Shown piece after piece: positions 1 to 61,940 of a stretch of DNA of 61,940 bases. Both the position numbers and the translations under genes were made by a program. This DNA is from a virus. The notes beneath the pieces were generated by a model that saw only the letters and a program-made list of their open reading frames with translations, ran no database searches and was not told the origin of the DNA. Location of the stretch: positions 1 through 61,940 of IMG/VR virus record IMGVR_UViG_3300027645_000001. One strand, 5' to 3'. Numbering within the stretch: the first letter of the stretch is position 1; each line of letters opens with the position of its first letter.

Positions 1-99
1 AGCACGTCGAATCTGGACCCCGCTGAAGGTCTCGCATTGACCGGATTACTGACGGCCATCGTCAATCAGTTGGCCATGGGCAAGGCTGTGGCCGGGACC
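1..99. repeat. Left copy of a 99-bp exact terminal direct repeat (same as 61842..61940). The window is a closed circle or terminally redundant genome with unit length 61841 bp.
   Basis: Both ends read agcacgtcgaatctggaccccgctgaagg...ggcaaggctgtggccgggacc. Position 1 aligns to 61842 and position 99 to 61940. Confidence 0.97.
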
Positions 100-273
100 A
101 CTTTGCTGGGAGCACAACTGACGGCGTTTCTCAACAACATCGCCACTGGCATCACTGCCGGCGCCCAAGCGGAGATCGCGAAGTACGGCTCGGCCGCCGC
201 CGCGAGTGCGGGTGCTGCGGCGGTGGCTGGCTCGCCGCTGGCCGCTAACGTCGCAGTGCCCAAGACTGTGTGA
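1..273 (+). CDS. 3-prime part of a junction-spanning ORF that starts at 61647 (155 aa once the circle is closed). Ala/Gly/Thr-rich hypothetical protein.
   Basis: The frame of track ORF 37..273 is open from base 1 (STSNLDPAEGLALTGLL...). It is in phase with 61647..61940 through the 99-bp overlap. Confidence 0.6.
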   Translation, partial: STSNLDPAEGLALTGLLTAIVNQLAMGKAVAGTTLLGAQLTAFLNNIATGITAGAQAEIAKYGSAAAASAGAAAVAGSPLAANVAVPKTV

Positions 274-806
274 AGATCCAGCTGGCAGCGGGATACGGGT
301 TTATCTCGCGCGGTATCCAATGGTGGGGACATGGCTTCAACGGGTGGTCTCACGCAGATGCCGTCATGGTCACTGGCGAGCTTGCCGGCGCGCGCTCCGA
401 CCGCATCAAGTACAAAGGTGCCTATCTGCCAGCGGGCTGCCAGGTGCGGCCGGCAGATTACGGTGCGGTACGGGCGAAGGGACAGCCAAAGCCGCCCGGG
501 GAGATTTGGCGGCGCCGCACGCTCTTTGAAAAGAAGTGCGGTCCAGAGCTAGATGCCGCGTGGGATAAGTTCTTCCGCGATCGCACAGGCATTGCCTACG
601 ATGAGCGCGGGATCATCAACCTGATGCGAGACCACGCGCCGGAGGATAATGGCGACTGGTACTGCAGCGCTTGGATCCTCGATGGCCTCGAGACGCTGCT
701 ACAGGTCGCCAGCATCTGCTTGCCGATCAGGCAATGCCCACCTGACGTGCTTGGCGCCATAATCTCGGCCACCGGCTGGCTCATCACCGAGGATGAACAG
801 GCGTGA
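270..806 (+). CDS. Candidate cell-wall hydrolase: permuted papain-fold (NlpC/P60-like, YiiX/C92-type) cysteine peptidase
   Basis: GTG start overlaps the upstream stop (GTGA). The His motif WSHADAV precedes the Cys motif DWYCSAWIL, the permuted order. It neighbours the SLT and membrane-protein genes across the junction. Confidence 0.55.
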   Translation: MKIQLAAGYGFISRGIQWWGHGFNGWSHADAVMVTGELAGARSDRIKYKGAYLPAGCQVRPADYGAVRAKGQPKPPGEIWRRRTLFEKKCGPELDAAWDKFFRDRTGIAYDERGIINLMRDHAPEDNGDWYCSAWILDGLETLLQVASICLPIRQCPPDVLGAIISATGWLITEDEQA

Positions 807-841
807 CCACACGGTAATCTTCGCTTCTGTTGGAGAGGTTT

Positions 842-2332
842 ATGAAACTCATCAAGCTTATTGTCGCTTCCGCACTGTTCGTCGGCGCCATGAACGCCTA
901 CGCGCAGTTGTCCATCAACGGTAAAGGCTATACCTGCACTGCGACTAATTGCGCGACCATCTCGTCGTCCAGTTCCAGCAGCTCGTCGTCGTCCAGCTCG
1001 TCGTCGTCGAGCAGCAGCTCGAGCAGTTCCAGCTCGTCGAGCTCGTCCTCAAGTTCCTCTGGCGGCTCCAGCGGCGCTGCAACGATTCCGCCGGCCACGA
1101 GCCTGACCGACAGCAACGGCGCCGTCTGGACTGTCGCGGGCGGCGTGGTGGCAAGAAATGGCGCTCCCGACACGACCACGAAGCAGGTCACGACGCTGCT
1201 GTACTACGGCGGCGTGATCTACCAGTTTTCCACCGTGCCGACCTGGGGCGGCTGGTACGGCTGGATCGGCTCGAAGTGGGTGTTGCAGGCCGGTGATCCG
1301 CGCGGTGGTTCCTCGTCCAGTTCGTCATCGTCATCCAGCGGCGGCTCGTCCAGTTCGTCGTCAAGCTCCTCATCGTCCTCCTCAAGCTCATCCAGCAGCT
1401 CATCCTCCAGTGGCGGCTCGTCGTCCTCAAGCAGCTCGGGCGGATCGTCCAGCGGCGCAGCAAGCCCGCTTCTCCCGTACATCACCGGCCTCGTCGGTCA
1501 GCCCAAGCACATCCTGATCGGCCAGCATGTAGATTACTGGGCCGGCAACCCGATGGGCTCCGTTACGCCGATCCCCACGATGTCAGGCGTCAACGGCAAG
1601 CAGGTCGCCATCCTAGGCACGTCGAACGACTGGGATAACTTTTCTGTCAATTTCGTATCCATGACCAATGCGTGGCTCGCGAAGGGCGGCATCGTCATGG
1701 TGACGCAGGAAGCCCCTACCCCAAGCGGGGCTTTTTCAGATATCTATACGCCGGGAACCGCCGGTTACAGCCAGTGGACTTCATACCTAAACGCGCAGAT
1801 CGCGAAGTTCAAGCAGATCAATGGCACGGTGATCTGGAGACCTTGGACCGAGCCCAATGGCAACCATTTTGGGCACACGGCGACGCCGGCACAGTTCGCT
1901 CAAGCCTTCAGGTTTACCCACGACTACTGCGTCTCTCATGGCTTGAACAACGTGCTGTGGGAGTTCAATCTCAACAACTCATACGGCGGCTCTAATTCTG
2001 ATTACTATCCCGGTGGTCAATACGTCGATATCGTAAGCGTTGACGCCTATCCGCCAACTCTTCAATCCATTGGCGCTCAATACAGCTTTTTCTTAACTAC
2101 CGGTAAGCCGATCATCATTGCCGAAACCGGGAAAACCTGGAACAACGCCGCTCTGAGCCCAGGTACTTACGACAACAGCATCATTCTCAACTACGTGAAG
2201 GCAAACTTCCCGAAGGTCATCGCTATCGTGTTCTGGTGCCAGAACATGGGGCTGAACGTCCAGAACGGCACCAGCACGGTCATGAACGATCCGGCGGCGG
2301 GGACGCTAGCGGATCTGCCGGTGCTGCGTTAG
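842..2332 (+). CDS. Secreted clan GH-A glycoside hydrolase, GH26-like, with two poly-Ser linkers (copy 1)
   Basis: GGAGAGG lies 6 nt before ATG 842 (the track ORF opens at TTG 830). Signal peptide MKLIKLIVASALFVGAMNAYA/Q. A run of 33 Ser follows. The C-terminal domain has WRPWTEPNGNHFGH, DIVSVDAYP and IIIAETG. Confidence 0.7.
   Translation: MKLIKLIVASALFVGAMNAYAQLSINGKGYTCTATNCATISSSSSSSSSSSSSSSSSSSSSSSSSSSSSSSSSGGSSGAATIPPATSLTDSNGAVWTVAGGVVARNGAPDTTTKQVTTLLYYGGVIYQFSTVPTWGGWYGWIGSKWVLQAGDPRGGSSSSSSSSSSGGSSSSSSSSSSSSSSSSSSSSSSGGSSSSSSSGGSSSGAASPLLPYITGLVGQPKHILIGQHVDYWAGNPMGSVTPIPTMSGVNGKQVAILGTSNDWDNFSVNFVSMTNAWLAKGGIVMVTQEAPTPSGAFSDIYTPGTAGYSQWTSYLNAQIAKFKQINGTVIWRPWTEPNGNHFGHTATPAQFAQAFRFTHDYCVSHGLNNVLWEFNLNNSYGGSNSDYYPGGQYVDIVSVDAYPPTLQSIGAQYSFFLTTGKPIIIAETGKTWNNAALSPGTYDNSIILNYVKANFPKVIAIVFWCQNMGLNVQNGTSTVMNDPAAGTLADLPVLR
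962..1060 (+). repeat. Run of 33 consecutive serine codons (mixed TCG/AGC/AGT/TCC)
   Basis: Counted codon by codon in frame with 842..2332. Confidence 0.95.
1310..1453 (+). repeat. Second Ser/Gly low-complexity linker in the same gene
   Basis: Translation is SSSSSSSSSSGGSSSS...GGSSSSSSSGGSSS, lying between a ~75-aa domain and the catalytic domain. Confidence 0.9.
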
Positions 2333-2489
2333 AAGCGTCTCTCTTCAAGCGCTGGGTAATCAAGTATTCCTCGTGCTCGTCTATCTGACGGTGCGCCAGC
2401 TCCCACGCATCAGCCATTTTTGCCGCAGCCTCAGCGCCGACACCAGCAGCGCACCATTTATCTACCAGATCGCCCCATCCCATAATCAT
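2280..2489 (-). CDS. Hypothetical protein (69 aa)
   Basis: AAGGAG lies 7 nt upstream of ATG 2489. The 3-prime end overlaps the convergent GH26-like gene by ~50 nt. Confidence 0.5.
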   Translation of the reverse strand: MIMGWGDLVDKWCAAGVGAEAAAKMADAWELAHRQIDEHEEYLITQRLKRDASNAAPADPLASPPPDRS

Positions 2490-3078
2490 TCACTGTCTCC
2501 TTGCGGTGCTGATGCGTTAGTTGTAAGTAAAATCTATTTTTTGAAACGCGCGGGATGCGCGCTATCTCGATGCCATCTGGGACGTGAGAACGGCGGCTAT
2601 AGCGCTTCCCCGTAGTCGCATCGGCATAGTCAAAACGCGACGTCTTACGTTCTTGATCGGTACGGCCGTCAGATGTCCAATTAGCCGCCTTGTAGATCGT
2701 ACCGACGTGCCCAGCTGACGGATCAGCGTAAGATACCAAGCATTGCATCTCTGGTCGAACGCGTCGGATATACCGCACGGAAGCACCTATCAGAAAGGTC
2801 TCGGCATTCTGAGGAATATCGTCAGCAATCCAAAGGCGAGCTAGTTCCCACGTAACGCCGCCATACCGCTTTGCGGTTTCTCGCGGCGGCAGCGCAAATA
2901 CGATACCGCCGCACAGGACGCCGTCGTGTTTCAATCCAAGGATCAGCACGACGACTCCTGGCCACTTTCCGATGTAATGCAGTTTGATGAATGAATCAAT
3001 ATCGCCTCTTGATACTGGCTCGACGGTACACGCAGCACGCCAGGTTCGATCAAACAATGGTCCCGCTGGCTTAGGCAT
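2458..3078 (-). CDS. GNAT-fold protein of the family I recall as annotated Mom-like (adenine methylcarbamoylation); candidate DNA-modification enzyme
   Basis: Motif chain: LHY..KWPG, GGIVFALPP, WELARLW, NAETFLIG, LVSYADPSAGHVGTIYKAANW. Family assignment is from memory and needs an HMM check. Confidence 0.5.
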   Translation of the reverse strand: MPKPAGPLFDRTWRAACTVEPVSRGDIDSFIKLHYIGKWPGVVVLILGLKHDGVLCGGIVFALPPRETAKRYGGVTWELARLWIADDIPQNAETFLIGASVRYIRRVRPEMQCLVSYADPSAGHVGTIYKAANWTSDGRTDQERKTSRFDYADATTGKRYSRRSHVPDGIEIARIPRVSKNRFYLQLTHQHRKETVNDYGMGRSGR

Positions 3079-3084
3079 ACGCTA

Positions 3085-3195
3085 TTAGGGGTACAGTCGC
3101 TTCACCGCCAGCACCACCATCAGCAGCAGCCCAACGCTTCCCACCACGACAACCGCCTCGATCACCGCAGCAACGATGTAGCCCCCGGGCGTCAT
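3085..3195 (-). CDS. Micro-ORF, 36 aa, single-pass membrane peptide
   Basis: My translation: MTPGGYIVAAVIEAVVVVGSVGLLLMVVLAVKRLYP. Its ATG abuts the stop of the upstream micro-ORF. Confidence 0.45.
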   Translation of the reverse strand: MTPGGYIVAAVIEAVVVVGSVGLLLMVVLAVKRLYP

Positions 3196-3311
3196 CAGTC
3201 TCTCCCGAAAAACAGCCGCCAGAGCATCACCAATCCCCACAGCGCGGCGATGGCGAGGACGACAATGGCGTCGTGGTAGTCGTGGCTAGCGGAGAGTTCG
3301 GAAGGGCTCAT
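3195..3311 (-). CDS. Micro-ORF, 38 aa, single-pass membrane peptide
   Basis: My translation: MSPSELSASHDYHDAIVVLAIAALWGLVMLWRLFFGRD. ATGA overlap with the upstream ORF. Confidence 0.45.
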   Translation of the reverse strand: MSPSELSASHDYHDAIVVLAIAALWGLVMLWRLFFGRD

Positions 3312-3406
3312 GGCAAGTTCTTCAATATGTGCAGCCACAGCGCGAGGCCGCAGAAGAACATCAGCAGCCCGATGATCGTGAGCACGTCTTGAGCGGTGCG
3401 GTTCAT
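3308..3406 (-). CDS. Micro-ORF, 32 aa, single-pass membrane peptide
   Basis: My translation: MNRTAQDVLTIIGLLMFFCGLALWLHILKNLP. ATGA overlap with the upstream ORF. Confidence 0.45.
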   Translation of the reverse strand: MNRTAQDVLTIIGLLMFFCGLALWLHILKNLP

Positions 3407-3567
3407 CGGTGATCGCCTGCCCAGATCACACCAGAAGTGGCCATCGGCAAATAGCCTGGTCCGGCCTCATCAATCGTCGCCGGCACGCAAAACTCACACG
3501 GCGTCGTGGCGTACCAGTAGCCGATCGCCAAGTAGGCGACGGCCAGAATGATCCAAAGCAGCTTCAT
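3403..3567 (-). CDS. Small membrane/secreted protein, 54 aa
   Basis: My translation: MKLLWIILAVAYLAIGYWYATTPCEFCVPATIDEAGPGYLPMATSGVIWAGDHR. GGAGG lies upstream. Confidence 0.55.
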   Translation of the reverse strand: MKLLWIILAVAYLAIGYWYATTPCEFCVPATIDEAGPGYLPMATSGVIWAGDHR

Positions 3568-3620
3568 GAGTACCTCCAGGTAATAAGGACCAGCGCAACG
3601 GACACCGCGATGTCAGTCAT
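3564..3620 (-). CDS. Possible 18-aa coupling micro-ORF
   Basis: MTDIAVSVALVLITWRYS. ATGA overlaps at both ends link 3617..3853 to 3403..3567. Confidence 0.2.
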   Translation of the reverse strand: MTDIAVSVALVLITWRYS

Positions 3621-3853
3621 GGTCTATTTGCCCCCGGCAGGTAGGTATCATCCGTGCTTTCGCATCCCGCATTTTCCCACGCTCTGTGAGCCTTATTCCA
3701 GATAAGGCATTCGCCAGCTACGATAGGGACCACGACGATGAAACTGCTGCGTCTTTTGTACAGTTCGTAGGTAATCGTCACCAGCGTTGCTGCAACCGAG
3801 CCCGCGACGATCGCCAGCCTGACCCAGAGCGGGGCGGATTGGTTGGTGTTCAT
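3617..3853 (-). CDS. Membrane protein, 78 aa
   Basis: Track ORF 3617..3910 trimmed to the ATG 4 nt after the upstream stop. Hydrophobic segment LWVRLAIVAGSVAATLVTI. Confidence 0.5.
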   Translation of the reverse strand: MNTNQSAPLWVRLAIVAGSVAATLVTITYELYKRRSSFIVVVPIVAGECLIWNKAHRAWENAGCESTDDTYLPGANRP

Positions 3854-3857
3854 AGAT

Positions 3858-4160
3858 TCAGCCCGCATCACCGTCGCCCCATAGCGGCCCTGGTCTACAT
3901 GGGCTTCCAAGCTCTATGATCTTCGTGGGCGGCTGCGTTCCATAGTCAGTAACTACCAAGTCGTTACACCATTCCTCGTCGGTTTTGATTGGCACGCAGT
4001 GCGCGTACTCGTTATTATCACTGCTATCCATCACATCGACACCGACTGCCAAGCACTCGGCTTGCGAGGTAAAGCGCTCAGGCAGGTCGCCCTCGGGATA
4101 AGTGGAGCTGGACTGAGAGCCGTCAGAGGCCATCAGAATCAACGTCAGTATCCAACTCAT
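3858..4160 (-). CDS. Secreted small protein, 100 aa
   Basis: Track ORF trimmed to MSWILTLILMASDG..., with GAGGA upstream. Signal-like N-terminus and several Cys. Confidence 0.55.
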   Translation of the reverse strand: MSWILTLILMASDGSQSSSTYPEGDLPERFTSQAECLAVGVDVMDSSDNNEYAHCVPIKTDEEWCNDLVVTDYGTQPPTKIIELGSPCRPGPLWGDGDAG

Positions 4161-4239
4161 GTCATGTTCCTCGCGGTTGATGCATTTTCTCGGGTGTTCC
4201 GGGGCGTTTTGGTGGATGTTCACGACTTCTCGCGCACGG

Positions 4240-4371
4240 TTATTGCGTCTCAGTTTTTGGACAGATGCCGTAGCCGTACTTGGCATGCGCGTACTCGCTT
4301 ACTCCCTGGCACGAAGCCAGCGATGCAATGATGATGGCAATGGAGAGCCATTCCCAATCGATACCCTTCAC
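4240..4371 (-). CDS. Candidate small lipoprotein, 43 aa
   Basis: My translation: VKGIDWEWLSIAIIIASLASCQGVSEYAHAKYGYGICPKTETQ. Lipobox LASC. GTGA overlap with the upstream stop. Confidence 0.4.
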   Translation of the reverse strand: MKGIDWEWLSIAIIIASLASCQGVSEYAHAKYGYGICPKTETQ

Positions 4372-4595
4372 GGCTTCGCCTCCGGTTTGTCATCGAGATT
4401 CTGCCGCTTATCGTCTATAGCCTTCTTCTTCGGGCCGAATGTCGCTCTGCATTCCCCGTATTGGTGTAAGGGGTCTAATCTATTAAGCAGCGCCGATTCA
4501 CAATCTTCAAAACTTGAATACCAATCCATATTAATCATGTAGTCGCACGGATCTGCCTCTAGACAGAAAATCAACATAACCCAAACGAGGATCAT
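4368..4595 (-). CDS. Small exported protein, 75 aa
   Basis: Track ORF. Hydrophobic N-terminus MILVWVMLIFC, Cys-rich. ATGA overlap upstream. Confidence 0.55.
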   Translation of the reverse strand: MILVWVMLIFCLEADPCDYMINMDWYSSFEDCESALLNRLDPLHQYGECRATFGPKKKAIDDKRQNLDDKPEAKP

Positions 4596-4918
4596 GATGG
4601 TTCTCCTGGTTCGGCATCAAGATTATGCTTCTTACCGTCTTGGTACTTCGCCCGTTGGTCGTAGTAGTCGCGGTCCATGACTGGCTCACGCGCTTTTGAG
4701 ACATGCAAACTGGCGCGAGCCATCCAACCTTCATGTAAGGCGTCGCGTAGGCCCATCAACCACGCCGGATGATTTTCCAACTTCTCGCCAGCAGTAACCG
4801 TCCGCTCAAACGTGTTTTTGCGACGGAGCTGGAACCACACCTCAAATATTGCTTCCTCGTCGTGCGTGCTGTAGACACCGCGCCCCCGCTCGATCAGTGT
4901 TCGGTTCTTTGTCACCAC
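4592..4918 (-). CDS. Hypothetical protein, 108 aa
   Basis: GTG start with GGAGGA 8 nt upstream. The N-terminus MVTKNRTLIER is shared with the next gene. Confidence 0.65.
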   Translation of the reverse strand: MVTKNRTLIERGRGVYSTHDEEAIFEVWFQLRRKNTFERTVTAGEKLENHPAWLMGLRDALHEGWMARASLHVSKAREPVMDRDYYDQRAKYQDGKKHNLDAEPGEPS

Positions 4919-4948
4919 TGAACTAGTCCTCCGTTCGCAGATGAGTTA
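4890..4948. repeat. 59-bp repeat copy 1 (RBS plus first ~10 codons of a minus-strand gene)
   Basis: About 90% identical to 5202..5260 when aligned by eye. Confidence 0.85.
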
Positions 4949-5230
4949 ATCCTGAAGCTCGCGTTGCTCGGCAGCCAGTTCGCCGGCAACCCTAACGACG
5001 TGCTCAAGCTGTTCAAGGTCTAGGCTTACGGTGACATCCATGCCGCGGCAGTAGAACACCAGATAGAGCACATCGCTCTCTGAATCTGGATAGGCGCTTG
5101 CGCACTGGAAAGCTCCAGAATCGCGCGCGGTCGGCACCAGTTGTACCGGCGGCAGGGATCGTTTCTTTTTCACGGCTTCGGCTCCTGTGGTAATGCGCCG
5201 GTCGATCAGCGTTCGTTCTTTTGTCACCAC
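4946..5230 (-). CDS. Hypothetical protein, 94 aa
   Basis: Same GTG/RBS cassette as 4592..4918. N-terminus MVTKERTLIDR. Confidence 0.65.
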   Translation of the reverse strand: MVTKERTLIDRRITTGAEAVKKKRSLPPVQLVPTARDSGAFQCASAYPDSESDVLYLVFYCRGMDVTVSLDLEQLEHVVRVAGELAAEQRELQD

Positions 5231-5260
5231 TGAACTACTCCTCCGTTCGCAGATAAGTTA
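5202..5260. repeat. 59-bp repeat copy 2
   Basis: See 4890..4948. Confidence 0.85.
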
Positions 5261-5461
5261 GGTGGATAGCCTGCCATTCGCCTTAATCGCATCTTTATAG
5301 CCCAGAACTTGGCCTTCCAGACTGGCGACCTTGATGCGCAGTTCTTGATTCTCGATGATTGCAGCATCGCGTTCAGCCTTGAGGCGCGCGACTAAGGCTT
5401 CGTCATGCGCAATAGACGCCTCGGATAACTGCCGCAATTGTGCTATCACGTCACTCATCAT
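5258..5461 (-). CDS. Coiled-coil hypothetical protein, 67 aa
   Basis: Track ORF with AAGGAGAG upstream. Confidence 0.65.
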   Translation of the reverse strand: MMSDVIAQLRQLSEASIAHDEALVARLKAERDAAIIENQELRIKVASLEGQVLGYKDAIKANGRLST

Positions 5462-5744
5462 TCTCTCCTTGTGGTAATGCGCCGCCCGCGCCTAGCCTGC
5501 GTTGCCGATGTGCCTTGGTTTCAGTCTCGCAAAAGTTTGCGATCTGGCGCAGGCAATCGTGTTCATAGACCGTTGCCCGCTGCGGGAAGAATGCATACTT
5601 CCTCCACGGGCTATACCAGCCGATCACGCCGACCCTGAAGCCAGTAACTTCGACTGACCACACCATCGTCTTGCCGGACTTCGACGGCACAAACTCGCGG
5701 ATGCTGCACCATTCAGGCATTGTCGTTACCCCTAGTTTAGACAT
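5451..5744 (-). CDS. Hypothetical protein, 97 aa
   Basis: Track ORF; 11-nt overlap with the downstream start. Confidence 0.6.
   Translation of the reverse strand: MSKLGVTTMPEWCSIREFVPSKSGKTMVWSVEVTGFRVGVIGWYSPWRKYAFFPQRATVYEHDCLRQIANFCETETKAHRQRRLGAGGALPQGENDE
5477..5497. repeat. 21-nt repeat, copy 1 (atgcgccgcccgcgcctagcc)
   Basis: 20/21 identical to 5743..5763. Both copies sit just upstream of, or over, minus-strand gene starts. Confidence 0.85.
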
Positions 5745-5763
5745 GCGCCGCCCACGCCTAGCC
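5743..5763. repeat. 21-nt repeat, copy 2 (atgcgccgcccacgcctagcc)
   Basis: See 5477..5497. Confidence 0.85.
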
Positions 5764-5771
5764 GTGAGAGT

Positions 5772-6047
5772 TCACGTTGGCTCATAGGTTGCCTCGAAGA
5801 TGTCAGGAGAGCACGGGTACAGTTCTCCGCCGACCCCGCGAATCAGCCAATGGCCAATCGGCACATTCAGCCATTGACGCTCTTTGATATTCCACACGAC
5901 AACATTTTCAGTATCGTCTGGACCTTCCACATCCTTGGCATCTGCACGGCCCCAATTGTGACCACAGAAATCCTCAAGGCAGCGGTACTCGCCGCCGTTC
6001 CATCGGATCGCTTCGATGACGACTGGTTTCTTGCGGTAGTTAGGCAC
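5772..6047 (-). CDS. Hypothetical protein, 91 aa
   Basis: Track ORF; GTG start with GAGG upstream. Confidence 0.6.
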   Translation of the reverse strand: MPNYRKKPVVIEAIRWNGGEYRCLEDFCGHNWGRADAKDVEGPDDTENVVVWNIKERQWLNVPIGHWLIRGVGGELYPCSPDIFEATYEPT

Positions 6048-6083
6048 TGTTCAATACCTCAGATTTTTGTACTCACGATTGGC

Positions 6084-6269
6084 CTAATCCTTCGGGATGC
6101 ACACTGCTGATAACTCCCCCGTTATCGAGTGCCCGCTGTTGAGAACGCCTTGGCGCAGAGCCGCTGCGGCTTCCAGGCATACCGACTGCGCCACGTAGTC
6201 GATGCGGGCATCGATTGCGCGACCATCGCCCCACAGAATAATCACTAACACCCAGCCAGTTATCAACAT
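6084..6269 (-). CDS. Small membrane protein, 61 aa
   Basis: Track ORF 6084..6437 trimmed to MLITGWVLVIILWG..., with GGAGAA 5 nt upstream. Confidence 0.5.
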   Translation of the reverse strand: MLITGWVLVIILWGDGRAIDARIDYVAQSVCLEAAAALRQGVLNSGHSITGELSAVCIPKD

Positions 6270-6466
6270 GACGTTTCTCCTACGGTTTGAGATAAGTTTT
6301 CGACTCGATCCTTGTCCATCAACACAAGACCGCACCACGGGCAAAAGCGAAACGGCTTGCCGGTGTACAGATCGCGACCGGCGCGGATGCTTTGAAGCAC
6401 GATGGGACCGTTGACCTTCGCGATCTCCGGTTCCCAATCCGCGCAGGTGCAGTACAGATCAGCCAT
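6263..6466 (-). CDS. Cys-rich (zinc-binding-like) protein, 67 aa
   Basis: Track ORF with CTC...FCPWCG cysteine pairs. Confidence 0.6.
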   Translation of the reverse strand: MADLYCTCADWEPEIAKVNGPIVLQSIRAGRDLYTGKPFRFCPWCGLVLMDKDRVENLSQTVGETSC

Positions 6467-6489
6467 TGTCGCTACCTAATGCGGTCTGT

Positions 6490-6975
6490 TCAAAGCAGCG
6501 AATCGCCTCCGCGTGGATCTTCGGGCTCGCCGTCCTCGACCTCCTCCCCGCTCTCCGGCGCAGGCTCGGCAATCGGCAGCTCGGCCTGGTCCGGGTCCGC
6601 GCGAATCTCATCGATGGAGCCTGCGTAGTCCAGCGGCCTGGCGATCACCAGCAGCACGCTCGAGCCCACGTCCTCTACCAGCACATCGAGCCATTGAGCG
6701 ACCGGGGCGAGCTTCAGGCTGGCTTTGATACCATCCTTGATCGCAAGACTCTCCAATGAGCCAGCGAACGAGGTGAAGCCGGCCGATGCGATCTCGCGCA
6801 CGGCCTTTGCGCTGGCCTGAAGCACGCCCATGCGTAGCCGGTCGATGACCGCCTGCTGGGCGGCCTCTGATGTGGAATGCCAGGGCTCTTGAAGCGTCCT
6901 GATCTCATCGACCAGCACGCGCAGCAGATCGCCGGCAAGGTTGGCGGCGGCATGTTCGGTCACATTGTTGCTCAT
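6490..6975 (-). CDS. Hypothetical protein with a strongly acidic C-terminal tail, 161 aa
   Basis: Track ORF. Tail reads ...PESGEEVEDGEPEDPRGGDSLL. Adjacent to the ATPase of the recombination module. Confidence 0.65.
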   Translation of the reverse strand: MSNNVTEHAAANLAGDLLRVLVDEIRTLQEPWHSTSEAAQQAVIDRLRMGVLQASAKAVREIASAGFTSFAGSLESLAIKDGIKASLKLAPVAQWLDVLVEDVGSSVLLVIARPLDYAGSIDEIRADPDQAELPIAEPAPESGEEVEDGEPEDPRGGDSLL

Positions 6976-8411
6976 AGGTCACTGTCTCCAAGTAAATTGC
7001 CGGTGGAGGGTTCAGGGGTTGCCGCGGGGGGCGCTGCAGGGGCGGCAGGCGCGCCCTTACGGGGCCTGCCAGCTGGGGGCGGTGTCGTGGCCTTGGGCTG
7101 AGCGGCGGCGGGCGCTGCGCCCTTGAGGTGGCCGTCCTCGATGACGAATCCGACCTTGCCCGAGCTGTCGACGCGCTCGACCCAGATTTGATAATCGTTC
7201 TCCTCGGCCATCGCGGCCAGGATCTTCATGCCATCCTCATCCAGGCGTTCCCCGTTCTGGATCAGCATGGCGCGAAGCTTAGGCTTCATGGCCATGCCGA
7301 TCGCCACCGACGTGCGCAGGCGCTTGGAAGCTGCGCCCTGCTTGAATGGCACGCCGTCAAGCAGTACCACGCCATCCCCGAACGACAGGCCCGGGACGGG
7401 CAGTTTTGCTGCTGCAATGCCGCGCTGCTTGCCGCCCTCGCGTGCATCCATAATCGCGGTCAGGTTTCCAGATTCTGTCTCAAGCTGCTTGGCCTGATCC
7501 AGGTGCTTGTTGCGCTCGGCTCCGCGTTGGATCTCCCGCTCGATATCGCGCGCCAGCGCAATGGCATCGGCGAGCTGCGCGGTGTCGATCTTGGCCGGCA
7601 GCGCCGGCGCCGCGCCGACCCGCTTGCGCTCGAATTCGCTCTTGGCCAGCATTTCATCGCCTTCGGTCTCGAGCTGCGTTGCGCGTCCTAGCAGCTCTTG
7701 GGCTTCCTCCTTGAGTTCATTGCCGCGATCACGCAGCCGGTCGGCCTCGCGCATCACCTCGGCTCGCTTGGCAATCCTCCGGTCGATCTCCGCGTTGTGA
7801 TCTGAAGCGCCTGAGAGTTGCAGCGTGAGCTTGCTGACGTCCGGGGCTTCCTCGGGCAGATCCTCGGCCACCTCGATCAATGCCGCCGCAGCACGGGCCT
7901 GCTTGGCAGCGCCGTTCAACTGCGTGCGGCGAGCATAGTCGGCCTCGTTTGCCGCCTTGATGGCTTTGAAGTCGATATCGGGCGCGAATAGGTGGCCGAG
8001 TAGATCGAACTGCGCGGCCGGGTCCATGCCATTGAATTCGAGCGGATCAAAGGCGAGCGCGCCGAGCAGCTCATCGATCACCTTCTGCGGGCTGGGCAGT
8101 ACGCCGCCGCCCTGACGCTCGACGCGGATCTCGGTGGTGTAGTCCCCGGCATCGCCCTTCCTCTCGAAGGTGCGCGTGACGATCAGCTCGCCCAGGTCGA
8201 GCTTGATGTGCGCCTTGTCGGCGCCCTGGTGGATGGGTTCGGGCACCTCCTTGTGCGCCTCACGGTATTCGAGGGCGAGCCAGATGCAGTCGAGCACGGA
8301 GGACTTGCCCTGATCGTTCTTGCCCGTGATCTGCACCACGTTGCCCTCGGGCGTGATGGAGATCGCCGTCAGCCGTTTCACGTTCTCAGAAATCAAACTT
8401 ATGATACGCAT
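6972..8411 (-). CDS. SbcC/Rad50-like AAA ATPase (recombination/repair)
   Basis: N-terminal P-loop ITGKNDQGKSS, a long central coiled coil, and a C-terminal ...LIQNGERLDEDG (Walker B/D-loop-like) segment. Confidence 0.75.
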   Translation of the reverse strand: MRIISLISENVKRLTAISITPEGNVVQITGKNDQGKSSVLDCIWLALEYREAHKEVPEPIHQGADKAHIKLDLGELIVTRTFERKGDAGDYTTEIRVERQGGGVLPSPQKVIDELLGALAFDPLEFNGMDPAAQFDLLGHLFAPDIDFKAIKAANEADYARRTQLNGAAKQARAAAALIEVAEDLPEEAPDVSKLTLQLSGASDHNAEIDRRIAKRAEVMREADRLRDRGNELKEEAQELLGRATQLETEGDEMLAKSEFERKRVGAAPALPAKIDTAQLADAIALARDIEREIQRGAERNKHLDQAKQLETESGNLTAIMDAREGGKQRGIAAAKLPVPGLSFGDGVVLLDGVPFKQGAASKRLRTSVAIGMAMKPKLRAMLIQNGERLDEDGMKILAAMAEENDYQIWVERVDSSGKVGFVIEDGHLKGAAPAAAQPKATTPPPAGRPRKGAPAAPAAPPAATPEPSTGNLLGDSDL

Positions 8412-8422
8412 CTTTATCTCCT

Positions 8423-9079
8423 CTAAGGATTGGAACGCCTCGTCGCCCAGGTGCGCTGCGATCTCTCCGATCTAGCCTGCGCGTAAGCTGCCGAGGTATT
8501 GAATGTTTGCAGTCCAGAAATTCGTCTACGACGTATCTCCGGGTCAGCCCATGTGGCGATCGTCGCGCGGCGCTTTTTCTCCCGCGCGGCGGGGCTCGAA
8601 CTCGCCGCCTTCAAGATGTCAGAATGGCGGCGTCTAGCATCAGGCGACGCATAGCGTAGGCGCATTTCTTCGCGCTTCCTGGCTATGACATCTGGTCGTG
8701 CGTTGTAGGCTCTAAGAGCGACGCTTTGGCGGCGACGACGTTCCGGATCGGACCACACACGCTTCCACTCGCCGGAGTCTAGGCCGTCGCCCCCATTGGC
8801 GTGGTTCGTCATCGGGTGGCCGTCTCGCCGAAAATGCTCGATCCAAAATCTCTCGCGCTCCCGCCAATCCGCAGCCGTGACTTCCTCTATCAGCCTGATT
8901 TTTGGCTCTATCCCCGCGTGCAGCAGGCCGCGTATCCAGTGGAAGCGATGCGATTTGAAACCGTTGTGAGCCTCCCATAGGTGCTTCGTCAAGCGAGCCG
9001 CCAGTGTCCAGTCCGTCTTACCGACGTAGCGCACGAGAACTGGCTCCCGCGGATCGAACAGTGCGTAAATGCGTGTCAT
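8423..9079 (-). CDS. Free-standing GIY-YIG homing endonuclease
   Basis: Track ORF 8423..9301 trimmed to MTRIYALFDPREPVLVRYVGKT (GIY...YVG). Also R..H, ERFWIEHF, N, and C-terminal repeated DPE.RRR.S DNA-binding-like modules. Confidence 0.8.
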   Translation of the reverse strand: MTRIYALFDPREPVLVRYVGKTDWTLAARLTKHLWEAHNGFKSHRFHWIRGLLHAGIEPKIRLIEEVTAADWRERERFWIEHFRRDGHPMTNHANGGDGLDSGEWKRVWSDPERRRRQSVALRAYNARPDVIARKREEMRLRYASPDARRRHSDILKAASSSPAAREKKRRATIATWADPEIRRRRISGLQTFNTSAAYAQARSERSQRTWATRRSNP

Positions 9080-9081
9080 AG

Positions 9082-9669
9082 TCAGGGTGCGGGAGCGAAT
9101 TGCAAAGTTGGCTTGCCTGCGGCCTTGATCTCGCCGCCAGCGAGCATGTGCGTGATGAGCTTGGCTTCGAGCCATGCATCGCGGCAGCAGTAGTCGACTA
9201 CCTTGCCGCGCTCGCCCTGCTGCCACCACACGGGCGCCAAGGCGCCGGCGCCGCTCTTGGACAGCCCGAAAGTCTCCTGCATCACGGCGTCCAGGCCCCA
9301 CCCGCCATGCGTCTGCGGCACGAACTTGTCAGGGTCGAGGCCCAGCTTGAGCCAAATCTGCTCGAGCGCATCGTAGTGCCGTTCCCGCCCAAAAGCCGGC
9401 AGCGTGACCCCGTTGACCTCAAGCAGCTTCAGGTCAAAGCGGCGCGTGTTGAAGCCGCCGCTTCGATGCGTGGCGAGATAGGTCTGCAGCTCGTCCAACT
9501 GCTTTTTGAGAAACACGCGCGTCAGGTGCGTCTCGGTGTCGAACGTGCAGCAGCAGGCGAGACCCATTTCCTCGAACGCCCGCCAACCGGAACAGTATTC
9601 GATGCCGGGAATTGGGATCTCGCCGCGGCCGAGGATGGCCTTCTCGATTTCAACGTCAAACACGATCAT
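9082..9669 (-). CDS. DEDDy-type 3-5 exonuclease (DnaQ/RNase H fold)
   Basis: Motifs FDVEIE (ExoI), RRFDLKLL (ExoII) and VVDYCCRDAW (Y-x3-D, ExoIII). Confidence 0.7.
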   Translation of the reverse strand: MIVFDVEIEKAILGRGEIPIPGIEYCSGWRAFEEMGLACCCTFDTETHLTRVFLKKQLDELQTYLATHRSGGFNTRRFDLKLLEVNGVTLPAFGRERHYDALEQIWLKLGLDPDKFVPQTHGGWGLDAVMQETFGLSKSGAGALAPVWWQQGERGKVVDYCCRDAWLEAKLITHMLAGGEIKAAGKPTLQFAPAP

Positions 9670-10781
9670 AGGTTTGCATCCAGTGCTTCGCCGTGCTCGT
9701 TGTACGCGGCCTCCACTTCCACCGGCAGCTCACGCTGGCTGTCACTGTAGTCAGCGGTGATCGCCTTCCACAGCGCCTGTAGCGCCGCGTCATTGGCGGT
9801 TGCCTTGATGGCATCGATGGCACTGGCCTTGCTGTAGTACGGCTCCTTGGCGCTGCCCTGTGACTTGGGAGACGTCGTAGCGTTGGCAGCAGGGGTCATC
9901 GTCTCATTCCCAGGCGGCGTGCCAGCGGTCTGTCCGCGCAGCTTGTCCTTGACCGTCTCGGCCTGCGTTTTCGGTGTACCCGCATCGCCATTGGTCGGCG
10001 CTGCCGGCATTTCGAACCAATCTGCGGCCACCGACATTTGATCCTTCAAACTGGTATAGATCTTGCGCAGCCGCGCCAACAGCGCCGGAGTAATGGAGTC
10101 AAGGCGCCGTTGGATATTCTTCTCGATAATCTCTTTGGTGACACTGTAGGCAGCAAAGCCTTCGAGCATCGCTTTGATCTTATCGGGGGTGATCTCACCC
10201 TGCCCAGCCTGCATTGTTAGCTCACATTGCTTGACCGCAGCTTCCGAAACATCGATAGGAATAACTGCCAGGATGCAGGCGCGTTTACGTCGAGCAGCCA
10301 TATTGGCAAGATGCTCGTACAGATCGCGTTCTTCAGTGATCGCATGGCCGCCGCCGCGTGTATCGCGCCAATGACGGACCATGAACCGCTTTTCGTCACG
10401 GAATCCAGTCTCGAGATCCACCGCATATGCGAGCACTTCGGATTGACCGCCGTACCGTGACAGTTCAGCGACACCGCACGTCATATTCCCCCACTGGCGC
10501 GCAAGTTCTTCGGCCAGCCTGATGGAAGGGCCGGTAACATTTTGACCGCCGCGGGCATACTCGTAGACGGCTTCCTCGGCAAGCGTTGCGCGTGTGCAAG
10601 AATTGAGAATGCGGTCCATCGCTGCTCGTGGATCGCGGGGAAAGCGTCGCGCAATCATCATCGCGGCTGTGACCTCGCTGGAATCGCGTTGTGCCAGCGC
10701 GCCAGCGGAAGCCCCGGTCGGCGCTGCCACGATTGGGGCAAGCGCGAATGGATTGGCAGTCTGTTCTAAAGGTGTGTTCAT
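9666..10781 (-). CDS. Hypothetical protein of the recombination module; candidate single-strand annealing protein
   Basis: Lies between two exonuclease genes. I could not place the conserved-looking core GPSIRLAEELARQWGNM in a family by eye. Confidence 0.3.
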   Translation of the reverse strand: MNTPLEQTANPFALAPIVAAPTGASAGALAQRDSSEVTAAMMIARRFPRDPRAAMDRILNSCTRATLAEEAVYEYARGGQNVTGPSIRLAEELARQWGNMTCGVAELSRYGGQSEVLAYAVDLETGFRDEKRFMVRHWRDTRGGGHAITEERDLYEHLANMAARRKRACILAVIPIDVSEAAVKQCELTMQAGQGEITPDKIKAMLEGFAAYSVTKEIIEKNIQRRLDSITPALLARLRKIYTSLKDQMSVAADWFEMPAAPTNGDAGTPKTQAETVKDKLRGQTAGTPPGNETMTPAANATTSPKSQGSAKEPYYSKASAIDAIKATANDAALQALWKAITADYSDSQRELPVEVEAAYNEHGEALDANL

Positions 10782-11353
10782 CGGGTGATCTCCTCCGGCA
10801 CCGGATAAGTGATGCCATTCAAAATGTTGTAGATTGCGCGGCGCGAAACGCCTACGGTAGCTGCGATCTTCGCTTTCTTAATACCCTGCGCCGCTAGCGC
10901 CCGAACTTGTGCGGCGCCCTCATCGGAGAGTTTGCGCAGCACAAGTGCCCGTCGAAATCCAGCCAAGCGGCGCCTTTCGGTTTGTCGAATTAAGCCGGTG
11001 CGCCATGCATGCTCACGGTTCTGTCCGCTCGTCACCCACTCCAAGTTGTCAAGGCGCGACTCGCTCTTGATACCGTTCATGTGATTGCCCTCAAGTGGTT
11101 TACAGCCGGGCAACAAGCAATAGGGATTAAAAGTCCTGAGGATCAAACCGTGGATATTGTAGATACGCCGCCGCTTCTCCTTCTGCAGCCATGCTACCGG
11201 ATAGGATCCATAGGTTCGACGCTTGAGCCATCGTCCTGTGGTATCGCCGCGTCGGTGTCCACTGCCGCTCGGTTTGTGATGGGACCAGACGCGACCGTCC
11301 GTGCTGATCGCGTACAGCCCTTCGTACCCAGGAATGTCGCGCCGATCATCCAC
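10778..11353 (-). CDS. HNH homing endonuclease (NUMOD4 + HNH_3 + C-terminal HTH)
   Basis: Motifs IPGYEGLYAISTDGRVWS, GNHMNGIKSESRLDNLEWVTSGQNREHA, and C-terminal IAATVGVSRRAIYNIL. Confidence 0.85.
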   Translation of the reverse strand: MDDRRDIPGYEGLYAISTDGRVWSHHKPSGSGHRRGDTTGRWLKRRTYGSYPVAWLQKEKRRRIYNIHGLILRTFNPYCLLPGCKPLEGNHMNGIKSESRLDNLEWVTSGQNREHAWRTGLIRQTERRRLAGFRRALVLRKLSDEGAAQVRALAAQGIKKAKIAATVGVSRRAIYNILNGITYPVPEEITR

Positions 11354-11355
11354 GA

Positions 11356-11574
11356 TTATTCCTGTTGGCCGGCACGCTCGATGATGGCGCCCTCTTTGAG
11401 CGCCATCACGAGATCGGTCTGTGAAGCCACACGCACGTCGTACTGTCTCCTGGCGACGTGTCGTAGCGCCACGTTGGGGTGATTGGCGCTCACGAGCTTA
11501 GGCGGCTCGTCGGCCTCGATTTCTGCCGTATCCATGCGCTGCACGCGATAGATGCGGGTGTTGTCCTCTGCCAT
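11356..11574 (-). CDS. Hypothetical protein, 72 aa
   Basis: Track ORF with GGAGGA upstream. Confidence 0.6.
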   Translation of the reverse strand: MAEDNTRIYRVQRMDTAEIEADEPPKLVSANHPNVALRHVARRQYDVRVASQTDLVMALKEGAIIERAGQQE

Positions 11575-11602
11575 TGGGAATCCTCCTGTCGATAATGTGA
11601 GA

Positions 11603-12481
11603 TCAGCTGTTCAGGTAGCGCGCATCAAGAAATTCGGTCGCACGCACCTCGTAAGCCTTCCGCTTGACAATCGCGCGGCGCAGGCTCTTGCCGTCGGGGA
11701 ATTCCAGAAACGTCGCCTCGCCCATCAGCGCGAGCAATCCCGCCTTGGCCGCGTTCTTGTTGGCCTCTGCCGTTTTCTCCAGCAGCGACTGCGCATCGAA
11801 GCTGGCACGTAGCTCGACGGCCCTCGCATCCGCCTTGATGATCTCGCCATTGGTGCCTGGGTACATGCGGCGCAGTACCGAGAGTGCATCCATGCGGGCA
11901 AGATCCGGCGGCGGGGGCTCGCGGTTCATGACGTGATGCCAAAAGCGCTCCTCGCCCTCGAAGATCAGTCCCTGCATCTCGCTATCGGCCTCGATGACGT
12001 AGATGCGTAGCTCACTGCCGCCGATCAGCACACCCAGGCGCGCGGCCGGTAGGCCCAACACACCCATGTTGTGTTGGACCTGGACGAGATAGTGCTGCGG
12101 CACGATATCGGTGCCTTCCTCGCCGAAGCCATCGGGGTAGCGCGCGGTCTTGCCCTCGTAGAGATAGTTGTCGTCCATGACGCCGTCCGGGTGACACGCC
12201 GCGAACTTCCACACGGGATGCCTGATGGTCTCAGTCGGCAGCCGAATCACCTTGCCGGTGCGCTCGGCGACTTCCTGGCGCACGGCGGGCTCGTGAAGCC
12301 GACCCCACTTCGTGGTCTCATTTCCGAGGAATTCTGGCGCTAAGCCAAGCTTTACTTGCCAGAGATCGAATTGGGATTGGTACTTGTTCAGGCCGATCGC
12401 GGCGGCGGCATCGCTACCACCGATCCAATTGCGGCGATCAAGCTGCTCCTCGGGAGTGAATTCCTTAATAACTGCGTTCAT
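11603..12481 (-). CDS. YqaJ/lambda-Exo-type PD-(D/E)XK recombination exonuclease
   Basis: Track ORF trimmed to MNAVIKEF, with GGAGG 8 nt upstream. Motifs WIGGSDAAA, GRLHEP, PDG...YEGK and QVQHNM. Confidence 0.8.
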   Translation of the reverse strand: MNAVIKEFTPEEQLDRRNWIGGSDAAAAIGLNKYQSQFDLWQVKLGLAPEFLGNETTKWGRLHEPAVRQEVAERTGKVIRLPTETIRHPVWKFAACHPDGVMDDNYLYEGKTARYPDGFGEEGTDIVPQHYLVQVQHNMGVLGLPAARLGVLIGGSELRIYVIEADSEMQGLIFEGEERFWHHVMNREPPPPDLARMDALSVLRRMYPGTNGEIIKADARAVELRASFDAQSLLEKTAEANKNAAKAGLLALMGEATFLEFPDGKSLRRAIVKRKAYEVRATEFLDARYLNS

Positions 12482-12678
12482 TTGCGAGACCTCCGAAATT
12501 GCTTTGGTTTCGTGCAAGTGGCGTAGTGGCTCGTATGCCGCGCCGCGTCGAATAGGGTTTGCTCGGTATCATCGGACGTGATTGTCGCGGCATCGACCGG
12601 CATGTTCCCACCAGACGCGGTGCGTAGCCATACGATCTCGGCACGACAGGAAAACTCGCGGCAGAAACTGATTCTCAT
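12478..12678 (-). CDS. Small Cys-containing protein, 66 aa
   Basis: Track ORF trimmed to MRISFCREFSCR.... ATGA overlaps at both ends. Confidence 0.5.
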   Translation of the reverse strand: MRISFCREFSCRAEIVWLRTASGGNMPVDAATITSDDTEQTLFDAARHTSHYATCTKPKQFRRSRK

Positions 12679-13199
12679 GCCGGCTCCTTTCGCGCTGGAT
12701 TCAGCTTCATGAATACAATCCAGTAGGTCTGCTGCCCGCGACGCTGACCGAATAGTGGCTTGTGCGGGGTCAAGCGTAGTATCTTCTTGACAGTCACATC
12801 GCCATCGCTCCATTTGAAGATCAGAACTCCGTCAGGTCTCAGCACCCTGAAGCATTCGGAGAATCCGCGGCTGAGCTGCTCCAGCCAGTCGTTTAGCAGC
12901 ACCCCGTATTTCTTACCAAGTAAATTGCCCGCCCTGCGCGGGAACAAATGCGGCGGATCGAATACCACTAGACGATAGGTTTCATCTGGGAAGGGCAGCG
13001 CCGTGAAACTAGCTTGGATGTCAGGAGCTATGACTAGATCCTGGCGCCCAATGGTGCCAGGGGTTCCGACGTCCATCGCGTGTACTTCACGACGACGGTC
13101 AATAAATAGGGCGCGTGGATCTGTCTTGTCGAACCACATCATGCGGCCGCCACAGCAGGCATCTAGCACGACGGGTAGAAAGGTTTGCTGATCGCTCAC
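12675..13199 (-). CDS. Small SAM-dependent methyltransferase with a DPPH motif (probable DNA N6-A/N4-C MTase)
   Basis: GTG start in a GTGA overlap with the upstream stop. Motif I LDACCGGR and motif IV VVFDPPH. Confidence 0.7.
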   Translation of the reverse strand: MSDQQTFLPVVLDACCGGRMMWFDKTDPRALFIDRRREVHAMDVGTPGTIGRQDLVIAPDIQASFTALPFPDETYRLVVFDPPHLFPRRAGNLLGKKYGVLLNDWLEQLSRGFSECFRVLRPDGVLIFKWSDGDVTVKKILRLTPHKPLFGQRRGQQTYWIVFMKLNPARKEPA

Positions 13200-13708
13200 G
13201 GCGCCCTCGCCTTCGCCCACGCGCGCACCTTCACCGCATCCAGCTGGCGCGAAGTGATGAAGTGGATCGCCACGCGGCATTGAAATTCATCGAACATGGC
13301 GATATGACACTGCGCGGGATCGATGCCCATCAGGTCGGCCAGCAGCGCGTAGGCGCGTGCGCGGGCCTGCTGGTGCATCCACTTGGGAAACACCGTCACT
13401 TCGGGGTAAGCCTCCTCCAGGCGCCTGTGCAACGGATCAAAGTGCGCGTGAGTCTCGATCTTGAGACGGCGTAGCTCCTTGTTCGCGAGCCGGCCCAAAG
13501 GTTGTAGCGTGGCGCGGTGGCAGCCCACGTGCGCGTCACAGTCAGGGCGCGGGCAGCCGTAGTAAGGTCCAAAGTTCCTCCCGCCGTAGATCGCCTCGCT
13601 CGATGCGTGGAACACCGATTGAGTGCCGCAATAAGGACAGATCGGTGCGATGTTCTCAGGCCGGCGTGCTGCGGCCTCGCGAAGCTTACGGGTGGCGGTC
13701 TTGCTCAT
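13196..13708 (-). CDS. Zinc-finger protein (DUF3268-like)
   Basis: Track ORF trimmed to MSKTATRK, with GGAG upstream. Motif CPYCG...CPRPDCDAHVGCH. Confidence 0.65.
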   Translation of the reverse strand: MSKTATRKLREAAARRPENIAPICPYCGTQSVFHASSEAIYGGRNFGPYYGCPRPDCDAHVGCHRATLQPLGRLANKELRRLKIETHAHFDPLHRRLEEAYPEVTVFPKWMHQQARARAYALLADLMGIDPAQCHIAMFDEFQCRVAIHFITSRQLDAVKVRAWAKARAP

Positions 13709-13881
13709 CAGAGCATCTCCGGCGGCGGCTTGATGCGAAACACCCATCGGCCGTCCGTCTGTTCTAGCCATTCCCCGACGCGCACGCGGTTGCCTTCGCC
13801 ATCGGTGATCTCCACTGCCTGCACGCTGTGCTCGGTGGGGCCGTGCTTGAACAGCAGATCGATGTAGGCCGGTTCACTCAT
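13708..13881 (-). CDS. Hypothetical protein, 57 aa (below the track cutoff)
   Basis: My translation: MSEPAYIDLLFKHGPTEHSVQAVEITDGEGNRVRVGEWLEQTDGRWVFRIKPPPEML. Overlapping start/stop at both ends. Confidence 0.45.
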   Translation of the reverse strand: MSEPAYIDLLFKHGPTEHSVQAVEITDGEGNRVRVGEWLEQTDGRWVFRIKPPPEML

Positions 13882-14098
13882 TGCCCCACTCCTTCTGAAT
13901 CTCGCGCTCTATGCGTTCCTCGAAAGGATCGTACTCGCGCTCGAACGGCTCCCAATCCTCGGGCTGTTCCATCGTCTCCTCGCCGCATTTGCGGCACGTC
14001 CAGACGGTAAAGGCCACGGTGCCGTTGACGACGTTAGGATCGCCGTACCAGCTTTGAGCGGCACGCCAGTCGTGGTCGCCATGATCGCAATTGCTCAT
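13874..14098 (-). CDS. Zinc-ribbon-like protein, 74 aa
   Basis: Track ORF trimmed to MSNCDHGDHDW...CRKCGEE. ATGA overlap upstream. Confidence 0.55.
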   Translation of the reverse strand: MSNCDHGDHDWRAAQSWYGDPNVVNGTVAFTVWTCRKCGEETMEQPEDWEPFEREYDPFEERIEREIQKEWGNE

Positions 14099-14424
14099 CC
14101 TTCGCGCTCCCCGAGCGGCTTGTCGTAGGCACTGAGTGGCAGCGGTTTTATGTCTTTCCAATGAATTTCAGGAGGGCTATCGCGCAGATCGCGAGCAGTG
14201 CTGCCAAAAAGTAAAGGCGCACTGTCGGCCGGTCCCGGAGCGGTATTCTGTAGCGCATACGCTTGCAATCGCGCGAATATGCGGTGGTCGATTGCATCAG
14301 CGGCATCGAGGCCGGCAAGGACACCCGCAAGGTACGCCGCTGCCACGCGCGAGCGTTCGACCTCGGGAAGCAGCGCCGGAATGCTCTTGCCCACGTACTC
14401 CCGACATTTTTCTGACCAGTCCAT
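14095..14424 (-). CDS. Hypothetical protein, 109 aa
   Basis: Track ORF. Confidence 0.6.
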   Translation of the reverse strand: MDWSEKCREYVGKSIPALLPEVERSRVAAAYLAGVLAGLDAADAIDHRIFARLQAYALQNTAPGPADSAPLLFGSTARDLRDSPPEIHWKDIKPLPLSAYDKPLGEREG

Positions 14425-14428
14425 GATT

Positions 14429-14722
14429 TCATGCTCCTACCCCAAGGGGGCCGTTGGTGTTCGTAAAGCCTTCGTCCGTGTCATCCTCGAAAGGCAGCTC
14501 GACCAGCCGCGCGCATCCCGCTTCTCCACAGCACGGCGCGTGCTCGTTGGGCAGCGCCCGGTAGCAGAACGGGCATTCCCAAAGAACGCTGTCATCGACT
14601 TCCGTTTCGTTTTCGCGATACTCGGCATCGCTCTCCAGCTCGCCAGGACCGGCAACCCGTGCAGGATCATCGGGGATGGCTTCGAGCGCGGACCAGATCC
14701 AAAGAGTGTCGGCGGCGCTCAC
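14429..14722 (-). CDS. Acidic Cys-containing hypothetical protein, 97 aa
   Basis: Track ORF; GTG start; motif CPFC...CCGEAGC. Confidence 0.55.
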   Translation of the reverse strand: MSAADTLWIWSALEAIPDDPARVAGPGELESDAEYRENETEVDDSVLWECPFCYRALPNEHAPCCGEAGCARLVELPFEDDTDEGFTNTNGPLGVGA

Positions 14723-14823
14723 GGTTGCACCGTCTTAGGCGCATCGCGCCGCGCCTTGCGCGCAGCTTTGCGCAGTAGTCGGCGCGCCCGGTATGCCGGG
14801 GATCGGACTCGACGGCGGCTCAT
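14719..14823 (-). CDS. Possible highly basic 34-aa peptide
   Basis: My translation: MSRRRVRSPAYRARRLLRKAARKARRDAPKTVQP. Overlapping start/stop codons on both sides. Confidence 0.3.
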   Translation of the reverse strand: MSRRRVRSPAYRARRLLRKAARKARRDAPKTVQP

Positions 14824-14936
14824 GATTGCACCTCGCCAAAGCCTTCAGCGACCAGCTCGCGCGCACGGGCCGCGAGGTACTGCGCGTCCCACTCGGCGTA
14901 GATGTGTTCCCAGATGATGTGAAGTACGGTGGACAT
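14820..14936 (-). CDS. Hypothetical 38-aa protein
   Basis: My translation: MSTVLHIIWEHIYAEWDAQYLAARARELVAEGFGEVQS. AGGAGA lies 6 nt upstream. Confidence 0.4.
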   Translation of the reverse strand: MSTVLHIIWEHIYAEWDAQYLAARARELVAEGFGEVQS

Positions 14937-15014
14937 GGTTTGTCTCCTAAACGGTGTGTGGATAGCGTTCAGTCCTGCGTCTTGGCTGTCCTGCCCAAGG
15001 CGCAGTGCTGAGAG

Positions 15015-15341
15015 TTATCTAGCCCGTGCCTCCTTGTTGGCGATCCACTGTTGATAGCAGGCACGTGCGCGGTCAACGTCGCGCTGCGCGAATTCGGTAG
15101 GCCACGCAAGCACAACGCATGACCAATCGCAATCTTCCTCATAGGCGAGCGGTCCTGCATACGGTCGGTGCGAGCGAAATGGCTCCGGCATCGCGTTGCG
15201 ACGCTGCTGGCTGATGATGTAGCCACCATGCGATGGCGTGCTGACCCACCATATGCCTGGCGCCTCTTGCGCGGCGTCGTCAATCGAACCCCACGGCGAA
15301 TGTCGCGGGGTATCGGTCTCGATGAAAGTGACGGTGCTCAC
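15015..15341 (-). CDS. Hypothetical protein, 108 aa
   Basis: Track ORF with an SPWG...PSHGGY signature that I only vaguely associate with plasmid/phage early proteins. Confidence 0.6.
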   Translation of the reverse strand: MSTVTFIETDTPRHSPWGSIDDAAQEAPGIWWVSTPSHGGYIISQQRRNAMPEPFRSHRPYAGPLAYEEDCDWSCVVLAWPTEFAQRDVDRARACYQQWIANKEARAR

Positions 15342-15562
15342 AGCGCCCCCACTTCGCGCAGCAGCGCGGGCTCGGTCACGTTCGAGTAAATCTCGAACAC
15401 GATCTTGCCGTTCGCATCGTGAATGAAGGTCTCGCCTTGATCGACACGGCGCCGGCCGCCGTTAGCTTTCACCTTGCTCATGAGAGAGCGCCACTCGCCG
15501 CGCGTGCGCTCCACCGAGCGGTCAAGCGTGTAGTCGAAGCCTAAGAGTGTGTGGGTTGACAT
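15338..15562 (-). CDS. First gene of the leftward operon, 74 aa hypothetical
   Basis: Track ORF with AAGGAGA upstream. Confidence 0.6.
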   Translation of the reverse strand: MSTHTLLGFDYTLDRSVERTRGEWRSLMSKVKANGGRRRVDQGETFIHDANGKIVFEIYSNVTEPALLREVGAL

Positions 15563-15600
15563 GATCGGATCTCCTTCTGAATGGATTTCAGGCAGGGGCG

Positions 15601-15629
15601 ATTCTGAACCAGTGTTTTATTGAAGTCAA
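15601..15629 (-). promoter_or_regulatory. Candidate leftward sigma70-like promoter
   Basis: On the minus strand: TTGACT, 17 nt, CAGAAT. Lies in the only sizeable divergent intergenic gap. Confidence 0.3.
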
Positions 15630-15646
15630 GTATTGTGTGTAAGAAT
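15620..15646 (+). promoter_or_regulatory. Candidate rightward promoter
   Basis: TTGAAG, 15 nt, (TGT)AAGAAT. Its -35 overlaps the leftward -35 (TTGAAGTCAA). Confidence 0.3.
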
Positions 15647-15672
15647 GTGATGGAGTACGCTCCGAGGTGCCA

Positions 15673-16032
15673 ATGGAAACCCCGACCACCATCATCGATC
15701 ACATCCGAGCGCGTCTCGCCAATTGCACGCAGGCTGAACTGGCGCGTCAGATGGGCGTTTCCGATGCCTACGTGTCGGGTGTATTGTGCGGCACGATACC
15801 GCCAGGGCCGAAGATCGTCGCCGGCCTGGGGTTGGTCAAAATTGTGATGTACGTCCCAAATCCAGAAGGAAGCCAAGCGATGCCACCGAGCAAATCCCCG
15901 AAGCAGGCCCGCACGATGCGAGCGGCAGCCCACAACCCCCAATTCGCTAAAAAGGTCGGTATTCCTCAAAACGTCGCCAGGGACTTTGAAGCCGCCGACG
16001 AGGCCAAGGCAAAACCAAAAAAGCGCCGCTAA
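15673..16032 (+). CDS. HTH (Cro/C1-type) transcriptional regulator with a basic C-terminal extension
   Basis: GAGG lies 5 nt before ATG 15673. HTH segment CTQAELARQMGVSDAYVSGVL. Confidence 0.7.
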   Translation: METPTTIIDHIRARLANCTQAELARQMGVSDAYVSGVLCGTIPPGPKIVAGLGLVKIVMYVPNPEGSQAMPPSKSPKQARTMRAAAHNPQFAKKVGIPQNVARDFEAADEAKAKPKKRR

Positions 16033-16049
16033 GCGGCCCCGAGTTTTAC

Positions 16050-16373
16050 GTGGAACAGGGAAAATCCTACCGCGAGTTGCTGCTCGACCCGCGGTGGCAG
16101 CGGCGTCGCCTTGAAGTTCTAAATCGGGCAAAGTGGACGTGCGAAAAGTGTCGGGCGACGGATCGCACGTTGCACGTGCATCATCGGATCTATCATCGAA
16201 ATCATGCGCCGTGGGAATATACAGATGCCGAGCTGCAAGTGTTGTGTTGGGTTTGCCACGAGGAAATGGGCGATTGGCGCCAACGTATCGATGTAGCGCT
16301 TTGCCGGCTGGATTGGCTCTACTTTGAATCGGTGGCCTACTACATCGAAGATCTGGTCAGCCGGCAGCTTTAA
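16050..16373 (+). CDS. Small HNH-motif nuclease
   Basis: Motif CEKC...HVHHRIY...LCWVCHEEM. Confidence 0.7.
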   Translation: MEQGKSYRELLLDPRWQRRRLEVLNRAKWTCEKCRATDRTLHVHHRIYHRNHAPWEYTDAELQVLCWVCHEEMGDWRQRIDVALCRLDWLYFESVAYYIEDLVSRQL

Positions 16374-17191
16374 TGCGAGCCCGAAGCCTCAAACCTGGGT
16401 TTTTTAAAAACGTTGAGCTGGCCGATAAAGGCCCGCATGCGCAGCTGCTTTTTGCTGGCCTGTGGGGTGTCGCAGATCGCGAGGGTAGGCTCAAGGACGA
16501 GCCACGCAAGATTAAGGCTGAGTTGTTTCCTTATTACGATGTGGATGTTAACGAACTTCTAACCGTTATTGCATCGTTAGGCTTCATCCATCGGTACGTG
16601 GTCTCCGGGGTGCATTACGTGGAGGTGGCGAACTTCAAAAAACACCAGTCACCGCATAAAACAGAACGCGCGTCTGATCTTCCTGCGCGGCCAAAGGAAA
16701 GTGCTATAGAATCAGTTGATTACCTCGTGCAGCGTGATGTAACGATGGATGCACCGTTACCTAACGATGGAAATCGCTCTGACTCCGGACTCCTGACTCC
16801 CTCTTCACTGACTCATGACTCCAAGGAGATCAAGAACACGAAACGGCCACGTAAGCCGCGAAAGAGCGGTCGATCGTTCGATCCGGCCAGCGTGGCGAAC
16901 CTGAATCTGAAAGCCTGGGCCGACTACGTGAAGCACCGGGTGGACATCGGCAAGCGGCCAATGACCGACGAGGGGGCGTTGCTGCTTGCGGTTGAGTTGG
17001 CCGCGAAGGATACCGCAACGCAACAGGCGATGATCGATCAGACCCGCAAGAAGGGCTGGATTGGGGTGTTTCCCGTGGAACAATCCAACGGCTCGGGTGA
17101 TCGCAAGGCGTGGGTCGAGCCGCGAACGGTCGCGCAGATGGAGGCGGATGCTGCGGCGGCGCAGCAGGAGGGTGGCGATGCTCAGCACTGA
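16373..17191 (+). CDS. Replication-initiator / replisome-organizer-like protein
   Basis: N-terminal winged-helix-like LKPGFFKN..LA pattern, basic linker, C-terminal domain, and internal iterons (see 16740..16822). Confidence 0.5.
   Translation: MRARSLKPGFFKNVELADKGPHAQLLFAGLWGVADREGRLKDEPRKIKAELFPYYDVDVNELLTVIASLGFIHRYVVSGVHYVEVANFKKHQSPHKTERASDLPARPKESAIESVDYLVQRDVTMDAPLPNDGNRSDSGLLTPSSLTHDSKEIKNTKRPRKPRKSGRSFDPASVANLNLKAWADYVKHRVDIGKRPMTDEGALLLAVELAAKDTATQQAMIDQTRKKGWIGVFPVEQSNGSGDRKAWVEPRTVAQMEADAAAAQQEGGDAQH
16740..16822. repeat. Direct repeats: 2x TAACGATGGA (16740, 16762) then 5x (T/G)GACTC(C/A) (16780, 16787, 16794, 16809, 16816). Candidate ori iterons.
   Basis: Read directly. They lie in the interdomain linker-coding part of the initiator-like gene. 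Confidence 0.7.
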
Positions 17192-17759
17192 CCGGGAGGA
17201 GTTCGAGACATTGCTGGCGCGGCTGTGTGCCGCCTATGACCGACCGATGGGCGAGGCTCGAACCTCGGCGTACTGGACCGGGTTGGCGCACATGACGCTG
17301 ATCGACTTCGGTCGCGTGGTTGAGCACTGCCTGGGCGAACGTGGGCCGGAGAAGTTTCCGACCGTGCATGCGTGTTGGGAGTTTGCGCGGATGCTCAAGC
17401 CGGTGCGAGCGCTCGGTGCGATGGCGACAGCGAAGCGTGACGACGACGGCGAAGATGCGTGGCTGATTCGCGGCAATCTGCACTTACTGCGCTACATTCG
17501 CCGGCATGTGGCGGCGCGAGCAGGGCGTTACGGGCACGTGATCGGACGCGACCGGATCAGCATCTGCGGCACGCCGTCACGCGAGATGCACGAGCGCGTA
17601 CAGTGTCTCGTCGAAGCGAAAAACTCGTGGGTACTCGGCATGACGAGCGGTGAATCGCACGAGCCTGAAGCGCAGCAGGCGATGTGGAACGACCTGATGC
17701 AGACCGCAGAGTCTCGCATCGATGCGTTGATCGCTGGTACGTTGGCGTTGACCGCGTGA
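17178..17759 (+). CDS. Hypothetical protein, 193 aa (replication-module position)
   Basis: Track ORF 17061..17759 trimmed to MLSTDREEF, with GGAGG 8 nt upstream. Confidence 0.6.
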   Translation: MLSTDREEFETLLARLCAAYDRPMGEARTSAYWTGLAHMTLIDFGRVVEHCLGERGPEKFPTVHACWEFARMLKPVRALGAMATAKRDDDGEDAWLIRGNLHLLRYIRRHVAARAGRYGHVIGRDRISICGTPSREMHERVQCLVEAKNSWVLGMTSGESHEPEAQQAMWNDLMQTAESRIDALIAGTLALTA

Positions 17760-17965
17760 TGGACGCGGCGTGGTCAGCGATGGTTCGAGTTGCGAACAAT
17801 CACGCTGACATGAGCCGCTATCCGACACGGCGCAACGGCGTGCGTCACGATGGCGATCTGTTGGTGCCCGAGGATGCGTTCAGCGGCGCAAGTCTCGGCG
17901 ATGCATTCATCGCGATGCGCGACGCGCACGACCTGGCGACTGATCGCTGGAACACGGCCGAATGA
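17759..17965 (+). CDS. Hypothetical protein, 68 aa
   Basis: ATG in a TGATG overlap with the upstream stop. Confidence 0.5.
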   Translation: MDAAWSAMVRVANNHADMSRYPTRRNGVRHDGDLLVPEDAFSGASLGDAFIAMRDAHDLATDRWNTAE

Positions 17966-18234
17966 ACCGCTTGCAAGCCGAGCGCATCGAGTGGTTCGAG
18001 GGCTTTGCGCAGCGGCGCCTGGGCGTGGACTTCGCTCGCGGTTTGACCGACGTGAACGACCGGCGCGAGCTGATTCGTGCGGCGATCCTCGATGCCAAGC
18101 TCGCCGATGCGCAGCCCGGTAAGACGGGCGATACGCGCAGCTGGCGCGAGCTGTATCGGGCGGTTTACGAGCAGGATTTGACAATCGCGGTCTCACTGGC
18201 GGATGATGCGCCCGGGCCACGGAGACCGGCGTGA
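17962..18234 (+). CDS. Hypothetical protein, 90 aa
   Basis: Track ORF; ATGA overlap. Confidence 0.6.
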   Translation: MNRLQAERIEWFEGFAQRRLGVDFARGLTDVNDRRELIRAAILDAKLADAQPGKTGDTRSWRELYRAVYEQDLTIAVSLADDAPGPRRPA

Positions 18235-18407
18235 CGCGACCGATGACGAACAAGCAACGCGATCTGCAAATCGAGCTACTGCGACGCCGAGGCATGTCGC
18301 ACAAGCAAATCGCCGAGCAGCTCGGTGCGACAGCCACGACGGTCGCGAAAGTGCTCTCGCGCCGTGGCGTTGTCCGACCCTACCCGCGCAACCGGAAAGC
18401 AGCGTGA
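18231..18407 (+). CDS. Small HTH (LuxR/sigma-70 region-4-like) protein, 58 aa, hidden under a longer shadow ORF
   Basis: My translation: VTRPMTNKQRDLQIELLRRRGMSHKQIAEQLGATATTVAKVLSRRGVVRPYPRNRKAA. GTGA overlaps at both ends; GGAG upstream. Confidence 0.55.
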   Translation: MTRPMTNKQRDLQIELLRRRGMSHKQIAEQLGATATTVAKVLSRRGVVRPYPRNRKAA

Positions 18408-19327
18408 CGAAGTCGAAGTCCACGAAGCGCTCAACACCGACCAAAGCGGCCGGCAACAAGCTCGTGCGGCCGTCACAGATCAGCCTGCTGACACGAGCGA
18501 TTAACGCGGTCACAATGGCGCACAACGCGATGATGGCGAAGGTTGAGTACCTTGCGACCAGCGTTGCCAGATTGGCCTCGACGGTCGCACGCTTCGACGC
18601 TAGATTGCGGCAGCTTGAACCGCCGCCGCCGCACAGCGCCAATCCGCCACAATCGGACGATGCCGCTGCCGTTCGGGTAGCGGCGCTGACCGCCCAGATC
18701 GTCGGCCAGGATCGCTCGCCGTTGGGTCGCACATTGCCGTCGCAGATCGTCGATGCTGCTGAGAAACTTGCCGTCGAGAATGCGCAGCTCATCGCGAAGG
18801 TGCGGCGCGAGTTGCAAGCTGCTAACGCCGAGCTGGAACGCAGCCGTGATCGGGCGATGTTCGGCACGCCAGCCTCCTACGACGACTACTGGCGTGAAGC
18901 CGATTCGCACGGTCACGTCGTGCTGGTATCGCCTGGGTTAACCGAGGCTTGGAAGTCGTTTGTACGCGGCAATCGCGCGGGCAGTCTCGTCGAGGCCTTT
19001 GGCAGTGCAATCGCCGATCCCGCGGGTTGGCTCAACGATGCGCTCAAGTTGCCGCTGGATACGCCTTGGCCCAATGCGCTGGATCGCTGCCGAGCGCTGG
19101 TGAAAGCCGTCGCCGAGCGTGATGCTTTGACGGCGCAATCAGCGATGTTGGGCCGTCGTGTTGCCGAGCAGGACGCGGAGCTGGAGTTATTTCGCGAGCA
19201 GGTTCACAAGGCGCGTCGGATGCTCGGTGATCCTCGCACGATCGTCAGCGTCGGGACCAGTGATCCGCCGCAGTTGATCCCAGCCGTTCGTTCTGGAAAC
19301 TCCGACCACGCGCAGCCCGATCAGTGA
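18404..19327 (+). CDS. Coiled-coil hypothetical protein, 307 aa, with a C-terminal QLIP motif
   Basis: Track ORF 18203..19327 trimmed to the GTG at 18404 (VTKSKSTKRS...). The C-terminus reads DPPQLIPAVRSG. Confidence 0.55.
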   Translation: MTKSKSTKRSTPTKAAGNKLVRPSQISLLTRAINAVTMAHNAMMAKVEYLATSVARLASTVARFDARLRQLEPPPPHSANPPQSDDAAAVRVAALTAQIVGQDRSPLGRTLPSQIVDAAEKLAVENAQLIAKVRRELQAANAELERSRDRAMFGTPASYDDYWREADSHGHVVLVSPGLTEAWKSFVRGNRAGSLVEAFGSAIADPAGWLNDALKLPLDTPWPNALDRCRALVKAVAERDALTAQSAMLGRRVAEQDAELELFREQVHKARRMLGDPRTIVSVGTSDPPQLIPAVRSGNSDHAQPDQ

Positions 19328-19518
19328 CCGACGCACCTGGATTTCAGATTCGTTACCTGACACATGGTGGCGAGATTCTGCTGTCGCTTCCCATGCCCAC
19401 GACATTGCTCACATTCACGCCAGCGCAGGCGCGCGAGAACGCTGAACTTCTATGCAAACTCGCCGACGAATTGGAACCAAAAGACGCGCGGCGCGTTGCA
19501 ACCAAGCTCGCCTCATGA
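19324..19518 (+). CDS. Hypothetical protein, 64 aa
   Basis: Track ORF; GTGA overlap. Confidence 0.5.
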   Translation: MTDAPGFQIRYLTHGGEILLSLPMPTTLLTFTPAQARENAELLCKLADELEPKDARRVATKLAS

Positions 19519-19724
19519 CCGACGCGGCGCTCATCGCCGTGAGTCTTGGCGTTCCGACCCTCGCGTTCCTTGTCGGCATGTGGACCGCTCGCACGCTTTC
19601 GAATGCTGATGTTTGGCTTGCCGGTCACGAAGCCGGTTTTCATGCTGCCATCGAGTTATACCGGGAGCGTGCTGGGCTGTTGAAGAACGTTGCGCATTTC
19701 CCGAAGTTGAAGGCAGTCAAGTGA
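19515..19724 (+). CDS. Small membrane protein, 69 aa
   Basis: ATGA overlap; TM segment ALIAVSLGVPTLAFLVGMW. Confidence 0.55.
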   Translation: MTDAALIAVSLGVPTLAFLVGMWTARTLSNADVWLAGHEAGFHAAIELYRERAGLLKNVAHFPKLKAVK

Positions 19725-19879
19725 TCACCGAATGTGCAATACAGGGTCCACTGTTACCGTGGATAATCTTCGTGGCACTCGTGGCAGTCGGCTACTTCAC
19801 GCTTGGGATGTATGCCGAACGTGTACGCAACCGCCGGGCCATGCGTCGCGCTTCCAGCCATAAGGTGCCGAAGCGTTGA
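19721..19879 (+). CDS. Small membrane protein, 52 aa
   Basis: GTGA overlap; TM segment LLPWIIFVALVAVGYFTLGMY. Confidence 0.45.
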   Translation: MITECAIQGPLLPWIIFVALVAVGYFTLGMYAERVRNRRAMRRASSHKVPKR

Positions 19880-20505
19880 CGGACGCCGACGCGATCAAGG
19901 ACATTCGCATCTATCCCGACAAGGTGCTGCGTGCATCGTGTCAGTCGGTGGCGATTCACGATCAGAAAACCATGCATGATGTACAGCGATTGGTGGTGTG
20001 GCTCAAGGAGACGATGCGCGCGTTTCATGGCTACGGACTATCCGCGCCGCAGATCGGTGTGCCTGTACGAGTGTTCGTGGTGCATGTGCCGGATGAGATG
20101 CTCAATCCGCTGGTATTCGTGAACCCGGTGATCGTGTCTCGCCAGTTTGATCCGGTGGAGTTGAGTGAAGGCTGTCTATCGTTCCCAAGCGTGAGGGAAC
20201 CCGTATCGCGGCCCGAGTGTGTGCAGATTCAGTACAGCGATGACTTCAATCGTCACGACACGCATATCTTCGGCAAGTGGACGGCGCGCGCGATCTATCA
20301 CGAGATGGATCACATGGATGGCAAGCTCCTGGTCGATCACATGCTGCCGGCGGCCAAGCGCATGGTGGATCGTGCGATGGCGAAGTATGTGGCGGATCGC
20401 GACGAGAAGATCGCGAGCGCTGCACATCGCAATGAGGTGCGCGCGGCGAATCGGCAGAGGAAGCGGTTGCGGCTGGCCGAGCGATCGGTGGAGTTGGTCA
20501 AATGA
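19876..20505 (+). CDS. def: Peptide deformylase with a ~40-aa basic C-terminal extension
   Basis: All three PDF motifs are present: GYGLSAPQIG, EGCLSFP and HEMDHMDG. TTG start in a TTGA overlap. Confidence 0.9.
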   Translation: MTDADAIKDIRIYPDKVLRASCQSVAIHDQKTMHDVQRLVVWLKETMRAFHGYGLSAPQIGVPVRVFVVHVPDEMLNPLVFVNPVIVSRQFDPVELSEGCLSFPSVREPVSRPECVQIQYSDDFNRHDTHIFGKWTARAIYHEMDHMDGKLLVDHMLPAAKRMVDRAMAKYVADRDEKIASAAHRNEVRAANRQRKRLRLAERSVELVK

Positions 20506-20541
20506 CCCGCTTGAGGCCGAGATTGCGGCGCAGCGTGGTCA

Positions 20542-20811
20542 ATGAGCTGTGAGTCCACCTTTCGATGCGATCAGTGCGGCGGGGTGTGCTGCGCGCACTG
20601 TCCGAACGTGCCGACGTTCATGAACTGGATGGCGAAGAATCCTGCGACGGGCAATCTTGAGCCGGTGATGATCTGCTCGAAATGCCTCAACCTATTCATC
20701 GAGGGGATACTCGCCGCGAAGGTCGCCACGGCGGGCAAGGGTCAAGTCGCGGGGCGTTGCGCTTGGCACGAGCCGCTCGACGTCGAGCTTATTACGCGGC
20801 TCAGCCGATGA
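20542..20811 (+). CDS. Cys-rich zinc-binding-like protein, 89 aa
   Basis: Motif CDQCGGVCCAHC...CSKC. Confidence 0.6.
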   Translation: MSCESTFRCDQCGGVCCAHCPNVPTFMNWMAKNPATGNLEPVMICSKCLNLFIEGILAAKVATAGKGQVAGRCAWHEPLDVELITRLSR

Positions 20812-21071
20812 CTACGGAACGCAACCATAAAAAGCGACTTGGCACCTACGTCCGGAATTTTCCGGAGGATTTGCAGGCTCAGAAACGGCTAGACGCGATG
20901 ATCGGCCATACTGCATTAGAGGGACATTTGGCGAACATCTCGGCGTCCGCTATGCGCAGGCAGAATAAACGTGATAATGAGGCTGCATCGGTCAAGGGTA
21001 GCCTTTTGGGCAGCGAGGAACGACGCCTACAGAAAACACGCCATTGGCTGCCCATCAAGACAGTGCCGTGA
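20808..21071 (+). CDS. Hypothetical protein, 87 aa (low-GC island)
   Basis: ATGA overlap; trimmed from track ORF 20682..21071. Confidence 0.5.
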   Translation: MTTERNHKKRLGTYVRNFPEDLQAQKRLDAMIGHTALEGHLANISASAMRRQNKRDNEAASVKGSLLGSEERRLQKTRHWLPIKTVP

Positions 21072-21298
21072 AAGTTGGTGATTATTGTATAGGCGTCAAG
21101 CCGAAGAACAAACCTGACAATAATGGCATGGACGGTGTTGTAGTTCTGATTATACGTCCTAAACGGCGTAGACGGTTCAGCGATGGAAAGGTGAAAATGT
21201 CCTATATAATACAGCGTGATGGCGATAAGCGAGAATACCGCGCGTTGCCGTCATGGCTCAAGCCATTGCCAGTCTACAGGAACCGAAGCCATGACTGA
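21068..21298 (+). CDS. Hypothetical protein, 76 aa (low-GC island)
   Basis: GTGA overlap; trimmed from 21044..21298. Confidence 0.5.
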   Translation: MKVGDYCIGVKPKNKPDNNGMDGVVVLIIRPKRRRRFSDGKVKMSYIIQRDGDKREYRALPSWLKPLPVYRNRSHD

Positions 21299-21476
21299 GT
21301 TTATGATGCGTCGATGCATTCGCATCCGTATCCCTGAGTGGCGCGCCGCAGGGTTTATTCTGAGATGCGAACATCGCCGTCCTGCGCAGTGGATCAGACA
21401 CCCTCAATCTTGGATTGCAGAATATATCCGCGTCGGTCAGAGGCAGGCGACTGGAGTGAGAAGTGGGTACGAATGA
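21291..21476 (+). CDS. Hypothetical protein, 61 aa (low-GC island)
   Basis: ATGACTGA overlap; trimmed from 21216..21476. Confidence 0.4.
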   Translation: MTEFMMRRCIRIRIPEWRAAGFILRCEHRRPAQWIRHPQSWIAEYIRVGQRQATGVRSGYE

Positions 21477-21660
21477 TGAGGCGAAAGAAAAGTTCGCAGC
21501 CGCAATGGCCAGGCCATGTTTGTTATGCGGGCACCCTATGGGTAAACACGTCGCTCCGCCTTACAACGAACAGTGCGAACAGGTAGGAAATATGGGTTTG
21601 CTTTGCCCCCCGTCAGGGGCGGAAGAATCAGCTATTGACCCCAATGGCCAGCAAACATGA
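21463..21660 (+). CDS. Hypothetical Cys-containing protein, 65 aa
   Basis: Track ORF; GTG start. Confidence 0.45.
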   Translation: MGTNDEAKEKFAAAMARPCLLCGHPMGKHVAPPYNEQCEQVGNMGLLCPPSGAEESAIDPNGQQT

Positions 21661-21730
21661 ATGACGTACGCCGGTGGACGATGTTATTTCAGCGCGAAAA
21701 TAACGTTGAAACTGTATCCGTGGTGCAACA

Positions 21731-22114
21731 ATGGTGAAGAAATCGAAACAGCAATCAGACGACGAAGCCAAGCAAAAAGGCCAGAGCAGCAAGGGTCGTC
21801 GCGGCGCCGGCGGGTCGGCAATGACCCATACCTACGTCGTCATGGAGCTGTCCATCGAAGCCTATAGCGAGATCAGGGCCGCAATGCTGCAAGCTGGCTA
21901 CGAGCACGCGATTGACTCCAAGAACGGCGAGATCGACATGCACGGGATTGCGGTTCAGGTACGTGAGGCCGACAACATGGCGTTGGAACCAGGCGATCCA
22001 TCAGTTCCCGGTCTCTACACCAAGCGCATTTATCCATGCGGCTGCAAAGCTGAAGGTCCAGGAGACGTGCCTAACTACTGCTCCGAGCACGGCCATGCTA
22101 CGAATCAGCGCTGA
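21731..22114 (+). CDS. Hypothetical protein, 127 aa
   Basis: Track ORF; the start is uncertain (MTHTYVV is an alternative). Confidence 0.55.
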   Translation: MVKKSKQQSDDEAKQKGQSSKGRRGAGGSAMTHTYVVMELSIEAYSEIRAAMLQAGYEHAIDSKNGEIDMHGIAVQVREADNMALEPGDPSVPGLYTKRIYPCGCKAEGPGDVPNYCSEHGHATNQR

Positions 22115-22601
22115 TGATCCGCTCGCGCAAGGTCTGTTCACTCCGAAAGAGCTTGCCGGCGTCAGGAAGCTGCAGCGTCGAAAGCGTGGCAAACGCGCCG
22201 GTCAGCTTACAGACGTACAGCAAATTGAGTTGGGACTCGAGCTGCGCGGACTGGTCGGCTTTTCTCGCGAATACGCGTTCGCGTTGGATCTGGGGCGGCG
22301 ATGGCGCTTTGACTTTGCGTGGGTGGCGCTGAAGCTCGCCGTCGAGTTCGAGGGCTTAGTGATCCAGCGCGTCAACGGCCAAGCGATTCTTCGCGGCCGG
22401 CACGCTACGCGCCAGGGCATTCGCGAGGACATGGAGAAATACAACGCCGCGGGTATGATGGGCTGGACGGTGCTGCGTTACGAGCAGGACCTGGTCAAGC
22501 ACGGCGCTGTCTATCGCGACGTCGAGGACTTTCTGATCACGCACGGAGTCAAGGTATGTCGTCCCCAGACCCAACTGTCAACGGCGGTGCCGGATCTGTA
22601 G
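22095..22601 (+). CDS. PD-(D/E)XK nuclease, Vsr/DUF559-like
   Basis: Trimmed to MLRISADDP. Motifs RWRFDFAW, LAVEFEG and H..R.G...D..K.N.....GW.VLR. Confidence 0.5.
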   Translation: MLRISADDPLAQGLFTPKELAGVRKLQRRKRGKRAGQLTDVQQIELGLELRGLVGFSREYAFALDLGRRWRFDFAWVALKLAVEFEGLVIQRVNGQAILRGRHATRQGIREDMEKYNAAGMMGWTVLRYEQDLVKHGAVYRDVEDFLITHGVKVCRPQTQLSTAVPDL

Positions 22602-23134
22602 CCCAGCGGGCCGCCGCGAGCGCGCCCGAGAGTGTGCCTCCCGAGATGGTCGAGGACTTGGAAGCCCTCGTCAACGTCGCTTTCGCCGAGCAGTTCGGCG
22701 GCTGGGAGAGGATTGTCGAGCGTGCGGCCGATGGCGGCCAGCAGTGGGCCGAGAAGCAAAACGATGGCTCGTTGGGTCCGCCGACTGCCATCGAGAAGAT
22801 GCCGCCGGTCAAAGGCACCGAGTTCGCGCTCATGGAGTGGCTCGACCAGCTCGTGAGCATGCTCAATCATGGAGTATCGGACGATGAGATCGTGGTGTGG
22901 TCAATGCAGCGCACGGCGCGCCAGGGCCTTGAGGGTGAGCCGATGTTCGTGTGCGCGATCCACGTGGCCAAACGCGAGCGCCAGATGATGGCCCCGACAA
23001 CGATCGGCAAGGGCGCATCGAACGATGCGGGGTTTGCGATTGCGATCGCAATGCTCGCCGCGCAGGGGGTTCGCGAGCGCGAGCTGGCGATCATGCACCG
23101 CGATCTCTACGCGTACCGCTACCTGGTGGGTTGA
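22556..23134 (+). CDS. Hypothetical protein, 192 aa
   Basis: Trimmed from 22319..23134 to MSSPDPT, with GGAG upstream. Confidence 0.55.
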   Translation: MSSPDPTVNGGAGSVAQRAAASAPESVPPEMVEDLEALVNVAFAEQFGGWERIVERAADGGQQWAEKQNDGSLGPPTAIEKMPPVKGTEFALMEWLDQLVSMLNHGVSDDEIVVWSMQRTARQGLEGEPMFVCAIHVAKRERQMMAPTTIGKGASNDAGFAIAIAMLAAQGVRERELAIMHRDLYAYRYLVG

Positions 23135-23156
23135 CGTGTCAAACCGCAGGCTAGTC

Positions 23157-23354
23157 ATGGACGTGAAAGCCAGCGGCGAGGACTCGATGCTCTCGCGTTA
23201 CTTTGACGCCGAGCGATACGAAATCACGGGAGATCGCGTCCAGGTAGCATGCCAGTGCGGACAGCATGACCTGGCGATACGCGGCGCAGGGATTGTGCAC
23301 TGCCCAACAGATGGCGCAGTTATCGGGAAGCTGGACTGGGTGCAGACAGAGTAA
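23157..23354 (+). CDS. Hypothetical protein, 65 aa
   Basis: Trimmed from 23025..23354; an alternative GTG start is at 23136. Confidence 0.45.
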   Translation: MDVKASGEDSMLSRYFDAERYEITGDRVQVACQCGQHDLAIRGAGIVHCPTDGAVIGKLDWVQTE

Positions 23355-23356
23355 TC

Positions 23357-23671
23357 ATGGGCCCGTACCTATTTGTCGGTGGCAGCCATGACGGCGAGTG
23401 GATTCCGGTGCGGGCGATCAACCCGGAAGCGGCAATGCCTGAACCAGTATCTGAATGGAATTTCCCCACCCTGCAACAGGTAGCGGCGTCGCCAATTGAA
23501 CGCCGGCCGGCTGGAATGACGGTCGGTAAAGAGACCTACATTCGCCAGCGCTGGGCCGCGGAAGGAGCGGACGTGTGGCTATACGCCATCCACAGCATGC
23601 GCCCGATTGCCGTGCTTGGAAGGCTCGCGAAGTTCTATCGACCGCCAGTGTTCGCGGGAGCGCCAGCATGA
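23357..23671 (+). CDS. Hypothetical protein, 104 aa
   Basis: Track ORF. Confidence 0.6.
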   Translation: MGPYLFVGGSHDGEWIPVRAINPEAAMPEPVSEWNFPTLQQVAASPIERRPAGMTVGKETYIRQRWAAEGADVWLYAIHSMRPIAVLGRLAKFYRPPVFAGAPA

Positions 23672-23832
23672 CGCGCTGGCAGTGGAAACCGCACATTTGG
23701 AAGCGTGACGGTTGGTGGCACTGTGCCATCGCTTCTGACATTTGCGACAAAGTCGGCGTGTCCTCGACGCCTAAAGCCGCGTTCATGAAATGGATCATTG
23801 AAAACGGCCTTTGTCCGCCGAAGGCCGCATGA
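23668..23832 (+). CDS. Small Trp/Cys-rich protein, 54 aa (paralog A)
   Basis: MTRWQWKPHIWKRDGWWHCAIASDICDKVGVSSTPKAAFMKWI.... ATGA overlap. Confidence 0.5.
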   Translation: MTRWQWKPHIWKRDGWWHCAIASDICDKVGVSSTPKAAFMKWIIENGLCPPKAA

Positions 23833-24005
23833 AAGCGCAAAAGGACGAGCACGGTCACGAGATTGTCGCCAAGACGGTAGACGTCCGCGATCGTAGCGGC
23901 CAGCTTTACCGGGAAACGTGGGACGTGAGAAGTGACGAGCCTGTGCTGCTTATGCGTGTCAAGATGCGCGATCCGCCCGGCTCATTGCACGCCAAGCGCC
24001 AGTGA
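23829..24005 (+). CDS. Hypothetical protein, 58 aa
   Basis: ATGA overlap; trimmed from 23811..24005. Confidence 0.45.
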   Translation: MKAQKDEHGHEIVAKTVDVRDRSGQLYRETWDVRSDEPVLLMRVKMRDPPGSLHAKRQ

Positions 24006-24157
24006 GCACCAAGCAATCTAAGCCTCGCATCTGGCACCGACACCGCTGCTGGTTCTGCACTGTTCTAGGTGATCGGCAATGCTACGTCGGCAAGGGTAGT
24101 TCCCCGGAATGCGCCTACATGGCCTGGGTACTCGATGTATGGCTTCGCCAGCAATGA
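24002..24157 (+). CDS. Small Trp/Cys-rich protein, 51 aa (paralog B; below the track cutoff)
   Basis: My translation: VSTKQSKPRIWHRHRCWFCTVLGDRQCYVGKGSSPECAYMAWVLDVWLRQQ. It aligns with 23668..23832. Confidence 0.45.
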   Translation: MSTKQSKPRIWHRHRCWFCTVLGDRQCYVGKGSSPECAYMAWVLDVWLRQQ

Positions 24158-24870
24158 GCACTAAACAAACCCTCGACGAAATCTTCGCCAAGGCGGGCGT
24201 CGCGCGCACGATCCTGCCAGAGCATAAGCCCAAAACGACGCGCTTCGTGATCGGAAAGCTTAAGGCCATGAAGTTCGCGCAGCTCCTCGTGAGCCACAAC
24301 TTCAGCCCGAGCAAGGCGTATGCCGAGTTCAAGAACATCCCGAACGCTCGCACGGGCAGCGCCTACAAGTGGGCATCCGCGTGGTCGCAGAATGAGACCG
24401 TGCAGCGCTTCGTGCGCCAGATCCTGGAAGATGCGATCACCGAGGCCAAGGAGTTCACGCGAAACGATCTGGCCGAGATGCTCGCGCTCAATCGCCTGCT
24501 GATCTATGGGGACATCACGAGGCTCCTTTACGAACGCCGCGAGTTCTCCGAGGATGGCAAAACCTTCCGCACCCGCGTACTTTTACGACCGCTCTCGGAA
24601 TTGACGCATGCCGAGCGCATGCTGGTGAGGAAAATCCGCTTCAAGGACGGTGAGGTGATCGGTATCGAGGGCTATGACCGCCTGGATGCCCAGCGCACGC
24701 AGCTGGCGCTCCTGACCGCGATTCACGCAAGCGGCACCTCCGACAGCGACTTCAACCACGAGTTGCAGCGCCGCATCAGCCAGGCGCGCGATAGGCGCCT
24801 CGAGCTCGAGCAGGCCGCGATCGCGCAGGGTAAACTGGTGCGCCTACCGAGCGCGAAAGGTTCCACGTGA
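24154..24870 (+). CDS. terS: Terminase small subunit
   Basis: Trimmed to MSTKQTLDEIF (ATGA overlap). Terminase_2-like pattern FSPSKAYAEF...SAYKWASAWSQNETVQRFVRQIL, plus C-terminal ...IEGYDRLDAQRTQLALL. Confidence 0.7.
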   Translation: MSTKQTLDEIFAKAGVARTILPEHKPKTTRFVIGKLKAMKFAQLLVSHNFSPSKAYAEFKNIPNARTGSAYKWASAWSQNETVQRFVRQILEDAITEAKEFTRNDLAEMLALNRLLIYGDITRLLYERREFSEDGKTFRTRVLLRPLSELTHAERMLVRKIRFKDGEVIGIEGYDRLDAQRTQLALLTAIHASGTSDSDFNHELQRRISQARDRRLELEQAAIAQGKLVRLPSAKGST

Positions 24871-24893
24871 AACTTTTAGGGAGGATGATCGAA

Positions 24894-25370
24894 ATGGCAA
24901 AGACAAAGCTCAGGCGTCAGTCCATCAAGTCCAAAGCCCTAGCGATCTTCCGCAAGCCCGCGCCATCGGTGCGCATGTCAAAGGCTGTGACCGCCTACGT
25001 CGAGGACGAGATTAGACGCCAGGTTGCAGTCGCGCTCATGGATGCGCGTGAGAGCCTGATCGATCTTGCCGAGCAAAAGGCCGACGAGATTCGGCAGAAT
25101 GTGACCATGCACACGAGTTCGCTCTCCGGCCGCATCGATCGGCTCGAGGGCGTCAAGACGTTCCCGAACCAGGTGGTACGCCACGGCGCTGCTCCCGACG
25201 AGGCAGGCCAGCGCGGGGAGATTGAGTTGCACCGCCGGCAGTCAGCGCCCGGGGTGGTGGTCGAATCACTGGCGCCTCCGATGAACATGAAGGACGCGCC
25301 GTTGCCCTCCACGTTGCACAAGGAGGCGCGCGTTGCGACCGCAGACGACTTAGGAGTGGCCAATGGCTGA
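24894..25370 (+). CDS. Hypothetical protein, 158 aa
   Basis: GGAGG lies 9 nt before ATG 24894. The track ORF opens at GTG 24867. Confidence 0.55.
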   Translation: MAKTKLRRQSIKSKALAIFRKPAPSVRMSKAVTAYVEDEIRRQVAVALMDARESLIDLAEQKADEIRQNVTMHTSSLSGRIDRLEGVKTFPNQVVRHGAAPDEAGQRGEIELHRRQSAPGVVVESLAPPMNMKDAPLPSTLHKEARVATADDLGVANG

Positions 25371-25641
25371 CGAGAGCTTCGCCGGCCACCCGCGATCACT
25401 GGGAGAAGCGCGTGCGGACAAGCTTGAGGATGGCGATGCCTGGAAGCCGCGCGACGCCTTGATTCAACTGCTCAGAGCGATCGATGCCAAGGAGATCGAT
25501 GTCGAGCTTTTGATTCTTTGCTACGGTCACCGCATGCCCAACGGCAAGAAGACAGTTGGATTTCGAGCCGCGTCCGCTGGTGACGGCCTACAGATCATCG
25601 GACTGCTGGAGTTGGTCAAAGCCAAGTACATGGAGCCATGA
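25363..25641 (+). CDS. Hypothetical protein, 92 aa
   Basis: AGGAG lies 6 nt upstream. Confidence 0.6.
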   Translation: MADESFAGHPRSLGEARADKLEDGDAWKPRDALIQLLRAIDAKEIDVELLILCYGHRMPNGKKTVGFRAASAGDGLQIIGLLELVKAKYMEP

Positions 25642-25973
25642 GCGCGATCAGGATTGCCAATCTCATCGCGCTGCCTGGCGCGCTCGTGCAGTGTCCGCAG
25701 TGTTCGGCCCAAATCGGCACGCTGACCAAACCCTGGTATCAGGAACAAAACCCCGGGCTCGATACGATCCGCTTCGAACGCGGTCAATACCCCAAGAACA
25801 TGAAGGCTCAGTGCCGCGGCTGCGGGGCGAGCTACGCGGAAGTCGACACGCTGGTCAGAGATGGGGAGGCCCGCAGCCTTAAAATGCTGCTATTCGTCAA
25901 CGGCCAGTGGTTGCCGAGACCGCCGCCGAACGTGCCCGAGCCGCCCAGGCTGCCGATCAGGGATGCGGTCTAA
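25638..25973 (+). CDS. Zinc-ribbon protein, 111 aa
   Basis: Motif CPQC...CRGCG; ATGA overlap. Confidence 0.6.
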   Translation: MSAIRIANLIALPGALVQCPQCSAQIGTLTKPWYQEQNPGLDTIRFERGQYPKNMKAQCRGCGASYAEVDTLVRDGEARSLKMLLFVNGQWLPRPPPNVPEPPRLPIRDAV

Positions 25974-26023
25974 AAAGGACACCATCTTGCGCCGCAGAAC
26001 GGCTGCGTTACCCTTCGCTCGAT

Positions 26024-26401
26024 ATGGCACTCACCCACACGGTTTCACTGCGCAATGCCATCGCGAATCTCGTAGCCCAGTCGGTGGATGCCGGTAGCGT
26101 GAACCCCAACGGTCGGCTCGTGATCTTCGATGCCGGCAACAACGTGATCTCGACGTATCAGTTGCAAAACCCCTCATTCGGCGCCGCGGTCAATGGAACA
26201 ATCATCGCTAACGCCCCGCAGAACGATCTGGCGCCAGTAGCGGGGAGGGATCCGGCGCGCTTCGAAGTCCAGGATTGCAACGGAGCCTGGGTATTTCGCG
26301 GCAGCTGCGGGCCTTCTGGGGATCTGGGCTCGCCCTTTGGGCCGATTATCAGTACCCAGACCGGCACGTGCACCGAGCTGGTCTATAACGCTCCTTTATG
26401 A
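26024..26401 (+). CDS. Hypothetical protein, 125 aa
   Basis: Trimmed from 25907..26401 to MALTHTVSLRN. Confidence 0.5.
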   Translation: MALTHTVSLRNAIANLVAQSVDAGSVNPNGRLVIFDAGNNVISTYQLQNPSFGAAVNGTIIANAPQNDLAPVAGRDPARFEVQDCNGAWVFRGSCGPSGDLGSPFGPIISTQTGTCTELVYNAPL

Positions 26402-28083
26402 AAAGTCTACGTTGGTTGCCCGCTCTGCTGTTCTCGCTAGTCGTCGGCCTCAACCTCGCCTACGGGCAGATTGCCTTTACGCCCCAGCTCGTGATGTGCA
26501 ATACGTCCACGAGCTTGCCGTGCGTCACGACTTCGAACGTTGGCACCGGTACGAGCGGGGACGACTCCTGGCTCGCCTTCGGCAAAGACAATGCGAATAT
26601 CCTGGCCGTCCAGGCCGCCTTGAACCAAGCGGTCGCGCAGACCGGGGGTGTCATCGGCAGCGCGTACACCTGGAACGGCAGCCCCGTGATGCCGGCCTAC
26701 GGCGGCAACGGTGCGACTGGTAATCTAACTGGGTTAATGGAAGGCAACGGCCTGCTGCCCTTCGGCCCTGCGCAATATTTCGATGTCACCGTTTTGTGGC
26801 AGGGCTGCTCGGCCCTAAATCCGGTTCTGCTTTACGACGGCTCCTGCGGCCCTGCTGGTGGCAGCAGCGGTGGAAGTAGCAGTAGTTCGTCGAGCAGCAG
26901 TAGTTCATCGAGCGGTAGTAGCAGTTCAAGCGGGAGTAGTTCGTCAAGCGGAAGTAGCTCATCGAGCAGCAGTAGCGGTGGCACGACGCTTTTGGCCTAT
27001 CTCAATAGCCTGCGCGGATCTGGCACGATCCTTTCCGGTCAATGGGCGGATCATTTCGCACCGACCTGCGGTGGCACTTATGGTTGCTGGTTCGACCAGT
27101 TCCTGCCGGCAAGCGGCGCCACGGCCGCCAATGTCACGATCAACGATCACAGTTCGGGAGACACTGGCCTCGCGCCGGCTATCCTTGCCATACAGATGCC
27201 AACCGGCATTGGTGCCTGCGGCGCCGGTCCTACCACGGCTCAATTTCTGGCCGCGGTCAACGGCTACCTGGCCGCCGGCGGCATCGTCGCTATCTCGTCG
27301 GACCAGCCCAGCCCGACCCAGCAACCGGCCTGCAGCTGGAACGGCAATCACACCGAGTTCCTATCATCGAATTCAGTCGTTACGCCGGGGAGCGCGGCCT
27401 ATAACACCTACATGTACGGCTACGGCTGCACATCCGGGAGTCCCTGCGGCGGTATTTGGGCAGTGGCGCAGAACCTGCTCAGCATCCAGTCCTCCTCGCC
27501 GAACAAGAAGGTTCTGTTCAGGACGATGCACGAGTCCAATCTGTGTCAGTCCAATTTCCAATGGTGGGGCAGCTGCGGCCTGGGCACAGGGGGCACCGGC
27601 TCAGCAACGAACGCGAATGTCGTCGCCCTGTTCAGGCAGACGATCACCTACATACGCTCGCTTGGCGTGACGAACCTCGTCATTGCGTACAACTTCAATA
27701 ACTTTTCTGGCGCCTACAGCCAGAACGATCCAGGGTCGAGCTATCGTGACGTGATCTCCGGCGACTATTACGGTGGGACAACGCAGGCCGGTGTGAACAG
27801 CACACTATCGAACGGCTCGGCCGGATTCACCTACGCGCAAACCCTTGGCATTCCGGTATTGCTCGGCGAGGTCGGTGTCAAGAGCTCTAGCCCAGGCAGC
27901 GTGTCGACATTCACCTACAACAACAACATTTATAGTCAAGCTATACAGTCCGGGTCGGGAATATCGAATCTCGTGGGCGCCATGATCTGGAATCAGAATT
28001 ATTGCCTTGACTGCCAGCTGTCGGCGTTGAGCTACATGCAGAATACGATCACGCGCGGCCAATTGCCGAACCTCGTCAACTAA
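26398..28083 (+). CDS. Secreted clan GH-A glycoside hydrolase, GH26-like, with a poly-Ser linker (copy 2)
   Basis: Signal peptide MKSLRWLPALLFSLVVGLNLAYG/Q, a ~150-aa N-domain and a Ser/Gly linker. Catalytic motifs FRTMHESNLCQSNFQWWG, DVISGDYYGG and VLLGEVG. Confidence 0.7.
   Translation: MKSLRWLPALLFSLVVGLNLAYGQIAFTPQLVMCNTSTSLPCVTTSNVGTGTSGDDSWLAFGKDNANILAVQAALNQAVAQTGGVIGSAYTWNGSPVMPAYGGNGATGNLTGLMEGNGLLPFGPAQYFDVTVLWQGCSALNPVLLYDGSCGPAGGSSGGSSSSSSSSSSSSSGSSSSSGSSSSSGSSSSSSSSGGTTLLAYLNSLRGSGTILSGQWADHFAPTCGGTYGCWFDQFLPASGATAANVTINDHSSGDTGLAPAILAIQMPTGIGACGAGPTTAQFLAAVNGYLAAGGIVAISSDQPSPTQQPACSWNGNHTEFLSSNSVVTPGSAAYNTYMYGYGCTSGSPCGGIWAVAQNLLSIQSSSPNKKVLFRTMHESNLCQSNFQWWGSCGLGTGGTGSATNANVVALFRQTITYIRSLGVTNLVIAYNFNNFSGAYSQNDPGSSYRDVISGDYYGGTTQAGVNSTLSNGSAGFTYAQTLGIPVLLGEVGVKSSSPGSVSTFTYNNNIYSQAIQSGSGISNLVGAMIWNQNYCLDCQLSALSYMQNTITRGQLPNLVN
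26863..26976 (+). repeat. Ser/Gly low-complexity linker
   Basis: Translation: SSGGSSSSSSSSSSSSSGSSSSSGSSSSSGSSSSSSSS. Confidence 0.9.
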
Positions 28084-28100
28084 AGGGGAGATGAGACGAA

Positions 28101-28409
28101 ATGGCCAGATGGCCTGCAGATTCGAGTTCGATCACTGCCGACAGTTCGATCACCGTCGATGTTCGCCCGAGCACTGTCTATAACTTTGCAGGCGTGTTGC
28201 GCGCACAGCCTTCGGAGCTCGCCGGTTCGGTGGATTTTGAATTTCCGCCGCAACGGATAATCCCCGCTCCACGCGTGCGCGGGCGCTCCATTACCTGGCA
28301 GCAGGCGATCCAGATGGCCGAGGGCTCGGACTATCAGCGCGTACAGTGGTATCCCGTTTATCAGTTTGGCGGTGGTCTGGTGCAGCGGATCTTTCTGGAG
28401 CAGGTATGA
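28101..28409 (+). CDS. Hypothetical protein, 102 aa
   Basis: GGGGAG upstream; track ORF. Confidence 0.6.
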   Translation: MARWPADSSSITADSSITVDVRPSTVYNFAGVLRAQPSELAGSVDFEFPPQRIIPAPRVRGRSITWQQAIQMAEGSDYQRVQWYPVYQFGGGLVQRIFLEQV

Positions 28410-28924
28410 CCGACACGGTCATCATCGATCGGCACGGGGACTTCAAGCGCGTGCCGGGTCACATCGCCAACATCGAATCGATGGCTGCGAGCGCGAACCT
28501 GATCAATCTGGTCAAGGGCGCGGGCGATACGCTTGAGCGGCACTACCCGCGCTGGCTGTGGCAACTGCGGCCCGATGAGCACGGCGGCATCATCGATATC
28601 TTCTCGCTTCGCATCAGCGCCCGCCTGGCCTATACGCTCCACATCCCCACGGTGCAGGAGGATGAGGATTTTTTGTGCGTCGTGCGCGCGGGCGGGGAGA
28701 TCCTCGAGCGTTTTGGTTTCAGGCGTGGGCCCTACAGTTATCAGGAATGGCGTCGGCGCGAGATGGTGCTCGGCCAGTTCATTCCCGACGTGTCGGATTT
28801 GCCGCCTGGCATGCGCCGCGTGATGCGCACCGAGCATTTGCGCGCCGCAATGCGAACAGGACACGCGCGTGTCGCGGTCAACGAGAGCATCGGCACGGCA
28901 CTTAAAGCCGCGGGACGTATGTAA
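28406..28924 (+). CDS. Hypothetical protein, 172 aa
   Basis: ATGA overlap; trimmed from 28346..28924. Confidence 0.6.
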   Translation: MTDTVIIDRHGDFKRVPGHIANIESMAASANLINLVKGAGDTLERHYPRWLWQLRPDEHGGIIDIFSLRISARLAYTLHIPTVQEDEDFLCVVRAGGEILERFGFRRGPYSYQEWRRREMVLGQFIPDVSDLPPGMRRVMRTEHLRAAMRTGHARVAVNESIGTALKAAGRM

Positions 28925-28926
28925 TT

Positions 28927-31227
28927 GTGAGCGGCATGAATTCTCAGCCGCCCGTACTCGGCAACAACATGGGCGGCATCCTCGCCGGCGGTCCTGCCAC
29001 CGAGACGCCGGCGCCGGAGAAAAGCGAGGACGAGTGGATCACCAGGGCGCGCACCGCCTGGCAGCAGAGCACCTACTGGTTCAACGCGAGCGTGCGTACC
29101 CAGATCAGGAAGAACATTTCCAACTTTCGCTCGCTGCACCCGGAAGGCTCCAAGTACCGCCATGAGTCATTCAGGGCCCGCTCGCGTACCTTTCGGCCCA
29201 AGACGCGCGCATTGGGCCGGCGCATCGAAGCGGCCGTCGCGGTAGCTCTTTTCGCCACGTCCGACCTGATCAGTGTTACCCCATGGAATCAAAACAATCC
29301 GCAGGACGTCGCGCGAGCGAAGATCAAGCAGAAGCTCATCCAGTACCGCCTCGAGCAGGACGACACTTGGTGGTTCCTCACGTGTCTGGGCGCCGCCCAG
29401 GACTGCTTCGTCGCCGGCATCGTCATCTCGCACCAATACTGGAAATACGTCGAGGTGCAGGACGAGCGTTTCAATATCTACCGGCTCGATCACCAGGATA
29501 CGACCACCAGCTTTGATATTCGTAAGGACGTCAACCAGATCATCGTCGAGAACCGCCCCGTGGTGGATCTGGTGCCGGTGGAGCGCTTTCGCTTCGATGC
29601 CGCGTGCGACTGGAGGAATCCCGCAAGATCCAGCCCCTTCCTGATTTTTGAGTGCCCGACCTATGTCGGCGACGTCAAGATCATGGTCGAGCATGGTATT
29701 GCGGATGCCATAGACCCGAGCCATTTCGATGACACCTACTGGTGGGCGATCGCAAGCGACGACTACGATTCGATCAGAGCTGCGCGCGAGGGCGCACGCA
29801 TCGACAAGTATTCGGAGAAAAAAGGCATCGCGGATGCGCAGACCGTGTCGGTGCGCAAGCACATCCATCGCATCGATGGGCGCGACTGGTATTGGGAGAC
29901 GCTTTCGGACATCGTCATGCTGCGAAGCCCGCAGCTCCTCGTCGATGTCTATCCGCACCTGAAGGACGGTGATCGCCCCTTTGTCGTCGGCATGATGGTG
30001 CTCGAGACGCACAAGGTTTACCCGTCCGCCCCGACGCAGCTGATCGAGACGTTGCAGGAGGAGATCAACGATATCTCGAACCTCACCCAGGACGCGGTGA
30101 AAATGTCCACGTTCGGCCGCTGGCAGGTGCGCCGCAACTCGACGGTGGATGTGGCCACACTTAAGGCCGGCGTACCGCAGAGCGTGATCGCTGTGGATAA
30201 GATCGGCGAGGACGTGGGCGAGCTGCGCATGCACGAGCCGCCGCAAACCAGCTTCCTGCAGCTCGATCGCCTGCAGGTCGATATGGACGATGTCAGTGGC
30301 GGCATGACCCAGGCGACCGCGGCCTCGAACAAAGCGCTCAACCAGGATCAGACGCTGGGCGGTATGAACTTGCTCGAGGGTCAGTCGGGTCAGATCCGCG
30401 AGCTCGAGATGCGTGTATTTGTCAAAACCTGGGCCGAGCCCGTGCTGCAGCAAGTGCATGACATGATCGCCACTTACGAGTCCGACGAGGAGATCCTTGG
30501 GGACGTCGCCGGGGGCGCCGGCGTCACGGTGCAGAACGTGCTCGATGCCTTGAAGGCTCGCACGCGCGTGCGCATCAACGTCGGCTTCAATGCGACGACG
30601 CCTGAGAAGCGCATCGGCCGCTTGGCGCTCGCGCTGGGCACGTTCATCAAGCTATTCCCGAATGCCGGCCAACAGGCTGCTCAAGGCGAGGTGCAGAAGG
30701 AAATCTTTGGCGCCGTGGGCTTTGATGACGGGGAGCGCTTCTTCCCCAATCCGTCCAAGGTGGACCCCGAAGTTCTCTCGCTGCGCCAGCAGGTGCAGCA
30801 GCTCACGGTGCAGCTGCAGGGCAAGATGTATCACGATCAGACGTTGAAGGACGTGGCCACCATTCGCGCCACCGCGGCTGAGCGCGTCGCCTACATCAAT
30901 GGCCAGGTCGCCTGGGGCATCGCCGAGATGGCGAACAAGATCGTCACCGACAAGGCCTATCTGGAGTCGATCGACCGGCAGCTGGCCAGCGCCGATCAAA
31001 ATCTGCACACCGAGGAGCTGCAACTCGAGCGCACCGCGCTCGCGCATTCGATCGACCAGGACGAGCGCGATTTCGCGTTGAAGATGCACGAGGCGATTCA
31101 CGGCAAGGCGCCTCCGCGCCAACTTCCTGGTGCCAATGGTCCGCCAGCGCTGCGCGTGCAGGGCGGGGATAAAGCCGGTACGCTCGCGCGCGGGGATTAC
31201 GGTCAAATCCCTTTCATGGAAGGTTGA
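28927..31227 (+). CDS. Portal protein
   Basis: About 765 aa, immediately upstream of the scaffold-like and capsid genes. The start could be ATG 28936. No sequence motif was verified. Confidence 0.7.
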   Translation: MSGMNSQPPVLGNNMGGILAGGPATETPAPEKSEDEWITRARTAWQQSTYWFNASVRTQIRKNISNFRSLHPEGSKYRHESFRARSRTFRPKTRALGRRIEAAVAVALFATSDLISVTPWNQNNPQDVARAKIKQKLIQYRLEQDDTWWFLTCLGAAQDCFVAGIVISHQYWKYVEVQDERFNIYRLDHQDTTTSFDIRKDVNQIIVENRPVVDLVPVERFRFDAACDWRNPARSSPFLIFECPTYVGDVKIMVEHGIADAIDPSHFDDTYWWAIASDDYDSIRAAREGARIDKYSEKKGIADAQTVSVRKHIHRIDGRDWYWETLSDIVMLRSPQLLVDVYPHLKDGDRPFVVGMMVLETHKVYPSAPTQLIETLQEEINDISNLTQDAVKMSTFGRWQVRRNSTVDVATLKAGVPQSVIAVDKIGEDVGELRMHEPPQTSFLQLDRLQVDMDDVSGGMTQATAASNKALNQDQTLGGMNLLEGQSGQIRELEMRVFVKTWAEPVLQQVHDMIATYESDEEILGDVAGGAGVTVQNVLDALKARTRVRINVGFNATTPEKRIGRLALALGTFIKLFPNAGQQAAQGEVQKEIFGAVGFDDGERFFPNPSKVDPEVLSLRQQVQQLTVQLQGKMYHDQTLKDVATIRATAAERVAYINGQVAWGIAEMANKIVTDKAYLESIDRQLASADQNLHTEELQLERTALAHSIDQDERDFALKMHEAIHGKAPPRQLPGANGPPALRVQGGDKAGTLARGDYGQIPFMEG

Positions 31228-31230
31228 CGC

Positions 31231-31617
31231 TTGGCAGACGGGGAGCCGCAAGAGGACCTGACGGAATACGAGCGGCTCGAGCGCGAGCTGCGCGCATCCC
31301 CTGGTCTGGTCGACACCCTCGTCGAGCCGATCACCGCTGGTATCGAGATGACCTCCTTCGCGGCGACGCGCCCGGGCAAGATTCTGATCGGCGAGGCGCT
31401 GGAAGCAGCGCGTGAGTGCTTGCTCGTCATCCTGGACACGAACAGCACGCCGCAGCAGATGGAGACCGCCATCGCCGAGATCAGGATTCGGCACCGCATG
31501 CTCAACAGCATCAAGAACACGATGGTGAACGGACGCAACGCCGAGCGTAAGCTACGCCTCCTCGAGAGTCCCGAGCCGCAAGGCAACGATGAATCCCAGC
31601 CGGAGACCGATCTATGA
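31231..31617 (+). CDS. Hypothetical head-module protein, 128 aa
   Basis: Track ORF; TTG start. Confidence 0.5.
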   Translation: MADGEPQEDLTEYERLERELRASPGLVDTLVEPITAGIEMTSFAATRPGKILIGEALEAARECLLVILDTNSTPQQMETAIAEIRIRHRMLNSIKNTMVNGRNAERKLRLLESPEPQGNDESQPETDL

Positions 31618-32858
31618 ACGCACCCGAGCCAGTACAGATGACCGTTGAACAACGCCGCGCCGTGCTCGAAGCGGAAGCCTCCGGCAACAGCGTGCTGCCT
31701 GATGCCGCGCCGGCGCGTCCCGATGCACCGCACGCCGGCGCACCCGCAGAGCCGCAAGCGCCTCCGCAGCCCTCGCGCGGGGATCAGCAGCGCGCCGCGA
31801 TTGCCGAGAAATTCGCAGCCGCGCGTAATCAGAACCAGGATGACTCCGAAGCCTCAATGCAGACCGGCGTGCGTGCGATGCTCGCCGAAACAGAAGGGCG
31901 GCCGATGAATCTGGAAGGCGCCCCGCAGCCGCAGGCGCCGCAGCCGGCCGCTGCCGCGCGCGCGCCAGCCGCTGCGAGCCCACCCCTTGCAAATGAGCCC
32001 GAGATGGTTACTCTCGTCGTCGACGGTCGTGAGATGGCAGTTTCCGCGGCCGAAGTGTGGCGCCAGGGCATGGCGGCGGCTCAGAAGCTGGGCGCTGCGG
32101 ACTTCAGGCTCGAGCGCGCCGCAACGGCCGAGCGACAGATTCTCCTGGAACGCCAGGCGCTCGATCAGAGAGCTGCAGAGATTGAACGGTTACTGGCCGC
32201 TACCCCCACGGGCGTGGCCCCGGCTCCGACGAGTGGGACGCTACCCACGGGCGCTCAGCCCACTCACGGTGCCATGAAGAAAGCGCTCGATGCGCTGTTA
32301 GACAGTGACGTTGATGGAGCGGCAACAGCCTTCGATCAGGCAGTCACGGAAAGGTTTGAGGCAAGGATGCGAGCGGCGGCGCCGGCAGCGGCAGCACCGA
32401 GCGCACCAGCAGCGAGCGCTGTACAGCCCTTAAGCCCGTGGGATGCAAACGATATCCAGCGCGCGAACGATGTGTTCAACACCGCGTTCCCTGAAGTCGC
32501 CTACCACCCGCAGGTCATGGGACACGCGATGGCTCGCATGCAGCAGGAGATGGCGAACCCGGTCAACATCAATGGTCGGGTCAGTCTGGAGATCATCGCG
32601 GCCAAGATAGGGCGCGAGTTCATCCCGATGGCATTGTCGATGCCAGCCCCGCAGCCAAATCCGCAGCCCCCGCCTCAACCCGCGCCCAGTAACGTGGACG
32701 AGCTCGCCGCTCGCCGCATGCTGGCCGCTCGAGTCCCCGGAGTGCCCCCTTCTTCCACGACTCGATCCGTGCAGCCTAATCCCGGTGCCCCGCCGCCCCC
32801 TTCCAGGTCCGACATTGTGAAACAAATGCGCGTGGCGCGCGGCCAGTCTACGGCGTGA
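31614..32858 (+). CDS. Scaffolding-like protein
   Basis: Ala/Pro/Gln-rich helical protein between the portal and major capsid genes; ATGA overlap. Confidence 0.55.
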   Translation: MNAPEPVQMTVEQRRAVLEAEASGNSVLPDAAPARPDAPHAGAPAEPQAPPQPSRGDQQRAAIAEKFAAARNQNQDDSEASMQTGVRAMLAETEGRPMNLEGAPQPQAPQPAAAARAPAAASPPLANEPEMVTLVVDGREMAVSAAEVWRQGMAAAQKLGAADFRLERAATAERQILLERQALDQRAAEIERLLAATPTGVAPAPTSGTLPTGAQPTHGAMKKALDALLDSDVDGAATAFDQAVTERFEARMRAAAPAAAAPSAPAASAVQPLSPWDANDIQRANDVFNTAFPEVAYHPQVMGHAMARMQQEMANPVNINGRVSLEIIAAKIGREFIPMALSMPAPQPNPQPPPQPAPSNVDELAARRMLAARVPGVPPSSTTRSVQPNPGAPPPPSRSDIVKQMRVARGQSTA

Positions 32859-32896
32859 AACCGATCTGACCGCCCCTCGCTCGAGGAGACGGTCAG

Positions 32897-33892
32897 ATGC
32901 CAGGTCAAGTTTGGGGAGTTGCCGCAGACGGCGGTTACATGTATTCGGACGAGTTGAGCATGCTCATGCGCAACTCGGTGCAGCCCGCGGTACGCTTTCG
33001 GCAGTTCTGTGACGCCAAGGACGCTACCGACAAGGGCCTTGGCAAAGGCCAGCAGTTCAACTGGAACGTCTACACCGACGTCCAGACCGGCGGCGGCCAG
33101 CTCCTCGAGTCCTCGCCGATGCCCACCACGGGCTTTACGATCGTGCAGCAGTCGCTCACGGTCACTGAGTACGGCAACTCGGTGCCCTACACCGGTAAGC
33201 TCGATAACCTCTCCAAGCAGCCGGTTGCTGAGATCATCGACAAGGCGCTCAAGAACGATGCTACCAAGACCTTCGACGGCGCGGCCAATGCGCAGTTTCG
33301 CGCAAGCTCGCTCAAAGCAGCTCCCACCGGCGGCAACTCCGCGACTTCGATCACGGTGGTGCAGTCGGGCTCGATCGGCATCGCCAATGCGCTGGCGCTC
33401 AACCACGCGCACGTCAAGGCCATCGGCGATGTGATGAAGGAGCGCAACATCCCGGCGTATGTCGGCAACGACTACATCGCGATCGCGTGGCCGACTACTT
33501 TCCGGCAGGTCAAGAACGATCTGGAGTCGATCATCCAGTACGTGGGCGAGGGTTTCCGTTTGATTTTAAACGGAGAAATAGGCCGGTACGAGGGCTTCCG
33601 GTTCATCGAGCAGACCAATATCGCCAAGGGCGGCGCCGAGAATGCGGTCAACTGGACGTTCCGTAACCCGGTAGCCTGGACGGGCGGCGCGTCCGACTGG
33701 GTTCACTTCTTCGGCGAGGACACGGTCGCCGAGGCCGTGGTCATCCCCGAGGAAATCCGCGGCAAGATCCCGGTGGACTTCGGCCGCGATCGCGCAGTCG
33801 CCTGGTACTACCTCGGAGGGTTCGGCCTTGTGCATTCCTCGTCGGGCAATCTCGCGAATCTTCGCGTTCTGTCCTGGTGGAGCACGACCTAA
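32897..33892 (+). CDS. Major capsid protein (HK97 fold; resembles the N4-gp56 family as I recall it)
   Basis: 331 aa, GGAGA RBS, located after the scaffold. Pattern ...LTVTEYGNSVPYTGKLDNLS...IGRYEGFRFIEQTN.... Confidence 0.75.
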   Translation: MPGQVWGVAADGGYMYSDELSMLMRNSVQPAVRFRQFCDAKDATDKGLGKGQQFNWNVYTDVQTGGGQLLESSPMPTTGFTIVQQSLTVTEYGNSVPYTGKLDNLSKQPVAEIIDKALKNDATKTFDGAANAQFRASSLKAAPTGGNSATSITVVQSGSIGIANALALNHAHVKAIGDVMKERNIPAYVGNDYIAIAWPTTFRQVKNDLESIIQYVGEGFRLILNGEIGRYEGFRFIEQTNIAKGGAENAVNWTFRNPVAWTGGASDWVHFFGEDTVAEAVVIPEEIRGKIPVDFGRDRAVAWYYLGGFGLVHSSSGNLANLRVLSWWSTT

Positions 33893-33969
33893 GAGCATTT
33901 TTCATTTAACTTCGGGACGCCAGCCAGCCCTAGCGGTAATGGGGCCAACCCCGTAAGGAGACTTTGACG

Positions 33970-34353
33970 ATGGCAAGTTATTCAAACCCGACCAGGATCA
34001 CTTATAGCTTCGGTGCGATCGTTTTCACGACCACGTTCGTCAACGCGATCAACGCCCCTGGTAAGGCCACGGCTGGCCGCGTGAGCGATATTCATGTGCG
34101 TTCAACCGTGCTGTTCACGAACGTGACCACTGGTGCGCTGGTCAACATCGGCACTGTCGCCACGCCCGCGAAGTACGCGCAGCTCAACTGCGCTGCGACT
34201 GCGGCCTACGCCGCAGTCAATGGTCCTGCGATCTTCAGCGATATCAATTTTGATCGCGACGGGGTCACGGCGATCCAGGTTCAAGTCGTCGCGCCCACCG
34301 GAGGCACGCCGGCCGGTACCGGATATCTCGATGTCGCGATGGATTGGTGGTAA
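33970..34353 (+). CDS. Virion-module protein, 127 aa (possible decoration/head protein)
   Basis: AAGGAG lies 9 nt before ATG 33970. The track opens at TTG 33964. Confidence 0.55.
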   Translation: MASYSNPTRITYSFGAIVFTTTFVNAINAPGKATAGRVSDIHVRSTVLFTNVTTGALVNIGTVATPAKYAQLNCAATAAYAAVNGPAIFSDINFDRDGVTAIQVQVVAPTGGTPAGTGYLDVAMDWW

Positions 34354-34398
34354 AAGCCACCGACTACCAAGCCAAAGTTTTCACGGAGTACCGCAACG

Positions 34399-34710
34399 AT
34401 GTCTGCACGTAGTGATGACAAGATGGGACCCAGCGCCGCCTCGCTCAATGCAACGCTGCCGGCCGAGCCGCGCCGTAAGGGGCGTGCGCCTGGTGCCGCG
34501 GGGCGCGATGCCGGCGAGGGCGCGGGCATTGAATCGGGCTGCTGGAGGAAGGAAGGCTTCGACGGGGAGACGGCCCTCGAGCAACTCGGCAAGCCGATCG
34601 AGCCGATGGGCACGCCGCCCTGGCGAGAGCCGGTGCCCGAGGAGACGGTCGACGGCACCGTCACGGATACTTTCGGGGCCGGCGAGCGCCACACGATCAA
34701 GAACGGCTGA
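34399..34710 (+). CDS. Hypothetical protein, 103 aa
   Basis: Track ORF; high third-position GC. Confidence 0.55.
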   Translation: MSARSDDKMGPSAASLNATLPAEPRRKGRAPGAAGRDAGEGAGIESGCWRKEGFDGETALEQLGKPIEPMGTPPWREPVPEETVDGTVTDTFGAGERHTIKNG

Positions 34711-34719
34711 TCGCGCGTC

Positions 34720-35019
34720 GTGGCCAAGCAGTACGGCATGAAAACGCTCGGCGGGCCGCCGGGCCTATTCGACGGTCCAAACGTGGATCGGGAGAGCAAC
34801 GGCGGCATTGTGCTGCGCGTACGTGTGCCGCAATCGCCAAACCCGGAGAACATTTACCTACCTGGCTATTTTCAAACGCTCTCGATCAACGACTCTGACA
34901 CGATGGATGACTTGGCAGAGAACGAGACACACGCCGACAGCCAGACGCCGAAGGACACGCCCAAGGACCTTGAGGGTGGCGTGCCATTCACCAAGGACAT
35001 CACCGGCTTCAAGATTTAG
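34720..35019 (+). CDS. Hypothetical protein, 99 aa
   Basis: Track ORF; GTG start. Confidence 0.5.
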   Translation: MAKQYGMKTLGGPPGLFDGPNVDRESNGGIVLRVRVPQSPNPENIYLPGYFQTLSINDSDTMDDLAENETHADSQTPKDTPKDLEGGVPFTKDITGFKI

Positions 35020-35035
35020 CGCAAAGGGGAATACC

Positions 35036-35428
35036 ATGGCTGCTACACCCGCTTTCGATAAGACCAAGCCGCACGGCGTGGTTGCGCACGGAGACCTGGC
35101 TGGAAAGGACCCTTCCGAACTGCCGGCATTCCTGCAGAACGGACACTATTTTCGCCCCGATGGCAGCTATCACAGCGCGGATGGGCAGCCCCGCAAGGTG
35201 GCCAAGCCCGTGGTCGAGGCGCCGGTCGACGCCCTGACGTTCAATCTGAGCGACGAGGAAGTGGCCGCAGCGCTCCTTGATCCGCGCGCCGAGGAATTGC
35301 TGTTCCTTCCGCACGATGAACTGGTCAAGCTCGTCCAGGCGGCCAACGGGCCGATGCTCTATGGCGAGGACTCGCACAAGAAGATGGCGGCTTGGCTGGT
35401 GAAGAACACGGCCAACGATGGTCTGTGA
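35036..35428 (+). CDS. Hypothetical virion-module protein, 130 aa
   Basis: AGGGGA RBS; trimmed from 34808..35428. Confidence 0.6.
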   Translation: MAATPAFDKTKPHGVVAHGDLAGKDPSELPAFLQNGHYFRPDGSYHSADGQPRKVAKPVVEAPVDALTFNLSDEEVAAALLDPRAEELLFLPHDELVKLVQAANGPMLYGEDSHKKMAAWLVKNTANDGL

Positions 35429-36183
35429 ACTACCTGCAGCTGTGCCAGGAAATCGTTAACGAGCTTGGCCTGTCCGGTCGGCCAACACTGACCAACACCA
35501 ATCCCATGACGACCAGCACCGGCTCATCCCCGGGCGAGATCGTCAACGTCGGGCGCTGGATTCGCGACGCCGCATTGTCGATCGACAATATGTGGGAGGA
35601 CTGGAAGTACCTCTGGAATAAGTATTCCACGCTGGCGGCTTTCCCTAATGGTGTTGCAGCAGGTCAGCAGACTCTGCCAGCGCCACCGAATGGCATCTTG
35701 GTGCGTCAATGGAATCCACAGTTTTTTCGCTGGCGGCCCAACGGTACACCAGGGGCGGTGTGGTCCGAGCTCGAGTGGTATACGCGCGAGGAGATGCTGC
35801 AGCAGTGGGACCCTGACAATTCGCAGCCAGGCCCGCCGGTGGCCGTCACGATACAGCCCGACAACACGCTCTATTTCGCCTCCGCCTTCGATATCCCCTA
35901 CGACTTCCTGGGCGAGTTCTGGCAGCGCCCGGTGCCGCTCGCCGCCTTGACCGACACGCCGCTCATGCCCGCCGAGTATCACCGCGGCATCGTGTGCCGC
36001 GCGTCGGTGATGTACGCCAATCGCGAGGACGCACCCGAGGTGATCGCGGGTATGGAGGCGGAGCTCATCGATGTCATCGATAAGCTGCAGGCCGATCAGC
36101 TCGAGCGCTTCGGCCTGCGTCGCAGTTCCACCGATCGCGAGCGCCGGTCCCGCGGCGATCACATCGCGCGCTTCTTGCAGTGA
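35425..36183 (+). CDS. Putative head-tail adaptor / tail tubular A-like protein
   Basis: GTGA overlap. The N-terminus VNYLQLCQEIVNELGL is typical of podovirus adaptor-type proteins. The call rests on position and is an inference. Confidence 0.45.
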   Translation: MNYLQLCQEIVNELGLSGRPTLTNTNPMTTSTGSSPGEIVNVGRWIRDAALSIDNMWEDWKYLWNKYSTLAAFPNGVAAGQQTLPAPPNGILVRQWNPQFFRWRPNGTPGAVWSELEWYTREEMLQQWDPDNSQPGPPVAVTIQPDNTLYFASAFDIPYDFLGEFWQRPVPLAALTDTPLMPAEYHRGIVCRASVMYANREDAPEVIAGMEAELIDVIDKLQADQLERFGLRRSSTDRERRSRGDHIARFLQ

Positions 36184-36190
36184 CACCCGC

Positions 36191-38080
36191 GTGGATATCC
36201 AAGAGGCACGTCGTTCGGTAGGCCGCCTCAATCGAAGCGGGGTTCAGGACGGCGATTATTTCCCGCTCGCCGGTGGCCTCAACATTGTCGACACGCCGCT
36301 GCAGATCGCCCCTGGTGAGCTGATCGATGGCTTGAACTACGAGCCACGCACGCTCGGCGGCTATCAGCGCCTGCAGGGCTATGAGCGCTTCGATGGGCAA
36401 ACGCCGCCTTCGCAAGAGTCCACGGTAGCTGCACGAGAGGCGCAGCGCGCGCTCATTCAGGCGGTGCCTGGTTCGGGGCCGGTGCGTGGCGTATTCATCC
36501 TGAACGGTCTGACCTATGCCTTTCGCGACAACATCGGTGGCACCGCGGAGGTGATGTACGTCCAAAGCATCAGCGGCTGGCAGGCAATCACGCTTAACAC
36601 GATCCTAAAATTTACTGCAGGGAGCCACATAAATTTATTCGACCGCATCTTGGGACAGACGACCGGCGCTGGCGCCCAGGTGCTGCGCATCGTGTTGCAG
36701 AGCGGATCATGGTCCTCTGGAACCGCGCAAGGCTATTTGGTTCTTGGTCCGGTTACGTCTGGCCCATTCAGTCCGACCGAGATTTTGAACAACTTTACCC
36801 AGCTTCTTGGGGTGGTTGCGCAAGTGGCTGGCGCGCAGTACACGCCGGTGCTTTTGCCTCGTGGTAGCTTTGATTTCGTCATCCAGAATTTCTACGGTTC
36901 CAGCGGAACGGTCAAAGTCTATGGCTGCGATGGGGTGAATAACGCTTTTGAATTCATCGCCGGACCCGGCTTCGTCTCCTGTTACTGTCCGATCTATTCA
37001 GGTATGGCGGTCGATGCGCCGATTTATCTCGAGGCGCACCGCGGCCGCCTCTGGCTCGCTTTTCGCAGCGGCAGCCTTCAGCCCTCTGGCATCAATGATC
37101 CAGTGGTGTTCAGCGCCTTGCAGGGCGCCGCGGAACTTGGCATCGGCTACGAGATCACTGGCCTCTTGGGCGAGATGTCGCCCTCGCAGTCGGCTTTCTA
37201 TTCCACCGCGACGCTATTCGTGTTCACGCGGGAGGAGATCTTCACGATCACTGGCGACGGGCCCAACTGGATCTTGGGGCCCTTCGCGGTGGAGTCAGGT
37301 GCGGCCCCTTTCAGCGTCCAGCGCATGGGCCAGGGCATCCTCCTCAATGCGCGTGGCTTCTCCACGCTGCAGTCGATCCAGCAACTCGGCAACTTTGCGC
37401 TATCGACCTTCTCGCAGAAGATCCAGTCGCTTATTCAGCAGATCCTGGCCAATGCGGTGTGCTCGTGCGTATCGAAGAATCGTAGCCTCTACCGGCTGTT
37501 CATGAACGACGGGCGCTTCATCAGCATCGGGTTTAAGGATCTGAAGATCACCGGCATCACGATCTGCGACCTGACACAGCCGATGTCCTGCGCCTGGAGC
37601 GGACGCGATATTAACGGCAACGAGCAGATTATGCTCGGGGGCGCCAACGGCATGGTGTATCGCATGGACTCCGGCATTCAGATCGATGGAGCCTCGCTCA
37701 ACGCCTTCTTGCACACGGCCTTTCACTTTTCTAAGTCCCCGAGCCGTCAAAAGCGCTATCGCCGGGCTCAGTTGGACCTTTTGGCCAGTGGCACATGCAC
37801 ACTCGCCTTCGCGCCCGATTATAGTTACGGCAGCGCAAATATCGGTTCGGATGCTTCGCGCACGCTGGCGAGTGTTGGCGTTGCGCAAAATCCTGGCATC
37901 TGGGCGAATTTCAGTTGGAGCAACGCCACAATCGCCAAACCGACCTTTAAGCTCGAGGGCTCAGGGAGCAACGCTGGTTTTGTGATTCAGCACCAATCTA
38001 CGAACGAGAATCCGCACACAATCCAGGGTTTAACGCTTCATGAATCACTTCGTCGTCTCGATAGAGGCAGCAACTCGTGA
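36191..38080 (+). CDS. Putative tail tubular B / nozzle-like protein, 629 aa
   Basis: Trimmed from 36071..38080 to the GTG at 36191. The call rests on size and on its position after the adaptor-like gene. Confidence 0.45.
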   Translation: MDIQEARRSVGRLNRSGVQDGDYFPLAGGLNIVDTPLQIAPGELIDGLNYEPRTLGGYQRLQGYERFDGQTPPSQESTVAAREAQRALIQAVPGSGPVRGVFILNGLTYAFRDNIGGTAEVMYVQSISGWQAITLNTILKFTAGSHINLFDRILGQTTGAGAQVLRIVLQSGSWSSGTAQGYLVLGPVTSGPFSPTEILNNFTQLLGVVAQVAGAQYTPVLLPRGSFDFVIQNFYGSSGTVKVYGCDGVNNAFEFIAGPGFVSCYCPIYSGMAVDAPIYLEAHRGRLWLAFRSGSLQPSGINDPVVFSALQGAAELGIGYEITGLLGEMSPSQSAFYSTATLFVFTREEIFTITGDGPNWILGPFAVESGAAPFSVQRMGQGILLNARGFSTLQSIQQLGNFALSTFSQKIQSLIQQILANAVCSCVSKNRSLYRLFMNDGRFISIGFKDLKITGITICDLTQPMSCAWSGRDINGNEQIMLGGANGMVYRMDSGIQIDGASLNAFLHTAFHFSKSPSRQKRYRRAQLDLLASGTCTLAFAPDYSYGSANIGSDASRTLASVGVAQNPGIWANFSWSNATIAKPTFKLEGSGSNAGFVIQHQSTNENPHTIQGLTLHESLRRLDRGSNS

Positions 38081-38454
38081 TCACCGATCCGAAAGTTCTG
38101 ACGCTCGCGCTCTTTACGAACATCGATCCCCACTTCCTCACAGAGGTGGACGTGAGTCTGAAGGCGCTGAACGTGTGCGCTCGTCACCAGCTCACGATTA
38201 CCTGCACTCCAGATCCAGCCGCCGCAGGGGTGGTACAGGTGCGTGGCATCGGATTCGGGAGCCAACTTTCACCAGCGAAATTCGACTCGCGGCTGGACGC
38301 AATCGCTATGACTGGAGGCTCGCAGATCATCATCTTCTACGGGATGTTCGACGCGCTGCGCTTCGATATGAGCGCCTTTGGCACAGGTACGCTGCTTTCC
38401 GCGGCGCTCGCCAGTCACCAGGACGAACTCACGATCAGCGGCAATGCCACCTGA
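38077..38454 (+). CDS. Hypothetical virion-module protein, 125 aa
   Basis: GTGA overlap. Confidence 0.55.
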   Translation: MITDPKVLTLALFTNIDPHFLTEVDVSLKALNVCARHQLTITCTPDPAAAGVVQVRGIGFGSQLSPAKFDSRLDAIAMTGGSQIIIFYGMFDALRFDMSAFGTGTLLSAALASHQDELTISGNAT

Positions 38455-38532
38455 AAGCCACCCCTTGTGGATTTTCGCAGGCGCGCTATTTTGTGCGCGA
38501 CGGCACGTCTCTACTCATAAGCTGGAGTTCAC

Positions 38533-38829
38533 ATGGCTGACGGCGACCCTTTACTGAATAACGAGACTGCCACCGGAAACGTGCGCAACTGGATCGGCGG
38601 TATGGGTATGTTCATTGCCTGCTGTGCGGGCTGGAACGGTGCGGGTGTCGCTCTGCAGGTCCTCGGCCCGGACGATGTGACCTGGATGAACGCGGGCGGA
38701 AACACCACGTTCGTGGCAAATAACCTGGGCATCTTTTATCTGCCGCCATGCCGGATCAGAGCTGCCGTGAGCGGCGCGGTTCCATCGGCCGGGGTCTTTG
38801 CCCAAGTGGCGCAGGTGTCCGTCCGATGA
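38533..38829 (+). CDS. Hypothetical protein, 98 aa
   Basis: GGAG lies 6 nt upstream. Confidence 0.55.
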
Positions 38830-41258
38830 AAAAGCTGCTGACGCTCCTGCTCTCGCTCATCGCCTCGGCGGCCATCGCTGATGTGACGGGGCCGGCTACC
38901 GGGACGCTGCCGACCAATGTCGTAGCTCCTGCCAATGGTCAGTGCCTGGTATTTAACGGCACGACGATGCAGTGGGTGAACGCTGCTTGCGGCGCAGGCT
39001 CAGGAATAACCGCGCTCACTGGCGGCGTAATCGCGACGGGACCGGGCAGCGCGGTAGCGGTCTTGGGGAATCCATCCGCCTCTACTCTCGGCGGTATCGA
39101 ATCAGTGGCGCCGGTCTCTCATCAGTGGATCAACTCGATCAACACCTCAGGCGTGCCAGCGCTGTCGCAGCCGGCGGCCACTGATATCTCTGGGCTCGGC
39201 ACGTTTGCAACGGCCAATGCTGCGACACCTCCTGCGATCGGCGGCACGACACCTGCTGCCGGTGCCTTCACCAACTTCAACTACACCGGCATGTTCACGG
39301 GCGCTGCTGGGTCGATAGCGCCAGCGGATCTTGCCGCGGGCCAAGTTCCTGCTTCCGTCGGCGTCCTCGGCTACGACACACCACTCAAAGAGGGTGCAGT
39401 CGGCAATCATACCGCTGATGATAGTTCCGCTGTTCAAGCGTGTGTGACTACCGGGGCCTGTTACTTTCCTGCTGGATATATCTACAAGGTCACGGTGCCG
39501 ATTCAGATTCCCACGGGGGCTGATGTTGAAGGCGCCAACGGCGCGACCACAGGGTTATTGGGCTCAAGTGTAGTTGGAGGGGTGGTTCAGGTAGGTAATG
39601 GCGGAACGAGCAGGATTCTGGACGTAACCCTGCGGAATTTTCGTATCCTTGGCAGTGCGACTTATTGTTTGAAGGTCAACCATGCAACGCTACTGGTGTT
39701 CGATAACATCAGTTGCGCGTGGGATCAGACCAACGATGCCGCTTACGCACAGCCCAATTGGGGATGGGGCGCATTTTACATAGATTATTCGTTCGATAAT
39801 TCGTTCACTAGTCTCAATAATCAGGGATCTATTGATGGCGGCACGCTCACTCTGGCTGGCGCCAGCGGTGGCGGCGGCGTGGATGGGCAAACTTCTGCTA
39901 CATCAATATCAACGACCAATACGCTCGGGCTCATCAATACAAAGTACCCGGTCATTTTCTCCAACGGTGATCAGCGCGTAATCACAGTCACTGGCTGTCC
40001 GGGTGGTTGCGTGGCGTCATGGACAACTGCCTTAAGGTCAGGCACTACCATAACTGCAGGTGTTTACGGCATAGGCTTTTTTGGCGGCGGTGCGTTCAAC
40101 GCGAATCACGTGACCAACTTAGGTGTGAATGGAGTTGCTTACGGCACTTATTTGAACGATGTTTTTGGCAGCGGTGCGAGCAATGCAAGCACGTTCAACG
40201 AAGTAACAAATCAGGGCTGCGCGGTCGGCCTGTTTATTGGCGGTCATGCGGGAGAGGTTTTCAATTCTATTTATAGTGAGAATGATGGCCAGGCTATTAT
40301 CGTTGGGGATTATTCGCAGAACCTTGGCGCCGTTGGCATCACACTAAATTCCCCGGGCATTACTTCGTACGCAACCACTAGTACTGGCACCTACCAAGGA
40401 GTGCCATCGCTCTCGGCTATTCGTATTGGCTATGGCTCCGGTGTCACCATCAGCAACGTTGGGCGGCTGTTCTACAACTATCACGGCCTAGCCCCAGTCA
40501 CCATTACGCGCAATGGAGCGGACAGCACGGGTACGGCGGCGATGGGATTGGCGTTAGTCGGTTACGACGGGACAGTGAAGTCAGTTGTGCTGACGAATCC
40601 AGGCTACAACTACACCGCCGCGCCGACCTGTTCGATTGGCGCAGGAACGTGGGGCGGTAGCAGCGCCACATGCACAGTGAGCTACGGAAATGTGGCGACG
40701 TTCACGGGGTCAACTAGCGGCACTACGCTGACTGTATCCGCCGTTTCTGCCGGAACCATCGCTCCTGGACAGGTGCTTACTGGCGGCACAGTGTCCGCCA
40801 ATACCTATATAACGTTCGCCGCCAACGGGTCCACGCTTACCGGCAATGGAGGCGTTGGCACTTATGCCATCAACAATTCTCAGACAGCTTCAGCCACGGG
40901 CTCGTCTGCTATTACATCTTTAGCCGTGGGAGCTGCAGGCTCTGGGTATGGCAGCGGTTATGCACCAATTCTTGTGGGCGCAGTTGAGGGTCTTAAAATT
41001 ACCGGGATGCTTGGCGAAAAGTATCCTAACGCATTCCCGATTTGGGCTTACGTGGCGCGCTCTACTATCGATGGCTTTACGCGACCCACCAGTATGGCAT
41101 TGGAAGGCGACTACGACGTGTTTGGAAGCAGCGGATATTCCTACCCCATAACTATTCGGGCCGGTGGGTTCACGTCAACTCTGTCGCTTCTCATTGATAC
41201 CGATTACGGTTGGGGAACGGTCTACCACACTCTGATCACACCGCCAAATTACCCATGA
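38826..41258 (+). CDS. Tail fibre/tailspike-like protein with a pectate-lyase-type beta-helix region and a signal-peptide-like N-terminus
   Basis: Trimmed to [20 protein letters not shown] (ATGA overlap). Fibre-like Gly/Thr/Ala N-part. [13 protein letters not shown]...[10 protein letters not shown] resembles the start of pectate_lyase_3-type spikes. Confidence 0.6.
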
Positions 41259-41265
41259 GGTTAGC

Positions 41266-41754
41266 ATGAAAACTAAAATCATAGCCGGAGTCACGGCGTT
41301 CTTCCTCACGTGGGCGATGATGGCCGTTGCCACATTGGGGCCGCAGAGTGTGGTGACCAGCACGACCAACACGATAACGCTGAACAATGGGACGTTGATG
41401 ACGTTCCCCGCTGCTGCGGCTACGATCGCACCAGCCTTGTCGATTCCTCTTGGAACGGCAACATTCGCGATAGGGTCAAATGTCACCTCAGTCGCCTGTG
41501 CTACCAGCTACTCATGCAACAACACGCGCGGCACGTTGACCATCGTAGGCGGCACGGCGACTACCGGGACGATTGCCACTGTGTCTTTCTCGGCCGCTAT
41601 TGCTGCTGCTCCCGCGTGCTTCGCTAAAATGAACGGCGGTGCAGCAACGTTCGATATCGGTACTGGTGTGCCTTCGACGACTGCTTTCACGATCACGGCA
41701 GGGCTAACTGTGGTCGGGGCCACGTTCAACGTGGATTACTGGTGCCAGCCATGA
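41266..41754 (+). CDS. Exported Thr/Ala/Gly-rich protein, 162 aa
   Basis: N-terminal hydrophobic signal MKTKIIAGVTAFFLTWAMMAVA; four Cys. Confidence 0.6.
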   Translation: MKTKIIAGVTAFFLTWAMMAVATLGPQSVVTSTTNTITLNNGTLMTFPAAAATIAPALSIPLGTATFAIGSNVTSVACATSYSCNNTRGTLTIVGGTATTGTIATVSFSAAIAAAPACFAKMNGGAATFDIGTGVPSTTAFTITAGLTVVGATFNVDYWCQP

Positions 41755-41864
41755 TGAACGCCTGGCTTATCCTCTGGTGCATGCTCGAAGCGGCGCTCCT
41801 CACGGCGCTGATCGGCAAGCTGCGGGGAAGGCGGCTTGTGTGGACGAAGAAGCGCACAGGATGA
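41751..41864 (+). CDS. Micro-ORF, 37 aa membrane peptide
   Basis: My translation: MMNAWLILWCMLEAALLTALIGKLRGRRLVWTKKRTG. ATGA overlap. Confidence 0.4.
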   Translation: MMNAWLILWCMLEAALLTALIGKLRGRRLVWTKKRTG

Positions 41865-41886
41865 GGAAGGTAACGAGGAATTATCT

Positions 41887-42267
41887 ATGAAGGAACAAAA
41901 CGTTTCGACCCCGCTGCGAGCGTTGCGCAAGCGCGTAAGCTGCGGTAAATTAGACATGACGTTCATGACGAGCCTCGTGTACACAGGCCAAGTGCCGGCG
42001 AGCGGAAGCGTAGACGTCGTTTCAAGGTTGATGCGCCATGGTAAGTCCGGAGAGACGGGCGTCGGAGAAACCGTAAAGTCTCCCAAGGCACATGGTTGTA
42101 AGGGGTCTGCAGCCCCGCGTCCAGGTGAGAGCCGCAAGGCTCTGGTGAGGGACAGCACTTCACTCGGACGTCCGTCAGCGGGAACGAGGCACTGCGAGCA
42201 TTGGCCAGCCGACCAAGGCATTCCAGCTGTTGCGAGGCATGGAAGGCAAATGCGAGCGGCGTCATGA
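41887..42267 (+). CDS. Doubtful ORF, 126 aa, basic. The region may instead be non-coding or structured RNA.
   Basis: For coding: GAGGA 8 nt upstream and an ATGA overlap with the next ORF. Against: atypical codons (AGG, GGA, GTA, TTA) and dense hairpins. Confidence 0.3.
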   Translation: MKEQNVSTPLRALRKRVSCGKLDMTFMTSLVYTGQVPASGSVDVVSRLMRHGKSGETGVGETVKSPKAHGCKGSAAPRPGESRKALVRDSTSLGRPSAGTRHCEHWPADQGIPAVARHGRQMRAAS

Positions 42268-42377
42268 ACACCGGGAAACGACTGCTGATCTTGCTCGCCC
42301 TTCTGTTGCCGCTGACGTGCCTCGCACAGAGCCCTGGCGTCGGGCTCGACGCGCTGCCTTCGGCCTTGGTCTATTGA
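42264..42377 (+). CDS. Micro-ORF, 37 aa, signal-peptide/lipoprotein-like
   Basis: My translation: MNTGKRLLILLALLLPLTCLAQSPGVGLDALPSALVY. Confidence 0.4.
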   Translation: MNTGKRLLILLALLLPLTCLAQSPGVGLDALPSALVY

Positions 42378-42413
42378 TAGGATAAAAGCGAAGCGCATGA
42401 GGATTTACTGAGG

Positions 42414-43679
42414 GTGGCCGCCGCCGCCCCACAATTGATCCCGCAGGCGAACGCGACGCCGTCGCTTGTCTTTCCGAGCACGACCTCGAGCGGTTTAACG
42501 ACGACGCCCTCCACCGGGCCCACGCCACAGATTGTGCCCACGGTGGGCTCGACCGCGCCTTCCGCCTCGCCCAATACGCCGCTGCCAGGTGCGACGGTGG
42601 CGCCTCCGGGCGGTCCTCCGCCGCCCACCACGCCCTCGAGCCGCGCACCATCCGTCTCGAGCATCATTCCAGGCGCAACCTCGGTGCCCATCAGCGGCAA
42701 TACCACGATCGCGCCGGTGAATCAAAGCGAACTCGTCTCTGGTCAGCTCAACGATATCCTGAAATCAGGCTCGCCCTACACGCAGCTCGCGCGCAGTCAA
42801 GCATTGCAGGCCGCATCCGCTCGCGGCCTTCAGAATTCGAGCATCGCCGCTGGCGCGGGCGAAGCCGCTGCGATCTCGGCCGCGCTGCCTATCGCACAGG
42901 GAAATGCGACCAATGAGCTCACGGTCGAGCAGGCGAATCAGCAAGCGCTCAACACCTCGGCGCAGATCCAGCAGCAGGCCACCGCGACCCAGCAGACGCA
43001 GAAGCAGCAGATTGAGGAGCAAACGCAGTCCACATTGGTCACGCAGGCTGCCGCGCTCACCCAGCAGTTGACCAACACGCTGACCGCTCAGGCGCAGCAG
43101 GGCACGATCAACTTCACCCTGCAGGCCCAAACGGAAGCGGCCAACATCAACCAGATTCTCACGCAGGGCAATGTCAACTCGATGTTGTCGGCGCAGCAAA
43201 GCACGCAGCAGATCCAGCAGATCAACCAGACGAGCCTGGATACGATCAACCAGATTGATTCGCAGGCCAAGGCGAACGCCTCACAGGACGGCCCCGCGTT
43301 GCAGGCCCAATACCTGACTGGCGTGACCAACATCATGAATGCGACGGCGGCCCAGATTCAGGCGATCTACCAGACGACCGGCCTTTCAAGCACCCAGCAG
43401 CAAGCCGCGGTGCTCACTGCGAATCAGCAGATGCAGGAGAACATCAATAATCTTGCAGCCTACTACGCCAGCTCACCGCTGTGGGATACGGGCCAGCAGC
43501 CCACGCCGATCCCGGCGTCCGCGATTCCGAAGCCAGTGGCGCCAGTTGCAACGCTGCCCAGGCCAACGCCCACGCCAACGCGCACGTCCACGCCCGCGCC
43601 CACAGCGCCGACCGCGACCACGCCGACCAGACGATATTCAGGCTATCCGACGACTACGGGCTTTGGGATGCCAGCATGA
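42414..43679 (+). CDS. Gln-rich internal-virion-like protein, 421 aa
   Basis: Track ORF. The GTG start has poor SD spacing, so the start is uncertain. N-terminal QLIP/QIVP/SIIP motifs, then a long Q/T/A-rich helical region. Confidence 0.6.
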   Translation: MAAAAPQLIPQANATPSLVFPSTTSSGLTTTPSTGPTPQIVPTVGSTAPSASPNTPLPGATVAPPGGPPPPTTPSSRAPSVSSIIPGATSVPISGNTTIAPVNQSELVSGQLNDILKSGSPYTQLARSQALQAASARGLQNSSIAAGAGEAAAISAALPIAQGNATNELTVEQANQQALNTSAQIQQQATATQQTQKQQIEEQTQSTLVTQAAALTQQLTNTLTAQAQQGTINFTLQAQTEAANINQILTQGNVNSMLSAQQSTQQIQQINQTSLDTINQIDSQAKANASQDGPALQAQYLTGVTNIMNATAAQIQAIYQTTGLSSTQQQAAVLTANQQMQENINNLAAYYASSPLWDTGQQPTPIPASAIPKPVAPVATLPRPTPTPTRTSTPAPTAPTATTPTRRYSGYPTTTGFGMPA

Positions 43680-44161
43680 TCCGTCACGCACTACTGCAAG
43701 ACGTGCCGGCGATCGAGAAGCTGCTGCTGCGCGCGAAGCGGCGCACTGAGCTTTGCACTGTGAAGGTGAACTTCGAGAAGGGACGCAAAAACATCCGCCG
43801 CTGCATTCAAAGCGCGCTTGGCTTTGCGATGGTGGCCGAGCGCGGGGAGAAGATCACCGGGACACTGCTCGCGATGCAGTGCGAGTATTGGTACTCAAAC
43901 GAGCGCTACGTCACCGATATGGGATTCGTCAGCTACGCGCGCGGGGATGGTCGGCTGCTGCTGCGGCGCTGCCGCTCTTGGGCGGACGCGCATGGTGCGA
44001 AGATGCTGATGGGCACGTTCTCGCTCGATCCAAGGGGCGCGATGCGGCGCGTGTACGAGGGCGAGGGGCTCTATATGGCTGGGCACACGTTCGTGAGTGA
44101 GAAGCCAATCAACGTTCCGAACATAAGGATGGTGCCATGTCACATTTCTTCAACCAGGTAG
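43676..44161 (+). CDS. GNAT-family N-acetyltransferase
   Basis: ATGA overlap. MIRHALLQDVPAIEKLL start and an acetyl-CoA-loop-like YARGDGRLLLRRCRSWADAHGAKML segment. Confidence 0.55.
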   Translation: MIRHALLQDVPAIEKLLLRAKRRTELCTVKVNFEKGRKNIRRCIQSALGFAMVAERGEKITGTLLAMQCEYWYSNERYVTDMGFVSYARGDGRLLLRRCRSWADAHGAKMLMGTFSLDPRGAMRRVYEGEGLYMAGHTFVSEKPINVPNIRMVPCHISSTR

Positions 44162-45078
44162 GAAAAGTTTTCAGTGCAGTGTGGGATTTTATCCGACCAG
44201 TTGTTGAGGTCGTGGCCATCGCGGCTGCGGTTTATTTCACTGCAGGCCTTGCGCTCTCGTACTTTCCGGCCACGGCGGGATTTGCCGCAGCTATGCCGGG
44301 CTTTGCGAGCACCACGGGTGTGGCAGGGGAAGGCGTCTTTAGCTCGCTTGCCAGTTCGATTGGTATGGGCGGCGGCATCCAGGCAGGCGCTGCCGCAGAT
44401 GCGTCCCTAGCCGCTGATGCGGGCTTTGCCACGGCCGCGACGAATGCCAGCGCGGGAATTACCGCCGCTACAGCCTCACCGGCGGCTGACACTGCTGTCG
44501 GTGCGAGCGTTGCGCCCGGTGGCGTTGCAGTGGCTCCGGCGAGTGTCGGTGGTGGCATAGGGACGGCGGCTGCCGCTCCGGCGGCCGTCGACACCGCAGC
44601 CTCCGTTGCCGGCTCGAGTGCATCGGCCGCGGCTGTATCAGGTGCGCTCACCAATAAGCTGCTGCTGGCATCGGTCGGCACGCAGCTGATCTCGGGGCTC
44701 ACCGCCCCTTCGCCGACCGATATCGCCGCGGCCAAGGCCGGCTTCTATGGCTCCTTCTATGGTAAGGATGCGAGCGGCGCCGGCGCACCCACGCCCAATC
44801 TGTCGGTCGGGCCGCAGGCCGAGCTAATATCGCCGCTCGCCTCTGGCGCCCAACCCATTCCTGGCGTCAACGTGCCCAGCGTGCAGAACGCCGCGCCCGC
44901 GCCCGGGCTAGCAGGCTTTCAGGGTGTGCAGCAGGCGCAGTTGATCCCAGCGGTGCCGAGTGGCGCGATGCCCGCGCCTGGCGCTGCGCAGGGTAATCAG
45001 CTCACGGCAGCGGTGCCGTTGGCCAAGCCGCAGCTCATTCCATCAGGGGCGCCTAAGCCGGCGCCTGCGGCCGTATGA
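44137..45078 (+). CDS. Ala/Gly-rich internal-virion-like protein with an N-terminal TM helix, 313 aa
   Basis: AAGGA RBS; TM segment VVEVVAIAAAVYFTAGLALSYF; two QLIP motifs near the C-terminus. Confidence 0.65.
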   Translation: MSHFFNQVGKVFSAVWDFIRPVVEVVAIAAAVYFTAGLALSYFPATAGFAAAMPGFASTTGVAGEGVFSSLASSIGMGGGIQAGAAADASLAADAGFATAATNASAGITAATASPAADTAVGASVAPGGVAVAPASVGGGIGTAAAAPAAVDTAASVAGSSASAAAVSGALTNKLLLASVGTQLISGLTAPSPTDIAAAKAGFYGSFYGKDASGAGAPTPNLSVGPQAELISPLASGAQPIPGVNVPSVQNAAPAPGLAGFQGVQQAQLIPAVPSGAMPAPGAAQGNQLTAAVPLAKPQLIPSGAPKPAPAAV

Positions 45079-46010
45079 TTCCAGTCGCCACCATCCCGCC
45101 GGATCCGGGGCCGCAGACGCCTTCAGCCCCTGGCGTGTCACCGCCCCCGCCTGCGCCCGCCTCACAGCCGCCGCCTGGTTCACCGGGCGCGCAGGCAGGC
45201 CCCGGGCCCCCGCCTCAGAGCCCCGTGGGTCCACCAGGCGCCACGCCCCCATCTCCCGGCGGCGGAGCACCACCTGGTGGCCCCGCGGGTGCTCCGGAGA
45301 CCATGGATCAGGGTGATCCGCGTCCGCGTCTCATTCCCGGTTCAGATGCCACCAGCGGCAACGTGCCGGCGAGCCCGCAGGAGCAGAACGATCTGCGCCA
45401 GACGCTCATCAAGGCCGGCCAGATGATCCACAAGCCTAGCAGCCGCGATGCCGTGCTCAACAGCCTGCATCAGCCGGATATGACCGTGGCACAGGCCGTG
45501 GGGAAAACTGCAGCGCAAATTCTTATGACGGTCGACGGCCAGAAGCAGGCCGTCACGCAAACCGCGCTTTCGCACGACGTGCTCTACCAGGCGGCGCGCT
45601 ACGTGATCCCCGAGCTCATGGATATCGGCATCAGCGCCGGCATCTTCCCGATCAGGCCACCCCCAGGTGGCACGGCGAGCCAAGGCAAGGGCGGCAACGG
45701 CCAGGATCAGGGCCCAGGCGTTGGCAACGATCCGTACAACAAATCGATTCGCATGGCGATGTTGGAAGCCACGAAGGTATATGGCGAGGCACAGCTCAAA
45801 TCCCCAGGCGCGGCGCAGATGACCGAACAGGCGCAGAACGATTGGGCCAATCAGGTGCGCCAGGAGGTGCAGTCTGGCAAGGCCGATCCGCGTTACATGG
45901 CGATGGCAAGACCCGGAGGCGGCGGTGCAGGCCCGCAGGGCGCACCAGCGCCTGGCGGTCCTCCGCAGATCATTCCTAGCGGCCGGGCTGCTCAAGGGGC
46001 GCCTTCATGA
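45075..46010 (+). CDS. Pro/Gly-rich internal-virion-like protein, 311 aa
   Basis: ATGA overlap. RLIPG after the Pro-rich N-region and QIIPSG near the C-terminus. Confidence 0.65.
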   Translation: MIPVATIPPDPGPQTPSAPGVSPPPPAPASQPPPGSPGAQAGPGPPPQSPVGPPGATPPSPGGGAPPGGPAGAPETMDQGDPRPRLIPGSDATSGNVPASPQEQNDLRQTLIKAGQMIHKPSSRDAVLNSLHQPDMTVAQAVGKTAAQILMTVDGQKQAVTQTALSHDVLYQAARYVIPELMDIGISAGIFPIRPPPGGTASQGKGGNGQDQGPGVGNDPYNKSIRMAMLEATKVYGEAQLKSPGAAQMTEQAQNDWANQVRQEVQSGKADPRYMAMARPGGGGAGPQGAPAPGGPPQIIPSGRAAQGAPS

Positions 46011-47104
46011 GGACCAACAGCGGCCTGAACTGGTCAAATATCTCCGCTGGCTTCGCTGGCGCAAGTCAGGGCTTATCGCAGGCCGCCGACATCAAGGCGC
46101 GCGAGCAGCTTGAGGAACTCCGAGACCAGCGCGCAGCGAACCTTGCGCGCATGACCTTCGGCTGGAAGGCGCAGCACGACGTGAACATGCTCGAGCGTAC
46201 GGAGGCCGGCGCCAACATTCGCGCCCAGGCCTCGGAGACCGGCGCAAACATTCGTTCTGCCGCTCAAATCGCCGGCCAGAAGGAGACCACCGCGCGCGAA
46301 TACCAGATGCAGCTCAAAGGCCAGGAAAACTACCTGACCAGAATGAATCAGATGAACGAGTACAACCGCGCGCGCGATGAATCCAAGCAGAGCGCTGAAA
46401 ATGAGCTGAGACAGCAGGGGCTACGCGCCGCGAATCGGCAGGAAATGCAGCGCATGACCCTGCAGTATGAACAGGAGATTCGCAAGATCGACCAGGCCAT
46501 CAGTGTGTCCGCCAAAGAACACGAATTTGAATTGCCCGATCCCAAAGATCCGAGCTATGACGCGGTCGCGGCAAGGCATCCGGAACTCGGCAAATTGCTA
46601 GAGCAGCGCGCCGAACTCGGACAGCAGAAAACCATCGCCCTGTATAACTACACGATGGCGGGCGCCCAGCTTGGGGATAAGGATTTCATGGGGGCAAATC
46701 AGCCGTTGCCCCCGGCAGCGCCTTCAGGCGCAGCGCCCTCGCTGATACCCAGCGGCGGCGGTACTGCTACGCCAAACAATCCGCTCGAGCCTTCCGCCCA
46801 GCTGCCACGCTATCCTGGGATGAATCCAGCCGACAACGTGCCTGCGACTGCCGCACCTCCCCCTAGCGGCCCCACTGCCGGCTCCGCTGCCGGCAGATCG
46901 GCGCCTACCTTCGCGCCACCGCGAGCGCCCATAACGAGCATGGTGGGCCCGCTCATGAGCCCGCCGCAAATCATCCCGGGGCGAGCCTTGCAAAGCCAAG
47001 CCCCGATGCCTGGCGTCAACATGCCAGCAGGGGCCGGTGCGTTTCCCGGTATCGGCAATCCTATGGGCGCGCCGCCCTCGCTGATCCCGCAACAGGGATA
47101 CTAG
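46007..47104 (+). CDS. Coiled-coil internal-virion-like protein, 365 aa
   Basis: ATGA overlap. SLIPSG, QIIPG and a terminal SLIPQQGY. Confidence 0.65.
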   Translation: MRTNSGLNWSNISAGFAGASQGLSQAADIKAREQLEELRDQRAANLARMTFGWKAQHDVNMLERTEAGANIRAQASETGANIRSAAQIAGQKETTAREYQMQLKGQENYLTRMNQMNEYNRARDESKQSAENELRQQGLRAANRQEMQRMTLQYEQEIRKIDQAISVSAKEHEFELPDPKDPSYDAVAARHPELGKLLEQRAELGQQKTIALYNYTMAGAQLGDKDFMGANQPLPPAAPSGAAPSLIPSGGGTATPNNPLEPSAQLPRYPGMNPADNVPATAAPPPSGPTAGSAAGRSAPTFAPPRAPITSMVGPLMSPPQIIPGRALQSQAPMPGVNMPAGAGAFPGIGNPMGAPPSLIPQQGY

Positions 47105-47108
47105 GTCC

Positions 47109-50100
47109 GTGGCCGATTTTCCGGACTCGGCGCCGGATTGGATCAAGCAGCTTCAGACAGCTCCTGGTCCCACCGCTGACACGCTGCAAGTTCAAAGTCC
47201 AGCCAATGGGCTGTGGTACACGCTGCCGCGGATACCGGACGACTTCAAGGCGCCCCCCATGCCGCCGCCACCGCCCCCGCCAGGGCCTGGGCTTTTCGAG
47301 CGCGCATGGGATACCGCCAAGGCGATCCCTGGCGAGGCGATGGCCCAGATCAGCCCCTCTGAGGCCTATCACGAGAACGTCGCAGCCGATGCAGCGCGTT
47401 GGACGCAGGCGCATCCCGACAGCCTGTTAACTGAGGTCGCGCGGCATAGCCTAGGACTGATCCCGGGAGCAGCGCCCCTGGTCAGCTCGATGGTCAACCG
47501 GGATTCTGCGATCTGGCCTGAGTCGCCTGAGCAGCAGGCCGACATCGCCGCACGTGCGGCGGCGCCGGCGCCGGGCTTTCTTGAGGGCCTGAAGAACGCG
47601 GCCACGCTATTTCAGGAGCACCCGGGCGCACTCGTCGGCCAGCTCATTCAGCAGACGGCCGAGAATCCGCAGTACCTGATCGGCGGGGATCTCGGCTTGA
47701 CCGCGGCAGCAGCGCGCATCGCCAAGAGCGCGGGAGCCGCGGACGCTGCGGCCAAGACGGCAGGAGCTCTGGGACGTGTCGCAGGCCAGTCGGGCAGCTT
47801 TGCCGCGCTCACTGCCGGCACCGAAGCGGTCCACGAAGCGGGCGCAGGCGCGCTTGATCCGGAGAAGATCAAGGAAGCTGGCGAGCAGGGCGCGGTCATT
47901 GGTCCTGCGGTCGATAGCATCCTGCGTCTGGCGAGCGGGCGGCCGGTGATGCGTGTCACCCTCGATGAGCTTAAAAAGGGCCTGGATCGCGGCCCGCAGC
48001 CCGCCGCCGGCGAGCCATTGCTCGAAGGGCCACCAGGCAGCACCGGAGGCGGTGGCGGCGCAGCGGGCGCCCCAGCGGCTCCCAGCGCCCCTACCGGCAC
48101 GCTCTCTCAGCTCGCCACGCGAGCGCGCGAAGCAGGAGTCGCCCCGGAGGACATACACCCAATCATGGCCGATCGGTTGCGGCGCAATATCTCGGATGAC
48201 GAGGCACGCACACAGGTTCAGCACCTCATCGATGCGGCGACCGTCGCGCCGGCAAGGACGGCGGCGAAGGCACCAGAGCGCAAGAAGGAGGAGACGCCAA
48301 AAGAGGAAGTGACAGAGCCCGCGACCGCGAGTAAAGTCGCTGAGTCTCCCACGCAGCCCTCGTCCGAGGCGAAGGCCGAAGAACAGACCGCCAGGGCAGA
48401 AGGCCCAGCGGCTGGCGAGCAAGCTGGCGCCCCGGCCCCTGCTGCAGCGGCCGGCGGCGCGGAGCAATCACCAAAACCAAATGAGGCGCAGACGCCTCAG
48501 ACTGGCGACGTATGGCGCGTCGGGTTTGCTGGCGATGAGGGACGCAAGGAGCCCTACGAACTGACGGTCGGCGGTGGTCGGATGCTCGCGCGGCAGGAAG
48601 GCGCCGGTGACGACGTGCCGTTTGTTGATGTGACACCGAGGGCCGGCGAGTCGCTGCAGGATGCGCTGGTCAGGAAACTAGCGCCCCCGCATGGCGCAGA
48701 ACAGCAGATCGAGGCGGTGCAGCGACCTGCGGCTCCGACGCCCGACGAGCACGGGATCGTCAAGACGAAAGTTGCCGGCCAGCCGGTTGAGATCGCCCAT
48801 GCGCCGACTCCCCTGCAAGAACAGGCTGGAAACTTCAAGCAGGGACACATAACGATACCGTTAGATGGCGGCATCCCGGTCACTGTGCAGAAGGCCGCAG
48901 GCATGCAGCGCAGCGGCGTCGATCAGGACGGCAAGACCTGGACGTCCACCCTGAAGCACGACTATGGGTACGCGAAAAGGACGATTGGCGCCGACAAGGA
49001 ACCGATCGACGTTTTCGTAGGGCCAAACCCAGAGTCGAAGCGTGCCTACGTTGTCGACCAGAACAGCGTCAAAACCGGCGATTTTGACGAGCACAAATTA
49101 ATGCTCGGATTCAATTCGCGCGAAGCTGCCAGCGATGCCTACCTGTCTAACTATCCCAAGGGCTGGACCGGCCGCGGCCATGTCACGCCCATGTCAATCG
49201 AACAGGCAAAGGACTGGCTCGATAATGGCGATACGAAGGCGCCGGCGCACGGCCAACAGTTGCTGCCGGCGGCTCCCGCGGCTATAGTCGCACCATCACA
49301 ACCTGAGAAACCAGCGATAGGCCCACCGGAGACAGCTCCGGCAGCGGGCGCGGTAACTGAAACACCCCCGCAGCAAACAGCGGAAGCTGCGGGGGCAATC
49401 CCAGAAGAACCATCCACGCTTCGCGGCCAACTCGCGGCCAAACCCGCCGAGGCACCGGCGCCTGAAGCCGTCGCGCATCCGCCAGCCCAGTTGCCGCATG
49501 TCGAGGGTGGCCTGTCTGAGCCAGAGCGCAAGGTTGTCGCCGATCTGGGCGCAAAGCTGTCCGTCGGTGCTCTGACCGCCAAGGATGCCCGCGGCGTCTA
49601 CGAGCAACATGTGGGCGAGAAAGCCATCGGCGCCCACGCCAAGCGAGCCGAGGAGCTCACCGAGCTCGCCGTGGTGCATTCAGCGCGCGACGTCGTCACC
49701 AGTGCCCCGGTCCCGCATGAGGCGTTCGATAAGCTCGTCGATCTGTACGGCCGTCAGCCCACTTTCGGTACCCGCACGTCCACGAGCGTCGAACAGCAGG
49801 CGTATTCGACGCCAGCTCCGCTCGCTTATGTCGCAAGCCATCTCGCAGGCATCACTCCATCGACGACGGTACTCGAGCCGACAGCGGGCAATGGGATGCT
49901 GCTCATGGCTGCCAGCCCAAAGAATGCGACCGTCAATGAGCTGAATCCATCGCGGGCGGCGGCGCTTCGCGAACAGGGCTTTAACGTCACGACCAAGGAT
50001 GCGGTGCGTGCGGACTTTGGGCCGCCAGTCCAGGCGGTGATCGCGAACCCTCCGTTTGGCGTGGTTCGAGACGAGTCGGGTGCGTCGCGCAACTTTAGCG

Positions 50101-53100
50101 TTGAGATGCCAGCTGGCAAAGCTTTCGAGACGCACGAGATCGACCACGCTATTGCCCTCCACGCTCTGGACTCGATGATGGACGACGGTCGCGCCGTGCT
50201 CATCATCGGCGGCATCAATAAGCTCGCGCGCACCGAGGAAGCCCGATCGGATGCCTACAACGGCGCCGCGAAGCGCAAATTCTTCTACGCCCTGCATCAG
50301 AACTATAACGTCGCCGATCACTTTACAGTGGCGGGCGAGCTCTACGCCAAGCAAGGGGCGGCTTGGCCCGTAGACGTTGTCGTGATCGCAGGGCGCGGCA
50401 AGAGTGCCAAGGTGCTGCCAGCCGTGGAAGTGCCGCGGGTGTATAATTCGTGGGCGGATTTAAAGCCGCTGTTGGATCAAACCTATGAGCAGCCTCATCG
50501 CATGGAGCCCAGTGTCGGAGAGCAACGGCCCTCTGATATTCAGCGTGCAGCTCCACCCGCAGCAGAAGCTGGACACACTGCTGTACCTGGGCCTGTTATC
50601 CGACCGAGTGCAGGGGATGCTGGACCGGAGCCAGGACCAGAGCGAGGCGTCGAACCAGTTGCAGGACATCCTGGAGTCGGGCGGGGTGTGGCCAGGCCGG
50701 ATGAAACTGCGGGAGGGCTCGGAGGCGAACGACCTGGTGGCGTCGAACCCGAGCCTGCTGCGCCGCCTGCGCCAGTTGGGCCTGCCGCAGAACCTGCAGG
50801 ACTCGAACCTGGTGGAACAGCTCTCGGCAAAGCAGCAGATATTGGCGGACAAGGCGGAGCCGCGCAGCCGCCTGGAGAGCTGGGCGAGCGCCGTGTCCCA
50901 AATGCGTTAATCGAAGGGCCGCAGCAACCCTACGAGCCGGCCAGTAGAGAAGGCGCGATCGGCACGCTGGTGCCGACCAACATGCGCACGGCGATCGGCA
51001 CAGCGCTCGATAAACTGCAGGATAAAGTCGGGCCCGTAGATCGTTACGTCGCCCAGGAGCTTGGCTATTCCCCGGAGGAGATCGGCAGGTACTTCTCAGC
51101 CGAGCAGCTCGATGCGCTGGGCCTTGCGCTCTCGCAGATGAAATCCGGCAAGGGCTTCATCATCGGGGATCAAACAGGCATCGGTAAGGGGCGCGTGGTG
51201 GCCGGCGTGATTCGCTGGGCGCTCAAAAACGGTCAGACGCCGATCTTCGTCACCGAGAAGCCGAATCTCTACGCCGACATGTACCGGGATCTGACCGATA
51301 TTGGGGTGCAGGATATTCGTCCCGTGATGACCAATGGAGCGGAGAAGGTGCCGCTCGATGATGCCGGTAACGTCACGCTGCGAACGCCAAGCTCCGAGCG
51401 CCACAACGCTCTGATGAGCGAGATGGCCGCCAAGGCTGACCTTGGCGAGCACAACATGATCTTCACCACTTATAGCCAGATGCAGACGCTCAAAGGCGCG
51501 ATGACGCCGCGCATGCAGTTCCTGGCCGCTTTCGCGCCCAACGGCGTGACAATCTTCGACGAGTCACACAACGCCGGCGGCACGGACGTGGGGGGACGTG
51601 CGAAGAAGGCCGACCAGGAGCAAGGCAAAACCGGCCGCGCAGGTTTTGCGCGTCACCTGGCCAAGCTAGCCAAGGCCGTGTTCTACAGCTCGGCGACCTA
51701 CGCCAAGCGGCCGAGCGTGATGGACCTGTATTTCAAGACCGACATGGCGATGGCGGTCGACAACGATGTGAAGAAGCTGCCCGCGGCGATCACTGCCGGC
51801 GGCGTGCCCTTGCAGCAAGTCGTGGCTTCCATGCTCTCGGATGCCGGTCAATACATCCGGCGCGAGCGCTCCTTCGCAGGCGTTGAATACAACACGCCCG
51901 TCGTGCCGGTAGATCGTAAGGCGGCCGAAGCAATTTCGGCGGTAATGCTCGCCGTCAAACAGTTCGACGATATCAAGCAGATCGCGCTCAAGGGGATCAA
52001 GAAGGAACTCAAGCGCGAAGCGGGCGCGCTTGCCGCCGATCAAGCGCTAAGTCCTTCGTCTACCAACTTCACCTCGGTCATGCACAACCTGATCGATCAG
52101 ATGCTGCTGGCGCTTAAAGCCGACGCGGCGGCGGATCTTGCCATCGAAGCCATCAAGCGCGGAGAACACCCAGTCGTCACCGTGGCGAACACGATGGGTT
52201 CGTTCCTGGAGAGCTACGCCGAGGAGGCGGGGCTCAAGAACGGGGATGCGATGGCGCTCTCCTTCGGCAATCTGATGGCGAGATATCTTGAGCGCTCGCG
52301 CGACGTCACGACCAAGGCCAACGACGGCACTGTGACGCGGCGCCAAATCCTGGATGAGGAACTCGGGCGCGAAGGCGTGGCCAAGTACGAGGCGGTCAAG
52401 GAGCTCATCAAGCGCACACCGGGCCTTAAGGGCGTGCCGGTCAGCCCGATAGACTGGTTGCACTACCGCCTCAATAAGGCCGGCTACAAGACCTCGGAGA
52501 TCACCGGCCGCACGCACACGCTGCGCTATAGCGACACCGATAAGCACCCGACCTATCAGCTGCGCGGCTCCAAGGAGACCTCGATCGCCGGGCGCCGGCG
52601 CGCGATCATGGGCTTCAACAGCGGCGCGCTCGATGCGCTGATCATCAACCAGGCAGGAGCCACCGGCCTATCGCTGCACGCTTCTGAGAAGTTCAAGGAC
52701 AAGCGCAGACGGCGCATGGTGATCGCCCAGGCCGAGCGCAATATCGACACGCACATGCAAATGCTCGGGCGTGTGCATCGCACCGGCCAAGTGGTGGCGC
52801 CGGCGTACGACCAGCTCGTCGCCGATATCCCTGCCGAAAAGCGCCCCGCCGCAGTGCTCGCAAAGAAAATGGCGAGCCTGAACGCCAACACGACGGGGGC
52901 GCGCTCGAGTCAATTCTCTGCCAAGGACACGTTGGACTTCGACAACCAGTACGGCGATGAAGCGGCGGCCTCAATGATGGAGGACATGCCGGAGATCCAC
53001 GAGATGCTCGGCGAGCCGCTCAAGGACACCGACACGGGATTGGAGCGCGATGGCGCGGCGCGCAAGGTGTCGGGGCGCCTACCGATGCTCGAGGTGACGC

Positions 53101-56100
53101 AGCAGGAGGCGTTCTATGAGCTGTTCGCGCAGAACTTTCAGGAGTTGCTCGATCGCGCCAATGCGCTGGGCGAGAACGCTCTTGAGGCGAAAACGCTCGC
53201 GCTCGATGCAAAGCCTGTGTCAAAGACTGAGCTCTTTCCGGCCAAGGTAGCCACCGACAGTCCCTTCGGCGCCGGCGCCTACGCGAACACGATGGACGTC
53301 AAGCGGCTGGGTAAGCCCTACACCAGCGAGCAGGTGCGTGAGCGGCTAGCGGAAAACGCCGGTTTCGGCAAGGAGGAGGCAACGCGCCACGACATCCATG
53401 CGGCTCTGCGCGAGCAGTGGCGCGAGCGCGTCGAGAAGAACATGGATGACTTTCAGACCTATCTGACGGCCGAACGGGCGAAGATGGCCGATTCGGACAT
53501 GAAGGAGGAAGCGCAGGAGGGCCGTGTTGCGATGCTCACGCAGCAGGCAAGCCAGTGGCACGAGATGGCCAAGGAGCTCGTGCCGGGGAAAATGTATAGC
53601 CTACGCACGCCCGAGGGCACGACGTACTACGCGGTGCTACAGAAGATCGAGCGCAAGAAAGGCGTGAGGATGCCCACAGCGCGTGGCTCATGGCTTGCGC
53701 ACTTTGATGTGGCCGACGGCATGCGTGAGATCACCTTCCCGTTTTCCAAGCTCTCGACCGATCTGGATACCGTCGGCGGCCTGGGCAAGGTGCAGGTCGA
53801 GCGAGCCTCACATCACGACATCACGCGCACAGACATCATGCAGCTGTTCGACGAAGGTCAGACCGTCAGCCGCGAGAAGCGCGTGCTCGTGACGGGCAAC
53901 CTGCTCGCCGGCTTCAGCAAGGTCGGCCGCGGCCAGATTGCCAACTTCACCGATCACGAGGGCAATATCCAGCAGGGCGTGCTCATGCCCCGCAGCTTTG
54001 ACCTTGCAAAGTTCGCTGAAAGCCAGCCCGTGCAGCTCACCAGCGAGCAGGCTGGGCGCTTCCTCGAGGACGTCGGCCAGGGGATCGTGCGCAGCTCGGA
54101 CAACGTCGTGACGATCAGAAACTACGGGCCGAATCTGCTGCTGCAGGTGCCACGCTCGAAAGCGGAAGGCGGTAAGTATTTCCTCGACCAGGGGCTACGC
54201 GACATCGTTGGCGACTTCACCAGCGGCTCGAGCTCGATGCGCGTCACCTTTGATCGGGACCAGCTGCCGGCGGTACTCAGCGAACTATCGAGCCGGTTCG
54301 ATCAGAAGTTCTACACCGACACGTTCAAGGAGGAGGCGCAGAAGGCCGGGGGCTCGGTGCTGGGTCAGGCGAAGAAGCAGGCCACCTCTTATGCGCGTCC
54401 AGCGCCGACGCTGCGCCGCGCGATCGAGGCACGCCGCGCCACGAAGCTCGCCCCGAACGTGGCAGATTACTTGAAGCGCGTTGAGACGGCGCTGCGCGGA
54501 CATGCCCAGGTGCAGGTGCATGCGAACCCGAAGGAATTTGGAGAAGCCATTGATCAGGACGTACCACCGGATGTCGCCGGCGCCTACACCTCGGACGACG
54601 GCACCTTGCACTTCGTCGCCTCTAATCTGCCGGACGTGGCCGCAGCTCAAGCGATTTTCCGTCACGAGGGCTTTGGCCACCTCGCGATGGAGAAGTCACC
54701 GGACTTCGAAAAAGCGCTGGCGATGGTCGGACAACTGCGAAAAATGGGTGGAGCGAAGATCAAGCGACTGTATGACGACGTGGAGCGTCGATATCCCGGA
54801 GCGGACAATACCACCCTGTCAAAGGAGGTAATCGCCACGATGGCCGAGCGTGGCGTCAAGAACGCCATCGTCGATCGAGCTATCACCGGGGCGCTCTCGC
54901 TGCTGCGCAAGATGGGTATTGAGACGCCGCCGGCCGAGGCTGAACTGCGGCAGATGATCGTACAGGCCGCTCGCGGGCTACCGGTCGAAGCCAGGGCGCT
55001 CTCAGGACTCGATCGAGTGGAAGCCTACGCGGCCGAGGCCCACGTACAGGCAGGGCGCGAGGGCGCCGCCATGGACGCGCTGGGCCGCGTGCTGCCCGAA
55101 TCGGATGCGATCGACGCTCTGAGCGCCGCCAAGCGCGCCGGCAATACCCGGGCGATCGAGATCCTCAAGGATCTGCAGGACGATGCTTCGGTCGGGGATA
55201 ACGACAATCCTCCGCTGATCGAGGACGCCTACCATCCGGTGGAGGCTTCCATTCCACGCGAAGTGCTCTTTGCGCGTCACGCGCCGATGGACGCGGAGAC
55301 GAAAGCTGCGCGCGACAAGGTCATGGACCCGGACGGCCGCGATGACATGACGCTGCGCGACCGCCAACGTCTGGGGCTCGCAGCCCTTCGCAAGGTCGAT
55401 GGCACCGCGATCAAGCAATACTGGATCGATGACCTGGCGAGCATCGCGAAGTGGGAGCGCGAGATCAACGGCGGCAAGCTCAAGGCCGGCGAGGAGAGCC
55501 CGCTCAAGGCCGCGCGCAGCGTGCGAAATCTGGCGAGCCAGATGGCAGCGGTGCTCGAGGTAGGCATCCCGGAGCACAAGGACGGGGTGTTTCAGGTGGT
55601 CCCCGGTCGCCTGGGGCTCAAAAAGGTTTTCGAGCCGTTGAGCACCAATCCCGACGGCAGCCTGATCAGGCATTTCGAGCTCTATGCAGCCGCGCGACGT
55701 GCTTTGCGCCTCATCAACGAGCGCAATCGCGACGGCACGCTGCGGGAAAAGAACTTCACGCAGACCGAGATCGATGCGGGTCTGGCGCTCGCCAAGAAAT
55801 ATCCCGAGCTCGAGCGCGTATTCCATGATCTGCAGGAGGTTTGGACGCAGCTACTCGATCTAGGCGAGTCGGCCGGCACGATCGATCCGGAAGCCAGAAG
55901 GATCTACGAGAGGTTCGATTATGTCCCCTTCTATCGCGCGGAGGAGGAGCTCGCCGGCGAGCGTCCGAGCGGCGGCCGATCACGCGGCGGACTAGCGAAC
56001 CAGCGTGAGATGAGCGGCAGGCTTACGGGCAAGGCGGCCCCGCTGCGCAACATCCTCGAGAACGTGATGATGAACATTGCGAACCAGATGGATGCGGCGC

Positions 56101-57971
56101 AGAAAAATATCGCCACGCTGAAGGCGGTCGACCAGTTTCAAAACACGTTTGCCTTTAAGGTGCCAAAGGAAGTCGAGGCCGTCCACGTCAGTAACGATCA
56201 GATCGAGCGTGCCATGAAGAACATGGGGCTCAATCTAGACCCAAACATGACCGAGTCGCAACGCGAGAGCTGGACGCGCTTCTTCCGGCGCGTGGCTCCG
56301 ACCGATCGCAACGTGATCCGTGTGATGCGTGACGGTAAGCCTGAATATCACCGCATCCTCGACCCGCTCGTATTGGACGCGCTCACCTCCATCCAGGGCT
56401 CACCCAAATGGCTGCGTGATCTGGATAAGCGCCTTTTCGGGATGCTCTCAGGGCCGAAGCGCTTTTACACCGCGATGTCAACCGCGACCCCGATGTACAC
56501 CGCCAGGCGCTTCCTGCGCGTGATGTTCGATACCGCGATCCAGCAGGGCGGCATGGTGGGACTGCTGACCAACGCGCATCGCGACTTTTACGATTCGATC
56601 ACGGGGCACAAGGACCTCTACGACATGATGATGGCCGGCGCGGGAGGCGCGCAGGGCTACGATCAGGATCCCGAGCGCGTGCGCCGCATGCTCATCGATT
56701 CGTACAAGGGCGGCAATAAAACCGATTACCTCACGAGGGCGGCCAATCCTAAAAACTGGTGGAAGGTGTGGCGAGCGATCCAGAACGCTTCGAAGAACGA
56801 GCACATGCTGCGTGTCTATCGTGCCGCTCGAAAGCAAGGGGCATCCGTAGCCGAGGCTGCTTTCCGCGCACGCGACATCGAGGACCTGTCGATGCATGGC
56901 GGTGGCGCTATCATGCAGTTCATCAATCGCACGGTGCCCTTTCTCAACCCGCGCATCCAGGGCACCTACCGCATGGCACGCGGCTTTAAGGACAACTGGC
57001 GCGGCTACGCGATCCGCGGCGCCATGGTCACGGCGGCCACGCTGGGCCTGCAGGCCTACAACTGGGATAACCCGCGCTATCAAGAACTCCCGGAGTGGGA
57101 AAAGGATATGTCTTGGCACGTCTTCATAGGCGATCACCACTTCATGCTGCCCAAGCCCTTCGAGCTCGGGCTGATCTTCGCGACGCTGCCTGAGCGCTTG
57201 GTCTCGGCCGGCATGCACGCGATGGGCAAACCAGGCGGCGACACCGCAGGAGAATCGATCGATGCGGCCAAGCGCGCCGTGCTCGATACCTTTGCCTTGA
57301 ACCCGGTACCGCTGGTGCTGCGCCCCTTGCTCGCGCAGGCCGTGAACGTCAACGCCTTTGGCAACAAGATCCTGACCGACAAGGAGGCTGCTCTAGCGCC
57401 CCAGGAGCAGTACAACGACTATACGAGTCCCATGATTCGCGCGATTGCTGGCAACCTACCTGGCAAGTACAGCTACACGCTCAACTCGCCGGCGCGTCTG
57501 CAGGCGCTTGTGCAAGGCTATACCTCAAGCCTTGGCATCACCCTCCTCGATGGCGCCGATCGGCTCACACGGCGCGGCTTAGGGTATCCGGATGCACCTT
57601 CGAGCTCGGTGATGGAGTCGGCCTTCAAGTCGTTCTACCAGTCGGGCGAGCCGACCACGACGAAGTACACCCCTGAGCTCTACGACTTTCGCGAGCAGGC
57701 GGACAAGGCCTACAACACTCTCATGGCGCTCTCGGCCGATCATCGGATGAAGGAAGCGCGCGCGTACCTGCAGGACAACAAGAAGCTGCTGCAACTGCGC
57801 CCCATGCTCAACGCACTTGGCAAGGACATGAAGGAGCTGAATAAGCAGCAGGCCATGGTGATGGAGAGTACCAACCTCACCGCGGATCAGAAAAAGGCAC
57901 GCATCGATAAAATCACGGCGCAGAAGAACGCCATTGCCCGCCACGTCGCGCCGTTCGAGGACTATTTCTGA
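47109..57971 (+). CDS. Giant polyvalent protein (3620 aa): pyrophosphatase-like module, N6-adenine-type MTase, strawberry-notch-like SF2 helicase, and a long C-terminal region. Probable capsid-packaged/ejected protein.
   Basis: A single uninterrupted ORF. Motifs and coordinates are in the sub-features. It lies between the internal-virion-like genes and terL. Confidence 0.85.
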   Translation: MADFPDSAPDWIKQLQTAPGPTADTLQVQSPANGLWYTLPRIPDDFKAPPMPPPPPPPGPGLFERAWDTAKAIPGEAMAQISPSEAYHENVAADAARWTQAHPDSLLTEVARHSLGLIPGAAPLVSSMVNRDSAIWPESPEQQADIAARAAAPAPGFLEGLKNAATLFQEHPGALVGQLIQQTAENPQYLIGGDLGLTAAAARIAKSAGAADAAAKTAGALGRVAGQSGSFAALTAGTEAVHEAGAGALDPEKIKEAGEQGAVIGPAVDSILRLASGRPVMRVTLDELKKGLDRGPQPAAGEPLLEGPPGSTGGGGGAAGAPAAPSAPTGTLSQLATRAREAGVAPEDIHPIMADRLRRNISDDEARTQVQHLIDAATVAPARTAAKAPERKKEETPKEEVTEPATASKVAESPTQPSSEAKAEEQTARAEGPAAGEQAGAPAPAAAAGGAEQSPKPNEAQTPQTGDVWRVGFAGDEGRKEPYELTVGGGRMLARQEGAGDDVPFVDVTPRAGESLQDALVRKLAPPHGAEQQIEAVQRPAAPTPDEHGIVKTKVAGQPVEIAHAPTPLQEQAGNFKQGHITIPLDGGIPVTVQKAAGMQRSGVDQDGKTWTSTLKHDYGYAKRTIGADKEPIDVFVGPNPESKRAYVVDQNSVKTGDFDEHKLMLGFNSREAASDAYLSNYPKGWTGRGHVTPMSIEQAKDWLDNGDTKAPAHGQQLLPAAPAAIVAPSQPEKPAIGPPETAPAAGAVTETPPQQTAEAAGAIPEEPSTLRGQLAAKPAEAPAPEAVAHPPAQLPHVEGGLSEPERKVVADLGAKLSVGALTAKDARGVYEQHVGEKAIGAHAKRAEELTELAVVHSARDVVTSAPVPHEAFDKLVDLYGRQPTFGTRTSTSVEQQAYSTPAPLAYVASHLAGITPSTTVLEPTAGNGMLLMAASPKNATVNELNPSRAAALREQGFNVTTKDAVRADFGPPVQAVIANPPFGVVRDESGASRNFSVEMPAGKAFETHEIDHAIALHALDSMMDDGRAVLIIGGINKLARTEEARSDAYNGAAKRKFFYALHQNYNVADHFTVAGELYAKQGAAWPVDVVVIAGRGKSAKVLPAVEVPRVYNSWADLKPLLDQTYEQPHRMEPSVGEQRPSDIQRAAPPAAEAGHTAVPGPVIRPSAGDAGPEPGPERGVEPVAGHPGVGRGVARPDETAGGLGGERPGGVEPEPAAPPAPVGPAAEPAGLEPGGTALGKAADIGGQGGAAQPPGELGERRVPNALIEGPQQPYEPASREGAIGTLVPTNMRTAIGTALDKLQDKVGPVDRYVAQELGYSPEEIGRYFSAEQLDALGLALSQMKSGKGFIIGDQTGIGKGRVVAGVIRWALKNGQTPIFVTEKPNLYADMYRDLTDIGVQDIRPVMTNGAEKVPLDDAGNVTLRTPSSERHNALMSEMAAKADLGEHNMIFTTYSQMQTLKGAMTPRMQFLAAFAPNGVTIFDESHNAGGTDVGGRAKKADQEQGKTGRAGFARHLAKLAKAVFYSSATYAKRPSVMDLYFKTDMAMAVDNDVKKLPAAITAGGVPLQQVVASMLSDAGQYIRRERSFAGVEYNTPVVPVDRKAAEAISAVMLAVKQFDDIKQIALKGIKKELKREAGALAADQALSPSSTNFTSVMHNLIDQMLLALKADAAADLAIEAIKRGEHPVVTVANTMGSFLESYAEEAGLKNGDAMALSFGNLMARYLERSRDVTTKANDGTVTRRQILDEELGREGVAKYEAVKELIKRTPGLKGVPVSPIDWLHYRLNKAGYKTSEITGRTHTLRYSDTDKHPTYQLRGSKETSIAGRRRAIMGFNSGALDALIINQAGATGLSLHASEKFKDKRRRRMVIAQAERNIDTHMQMLGRVHRTGQVVAPAYDQLVADIPAEKRPAAVLAKKMASLNANTTGARSSQFSAKDTLDFDNQYGDEAAASMMEDMPEIHEMLGEPLKDTDTGLERDGAARKVSGRLPMLEVTQQEAFYELFAQNFQELLDRANALGENALEAKTLALDAKPVSKTELFPAKVATDSPFGAGAYANTMDVKRLGKPYTSEQVRERLAENAGFGKEEATRHDIHAALREQWRERVEKNMDDFQTYLTAERAKMADSDMKEEAQEGRVAMLTQQASQWHEMAKELVPGKMYSLRTPEGTTYYAVLQKIERKKGVRMPTARGSWLAHFDVADGMREITFPFSKLSTDLDTVGGLGKVQVERASHHDITRTDIMQLFDEGQTVSREKRVLVTGNLLAGFSKVGRGQIANFTDHEGNIQQGVLMPRSFDLAKFAESQPVQLTSEQAGRFLEDVGQGIVRSSDNVVTIRNYGPNLLLQVPRSKAEGGKYFLDQGLRDIVGDFTSGSSSMRVTFDRDQLPAVLSELSSRFDQKFYTDTFKEEAQKAGGSVLGQAKKQATSYARPAPTLRRAIEARRATKLAPNVADYLKRVETALRGHAQVQVHANPKEFGEAIDQDVPPDVAGAYTSDDGTLHFVASNLPDVAAAQAIFRHEGFGHLAMEKSPDFEKALAMVGQLRKMGGAKIKRLYDDVERRYPGADNTTLSKEVIATMAERGVKNAIVDRAITGALSLLRKMGIETPPAEAELRQMIVQAARGLPVEARALSGLDRVEAYAAEAHVQAGREGAAMDALGRVLPESDAIDALSAAKRAGNTRAIEILKDLQDDASVGDNDNPPLIEDAYHPVEASIPREVLFARHAPMDAETKAARDKVMDPDGRDDMTLRDRQRLGLAALRKVDGTAIKQYWIDDLASIAKWEREINGGKLKAGEESPLKAARSVRNLASQMAAVLEVGIPEHKDGVFQVVPGRLGLKKVFEPLSTNPDGSLIRHFELYAAARRALRLINERNRDGTLREKNFTQTEIDAGLALAKKYPELERVFHDLQEVWTQLLDLGESAGTIDPEARRIYERFDYVPFYRAEEELAGERPSGGRSRGGLANQREMSGRLTGKAAPLRNILENVMMNIANQMDAAQKNIATLKAVDQFQNTFAFKVPKEVEAVHVSNDQIERAMKNMGLNLDPNMTESQRESWTRFFRRVAPTDRNVIRVMRDGKPEYHRILDPLVLDALTSIQGSPKWLRDLDKRLFGMLSGPKRFYTAMSTATPMYTARRFLRVMFDTAIQQGGMVGLLTNAHRDFYDSITGHKDLYDMMMAGAGGAQGYDQDPERVRRMLIDSYKGGNKTDYLTRAANPKNWWKVWRAIQNASKNEHMLRVYRAARKQGASVAEAAFRARDIEDLSMHGGGAIMQFINRTVPFLNPRIQGTYRMARGFKDNWRGYAIRGAMVTAATLGLQAYNWDNPRYQELPEWEKDMSWHVFIGDHHFMLPKPFELGLIFATLPERLVSAGMHAMGKPGGDTAGESIDAAKRAVLDTFALNPVPLVLRPLLAQAVNVNAFGNKILTDKEAALAPQEQYNDYTSPMIRAIAGNLPGKYSYTLNSPARLQALVQGYTSSLGITLLDGADRLTRRGLGYPDAPSSSVMESAFKSFYQSGEPTTTKYTPELYDFREQADKAYNTLMALSADHRMKEARAYLQDNKKLLQLRPMLNALGKDMKELNKQQAMVMESTNLTADQKKARIDKITAQKNAIARHVAPFEDYF
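48831..49210 (+). other. Domain: inorganic-pyrophosphatase-like module of polyvalent proteins (approximate bounds)
   Basis: Motifs GYAKRTIGADKEPIDVFVGPNP and FDEHKLMLGFNSREAASDAYLSNY. Family recalled from memory. Confidence 0.4.
49761..50400 (+). other. Domain: amino-methyltransferase (motif I VLEPTAGNG 49869..49895; motif IV NPPFG 50046..50060)
   Basis: Motifs read in frame. Confidence 0.8.
50930..52910 (+). other. Domain: strawberry-notch (Sbno)-like SF2 NTPase/helicase core
   Basis: GFIIGDQTGIGKGR (51165..51194), IFDESHNAGG (DESH 51558..51569), GATGLSLHA, and QMLGRVHRTGQ (52776..52790). Confidence 0.75.
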
Positions 57972-57989
57972 TCCAGCTCGCTCAGCAGC

Positions 57990-58020
57990 AGCCGATCATC
58001 TCCCCGACCGACGATCGGCT
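57990..58020 (+). promoter_or_regulatory. 8-bp-stem hairpin ending 1 nt before the terL ATG
   Basis: agccgatc (57990..57997) pairs with gatcggct (58013..58020). There is no SD in front of terL. Confidence 0.25.
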
Positions 58021-58021
58021 G

Positions 58022-59446
58022 ATGGACTTTTCGGCCGATTGCTACTACGACCCGCTCACCTGGGTGCTTGGCATCTATCCTTGGACAAAGCAGGGTACGT
58101 TCCTCGCCAAGGAGCCCGGGCCCGATGTGTGGCAGATCGAGGCGCTGCGCGCAGTGGGCACCGAGGCGCTGCTGGTTGACACGGGGAGAGCCGCGACCAA
58201 CGCGGTGCAGATGGCGATCGGCTCGGGACACGGCGTGGGCAAGGGCGCGCTGCTGTCCTGGGTAATCCCCTGGTGGCTATCCACGCGCCTGCGGCCGCGC
58301 ATGAACTGCACCGCGGGCACCGATACGCAGTTGAAAACAAAGCTGTGGCGCGAGATCAACAAATGGAACTCCGTGGCGGCCAACGGGCATTGGTTTAGCT
58401 GGGCCGCGCAGTCCTTCAAGCTACGCGAGAATCCGCTCGCGGTTGCAGACGCCATCCCGTGGAGTGAGAACAATCCGCACGCGGTCGCAGGCCTTCACGA
58501 GGGCGATCCGGCCGTGATCATGGACGAGGCGAGCACGGTGGCCGATATCATCTGGACGACGCTCGAGGGCGCCTTCACAACGCCCGGTGGCCTTTGGATG
58601 GCCTGCGGGAATCTCACCGAACCATCCGGTAAATTTTACGATTGTTTCAAAAGCAACCGCAAATACTGGCTGACCTTCAATATCGATGCGCGCACGGCTC
58701 GCAAGGCCGACAAGGTGCGCATCGCACAGTGGCAGGACCAGTACGGGGAGGATAGCGACTTCTTTCGCGTTCGCGTGCTGGGCCAGGCGCCCAAGGGCGG
58801 GGCAACGCGCCTGTTCACCGCTGAGCTGCTGGACGCCGCCGTTGCGCGCGTGATCGAGGAGGACTGGCTGCACGATGAGACCCCGCTGGTGATGGGGATC
58901 GACCCCTCCGGGGGCGGGGAGGCTGTGACAGCGATTGCGCTGCGCCGAGGCCCAATCTTGAAGGAGATCATCCGATTCTCCGAATCGAACCACATGCGCT
59001 GCGCGAGCCTGATCGCGGGCTATCTTTCGAAGTACAAGCCCGACTACGCCTTCATCGACTGTCATGGCTTGGGTAAAGGCATCTTTGATCGCCTCAAGCA
59101 ATTGGGCTACCCGCAAGTCATGGAGGCCTATGGGGGGGATCGCTCGGCAGTAGTCGACAAGCTCAATTATTACAATCCGAGGGCAGAGTGGTGGGGCCGC
59201 ATGGCCGAGTGGCTGCGGGTATCTAAAATCCCGAATGACCGGGACCTGCGCGATCAGCTCCTGGGTCAGCCGATGGAGCGCCGGCAGATGCGGCTGCAGC
59301 TAATGTCGAAGGATGACATGCGCAAACTGGGCCTTGTAAGCCCTGACACTGGCGATTCAGTGAGTCTCACCTTCGCCGAGCTCGTGAGCGTCAAACGCGG
59401 TGCGACATCCGTGGCTATAGAGGGCGGCCTGCCAGCCTTCACGTGA
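58022..59446 (+). CDS. terL: Terminase large subunit
   Basis: Walker A MAIGSGHGVGKG, Walker B AVIMDEAS, and nuclease-domain segments VMGIDPSGGG and ...AFIDCHGLG. Confidence 0.85.
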   Translation: MDFSADCYYDPLTWVLGIYPWTKQGTFLAKEPGPDVWQIEALRAVGTEALLVDTGRAATNAVQMAIGSGHGVGKGALLSWVIPWWLSTRLRPRMNCTAGTDTQLKTKLWREINKWNSVAANGHWFSWAAQSFKLRENPLAVADAIPWSENNPHAVAGLHEGDPAVIMDEASTVADIIWTTLEGAFTTPGGLWMACGNLTEPSGKFYDCFKSNRKYWLTFNIDARTARKADKVRIAQWQDQYGEDSDFFRVRVLGQAPKGGATRLFTAELLDAAVARVIEEDWLHDETPLVMGIDPSGGGEAVTAIALRRGPILKEIIRFSESNHMRCASLIAGYLSKYKPDYAFIDCHGLGKGIFDRLKQLGYPQVMEAYGGDRSAVVDKLNYYNPRAEWWGRMAEWLRVSKIPNDRDLRDQLLGQPMERRQMRLQLMSKDDMRKLGLVSPDTGDSVSLTFAELVSVKRGATSVAIEGGLPAFT

Positions 59447-59540
59447 CGGGCCACACCCTTGATATTATTCGGCGTTATGAGACAAAGGGCACCACTGAAA
59501 TGAAGTCGCCGAACACTCGGCGCGCATCAAGGAGACCATC

Positions 59541-59708
59541 GTGGGCATCATTCTGTTGATCGTCGTCCTGTGGCTGATTTTCGGGTTTCCCGGCTTTGGC
59601 ATCGGCCAGCGAATACATCCAAATTACGGGTACGGCTATTACGGGGGTGGACTGGGCACGATCCTTGTGATCCTGCTGGTGCTGTGGTTGCTCGGGGTGT
59701 TTCGATGA
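59541..59708 (+). CDS. Small two-TM membrane protein, 55 aa (DUF3309-like; holin-class candidate)
   Basis: My translation: VGIILLIVVLWLIFGFPGFGIGQRIHPNYGYGYYGGGLGTILVILLVLWLLGVFR. AGGAG lies 7 nt upstream. Confidence 0.55.
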   Translation: MGIILLIVVLWLIFGFPGFGIGQRIHPNYGYGYYGGGLGTILVILLVLWLLGVFR

Positions 59709-59875
59709 ACACCGCCTGTCTCATCATCGCCTTGATCTTCGCGATCCTGGTGTTTCTGAACGTGTCCTCGCCGCGCTTCAACCTGGTGGGCGCCTGCCTC
59801 TTTTTCTTCATTCTGGCCTTTCTGCTCGTCGGCGTGAACGTCGAGAATTGGCACCTGCCGCACTTTACTCGCTAA
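59705..59875 (+). CDS. Small two-TM membrane protein, 56 aa (holin-class candidate)
   Basis: MNTACLIIALIFAILVFLNVSSPRFNLVGACLFFFILAFLLVGV.... ATGA overlap. Confidence 0.55.
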   Translation: MNTACLIIALIFAILVFLNVSSPRFNLVGACLFFFILAFLLVGVNVENWHLPHFTR

Positions 59876-60387
59876 TGGTTCCTCCGACGGATGAGACAGC
59901 ACGTTTTAGGGAGATAAGGACAGCCATCGCCGCACTGTTTCTGGTGTTGTGGTTGGGCGGTTCCTACACAGATGCTGCGTCGCCGTCTGTACCGTCAACC
60001 GGCTTAGAAATAAGTCTGCGGGAATATGTCGATGTTCGCTTCGCCGCGCAGGATGCCGCGGTCAAGGCGGCGCTGGAGGCCGCTGACCGCGCGGTCGAGA
60101 AGTCAGAGCTGGCGTCAGACAAGCGCTTTGAATCAGTCAACGAATTCCGCCGCACGCTGGCCGATCAAGAGCACACCTTCATGCCGCGCTCGGAATACGA
60201 GCAGGCGCACAAGGGGCTTGAAGAAAAGTTATCCGCCTTAGAGATTCGAATGAATAGTGTCGAGGAGCGCAGCACCGTTATGAAGGAAGGTTGGGGATAC
60301 CTCGTCGGCATTACCGGACTCGTGATCGCTATTGTCAGTGTCGCAGTCGCTGCGTATCGTAGGCGTAAGGTCACCAATGAGGCTTAA
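59875..60387 (+). CDS. Coiled-coil protein with hydrophobic segments at both termini, 170 aa (spanin-like topology, no lipobox)
   Basis: Trimmed to MVPPTDETARF. N-terminal AIAALFLVLWLGG, central heptad-like region, C-terminal LVGITGLVIAIVSVAVAAY-RRRK. Confidence 0.55.
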   Translation: MVPPTDETARFREIRTAIAALFLVLWLGGSYTDAASPSVPSTGLEISLREYVDVRFAAQDAAVKAALEAADRAVEKSELASDKRFESVNEFRRTLADQEHTFMPRSEYEQAHKGLEEKLSALEIRMNSVEERSTVMKEGWGYLVGITGLVIAIVSVAVAAYRRRKVTNEA

Positions 60388-60390
60388 TCA

Positions 60391-61281
60391 GTGAGCTGGA
60401 AAGACGGCGGTCAACCTTATTTGCCGACGCTTGCCGCGGCGGAGGACCGCTTCGCCATTCCGCGCGATCTGCTCGCGCGCATCGCCTATCAGGAGTCGCA
60501 CTGGCGCGCCGCTGTCATCGATAGCGAGGAAGAATCCTCGGCTGGCTGCGTCGGGCTTATGCAGCTCAACCCAAAGTTTTTCCATGGCGCTGGCGTGCTC
60601 TGGCAGGCCGATGTGCTCACGGCTGGCGCGGAGCTTGAGCGCCTGCATAGCCACTTCAACGATTGGCAGCTCGCATTGGCCGCGTACAACTGGGGCCAGC
60701 GCGGCGTGGATCGTGTGGAGAGGCTCGACGCGCATCTGGCTGCGGGTAAGCTGTTCTCGGATCTTCCCTTAGAGACCCGAAATTACGTGACCGAAGTCTT
60801 TGCGGATGTACCGGAGCCAGGGGCTATCTTGCCGCGGAGCGAGGAGCGTACAATCGCGCCCGCAATGTTCAATCCATGCGAACACCACCTGTCCAGGATC
60901 GAATCGAAACTGGACCTTATTCTCAGGAGACTAGAAATCATGTCCACCACCGTAGACGCAGCGCTGTCCGAAATCACTGCCGATGTGACGGCGGAGACCA
61001 CCGTCAATCAAAGCGTGATCGCCCTGATCCAAGGTATTCCCGCCCTCATTGCCGCGGCGGTTGCCGCCGCAACTGCAGCGGGGGCAACCCCGGCGCAACT
61101 GGCCGCTTTCGATGCGCTCAGCGCGACCATGACTGCGAATGCCGCAGCGCTGGCCGCAGCCGTCACCGCGAGCACCGCAAGCGCGACTCCCGCACAGGTA
61201 GCCGCAGGCCAGGGCCCGACGCCGGCTGTCGCGGCAGCCGCGAAGGCCGCCACAACGCCGACACGGAACCTGGGGCCGTAA
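60391..61281 (+). CDS. Lytic transglycosylase (SLT domain) fused to an Ala-rich C-terminal half
   Basis: Motifs IAYQESHW, CVGLMQL and AAYNWGQ; GAGG RBS; GTG start. Confidence 0.8.
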   Translation: MSWKDGGQPYLPTLAAAEDRFAIPRDLLARIAYQESHWRAAVIDSEEESSAGCVGLMQLNPKFFHGAGVLWQADVLTAGAELERLHSHFNDWQLALAAYNWGQRGVDRVERLDAHLAAGKLFSDLPLETRNYVTEVFADVPEPGAILPRSEERTIAPAMFNPCEHHLSRIESKLDLILRRLEIMSTTVDAALSEITADVTAETTVNQSVIALIQGIPALIAAAVAAATAAGATPAQLAAFDALSATMTANAAALAAAVTASTASATPAQVAAGQGPTPAVAAAAKAATTPTRNLGP

Positions 61282-61332
61282 CAAAGGCATGGGGCGCGCA
61301 TGCACTGATCTTGTCTGACGAGGTAGGCCGAT

Positions 61333-61650
61333 ATGGGTAATCGCGCGCCCCTTCCTTACCTGACCGCCTACCTTCAAAGCGCCGTTGCCATCATATTTTT
61401 GTTCGGTTACTTCGGCTTCCTGGCGATCTTGTTTCTGGGCAACGTCAAGATACAGGCGGAATTGCTGGAGCTCGGCAAGACCTTGGCGGTGGGCCTGTCC
61501 GGGGCGCTTGGCCTGCTGTTCGCCTTTCTCTACCTGCGCTCGCGCGAGCAGGGAACGCCTGATCCGAACACGACGACGACGAGTACCCAGACTACAACGA
61601 CGCCAACTCCCTCCCCTTTGTCCCCCGCACCACCGGAGCCTCCCAGATGA
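61333..61650 (+). CDS. Two-TM membrane protein with a Thr/Pro-rich tail, 105 aa
   Basis: GAGG RBS. TM segments AVAIIFLFGYFGFLAILFLG and LAVGLSGALGLLFAFLYL. Confidence 0.6.
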   Translation: MGNRAPLPYLTAYLQSAVAIIFLFGYFGFLAILFLGNVKIQAELLELGKTLAVGLSGALGLLFAFLYLRSREQGTPDPNTTTTSTQTTTTPTPSPLSPAPPEPPR

Positions 61651-61940
61651 ACTTTCAACTCCAGCCCCTTGAGACCCTTGCCGCTACCGGCATCACCGGC
61701 CTACTGATCTCGATCGGCGCCAAAGGCAACGCAGCAACGCTGGTCAAGCGCGCGAACGCCTATCTCGCGGTCGCTGCCGCCGTCGGCGCGGCCCAGACCG
61801 GCGACGTCAATAGCCTCATCGCCACGCTCACGACCGTGATCAGCACGTCGAATCTGGACCCCGCTGAAGGTCTCGCATTGACCGGATTACTGACGGCCAT
61901 CGTCAATCAGTTGGCCATGGGCAAGGCTGTGGCCGGGACC
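61647..61940 (+). CDS. 5-prime part of the junction-spanning ORF (continues at base 100 of the window)
   Basis: ATGA overlap with 61333..61650. Its last 99 nt are the terminal repeat. Confidence 0.6.
   Translation, partial: MNFQLQPLETLAATGITGLLISIGAKGNAATLVKRANAYLAVAAAVGAAQTGDVNSLIATLTTVISTSNLDPAEGLALTGLLTAIVNQLAMGKAVAGT
61842..61940. repeat. Right copy of the 99-bp terminal direct repeat
   Basis: Identical to 1..99. Confidence 0.97.

What the first reader, a model, noticed from the sequence alone, without database searches (positions are those of the whole stretch)
42414..47475. Recurrent short peptide motif [QS][LI]IP(S/G/A/Q) at the termini of consecutive internal-virion-like proteins
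Strict [QSR][LI]IP copies, read in frame:
- QLIP 42432..42443 (residues 7-10 of the 42414 ORF) and SIIPG 42660..42674 in the same ORF
- QLIP 44938..44949 and QLIP 45031..45042 (12 aa from the C-terminus of the 44137 ORF)
- RLIPG 45327..45341 and QIIP 45966..45977 (11 aa from the end of the 45075 ORF)
- SLIP 46739..46750, QIIP 46967..46978 and SLIP 47078..47089 (4 aa from the end of the 46007 ORF)
Two degenerate copies are QIVP 42528..42539 and GLIP at 47454..47465 near the N-terminus of the giant protein. The only copy I found outside this block is QLIP 19271..19282, near the C-terminus of the 18404..19327 coiled-coil protein.
The context is usually P-P-Q-(L/I)-I-P-S-G. Three adjacent proteins ending in the same tail looks like a shared docking or processing signal. 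Possibilities are a capsid/portal-targeting peptide (analogous to encapsulin cargo-loading peptides or the T4 capsid-targeting sequence) or a protease site. I know of no described phage motif like this.
Basis: seen in the sequence. Interest (0 to 1): 0.75.

Follow-up and report, generated by a model that had tools for sequence, protein, structure and literature searches.

The report
Shared peptide tag on ejection proteins
Four neighbouring, mostly disordered proteins of a short-tailed phage all carry the same tiny peptide (Pro-x-Leu-Ile-Pro) at their ends; related phages carry a different tiny peptide at the same places, which suggests an undescribed address tag read by one shared, still unidentified partner.

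Summary
[LI]IP occurs 9 times in the 1,410 residues of the four proteins encoded at 42414-47104, against about 0.8 expected. It occurs only twice in the other roughly 18,000 residues of the window. Codons differ between copies, so selection acts on the peptide. The copies lie in predicted disorder, at the N-end of A, the C-ends of B, C and D, and just before C's helical core. The same motif, with consensus P-x-L-I-P, recurs at the same positions in seven syntenic metagenomic phages. It forms islands of conservation in otherwise variable tails.

Relatives with the same gene order lack LIP. They carry [DE]-L-F, L-M or [DE]-F-I at equivalent positions in the same proteins. Such a coordinated switch suggests one common, co-evolving receptor.

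The window is a roughly 62-kb podophage distantly related to Xuquatrovirus (PTXU04). The block sits between tail-fibre genes and a 3,620-aa polyvalent protein.

The best reading is a terminal docking tag that loads or holds ejection proteins in the head. The receptor and the function are inferred, not shown. No published precedent was found. I rate it a new variant of a known kind (capsid-targeting or cargo-loading peptides), with interest about 0.65.

The parts
42414..43679 (+). Protein A (421 aa). It has a disordered P/S/T-rich N-terminus with three motif copies, followed by a Q-rich helical domain. It is a putative ejection or internal virion protein.
   Evidence: ORF. No Pfam or PHROG hit. 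Syntenic homologues occur in L002, L004, L006, L007, L009 and L014, with motif copies at residues about 5-10 and just before the conserved domain.
42432..42443 (+). Motif copy QLIP (A, aa 7-10), at the extreme N-terminus.
   Evidence: An equivalent N-terminal copy is present in L007, L009 and L014. It is replaced by LF at aa 8-10 in L010, L012 and L016.
42528..42539 (+). Degenerate copy QIVP (A, aa 39-42).
   Evidence: The context P-x-[LI]-[VM]-P-T-V-G-S-T is conserved in L004 and L007.
42660..42671 (+). Motif copy SIIP (A, aa 83-86), just N-terminal of A's conserved domain.
   Evidence: A [LIVT]-I-P-[GN] copy sits at the same position in L002, L004, L006 and L007.
43676..44161 (+). GNAT-type acetyltransferase (161 aa) embedded in the block. 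Its ATG overlaps A's stop codon (ATGA). It carries no motif copy.
   Evidence: phrog_1249 acetyltransferase, E = 2.5e-10. Start position. A gene of the same size and place in all nine related loci that reach this position; only L009's has a (weak) Pfam Acetyltransf_1 call, the others are unannotated and their N-termini resemble the window's by eye.
44137..45078 (+). Protein B (313 aa). It has a long N-terminal hydrophobic helix, a Gly/Ala-rich middle, a conserved LTNKLLLASVG...FYGSFYG segment and a disordered Pro-rich tail with two motif copies.
   Evidence: AF2 gives helix 3-40 and a coil tail at 215-313 with pLDDT about 47-63. The family has 353 members at E <= 1e-3.
44938..44949 (+). Motif copy QLIP (B, aa 268-271, position -45 from the C-terminus).
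   Evidence: It aligns with copies in six relatives. LF or FI copies sit at -36 to -39 in L010, L012 and L011.
45031..45042 (+). Motif copy QLIP (B, aa 299-302, position -14 from the C-terminus).
   Evidence: The L-I-P columns are the most conserved of the B-tail alignment. LF or FI copies sit at -12 to -15 in other clades.
45075..46010 (+). Protein C (311 aa). It has a Pro-rich disordered N-terminus, a helical core at about aa 100-278 and a disordered tail.
   Evidence: 14 homologues. AF2 gives a helical core with pLDDT 81-91 for residues 101-180. Both motif sites have pLDDT below 50. No fold or sequence match in the PDB.
45327..45338 (+). Motif copy RLIP (C, aa 85-88), part of the near-invariant RPRLIPG[ST]D.
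   Evidence: It is replaced by DLF, ELF or NLM N-terminal of the same core in L010, L012, L016 and L015.
45966..45977 (+). Motif copy QIIP (C, aa 298-301, C-terminal tail).
   Evidence: Most C homologues have P-[AQ]-[LIM]-[IV]-[PD] in the tail.
46007..47104 (+). Protein D (365 aa). It has an N-terminal coiled coil and a disordered Pro-rich C-terminal third with three motif copies, and ends in GY.
   Evidence: Only weak coiled-coil-type PHROG hits. Homologues in all related loci.
46739..46750 (+). Motif copy SLIP (D, aa 245-248).
46967..46978 (+). Motif copy QIIP (D, aa 321-324), inside the conserved element (M/V)GPL..P-Q-[LI]-I-P.
   Evidence: It is aligned and conserved in seven phages.
47078..47089 (+). 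Motif copy SLIP (D, aa 358-361, four residues from the end).
   Evidence: Equivalent copies sit at -5 to -8 in L002, L004, L007 and L014. LF, LM or FA copies sit at -4 to -9 in L010, L012, L015 and L011.
47109..57971 (+). Giant polyvalent protein (3,620 aa), the presumed co-packaged and injected cargo immediately downstream. Its GLIP (47454-47465) is probably a chance match.
   Evidence: Pfam hits to InPase, AAA_34, Helicase_C_4, ResIII and LPD38. An NPPF methyltransferase motif can be read in the sequence. GLIP is not conserved in homologues.
19271..19282 (+). The only clear copy outside the block: PPQLIP, 14 residues from the C-terminus of an orphan coiled-coil protein (18203/18404-19327).
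   Evidence: The protein has no homologue other than itself among 5.8 billion sequences, so conservation cannot be tested.

Best explanation
P-x-[LI]-I-P is a short linear docking motif. I call it a 'PhiPhi box': two adjacent bulky hydrophobic residues inside a disordered, Pro-rich, hydrophilic terminus. It is displayed one to three times on each of four consecutive proteins (A, B, C, D), which are most likely the ejection or internal virion proteins of a podophage. All copies are read by one common receptor site that co-evolves with them. The receptor is most likely phage-encoded and part of the head interior or assembly machinery (scaffold, portal or the inner capsid surface). Several weak copies per protein would give avidity. 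That would recruit these proteins into the procapsid and hold them there until ejection. An accessory protein could be loaded simply by acquiring the tag, as the orphan 18203-19327 protein may have done.

Shown: the motif exists, is far beyond chance, is selected at the peptide level, lies in predicted disorder, is conserved in position, and switches flavour in concert across the proteins.

Inferred: that A-D are virion-internal, that a single receptor exists, what that receptor is, and that the function is head loading.
For: 1. Enrichment and specificity. There are 9 copies against 0.15-0.8 expected in A-D. Nine of the 11 [LI]IP in a 19,416-aa ORF set are in A-D.
2. Replication with the pattern fixed beforehand, in [LI]IP observed versus expected: L002 10 vs 0.37, L007 7 vs 0.58, L009 9 vs 0.57, L004 4 vs 0.48, L006 3 vs 0.52. 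For [LIV]IP, L014 gives 11 vs 0.77.
3. Short-linear-motif signature. Codons differ between copies. The motif columns are islands of conservation in otherwise unalignable tails. AF2 puts the sites in coil with pLDDT below 50 in C and about 47-63 in B.
4. Terminal, position-conserved display. A carries a copy at residue about 5-10. B carries two copies at about -35 to -45 and -4 to -15. C carries one just before its helical core. D carries two or three in its last 55 residues.
5. Concerted flavour switch.
- L010 and L012 have no LIP. They have LF 10-12 times against 2.5-3.3 expected (0 of 1000 shuffles), at the same positions.
- L011 uses [DE]-F-I or Q-F-A.
- Flavours predicted from the B tail alone reappeared at those sites in proteins fetched afterwards. 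LM appeared in C (aa 6) and D (-62, -4) of L015. LF appeared in A (aa 8) and C (aa 4) of L016.
6. Family-wide signal. Of 148 full-length B homologues, 113 have at least two PhiPhi pairs in the last 60 residues, with 313 pairs observed against 210 +/- 11 in shuffles.
7. Context.
- The block lies in the late, structural part of the genome. The portal is SU10-type, a major capsid protein is present, and the giant polyvalent protein is directly downstream.
- In the distant relative PTXU04, genes gp20 and gp22-gp25, which occupy the same place before and including the polyvalent protein, are needed for fitness (PMC11879866).
8. Precedent for the logic. Terminal capsid-targeting peptides exist in T4 and in P1 DarB, where 30 N-terminal residues are sufficient (PMC9024508).
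Against: - No receptor was identified, and no complex prediction could be run.
- No proteomic evidence shows that A-D are in the virion. They have no hit in Pfam or among PDB sequences; only D has two weak PHROG hits (E about 0.002), and only C's model was compared with PDB folds.
- The giant protein must also be packaged, yet it lacks a conserved LIP copy.
- The Xuquatrovirus relatives share a capsid protein at 52% identity. Of these, only Bas95 was examined, and no LIP and no obvious shared motif was seen in its block.
- The LF, LM and FI flavours were recognised after looking at the sequences. They rest on 3, 1 and 1 genomes.
- The count-only out-of-sample tests are modest (p = 0.065 and p = 0.019).
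- A host-encoded receptor, or a receptor among A-D themselves, would give the same sequence patterns.
Confidence: 0.45

Rival explanations
1. The tags glue the ejection proteins to each other. The receptor would be a folded part of A, B, C, D or the giant protein, for example C's helical core. The tags would tether the set into one complex, either as a bolus in the head or as the trans-envelope conduit after ejection. They would not address the proteins to capsid, scaffold or portal.
For: - All motif bearers and the candidate receptors are encoded in one translationally coupled block, with ATGA overlaps at A/GNAT, B/C and C/D. Co-evolution and a concerted flavour switch would come easily in such a block.
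- Each protein combines a folded or helical part with the tagged tails.
- Podophage ejection proteins are known to oligomerise into a channel (PMC13434306).
Against: - AF2 models of C and B show no docking of their own motifs in cis. The motif residues stay at low pLDDT.
- The orphan 18203-19327 protein outside the block also carries the tag.
- The sequence data do not separate this reading from the best explanation.
Confidence: 0.2
2. The tags bind a host envelope or periplasmic factor after ejection, as colicins use Tol or TonB boxes in disordered translocation domains. Alternatively they bind a host chaperone or prolyl isomerase that refolds the ejected proteins. Flavour would then track the host.
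For: - Several short epitopes in intrinsically disordered termini of proteins that must cross the envelope resemble colicin translocation domains (my own knowledge; not tested here).
- The flavour switch could equally follow a change of host.
Against: - The motif matches none of the bacterial boxes I could recall (TonB box, TolB box, clamp-binding QL[SD]LF). This comparison is from memory only.
- All loci have 63-68% G+C (the window 61%), so there is no sign of different host groups for different flavours.
- The tag on a cytoplasmically made orphan protein is hard to fit to a periplasmic role.
- Four very different flavours would be surprising for a conserved host protein.
Confidence: 0.15
3. 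The motifs are cleavage sites for a maturation protease (phage prohead protease or a host protease) that trims the termini of internal proteins, as T4 gp21 cuts after [LI]-x-E.
For: - The motifs are terminal, repeated and shared by several head-associated proteins, like T4 and giant-phage processing sites (PMC5694885 and PMC10052503, listed).
- A co-evolving protease specificity could also explain the flavour switches.
Against: - No protease domain was found in the structural ORFs tested against Pfam and PHROGs. The portal-to-capsid interval holds only a 128-aa ORF and a 414-aa scaffold-like ORF.
- [LI]IP is absent from the portal, scaffold-like and capsid reading frames.
- Cutting at the N-proximal copy in B or D would remove the other copies, which makes their conservation odd.
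- Pro directly after the hydrophobic pair is unfavourable for many endopeptidases (general knowledge).
Confidence: 0.07
4. The motifs are recognition elements for the modifying enzyme encoded with them: the conserved GNAT acetyltransferase inside the block or, in relatives, the nearby prolyl-hydroxylase-like 2OG-Fe(II) oxygenase. The enzyme would then modify the tails.
For: - A gene of GNAT size sits between A and B in every clade, whatever the flavour.
- A PF13640 oxygenase lies just upstream of the block in L010, L011, L012, L014 and L016.
Against: - No acetylatable residue is constant across the flavours (P-x-L-I-P, D-L-F, L-M, E-F-I).
- The window has no 2OG oxygenase hit.
- The GNAT match is weak and only to PHROGs, with no Pfam hit.
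Confidence: 0.06
5. There is no function. The pattern is a by-product of Pro/Gln/Leu/Ile-rich low-complexity sequence or of recent internal duplication.
For: The proteins are rich in Pro, Ala, Gly and Gln, and the motif definition was made after looking at the sequence.
Against: - Global and local shuffles never reach the observed count (0 of 3000).
- The pattern, fixed in advance, is enriched in independent genomes.
- Codons differ between copies.
- Positions are conserved while the flanks are not.
Confidence: 0.02

Closest known systems
T4 capsid targeting sequence (CTS) of the internal proteins IPI, IPII, IPIII and Alt
   Same: A short peptide shared by several different proteins that are packed into the head and injected. 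It is modular and sufficient to load foreign proteins (PMC9024508; reviews listed). From memory, the T4 leader (MKTYQEFIAE) also contains an F-I pair like the 'EFI' flavour of L011. That is a lead, not a test.
   Different: - The T4 CTS is a single N-terminal leader of about 10 residues, and the prohead protease removes it.
- Here the tag is mostly C-terminal and present in one to three copies per protein.
- Here it sits in long disordered Pro-rich tails.
- No protease was detected in the window.
- There is no sequence similarity to the LIP flavour.
P1 DarB capsid-targeting signal and the Dar system (giant methyltransferase-helicase plus helper proteins loaded stepwise into the head)
   Same: A giant polyvalent anti-defence-type protein is packaged together with several smaller head-internal proteins. 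A terminal signal of fewer than 30 residues is sufficient for loading (PMC9024508). The window's giant protein has helicase domains and an NPPF methyltransferase motif.
   Different: Here a clear consensus is shared by four proteins.
- P1 is a myovirus with a prohead protease.
- Homology of A-D to Hdf, DarA, DdrA, DdrB or Ulx was not tested directly. No Pfam or PHROG family links them.
Encapsulin cargo-loading peptides
   Same: A short hydrophobic motif at the end of a flexible Pro/Ala/Gly-rich linker, on otherwise unrelated cargo proteins. It docks on the inner face of an HK97-fold shell, and the motif varies between lineages (my own knowledge).
   Different: - Encapsulins have no portal, scaffold or DNA.
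- Family 1 cargo usually has one C-terminal copy with a different consensus (about ...LxVGSLK).
- Binding to the capsid interior is not shown here.
Scaffold-mediated recruitment in P22 and herpesviruses (scaffold C-terminal coat-binding helix; short scaffold motif binding portal tryptophans)
   Same: Minor head components, namely the portal and the ejection proteins, are incorporated through short interaction elements during procapsid assembly (PMC12005531 and PMC9320234, listed).
   Different: In those systems the known short elements are on the scaffold, not on the ejection proteins. No shared motif on P22 gp7, gp16 or gp20 is described in the papers I found.
Terminal secretion signals of bacterial secretion systems (for example the T7SS YxxxD/E signal or T4SS C-terminal signals)
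   Same: Short motifs in disordered termini mark unrelated proteins for passage through one narrow channel. Ejection through the tail is formally similar (my own knowledge).
   Different: This is an analogy only. Nothing here shows that the tag is read at the time of ejection.

Membership tests
Short linear motif (SLiM) in the general ELM sense | 3-10 residues with only a few fixed positions | tested here: met
   The core is P-x-[LI]-I-P. Across 42 instances, Pro at -2 occurs 33 times, L or I at position 0 occurs 42 times, and I then P occur 42 times.
Short linear motif (SLiM) in the general ELM sense | Located in intrinsically disordered regions | tested here: met
   In the AF2 models, C sites 85-89 and 298-302 have pLDDT below 50. 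B's tail at 215-313 is coil with pLDDT about 47-63. A and D were judged from composition only.
Short linear motif (SLiM) in the general ELM sense | An island of conservation in poorly conserved flanks, with evolutionary plasticity | tested here: met
   See the tail alignments and the C family alignment. Flavours change between clades.
T4-type capsid targeting sequence | Shared by several different head-internal, injected proteins | tested here: inconclusive
   The tag is shared by four adjacent proteins. That they are head-internal is inferred from synteny and protein character only.
T4-type capsid targeting sequence | A single N-terminal leader of about 10 residues | tested here: not met
   Only A carries the tag at the extreme N-terminus. 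B, C and D carry it in C-terminal tails, in multiple copies.
T4-type capsid targeting sequence | Removed by a prohead protease at an [LI]-x-E site | tested here: not met
   No protease family was detected in the structural ORFs scanned, and there is no [LI]xE context at the motifs. Cleavage itself cannot be tested here.
T4-type capsid targeting sequence | Sufficient to load a heterologous protein | not testable with these tools
   This needs a reporter-fusion experiment.
Encapsulin cargo-loading peptide | A terminal hydrophobic motif after a flexible linker on unrelated cargo proteins | tested here: met
Encapsulin cargo-loading peptide | The shell is an encapsulin (HK97 fold, without portal, scaffold or genome) | tested here: not met
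   The window encodes a portal (PF23899), a terminase-like protein, tail genes and a scaffold-like protein, so it is a tailed phage.
Encapsulin cargo-loading peptide | The peptide binds a pocket on the inner shell surface | not testable with these tools
   No multimer prediction was available.
Prohead-protease processing site | A protease gene in the head module | tested here: not met
   Pfam and PHROG scans of the ORFs between terminase and tail, and of the block itself, found none. Remote homologues could have been missed.
Prohead-protease processing site | The same site also occurs in the capsid, scaffold or portal proteins | tested here: not met
   There is no in-frame [LI]IP in 28927-31227, 31614-32858 or 32897-33892.
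P1 Dar-like head-loaded anti-restriction system | A giant methyltransferase-helicase polyvalent protein | tested here: met
   Pfam hits to AAA_34, Helicase_C_4, ResIII, InPase and LPD38. An NPPF motif can be read in the translation.
P1 Dar-like head-loaded anti-restriction system | Helper proteins homologous to Hdf, DarA, DdrA, DdrB or Ulx | not tested
   No direct comparison was made. A-D have no Pfam hit and no meaningful PHROG hit.

The most novel reading that the evidence does not exclude
This podophage lineage may use a modular, evolvable 'address code'. A two-residue hydrophobic box (LIP, LF, LM or FI, depending on the clade) on disordered termini would be read by a single receptor in the procapsid or portal. 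It would be necessary and sufficient to load any protein into the head for injection. That would explain how all the ejection proteins, and newly acquired cargo such as the orphan 18203-19327 protein, are recruited. Receptor and tags would co-evolve like a lock and its keys, so clades are mutually incompatible. This would be the first shared, sequence-defined packaging signal for podovirus ejection proteins, and it could be used to make phages deliver chosen proteins.
Probability: 0.3. Interest if true: 0.8.

Novelty: new variant of a known kind. Interest (0 to 1): 0.65.

Why it matters
How short-tailed phages get the right number of ejection proteins, and giant injected enzymes, into the procapsid is poorly understood. 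The P22, T7 and N4 papers I read describe where these proteins end up, not how they are addressed.

A sequence-defined tag shared by every ejection protein, with natural flavour variants as built-in specificity controls, makes the question testable. The tests are mutating or swapping the tag, fusing it to a reporter, and fishing for the receptor.

If the tag proves sufficient for loading, it would let podophages deliver chosen proteins into Gram-negative cells. T4 and P1 have shown that this kind of engineering is possible for myophages.

It also gives annotators a handle on a large, unannotated protein family. The B family has 353 members at E <= 1e-3, and none of the members seen here had a precomputed Pfam domain.

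Tried and rejected
- Composition artefact. Rejected by global and 40-residue local shuffles and by replication in other genomes.
- DNA-level repeat or Dam (GATC) site. Rejected because codons differ and only 3 of the 9 strict copies contain GATC.
- Close phage relatives. Megablast of the block and tblastn of C against 50,697 phage records found nothing. Only the capsid protein linked the window to Vibrio crassostreae podophages and Xuquatrovirus, at 52% identity.
- The Xuquatrovirus block. Bas95 has a syntenic low-complexity block but no LIP, and I saw no shared motif by eye. PTXU04's annotation names none of these genes.
- More loci. The IMG/VR scan gave a single locus and the JGI metagenome scan gave none.
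- Known folds or families for A-D. There were no Pfam hits, no meaningful PHROG or PADLOC hits, and no PDB sequence hits apart from a low-complexity match at E = 0.01. Foldseek against the PDB gave nothing below E = 1.
- Docking in cis. AF2 of C and B did not place their own motifs on their folded parts.
- Conservation of the outside copy. The 18203-19327 protein is an orphan, so this could not be tested.
- Protease. None was found.
- Giant-protein copy. GLIP at 47454 is not conserved and I dropped it as chance.
- Known bacterial motifs (clamp-binding QL[SD]LF, TonB and TolB boxes, LPXTG, OMP beta-signal). I considered these from memory and rejected them because the pattern does not fit. No tool test was made.
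- RNA genes and regulatory signals. Rfam, tRNA and promoter/terminator scans of the window or the block found nothing relevant.
- Literature. No description of a shared motif on ejection proteins was found.

Full report
WHAT THE WINDOW IS

The 61,940-bp window looks like a near-complete genome of a short-tailed phage.
- It encodes a portal of the SU10 type (PF23899), a major capsid protein, a terminase-like protein and tail or fibre-like genes.
- It encodes a 3,620-aa polyvalent protein with InPase, SNF2/Sno-type helicase and LPD38 domains. An NPPF methyltransferase motif can be read in the translation.
- Protein C of the window recurs identically on four public metagenomic contigs, the longest 61,982 bp.
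- Megablast finds no relative among 50,697 phage records.
- The capsid protein is 52% identical to those of Vibrio crassostreae podophages and of the E. coli Xuquatrovirus group: PTXU04, Pondi and Bas95 (taxonomy from 10.1101/2024.09.12.612763).

The finding concerns four consecutive + strand genes, which I call A, B, C and D.
- A is 42414-43679, B is 44137-45078, C is 45075-46010 and D is 46007-47104.
- They lie between fibre-like genes and the giant protein.
- A small GNAT-type acetyltransferase (43676-44161, phrog_1249) sits between A and B.
- The genes overlap by ATGA-type junctions, so they are probably translated as one unit.

Every listed copy is present in frame at the stated coordinates.

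The motif is far more frequent than chance.
- [QSR][LI]IP occurs 9 times in A-D. Composition-preserving shuffles give 0.15 expected, and shuffles within 40-residue blocks give 0.12. None of 3,000 shuffles reached 9.
- In a crude set of 73 non-overlapping ORFs (19,416 aa), [LI]IP occurs 11 times. Nine are in the 1,410 residues of A-D. One is in the C-tail of the 18203-19327 protein and one is in the giant protein.
- The copies use different codons, so the selection is on the peptide and not on a DNA repeat.

Some details need correcting.
- The giant protein's GLIP fits the chance expectation and is not conserved in relatives.
- YVIPE in C belongs to the conserved helical core.
- C also begins with M-I-P-V. 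That start is conserved in relatives, where gene callers had truncated the gene.
- A further possible copy, QRIIP, lies in the doubtful ORF 28101-28409.

CONSERVATION IN RELATIVES

C has 13 homologues besides itself. B has 29, and a profile of them finds 353 proteins at E <= 1e-3 among 1.84 billion representatives.

Contigs carrying these homologues keep the same gene order: A, a GNAT-sized gene, B, C, D, then a giant protein of 2,400-4,700 aa.

With the pattern fixed in advance as [LI]IP, the A-D sets of five other phages are enriched.
- L002: 10 observed against 0.37 expected.
- L007: 7 against 0.58.
- L009: 9 against 0.57.
- L004: 4 against 0.48 (1 of 2000 shuffles).
- L006: 3 against 0.52 (28 of 2000 shuffles).
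For [LIV]IP, L014 gives 11 against 0.77.

Across 42 instances the consensus is as follows.
- Position -2 is Pro in 33 instances.
- Position -1 is polar: Q 15, R 7, S 6, T 4, K 3.
- Position 0 is L in 36 and I in 6, followed by I and then P.
- The next residue is G, T, S or P.

The positions are conserved.
- A has a copy at residue about 5-10 and another just before its folded domain.
- B has two copies, at about -35 to -45 and -4 to -15 from the C-terminus.
- C has the near-invariant RPRLIPG[ST]D before its helical core, and usually a tail copy.
- D has two or three copies in the last 55 residues. One is 4-8 residues from the end and is often followed by GY.

In MAFFT alignments of the B and D tails, the motif columns are the only well-conserved ones.

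AlphaFold2 places the motif sites in coil.
- In C, sites 85-89 and 298-302 have pLDDT below 50, next to a helical core whose residues 101-180 score 81-91.
- In B, the tail at 215-313 has pLDDT about 47-63.

Together these are the standard hallmarks of a short linear motif.

THE MOST INFORMATIVE RESULT: A CONCERTED CHANGE OF FLAVOUR

More distant B homologues lack LIP, and many end in ...LF...GVRYV. I fetched their contigs.
- L010 and L012 have no [LIV]IP in A-D. They have LF 10 and 12 times against 2.5 and 3.3 expected (0 of 1000 shuffles), mostly as [DENQSR]-L-F.
- The LF copies sit where LIP sits in the window. In A they are at residue 8 or 10. In B they are at -36/-37 and -12. In C they are just before the helical core. 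In D they are at about -42 to -53, -20 to -23 and -7 to -8.
- The LIP phages show no LF enrichment.
- L011 uses a third flavour, [DE]-F-I or Q-F-A, again in A (N-terminus), B (-39, -15), C (N-terminus) and D (-20, -9).

I then made two out-of-sample checks, choosing loci by the flavour of the B tail alone.
- L015 has L-M twice in its B tail. It turned out to carry NLMD at residue 6 of C, and ELMS (-62) and SLMTSG-stop (-4) in D.
- L016 has L-F in its B tail. It carries DDLFPK at residue 8 of A and MSDLFEN at residue 4 of C.
- Count-only tests are modest: 4 against 1.58 (p = 0.065) and 5 against 1.64 (p = 0.019). The positions, however, are the predicted ones.

The pattern also holds across the B family.
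- Of 148 full-length B homologues, 113 have at least two adjacent bulky hydrophobic pairs in the last 60 residues.
- There are 313 such pairs against 210 +/- 11 in shuffles.
- The commonest pairs are LF 62, LI 59, LL 34, FL 26 and FI 24.

So the LIP motif is one flavour of a more general 'PhiPhi box'. Four unrelated proteins changing the same short peptide together, at the same places, is what one expects if all copies are ligands of one receptor that co-evolves with them.

Caveat: the non-LIP flavours were recognised after looking at the sequences. They rest on three (LF), one (LM) and one (FI) genomes.

WHAT IT MOST LIKELY DOES

A-D have the character of podophage ejection or internal virion proteins.
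- They are essential-module genes next to the tail genes.
- They are low-complexity and helical or coiled-coil.
- One of them, B, has a long hydrophobic N-terminal helix.
- They lie immediately upstream of a giant protein of the kind thought to be injected (PMC5512222, listed).
- In PTXU04, the genes in the same place (gp20, gp22-24) and the polyvalent gp25 are required for fitness and are toxic in E. coli (PMC11879866; map).

This assignment is an inference. There are no proteomic data. A-D have no hit in Pfam or among PDB sequences, only D has two weak coiled-coil-type PHROG hits (E about 0.002), and C's model matches no PDB fold.

Given that assignment, I think the most likely role is a terminal docking tag that recruits and holds these proteins in the head. 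Several weak copies would give avidity. The receptor would be a phage assembly component: scaffold, portal or the inner capsid surface.

The logic has precedents.
- The T4 capsid-targeting sequence is shared by several internal proteins.
- The first 30 residues of P1 DarB are sufficient for loading. That paper notes that no consensus could be found among the P1 Dar proteins (PMC9024508).
- Encapsulin cargo-loading peptides follow the same logic (my own knowledge).

One observation fits a portable tag. The only clear copy outside the block is PPQLIP, 14 residues from the end of an orphan coiled-coil protein.

Confidence:
- That this is a functional shared-receptor motif: high, about 0.8.
- That the function is head loading through a phage-encoded receptor: about 0.45.

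RIVALS
1. The receptor is one of A-D or the giant protein, and the tags tether them into one complex or into the trans-envelope conduit (0.2). The sequence data cannot separate this from the best explanation. AF2 showed no docking in cis.
2. The receptor is a host periplasmic or envelope factor, as with colicin Tol and TonB boxes (0.15). All loci have a similar G+C of 61-68%, and the tag on a cytoplasmic orphan protein fits poorly.
3. The motifs are protease sites (0.07). No protease domain was found, and the motif is absent from the capsid, scaffold-like and portal proteins.
4. The motifs are recognition elements for the co-encoded GNAT or, in relatives, a prolyl-hydroxylase-like oxygenase (0.06). 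No modifiable residue is constant across flavours.
5. The pattern is a compositional artefact (0.02). The shuffles and the replication exclude it.

COMPARISON WITH KNOWN SYSTEMS, AND NOVELTY

The motif works like a capsid-targeting or cargo-loading peptide, but it is not a member of any described family.
- It is not an N-terminal cleaved leader as in T4.
- The shell is a portal-bearing phage head, not an encapsulin.
- It matches no known bacterial motif that I could recall.

Searches of 8 million papers with several term sets found no shared motif described on podovirus ejection proteins.

I class it as a new variant of a known kind. It matters because it offers a concrete, mutable handle on how ejection proteins are addressed. 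The natural flavour variants serve as specificity controls. If the tag is sufficient for loading, it is also a route to protein delivery by podophages.

LIMITS
- No multimer modelling was possible.
- The receptor is unidentified.
- Virion location is inferred.
- The non-LIP clades are thinly sampled.
- All relatives are uncultured metagenomic contigs.

Noticed in passing
window 43676-44161 (+); a same-sized gene at the same place in L002, L004, L006, L007, L009-L014 and L016: A GNAT-type acetyltransferase gene sits inside the ejection-protein block, between A and B. Its ATG overlaps A's stop codon (ATGA). A gene of the same size and place occurs in all motif-flavour clades but not in Bas95. 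Only the window gene (phrog_1249, E = 2.5e-10; no Pfam hit) and L009 (weak Pfam hit) are annotated as acetyltransferases. Its role is unknown: a virion enzyme, a modifier of the ejection proteins or an assembly helper.
   Followed up: partly
window 47109-47260 (giant protein, aa 1-50), and the N-termini of the giant proteins in L002-L014: The giant polyvalent protein has its own conserved N-terminal element. It reads [DNS]-[WF]-[ILVYF]-x-x-L-P, then PGPTxDTxY[IV]QSPAxGLWY (window: DWIKQL...PGPTADTLQVQSPANGLWY). In the LF clade the protein starts with ANLFDD or NEFDDGLP. By analogy with P1 DarB, whose first 30 residues suffice for capsid targeting, this could be its packaging signal.
   Followed up: partly
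L010 790-1422, L011 1648-2265, L012 1533-2162, L014 4332-4961, L016 1423-2049: A 2OG-Fe(II) oxygenase of the PF13640 family, which resembles prolyl 4-hydroxylases, lies a few genes upstream of the block in five relatives. None was detected in the ORFs of the window that I scanned. It might hydroxylate the Pro-rich tails in those phages.
   Followed up: no
L004 9782-10000, L006 about 9740-10000, L007 9686-10000, L014 about 7795-7863: Gene callers truncated protein C in several relatives. The in-frame upstream sequence encodes the conserved Pro-rich N-terminus starting (M/V)-I-P-V-(Q/A)..P(D/N)P..PPG(V/I)PP. C therefore abuts B, as it does in the window.
   Followed up: yes
window 47093-47101, and the D homologues of L002, L007, L014 and Bas95 (L001 21133-22116): Protein D often ends in Gly-Tyr-stop: window QQGY, L002 PGY, L007 NAGY, L014 PGY and Bas95 KYGY. 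Many distant B homologues end in G-V-R-Y-V. These extreme C-terminal aromatic endings may be a second, separate signal.
   Followed up: no
window 18203-19327 (+): This coiled-coil protein has no homologue other than itself in 5.8 billion sequences, yet it ends with ...DPPQLIPAVRSGNSDHAQPDQ. It is a candidate accessory cargo that acquired the tag, but nothing else is known about it.
   Followed up: partly
window 830-2332 (+) and 26398-28083 (+): Two proteins carry glycosyl hydrolase family 26 (mannanase-like) domains. The second has a signal-peptide-like N-terminus and long poly-Ser linkers. They may be capsule or EPS depolymerases, which would be unusual partners for a podophage tail.
   Followed up: no
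window 19876-20505 (+): The translation contains the EGCLSFP and HEMDHMDG motifs typical of peptide deformylase. I read this from the sequence only and did not run it against a family library.
   Followed up: no
L007 8241-8714 and L016 6852-7302: HNH-type homing endonuclease genes are inserted inside the block, between the GNAT-position gene and B in L007 and between B and C in L016. The block tolerates insertions without losing gene order.
   Followed up: no
window 41755-42413: There is a gap of about 660 nt, without a convincing + strand ORF, between the 162-aa ORF (41266-41754) and A. G+C is locally lower, at about 0.555 in the 40-42 kb bin. Only a 220-aa ORF on the - strand lies there. The Rfam, tRNA and promoter/terminator scans found nothing notable.
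   Followed up: partly
window 32600-32640 (scaffold-like protein 31614-32858, near aa 330): The scaffold-like protein contains ...GREFIPMALSMPAPQP..., an F-I-P next to a Pro-rich stretch. It ends in a basic, probably helical tail (SDIVKQMRVARGQSTA). I do not know whether the F-I-P is related to the PhiPhi boxes.
   Followed up: no

Follow-up and report, generated by a model that had tools for sequence, protein, structure and literature searches.

The locus described here raises the question of what a virus does with a single protein of 3620 aa, whose gene occupies 10,863 nt (47109..57971, + strand) and is followed directly by that of the large terminase. The window, by which we mean the whole 61,940-nt stretch of viral DNA that was analysed, carries a 99-bp exact terminal repeat; this is the signature of a circular assembly and gives a unique genome of 61,841 bp, of which the giant ORF makes up 17.6%, the same share that a first-pass annotation had given. 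That annotation read the frame as a polyvalent protein with pyrophosphatase-like, N6-adenine methyltransferase (MTase) and Strawberry-notch (Sbno) helicase domains, lying in the slot of an ejected virion protein. On its domain content the giant protein can be assigned to the large, already described polyvalent/LPD38 family, and earlier publications already contain the concept and the domains as well as the genomic slot and the hypothesis of ejection from the virion. We think it probable that it is an LPD38-class polyvalent protein in which a constant frame carries exchangeable cargo, with a packaging and ejection mechanism. The constant frame begins with an Ala/Gly-rich N-terminal region, generally includes an InPase domain, and closes with some 1,200 aa in which a zincin-like HEXXXH peptidase is combined with an LPD38 module of about 900 aa.

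The giant ORF is real and intact. It opens with a GTG codon 4 nt past the stop of the upstream gene, with AGGGA about 11 nt upstream, and runs to its end with no internal stop. The identical protein is encoded on four metagenome contigs (about 61.9-62.0 kb), two of which, from different ENA assemblies, have no mismatches to the window over 15-17 kb, and the exact protein is present in a public protein set (P0020). The frame is therefore not one split by a frameshift or assembly error, a fate that the first-pass annotation had named as grounds for giving up its reading. BLASTP finds homologues of each of its segments, arranged alike, in other giants 2,900-4,700 aa long, and HMM-supported domains span its full length in a single frame. 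Megablast found no match to the ORF among 50,697 phage records, and hence no close cultured relative, and an NCBIfam search of the protein found nothing; P0003, which NCBI names 'PLxRFG domain-containing', has only residues 1292-2631 in common with it. The first-pass annotation had seen no RNA polymerase motifs, and our Pfam search of the protein agreed, finding neither RNA polymerase families nor a lytic transglycosylase domain. Transmembrane-like helices were absent at a Kyte-Doolittle 19-residue mean of at least 1.6. Around the gene, promoter-like sites in a sigma-70 scan were at background level, and terminator-like sites were somewhat above it (22 against a shuffle mean of 14.5, sd 3.7), with none at gene boundaries.

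The genes of the neighbourhood run from the portal (28927) and capsid (32897) through large ORFs of tail-protein size to four small ORFs, the giant gene and terL. The giant gene is thus the last of the late or structural block, a late-gene location as described for phage-type polyvalent proteins. Its position before terL (58022-59446, + strand), as first annotated, was borne out: the terminase gene lies 50 nt downstream and was identified by phrog_2 (E=1e-25) and by tblastn identities of 36-40% to podovirus TerL. The four low-complexity proteins said to precede it were also found, directly upstream at 42414..47104 on the + strand (421, 313, 311 and 365 aa). They are rich in A, P, G, Q and T, have no family match, and share a recurring P-Q/S-L/I-I-P motif that is kept in the equivalent proteins of relatives; we regard them as candidates for co-packaged internal proteins. 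A separate SLT protein is encoded at 60391-61281. The order of giant gene then terL was considered as a rule for the family and rejected, as it occurs in one of 80 IMG/VR loci and, besides, in L001 and L092, which are close relatives; one further locus of the 80 has terL 7.6 kb downstream of the giant gene.

The N-terminal region (aa 1 to about 430, 47109..48398, + strand) is Ala/Gly/Pro-rich and was delimited by its composition and by BLASTP to the two nearest relatives, P0022 (49% identity over 1-433) and P0021 (38% over 1-771). A single 'LIP' motif lies in it near aa 117. Hints from P0008 and P0010 of a conserved 'FPDS' motif in this region did not generalise, the motif being found in 1 of 123 long family members, namely the giant protein itself. 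The region is followed by a type I inorganic-pyrophosphatase-like InPase domain of the polyvalent-protein clade (aa 570-704, 48816..49220, + strand; Pfam PF18823, E=1.2e-45, 155 bits against a curated cut-off of 26.8), which upholds the pyrophosphatase-like reading. Within it, ADKEPIDVFVGP lies in frame at 48990-49025 and FDEHKLMLGF at 49083-49112. The signature Y-G-[FY]...D-x-[DE]-P-I-D-V appears as D-K-E-P-I-D-V, keeping the D, E and D of DNDPIDV in the plant pyrophosphatase 5ls0, in an alignment that is weak (E=0.85). InPase domains also occur fused to portal proteins, one being C-terminal in the Pa193 portal gp19 (PDB 9b41_L, E=2e-26). The PHROG family phrog_10089, labelled 'DarB-like antirestriction', matches residues 212-714.

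Between InPase and the C-terminal block lies a cassette of MTase, Sbno ATPase and an extension (aa 791-2436, 49479..54416, + strand), which BLASTP recovers as a single block at 54-56% identity in P0027 and P0030. The nearest relatives have both of its flanks and not the cassette: P0021 matches residues 1-771 and P0022 residues 1-718, both match 2432-3620, and their C-terminal blocks are 72% and 67% identical, respectively, to that of the giant protein. We therefore regard the cassette as exchangeable cargo.

The first part of this cargo (aa 820-1143, 49566..50537, + strand) is a predicted EcoKI/HsdM-like N6-adenine DNA methyltransferase. Its motif I, VLEPTAGNG (49869-49895), lies upstream of motif IV, NPPFG (50046-50060), in the gamma-class order. 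The Pfam match to N6_Mtase is below its cut-off (E=0.032, 14 bits against 20.4), but PHROG DNA MTase (2.5e-8) and PADLOC mad2 (5e-7) match, and a profile of the segment's relatives (A4), in which motifs I and IV are invariant, finds the M subunits of EcoR124II (7.3e-10), EcoKI (4e-6) and StySJI (9e-6) in the PDB; the MTase of the first-pass annotation was thus retained. The linker that follows (aa 1144-1290, 50538..50978, + strand) is rich in Gly, Pro, Ala and Glu, with P, G and A making up 54% of residues 1201-1300, and corresponds to the Pro/Gly linker noted earlier at about 50500..50900.

The second part, a Strawberry-notch-type SF2 ATPase (aa 1345-2022, 51141..53174, + strand), was likewise read correctly at first pass. 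AAA_34 (PF13872; 1e-25, 90.7 bits against a curated cut-off of 27) and Helicase_C_4, the Sbno C-terminal domain (PF13871; 7e-29, 101.8 bits against 30.5), both match, as does ResIII (1.3e-5), and the presence of both lobes with their motifs points to a Strawberry-notch-like ATPase. The P-loop is GIGKGR, with GFIIGDQTGIGKGR in frame at 51153-51194; DESH follows at 51558-51569 and GRVHRTGQ, whose HRTGQ is motif VI, at 52767-52790. All motifs quoted in the first-pass annotation proved to be in frame, and two of its start positions needed correction, that of the P-loop from 51165 to 51153 and that of GRVHRTGQ from 52776 to 52767.

Beyond the ATPase, about 1,700 aa had been left as having no nameable motif. 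The stretch resolves into an Sbno-linked extension, a HEXXXH peptidase-like domain and the LPD38 module. The extension (aa 2023-2436, 53175..54416, + strand) has no Pfam match and was defined by BLASTP blocks that run from 1272 to 2418-2434 in P0004, P0007, P0011 and P0016; since these blocks continue from the Sbno ATPase through its end, the extension appears to be inherited together with the ATPase. A sub-segment (aa 2252-2403) is also found N-terminally in the primase-type proteins P0014 and P0015. A Pfam search of seven unassigned segments at E<=5, including the N-terminal region, the linker and this extension, gave nothing meaningful.

The constant frame resumes with a zincin-like metallopeptidase domain of the HEXXXH variant (aa about 2449-2619, 54453..54965, + strand), recognised by motif conservation and an AF2 model. 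Its HEGFGH (54663-54680, residues 2519-2524) recurs as HE..GH in 42 relatives out of 44 distinct ones, and 18 sequences show no variation at H100, E101, G104, H105, E154 and E161, the last two being downstream Glu residues. The motif lies on a helix, and a downstream Glu would be the third ligand, as the HEXXXH motif definition has it. The AF2 model, with pLDDT of about 85-96 over most of the core, has the order helix-strand-helix-strand-strand-helix(HEGFGH)-helix. This modelled topology fits a zincin fold, with its three-stranded sheet, one helix N-terminal and two C-terminal to it, and the zincin core described by Iyer, Burroughs, Anand, de Souza and Aravind (2017, J Bacteriol; PMC5512222), who also noted the HEXXXH variant. 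Foldseek of the model against the PDB gave no significant match, the best being weak and local, to jannalysin (4jix, probability 0.72, E=1.2), with MATCAP a similarly weak local match; a profile of the domain found nothing among PDB sequences.

The remainder of the protein is the all-alpha module that defines the family as its 'chassis' (aa about 2720-3620, 55266..57968, + strand), delimited by Pfam, AF2, hhalign and tblastn. It includes Pfam LPD38 (PF18857; aa 3322-3488, 57072-57572, + strand; E=8.5e-32, 111 bits against a cut-off of 27), and the presence of both InPase and LPD38 bears out the term polyvalent protein that was first applied to this ORF. Its AF2 model (pLDDT 71, pTM 0.67) matches viral LPD38 proteins in BFVD with TM 0.6-0.76. 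At E<=1e-3 the module family has 7,429 cluster representatives (50%-identity clusters), and in all 150 representatives listed the phmmer alignments cover about 850-980 aa, which indicates homology over a full module of about 850-900 aa, beyond the 189-position Pfam core. It lies at the extreme C-terminus, 0-75 aa from the stop in 80 of 80 IMG/VR loci and ending at the stop codon here, in reading frames mostly of 2000 to more than 4200 codons with few shorter. LPD38 was present in all 13 family giants sampled, InPase in nine and Sbno in three; other cargo among the 13 included ddrB-ParB, RadC, ART, GNAT and Eco57I-type MTase. The fusion of an MTase-helicase onto a structural protein, which the first-pass annotation had pointed out, is standard architecture in thousands of proteins.

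Polyvalent proteins as described by Iyer 2017 (PMC5512222) combine several unrelated enzyme domains in one giant polypeptide, with InPase and LPD38 as phage-only domains, an N6A-MTase and SWI2/SNF2-type ATPase dyad that includes Sbno versions, the HEXXXH variant, and a location among late virion genes. The giant protein, with at least two unrelated activities (InPase, N6A-MTase, Sbno ATPase and HEXXXH peptidase-like domain), does not differ from them categorically, and its order of N-terminal region, InPase, MTase-Sbno, HEXXXH peptidase and LPD38 module is a single variant among many. The same cassette occurs in P0027, P0030 and Bacteroides phage BS-TP4 gp3 (5391 aa), the last of which has InPase in common as well. 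Iyer and co-workers predicted that polyvalent proteins are packaged in the virion and processed by the MPTase, and that the MTase-SWI2/SNF2 dyad acts in a DarB-like way (Iyer 2017, PMC5512222).

Two proteins of cultured phages connect the module to the virion and to infection. In Stx phage phi24B, gp47 (vb_24B_48, about 2810 aa) is likewise a giant gene product that closes a podovirus structural block after several small genes, and it has a peptidase domain and a homologous C-terminal LPD38 module (hhalign probability 98.9%, E=2e-17, 677 columns). The similarity is at profile level only, gp47 being missed by tblastn at E<=1e-3. Unlike the giant protein, gp47 has LPD5 and LPD1 together with a MuF-C peptidase, and no InPase, MTase or Sbno ATPase. 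A preprint reports it as abundant in purified virions by mass spectrometry and absent from the cryo-EM map, and proposes that it is an ejection protein. In Escherichia phage PTXU04, gp25 (2197-2198 aa) matches residues 2710-3614 by tblastn (E=3e-96, 29% identity), has the same predicted fold (BFVD E=7e-52, TM 0.73), and occupies the same slot, where it closes the structural block behind a series of small proteins. It differs in having LPD38 only, with no confidently annotated cargo domain, and it is needed for efficient infection, which its knock-down impairs. At 24-29% identity the module of about 900 aa is found in PTXU04 and in podophages of Vibrio, Aeromonas, Achromobacter, Thalassomonas, Bacillus and Pelagibacter. 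Achromobacter CF418P1 has its giant gene in the same position, with InPase but another middle part, and the contig of P0022 shows this position too. The slot of an ejected virion protein, as first proposed, is thus supported indirectly, by a gene that closes the late block and by a module homologous to phi24B gp47 and PTXU04 gp25; an ejection role for the module would draw on the proposal of one preprint and on essentiality in PTXU04.

The ejection proteins of T7 and N4 had been offered as the counterparts of the giant protein. As with T7 gp16 and N4 gp50, its gene is the largest of the virion module. In T7, smaller internal-protein genes stand ahead of the largest (gp13-gp16), an analogous arrangement. 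The giant protein differs in having neither an RNA polymerase nor a lytic transglycosylase domain, the SLT being a separate protein. N4 gp50 also has a zincin-like peptidase, within the C-terminal region on which its encapsidation depends (Iyer 2017, PMC5512222). The C-terminal block was considered as a homologue of this N4 vRNAP encapsidation region and rejected, as hhalign and BLASTP against the C-terminal 1400 aa of N4 gp50 found nothing. Foldseek of the module against the PDB gave no significant match (best E=0.83), and we therefore see no structural resemblance to the T7 gp16, P22 or N4 ejection proteins; the proposed likeness to N4 gp50 and known ejection proteins was not upheld on structure.

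P1 DarB, the other counterpart, is a head-internal protein that guards incoming DNA against type I restriction (Iyer 2017, PMC5512222). Like the giant protein, it combines an EcoKI-family N6-adenine MTase and an SF2 helicase-like ATPase in one polypeptide; the ATPase here is instead of Strawberry-notch type, and P1 is a myovirus. Residues 791-2440 matched DarB (2255 aa) by BLASTP at best with E=0.57, over 36 aa at MTase motif I only, so that the suggested likeness stands as an analogy of logic and falls as sequence homology. DarB is not known to carry InPase, HEXXXH peptidase or LPD38, and its packaging needs DarA and Hdf.

In the reading that we favour, the giant protein would be a late product, synthesised alongside the four low-complexity proteins of the genes just upstream, and the conserved frame would bring about its incorporation into the capsid. 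It would leave by the short tail, before or with the DNA, and the C-terminal module would supply an essential ejection or structural function. The HEXXXH peptidase may cleave the polyprotein at the Pro/Gly/Ala linkers. The MTase-translocase dyad would track on the incoming DNA and methylate or otherwise shield it before host restriction enzymes act, following the logic of P1 DarB, and InPase may remove pyrophosphate or a nucleotide-type signal.

It is unlikely that the protein is packaged merely as a non-essential anti-restriction passenger of the head in the manner of DarB, with the C-terminal module as a capsid-targeting tag that has no role in ejection. Such a passenger would account for the MTase-helicase dyad, for the phrog_10089 match and for a module that does not resemble known ejection proteins in structure. 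However, DarB homology is absent, and the conservation of some 900 aa in more than 7,000 clusters, together with the need for them in infection where recognisable effectors are lacking, points to an independent function of the module. Slightly harder to credit is a late cytoplasmic enzyme that stays unpackaged, an MTase-helicase for modification or replication that methylates progeny genomes before packaging, with terL adjacency reflecting a link to packaging only. Replicating DNA, or DNA being packaged, could indeed be the substrate of an MTase and SF2 translocase, terL does follow the gene directly, and 'DNA metabolism' was the guess that the authors of the Lastavirus work made about their own 495-kDa protein. 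Nevertheless, the module is shared with phi24B gp47, which was physically found in virions, and occurs in proteins without any DNA enzyme, PTXU04 gp25 being needed for infection with LPD38 only; the nearest relatives keep the rest of the protein without the MTase-helicase, and adjacency to terL is rare among the 80 related loci. That the ORF is an artefact, through assembly chimerism or multi-gene read-through, is scarcely conceivable: its unusual size, long low-complexity linkers and a GC content of about 63%, which lengthens chance ORFs, are outweighed by its recurrence in independent assemblies and in the public set, by co-linear homologues in other giants and by domains in one frame.

The preferred reading of a packaged protein with constant frame and exchangeable cargo can be extended, although we would sooner doubt the extension than assert it. 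Very many short-tailed phages might share a universal ejection 'chassis' in the HEXXXH peptidase and LPD38 module, one with no structural kinship to the ejection proteins of T7, P22 or N4, and effector cassettes such as MTase-Sbno would be swapped onto it by recombination at low-complexity linkers. The conserved P-Q-L-I-P peptides of the four upstream proteins and the giant N-terminus might then be a shared signal for co-packaging or cleavage, a docking motif or a peptidase site.

The central question is the function of the 900-aa LPD38 module, which is present in over 7,000 protein clusters and for which no related structure has been solved. As test systems for it, phi24B, PTXU04 and Lastavirus, cultured phages that also carry this module, are better suited, and the giant protein adds no testability beyond theirs. 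It does provide a further example of an MTase-translocase dyad at a place where first access to the DNA is possible. The nearest relatives, with both ends in common and a different middle, mark clean natural boundaries for engineering. Within one phage lineage, a constant frame with a swapped payload is clearly visible in this giant protein.

The giant protein is encoded by a single ORF on the plus strand (47109..57971), which has 3620 codons, a GTG start and no internal stops in the ORF listing. The first-pass annotation gave the same coordinates and uninterrupted frame, and its motifs all fall in frame, although two of their start coordinates were 9-12 nt off. The ends of the window share an exact 99-bp direct repeat (1-99 = 61842-61940). 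Exact terminal direct repeats usually mark an assembly as circular or terminally redundant, and the window bears that signature. Counting the repeat once leaves a unique genome of 61,841 bp, of which the ORF makes up 17.6%, the share originally estimated.

Upstream lie the genes for the portal (28927-31227; Pfam SU10_portal 4.6e-25, phrog_1216) and the major capsid protein (32897-33892; phrog_1357), followed by two tail-size ORFs of 669 and 836 aa and four low-complexity ORFs (42414-47104) for which family searches returned no matches. The giant gene starts 4 nt past the last of these and is followed after 50 nt by the large terminase (phrog_2 1e-25), with 36-40% identity to TerL of Vibrio, Ralstonia and Pseudomonas podoviruses, which bears out the placement first described. 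Among the window proteins scanned there was no match to tail tube, sheath or tape-measure families, and the gene order resembles that of a short-tailed phage. The slot is analogous to that of T7 gp16 and N4 gp50, as had been proposed, although neither shows detectable sequence or fold similarity to the giant protein. HMM search of the giant protein found no transglycosylase domain and no RNA polymerase domain, the latter in agreement with the motif reading. In T7 the transglycosylase activity lies within gp16, whereas the window has a separate gene downstream of terL (60391-61281, 296 aa) whose product matches the PHROG family 'lytic tail protein' (4e-15) and, in the contig annotation, the Pfam SLT lytic-transglycosylase domain. 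A 561-aa protein encoded immediately before the portal gene (26398-28083) matches glycoside hydrolase family 26 (1.2e-11) and family 5 cellulase (5e-5). This protein may be a polysaccharide depolymerase carried on the virion, for which a position ahead of the portal is unusual. A Thr/Ala-rich protein of 162 aa (41266-41754), which separates the tail-size genes from the low-complexity ORFs, begins with a signal-peptide-like hydrophobic helix, IIAGVTAFFLTWAMMAVAT.

Domains were assigned by HMM search, and InPase (aa 570-704, E=1.2e-45), AAA_34 (aa 1345-1605, E=1e-25), the Strawberry-notch (Sbno) C-lobe Helicase_C_4 (aa 1795-2022, E=7e-29) and LPD38 (aa 3322-3488, E=8.5e-32) each scored above the curated cut-off. 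The MTase is weak in Pfam (0.032) and matches PHROG (2.5e-8) and PADLOC mad2 (5e-7) families. Its identity is best supported by a profile of ten relatives, in which motif I and NPPF are invariant and which matched type I HsdM structures in the PDB (EcoR124II M 7.3e-10, EcoKI M 4e-6, StySJI M 9e-6). The MTase and Sbno domains read from motifs thus have profile support. Iyer et al. 2017 (PMC5512222) placed polyvalent-protein MTases in the EcoKI/TaqI-like family, to which this enzyme belongs as judged by sequence. The Pa193 gp19 portal sequence (PDB 9B41) carries an InPase domain of its own at the C-terminal end (E=2e-26), and an InPase-portal fusion has likewise been noted for BcepF1 (Iyer et al. 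2017, PMC5512222). Among family members P0024-P0091, many giants have within their first 450 aa a hydrophobic stretch that resembles a glycine zipper, such as MVIGALVGGVLGGPAAVAL and AVIGGLVGGVMGGSITPLV; the corresponding region of the window protein is weakly hydrophobic (best 19-residue KD mean 0.92).

The remaining ~1700 aa, in which no motif had been named, resolve into three parts. The first, aa 2023-2436, is in relatives always inherited with the Sbno ATPase, as seen in blocks running from 1272 to 2418-2434 in the homologues P0004, P0007, P0011 and P0016. Within it, aa 2252-2403 (53862-54317) looks like a small mobile domain, recurring with 35-36% identity at the N-terminus of two unrelated primase-type proteins, P0014 and P0015 (Toprim_2, DUF3991, DUF6908). 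The second is a zincin-like domain with HEGFGH (aa ~2449-2619). HE..GH is found in 42 of 44 distinct relatives, and an alignment of 18 sequences shows no variation at its H, E, G and H or at two glutamates further downstream. In the AlphaFold model, most of whose core has pLDDT ~85-96, HEGFGH lies on the first of two helices following a three-stranded sheet; a HEXXXH variant of zincin was described by Iyer et al. 2017 (PMC5512222). A zincin fold is consistent with this model but not proven, because Foldseek gave no significant PDB match (top local match minigluzincin jannalysin, probability 0.72). The third part is the almost all-alpha LPD38 module (aa ~2720-3620; AlphaFold pLDDT 71, pTM 0.67). 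It had no relative among PDB structures (lowest E-value 0.83). Predicted structures of viral proteins yielded many, each a C-terminal piece of an LPD38 protein, among them one from PTXU04 (E=7e-52, TM 0.73).

An exhaustive HMMER search with aa 2640-3620 recovered 7,429 cluster representatives at E<=1e-3, including 2,495 at E<=1e-30. Among the matches listed, the module is almost always at the extreme end of proteins of 2,000-5,600 aa; at all 80 IMG/VR loci the match stops 0-75 aa short of the stop codon, on contigs typically of 50-70 kb. A Pfam scan of 13 LPD38-family giants found LPD38 in all 13, InPase in nine, Sbno ATPase and ddrB-ParB in three each, LPD1 and RadC in two each, and ART, GNAT and an Eco57I-type MTase in one each. 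By this tally the C-terminal module, and often InPase, is constant and the middle is variable cargo. The nearest relatives, P0021 (72% identity over aa 2432-3620) and P0022 (67% over aa 2446-3620), share the N-terminal region and InPase with the window protein and lack aa 791-2436, whereas P0027 and P0030 carry that segment at 54-56% identity with a C-terminal block at 36-38%. Since the nearest frames lack it and more distant ones carry it at higher identity, the MTase-Sbno segment (49479-54416) is a discrete cassette that has been exchanged between frames, a pattern indicating recombination at low-complexity linkers. The P0022 contig repeats the gene order of the window (small proteins, giant, TerL-like, separate SLT gene) and adds an integrase (L092:21389-22414), and P0021 lies within a 344-kb bacterial contig (L091); these closest relatives therefore look temperate.

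The four low-complexity proteins hold nine copies of [P/A]-[Q/S/R]-[L/I]-I-P-[S/G/A/Q/T], one at an extreme C-terminus (PPSLIPQQGY), and the motif occurs once in the giant protein near residue 117 (47109-47500). Across ~20,200 aa of the genome, 10 of 12 [LI]IP matches fall within these five genes, and 18203-19327 is a further location. Equivalent proteins of two relatives (L092:3637-7991, L091:5981-7997) carry SQPQLIPTAP, RPRLIPGTD, KPQLIPTVP and SPQLIPNDG. The motif might mark where these proteins are cleaved or where they dock to the capsid or portal.

We consider it probable that the giant protein is made late, packed into the capsid through its conserved frame, and exits via the tail together with the DNA. 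An essential role, either structural or in ejection, would fall to the C-terminal module, the peptidase may split parts at Pro/Gly/Ala linkers, the MTase-translocase dyad would work on entering DNA and pre-empt restriction, and the InPase would clear pyrophosphate or a nucleotide signal. The present analysis itself shows the domain identities, the modularity, the placement and the homology; for packaging, cleavage, methylation and anti-restriction we draw on homologues and on the scheme set out by Iyer et al. 2017 (PMC5512222). The anti-restriction step by itself is tentative, because its one basis is the analogy with DarB, which the protein resembles in logic but not in detectable homology. 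That the protein is instead a non-essential DarB-like passenger, its C-terminal module a mere targeting tag, is unlikely; PTXU04 gp25, in the same slot and 29% identical over ~900 aa, is critical for efficient infection by CRISPRi-ART knock-down. In the Stx phage phi24B, the giant gene vb_24B_48 sits at the end of the structural block and matches the LPD38 family profile (probability 98.9%, E=2e-17, 677 columns). According to a 2026 preprint, proteomics of purified virions showed its product gp47 (LPD5, LPD1, LPD38, MuF-C peptidase) to be abundant, while the cryo-EM map lacked it, and the authors proposed packaging and an ejection-protein role. A purely cytoplasmic DNA-modification enzyme is also unlikely. 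An artefact of frameshift or assembly is effectively excluded, as the exact protein is encoded by four metagenome contigs (61.9-62.0 kb) and had previously been deposited among public proteins (P0020). Two of these contigs come from different ENA assemblies and have zero mismatches to the window across 15-17 kb.

By the defining features tested, the giant protein is a phage-type polyvalent protein, as first suggested, and a member of the LPD38 module family. The 62-kb Klebsiella Lastavirus podophages devote 19% of the genome to a 495-kDa protein, and gp3 of Bacteroides phage BS-TP4 (5391 aa) matches aa 555-2030, covering InPase, MTase and Sbno, at 34.5% identity over aligned pieces (59% of query). 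Fusion to enzymes, taken initially as special, is the norm in the LPD38 family. The lasting interest belongs to the family in general: what the LPD38 module does and which class of fold it has, and the clean cassette boundaries, together with the conserved P-Q-L-I-P motif of the accompanying proteins.
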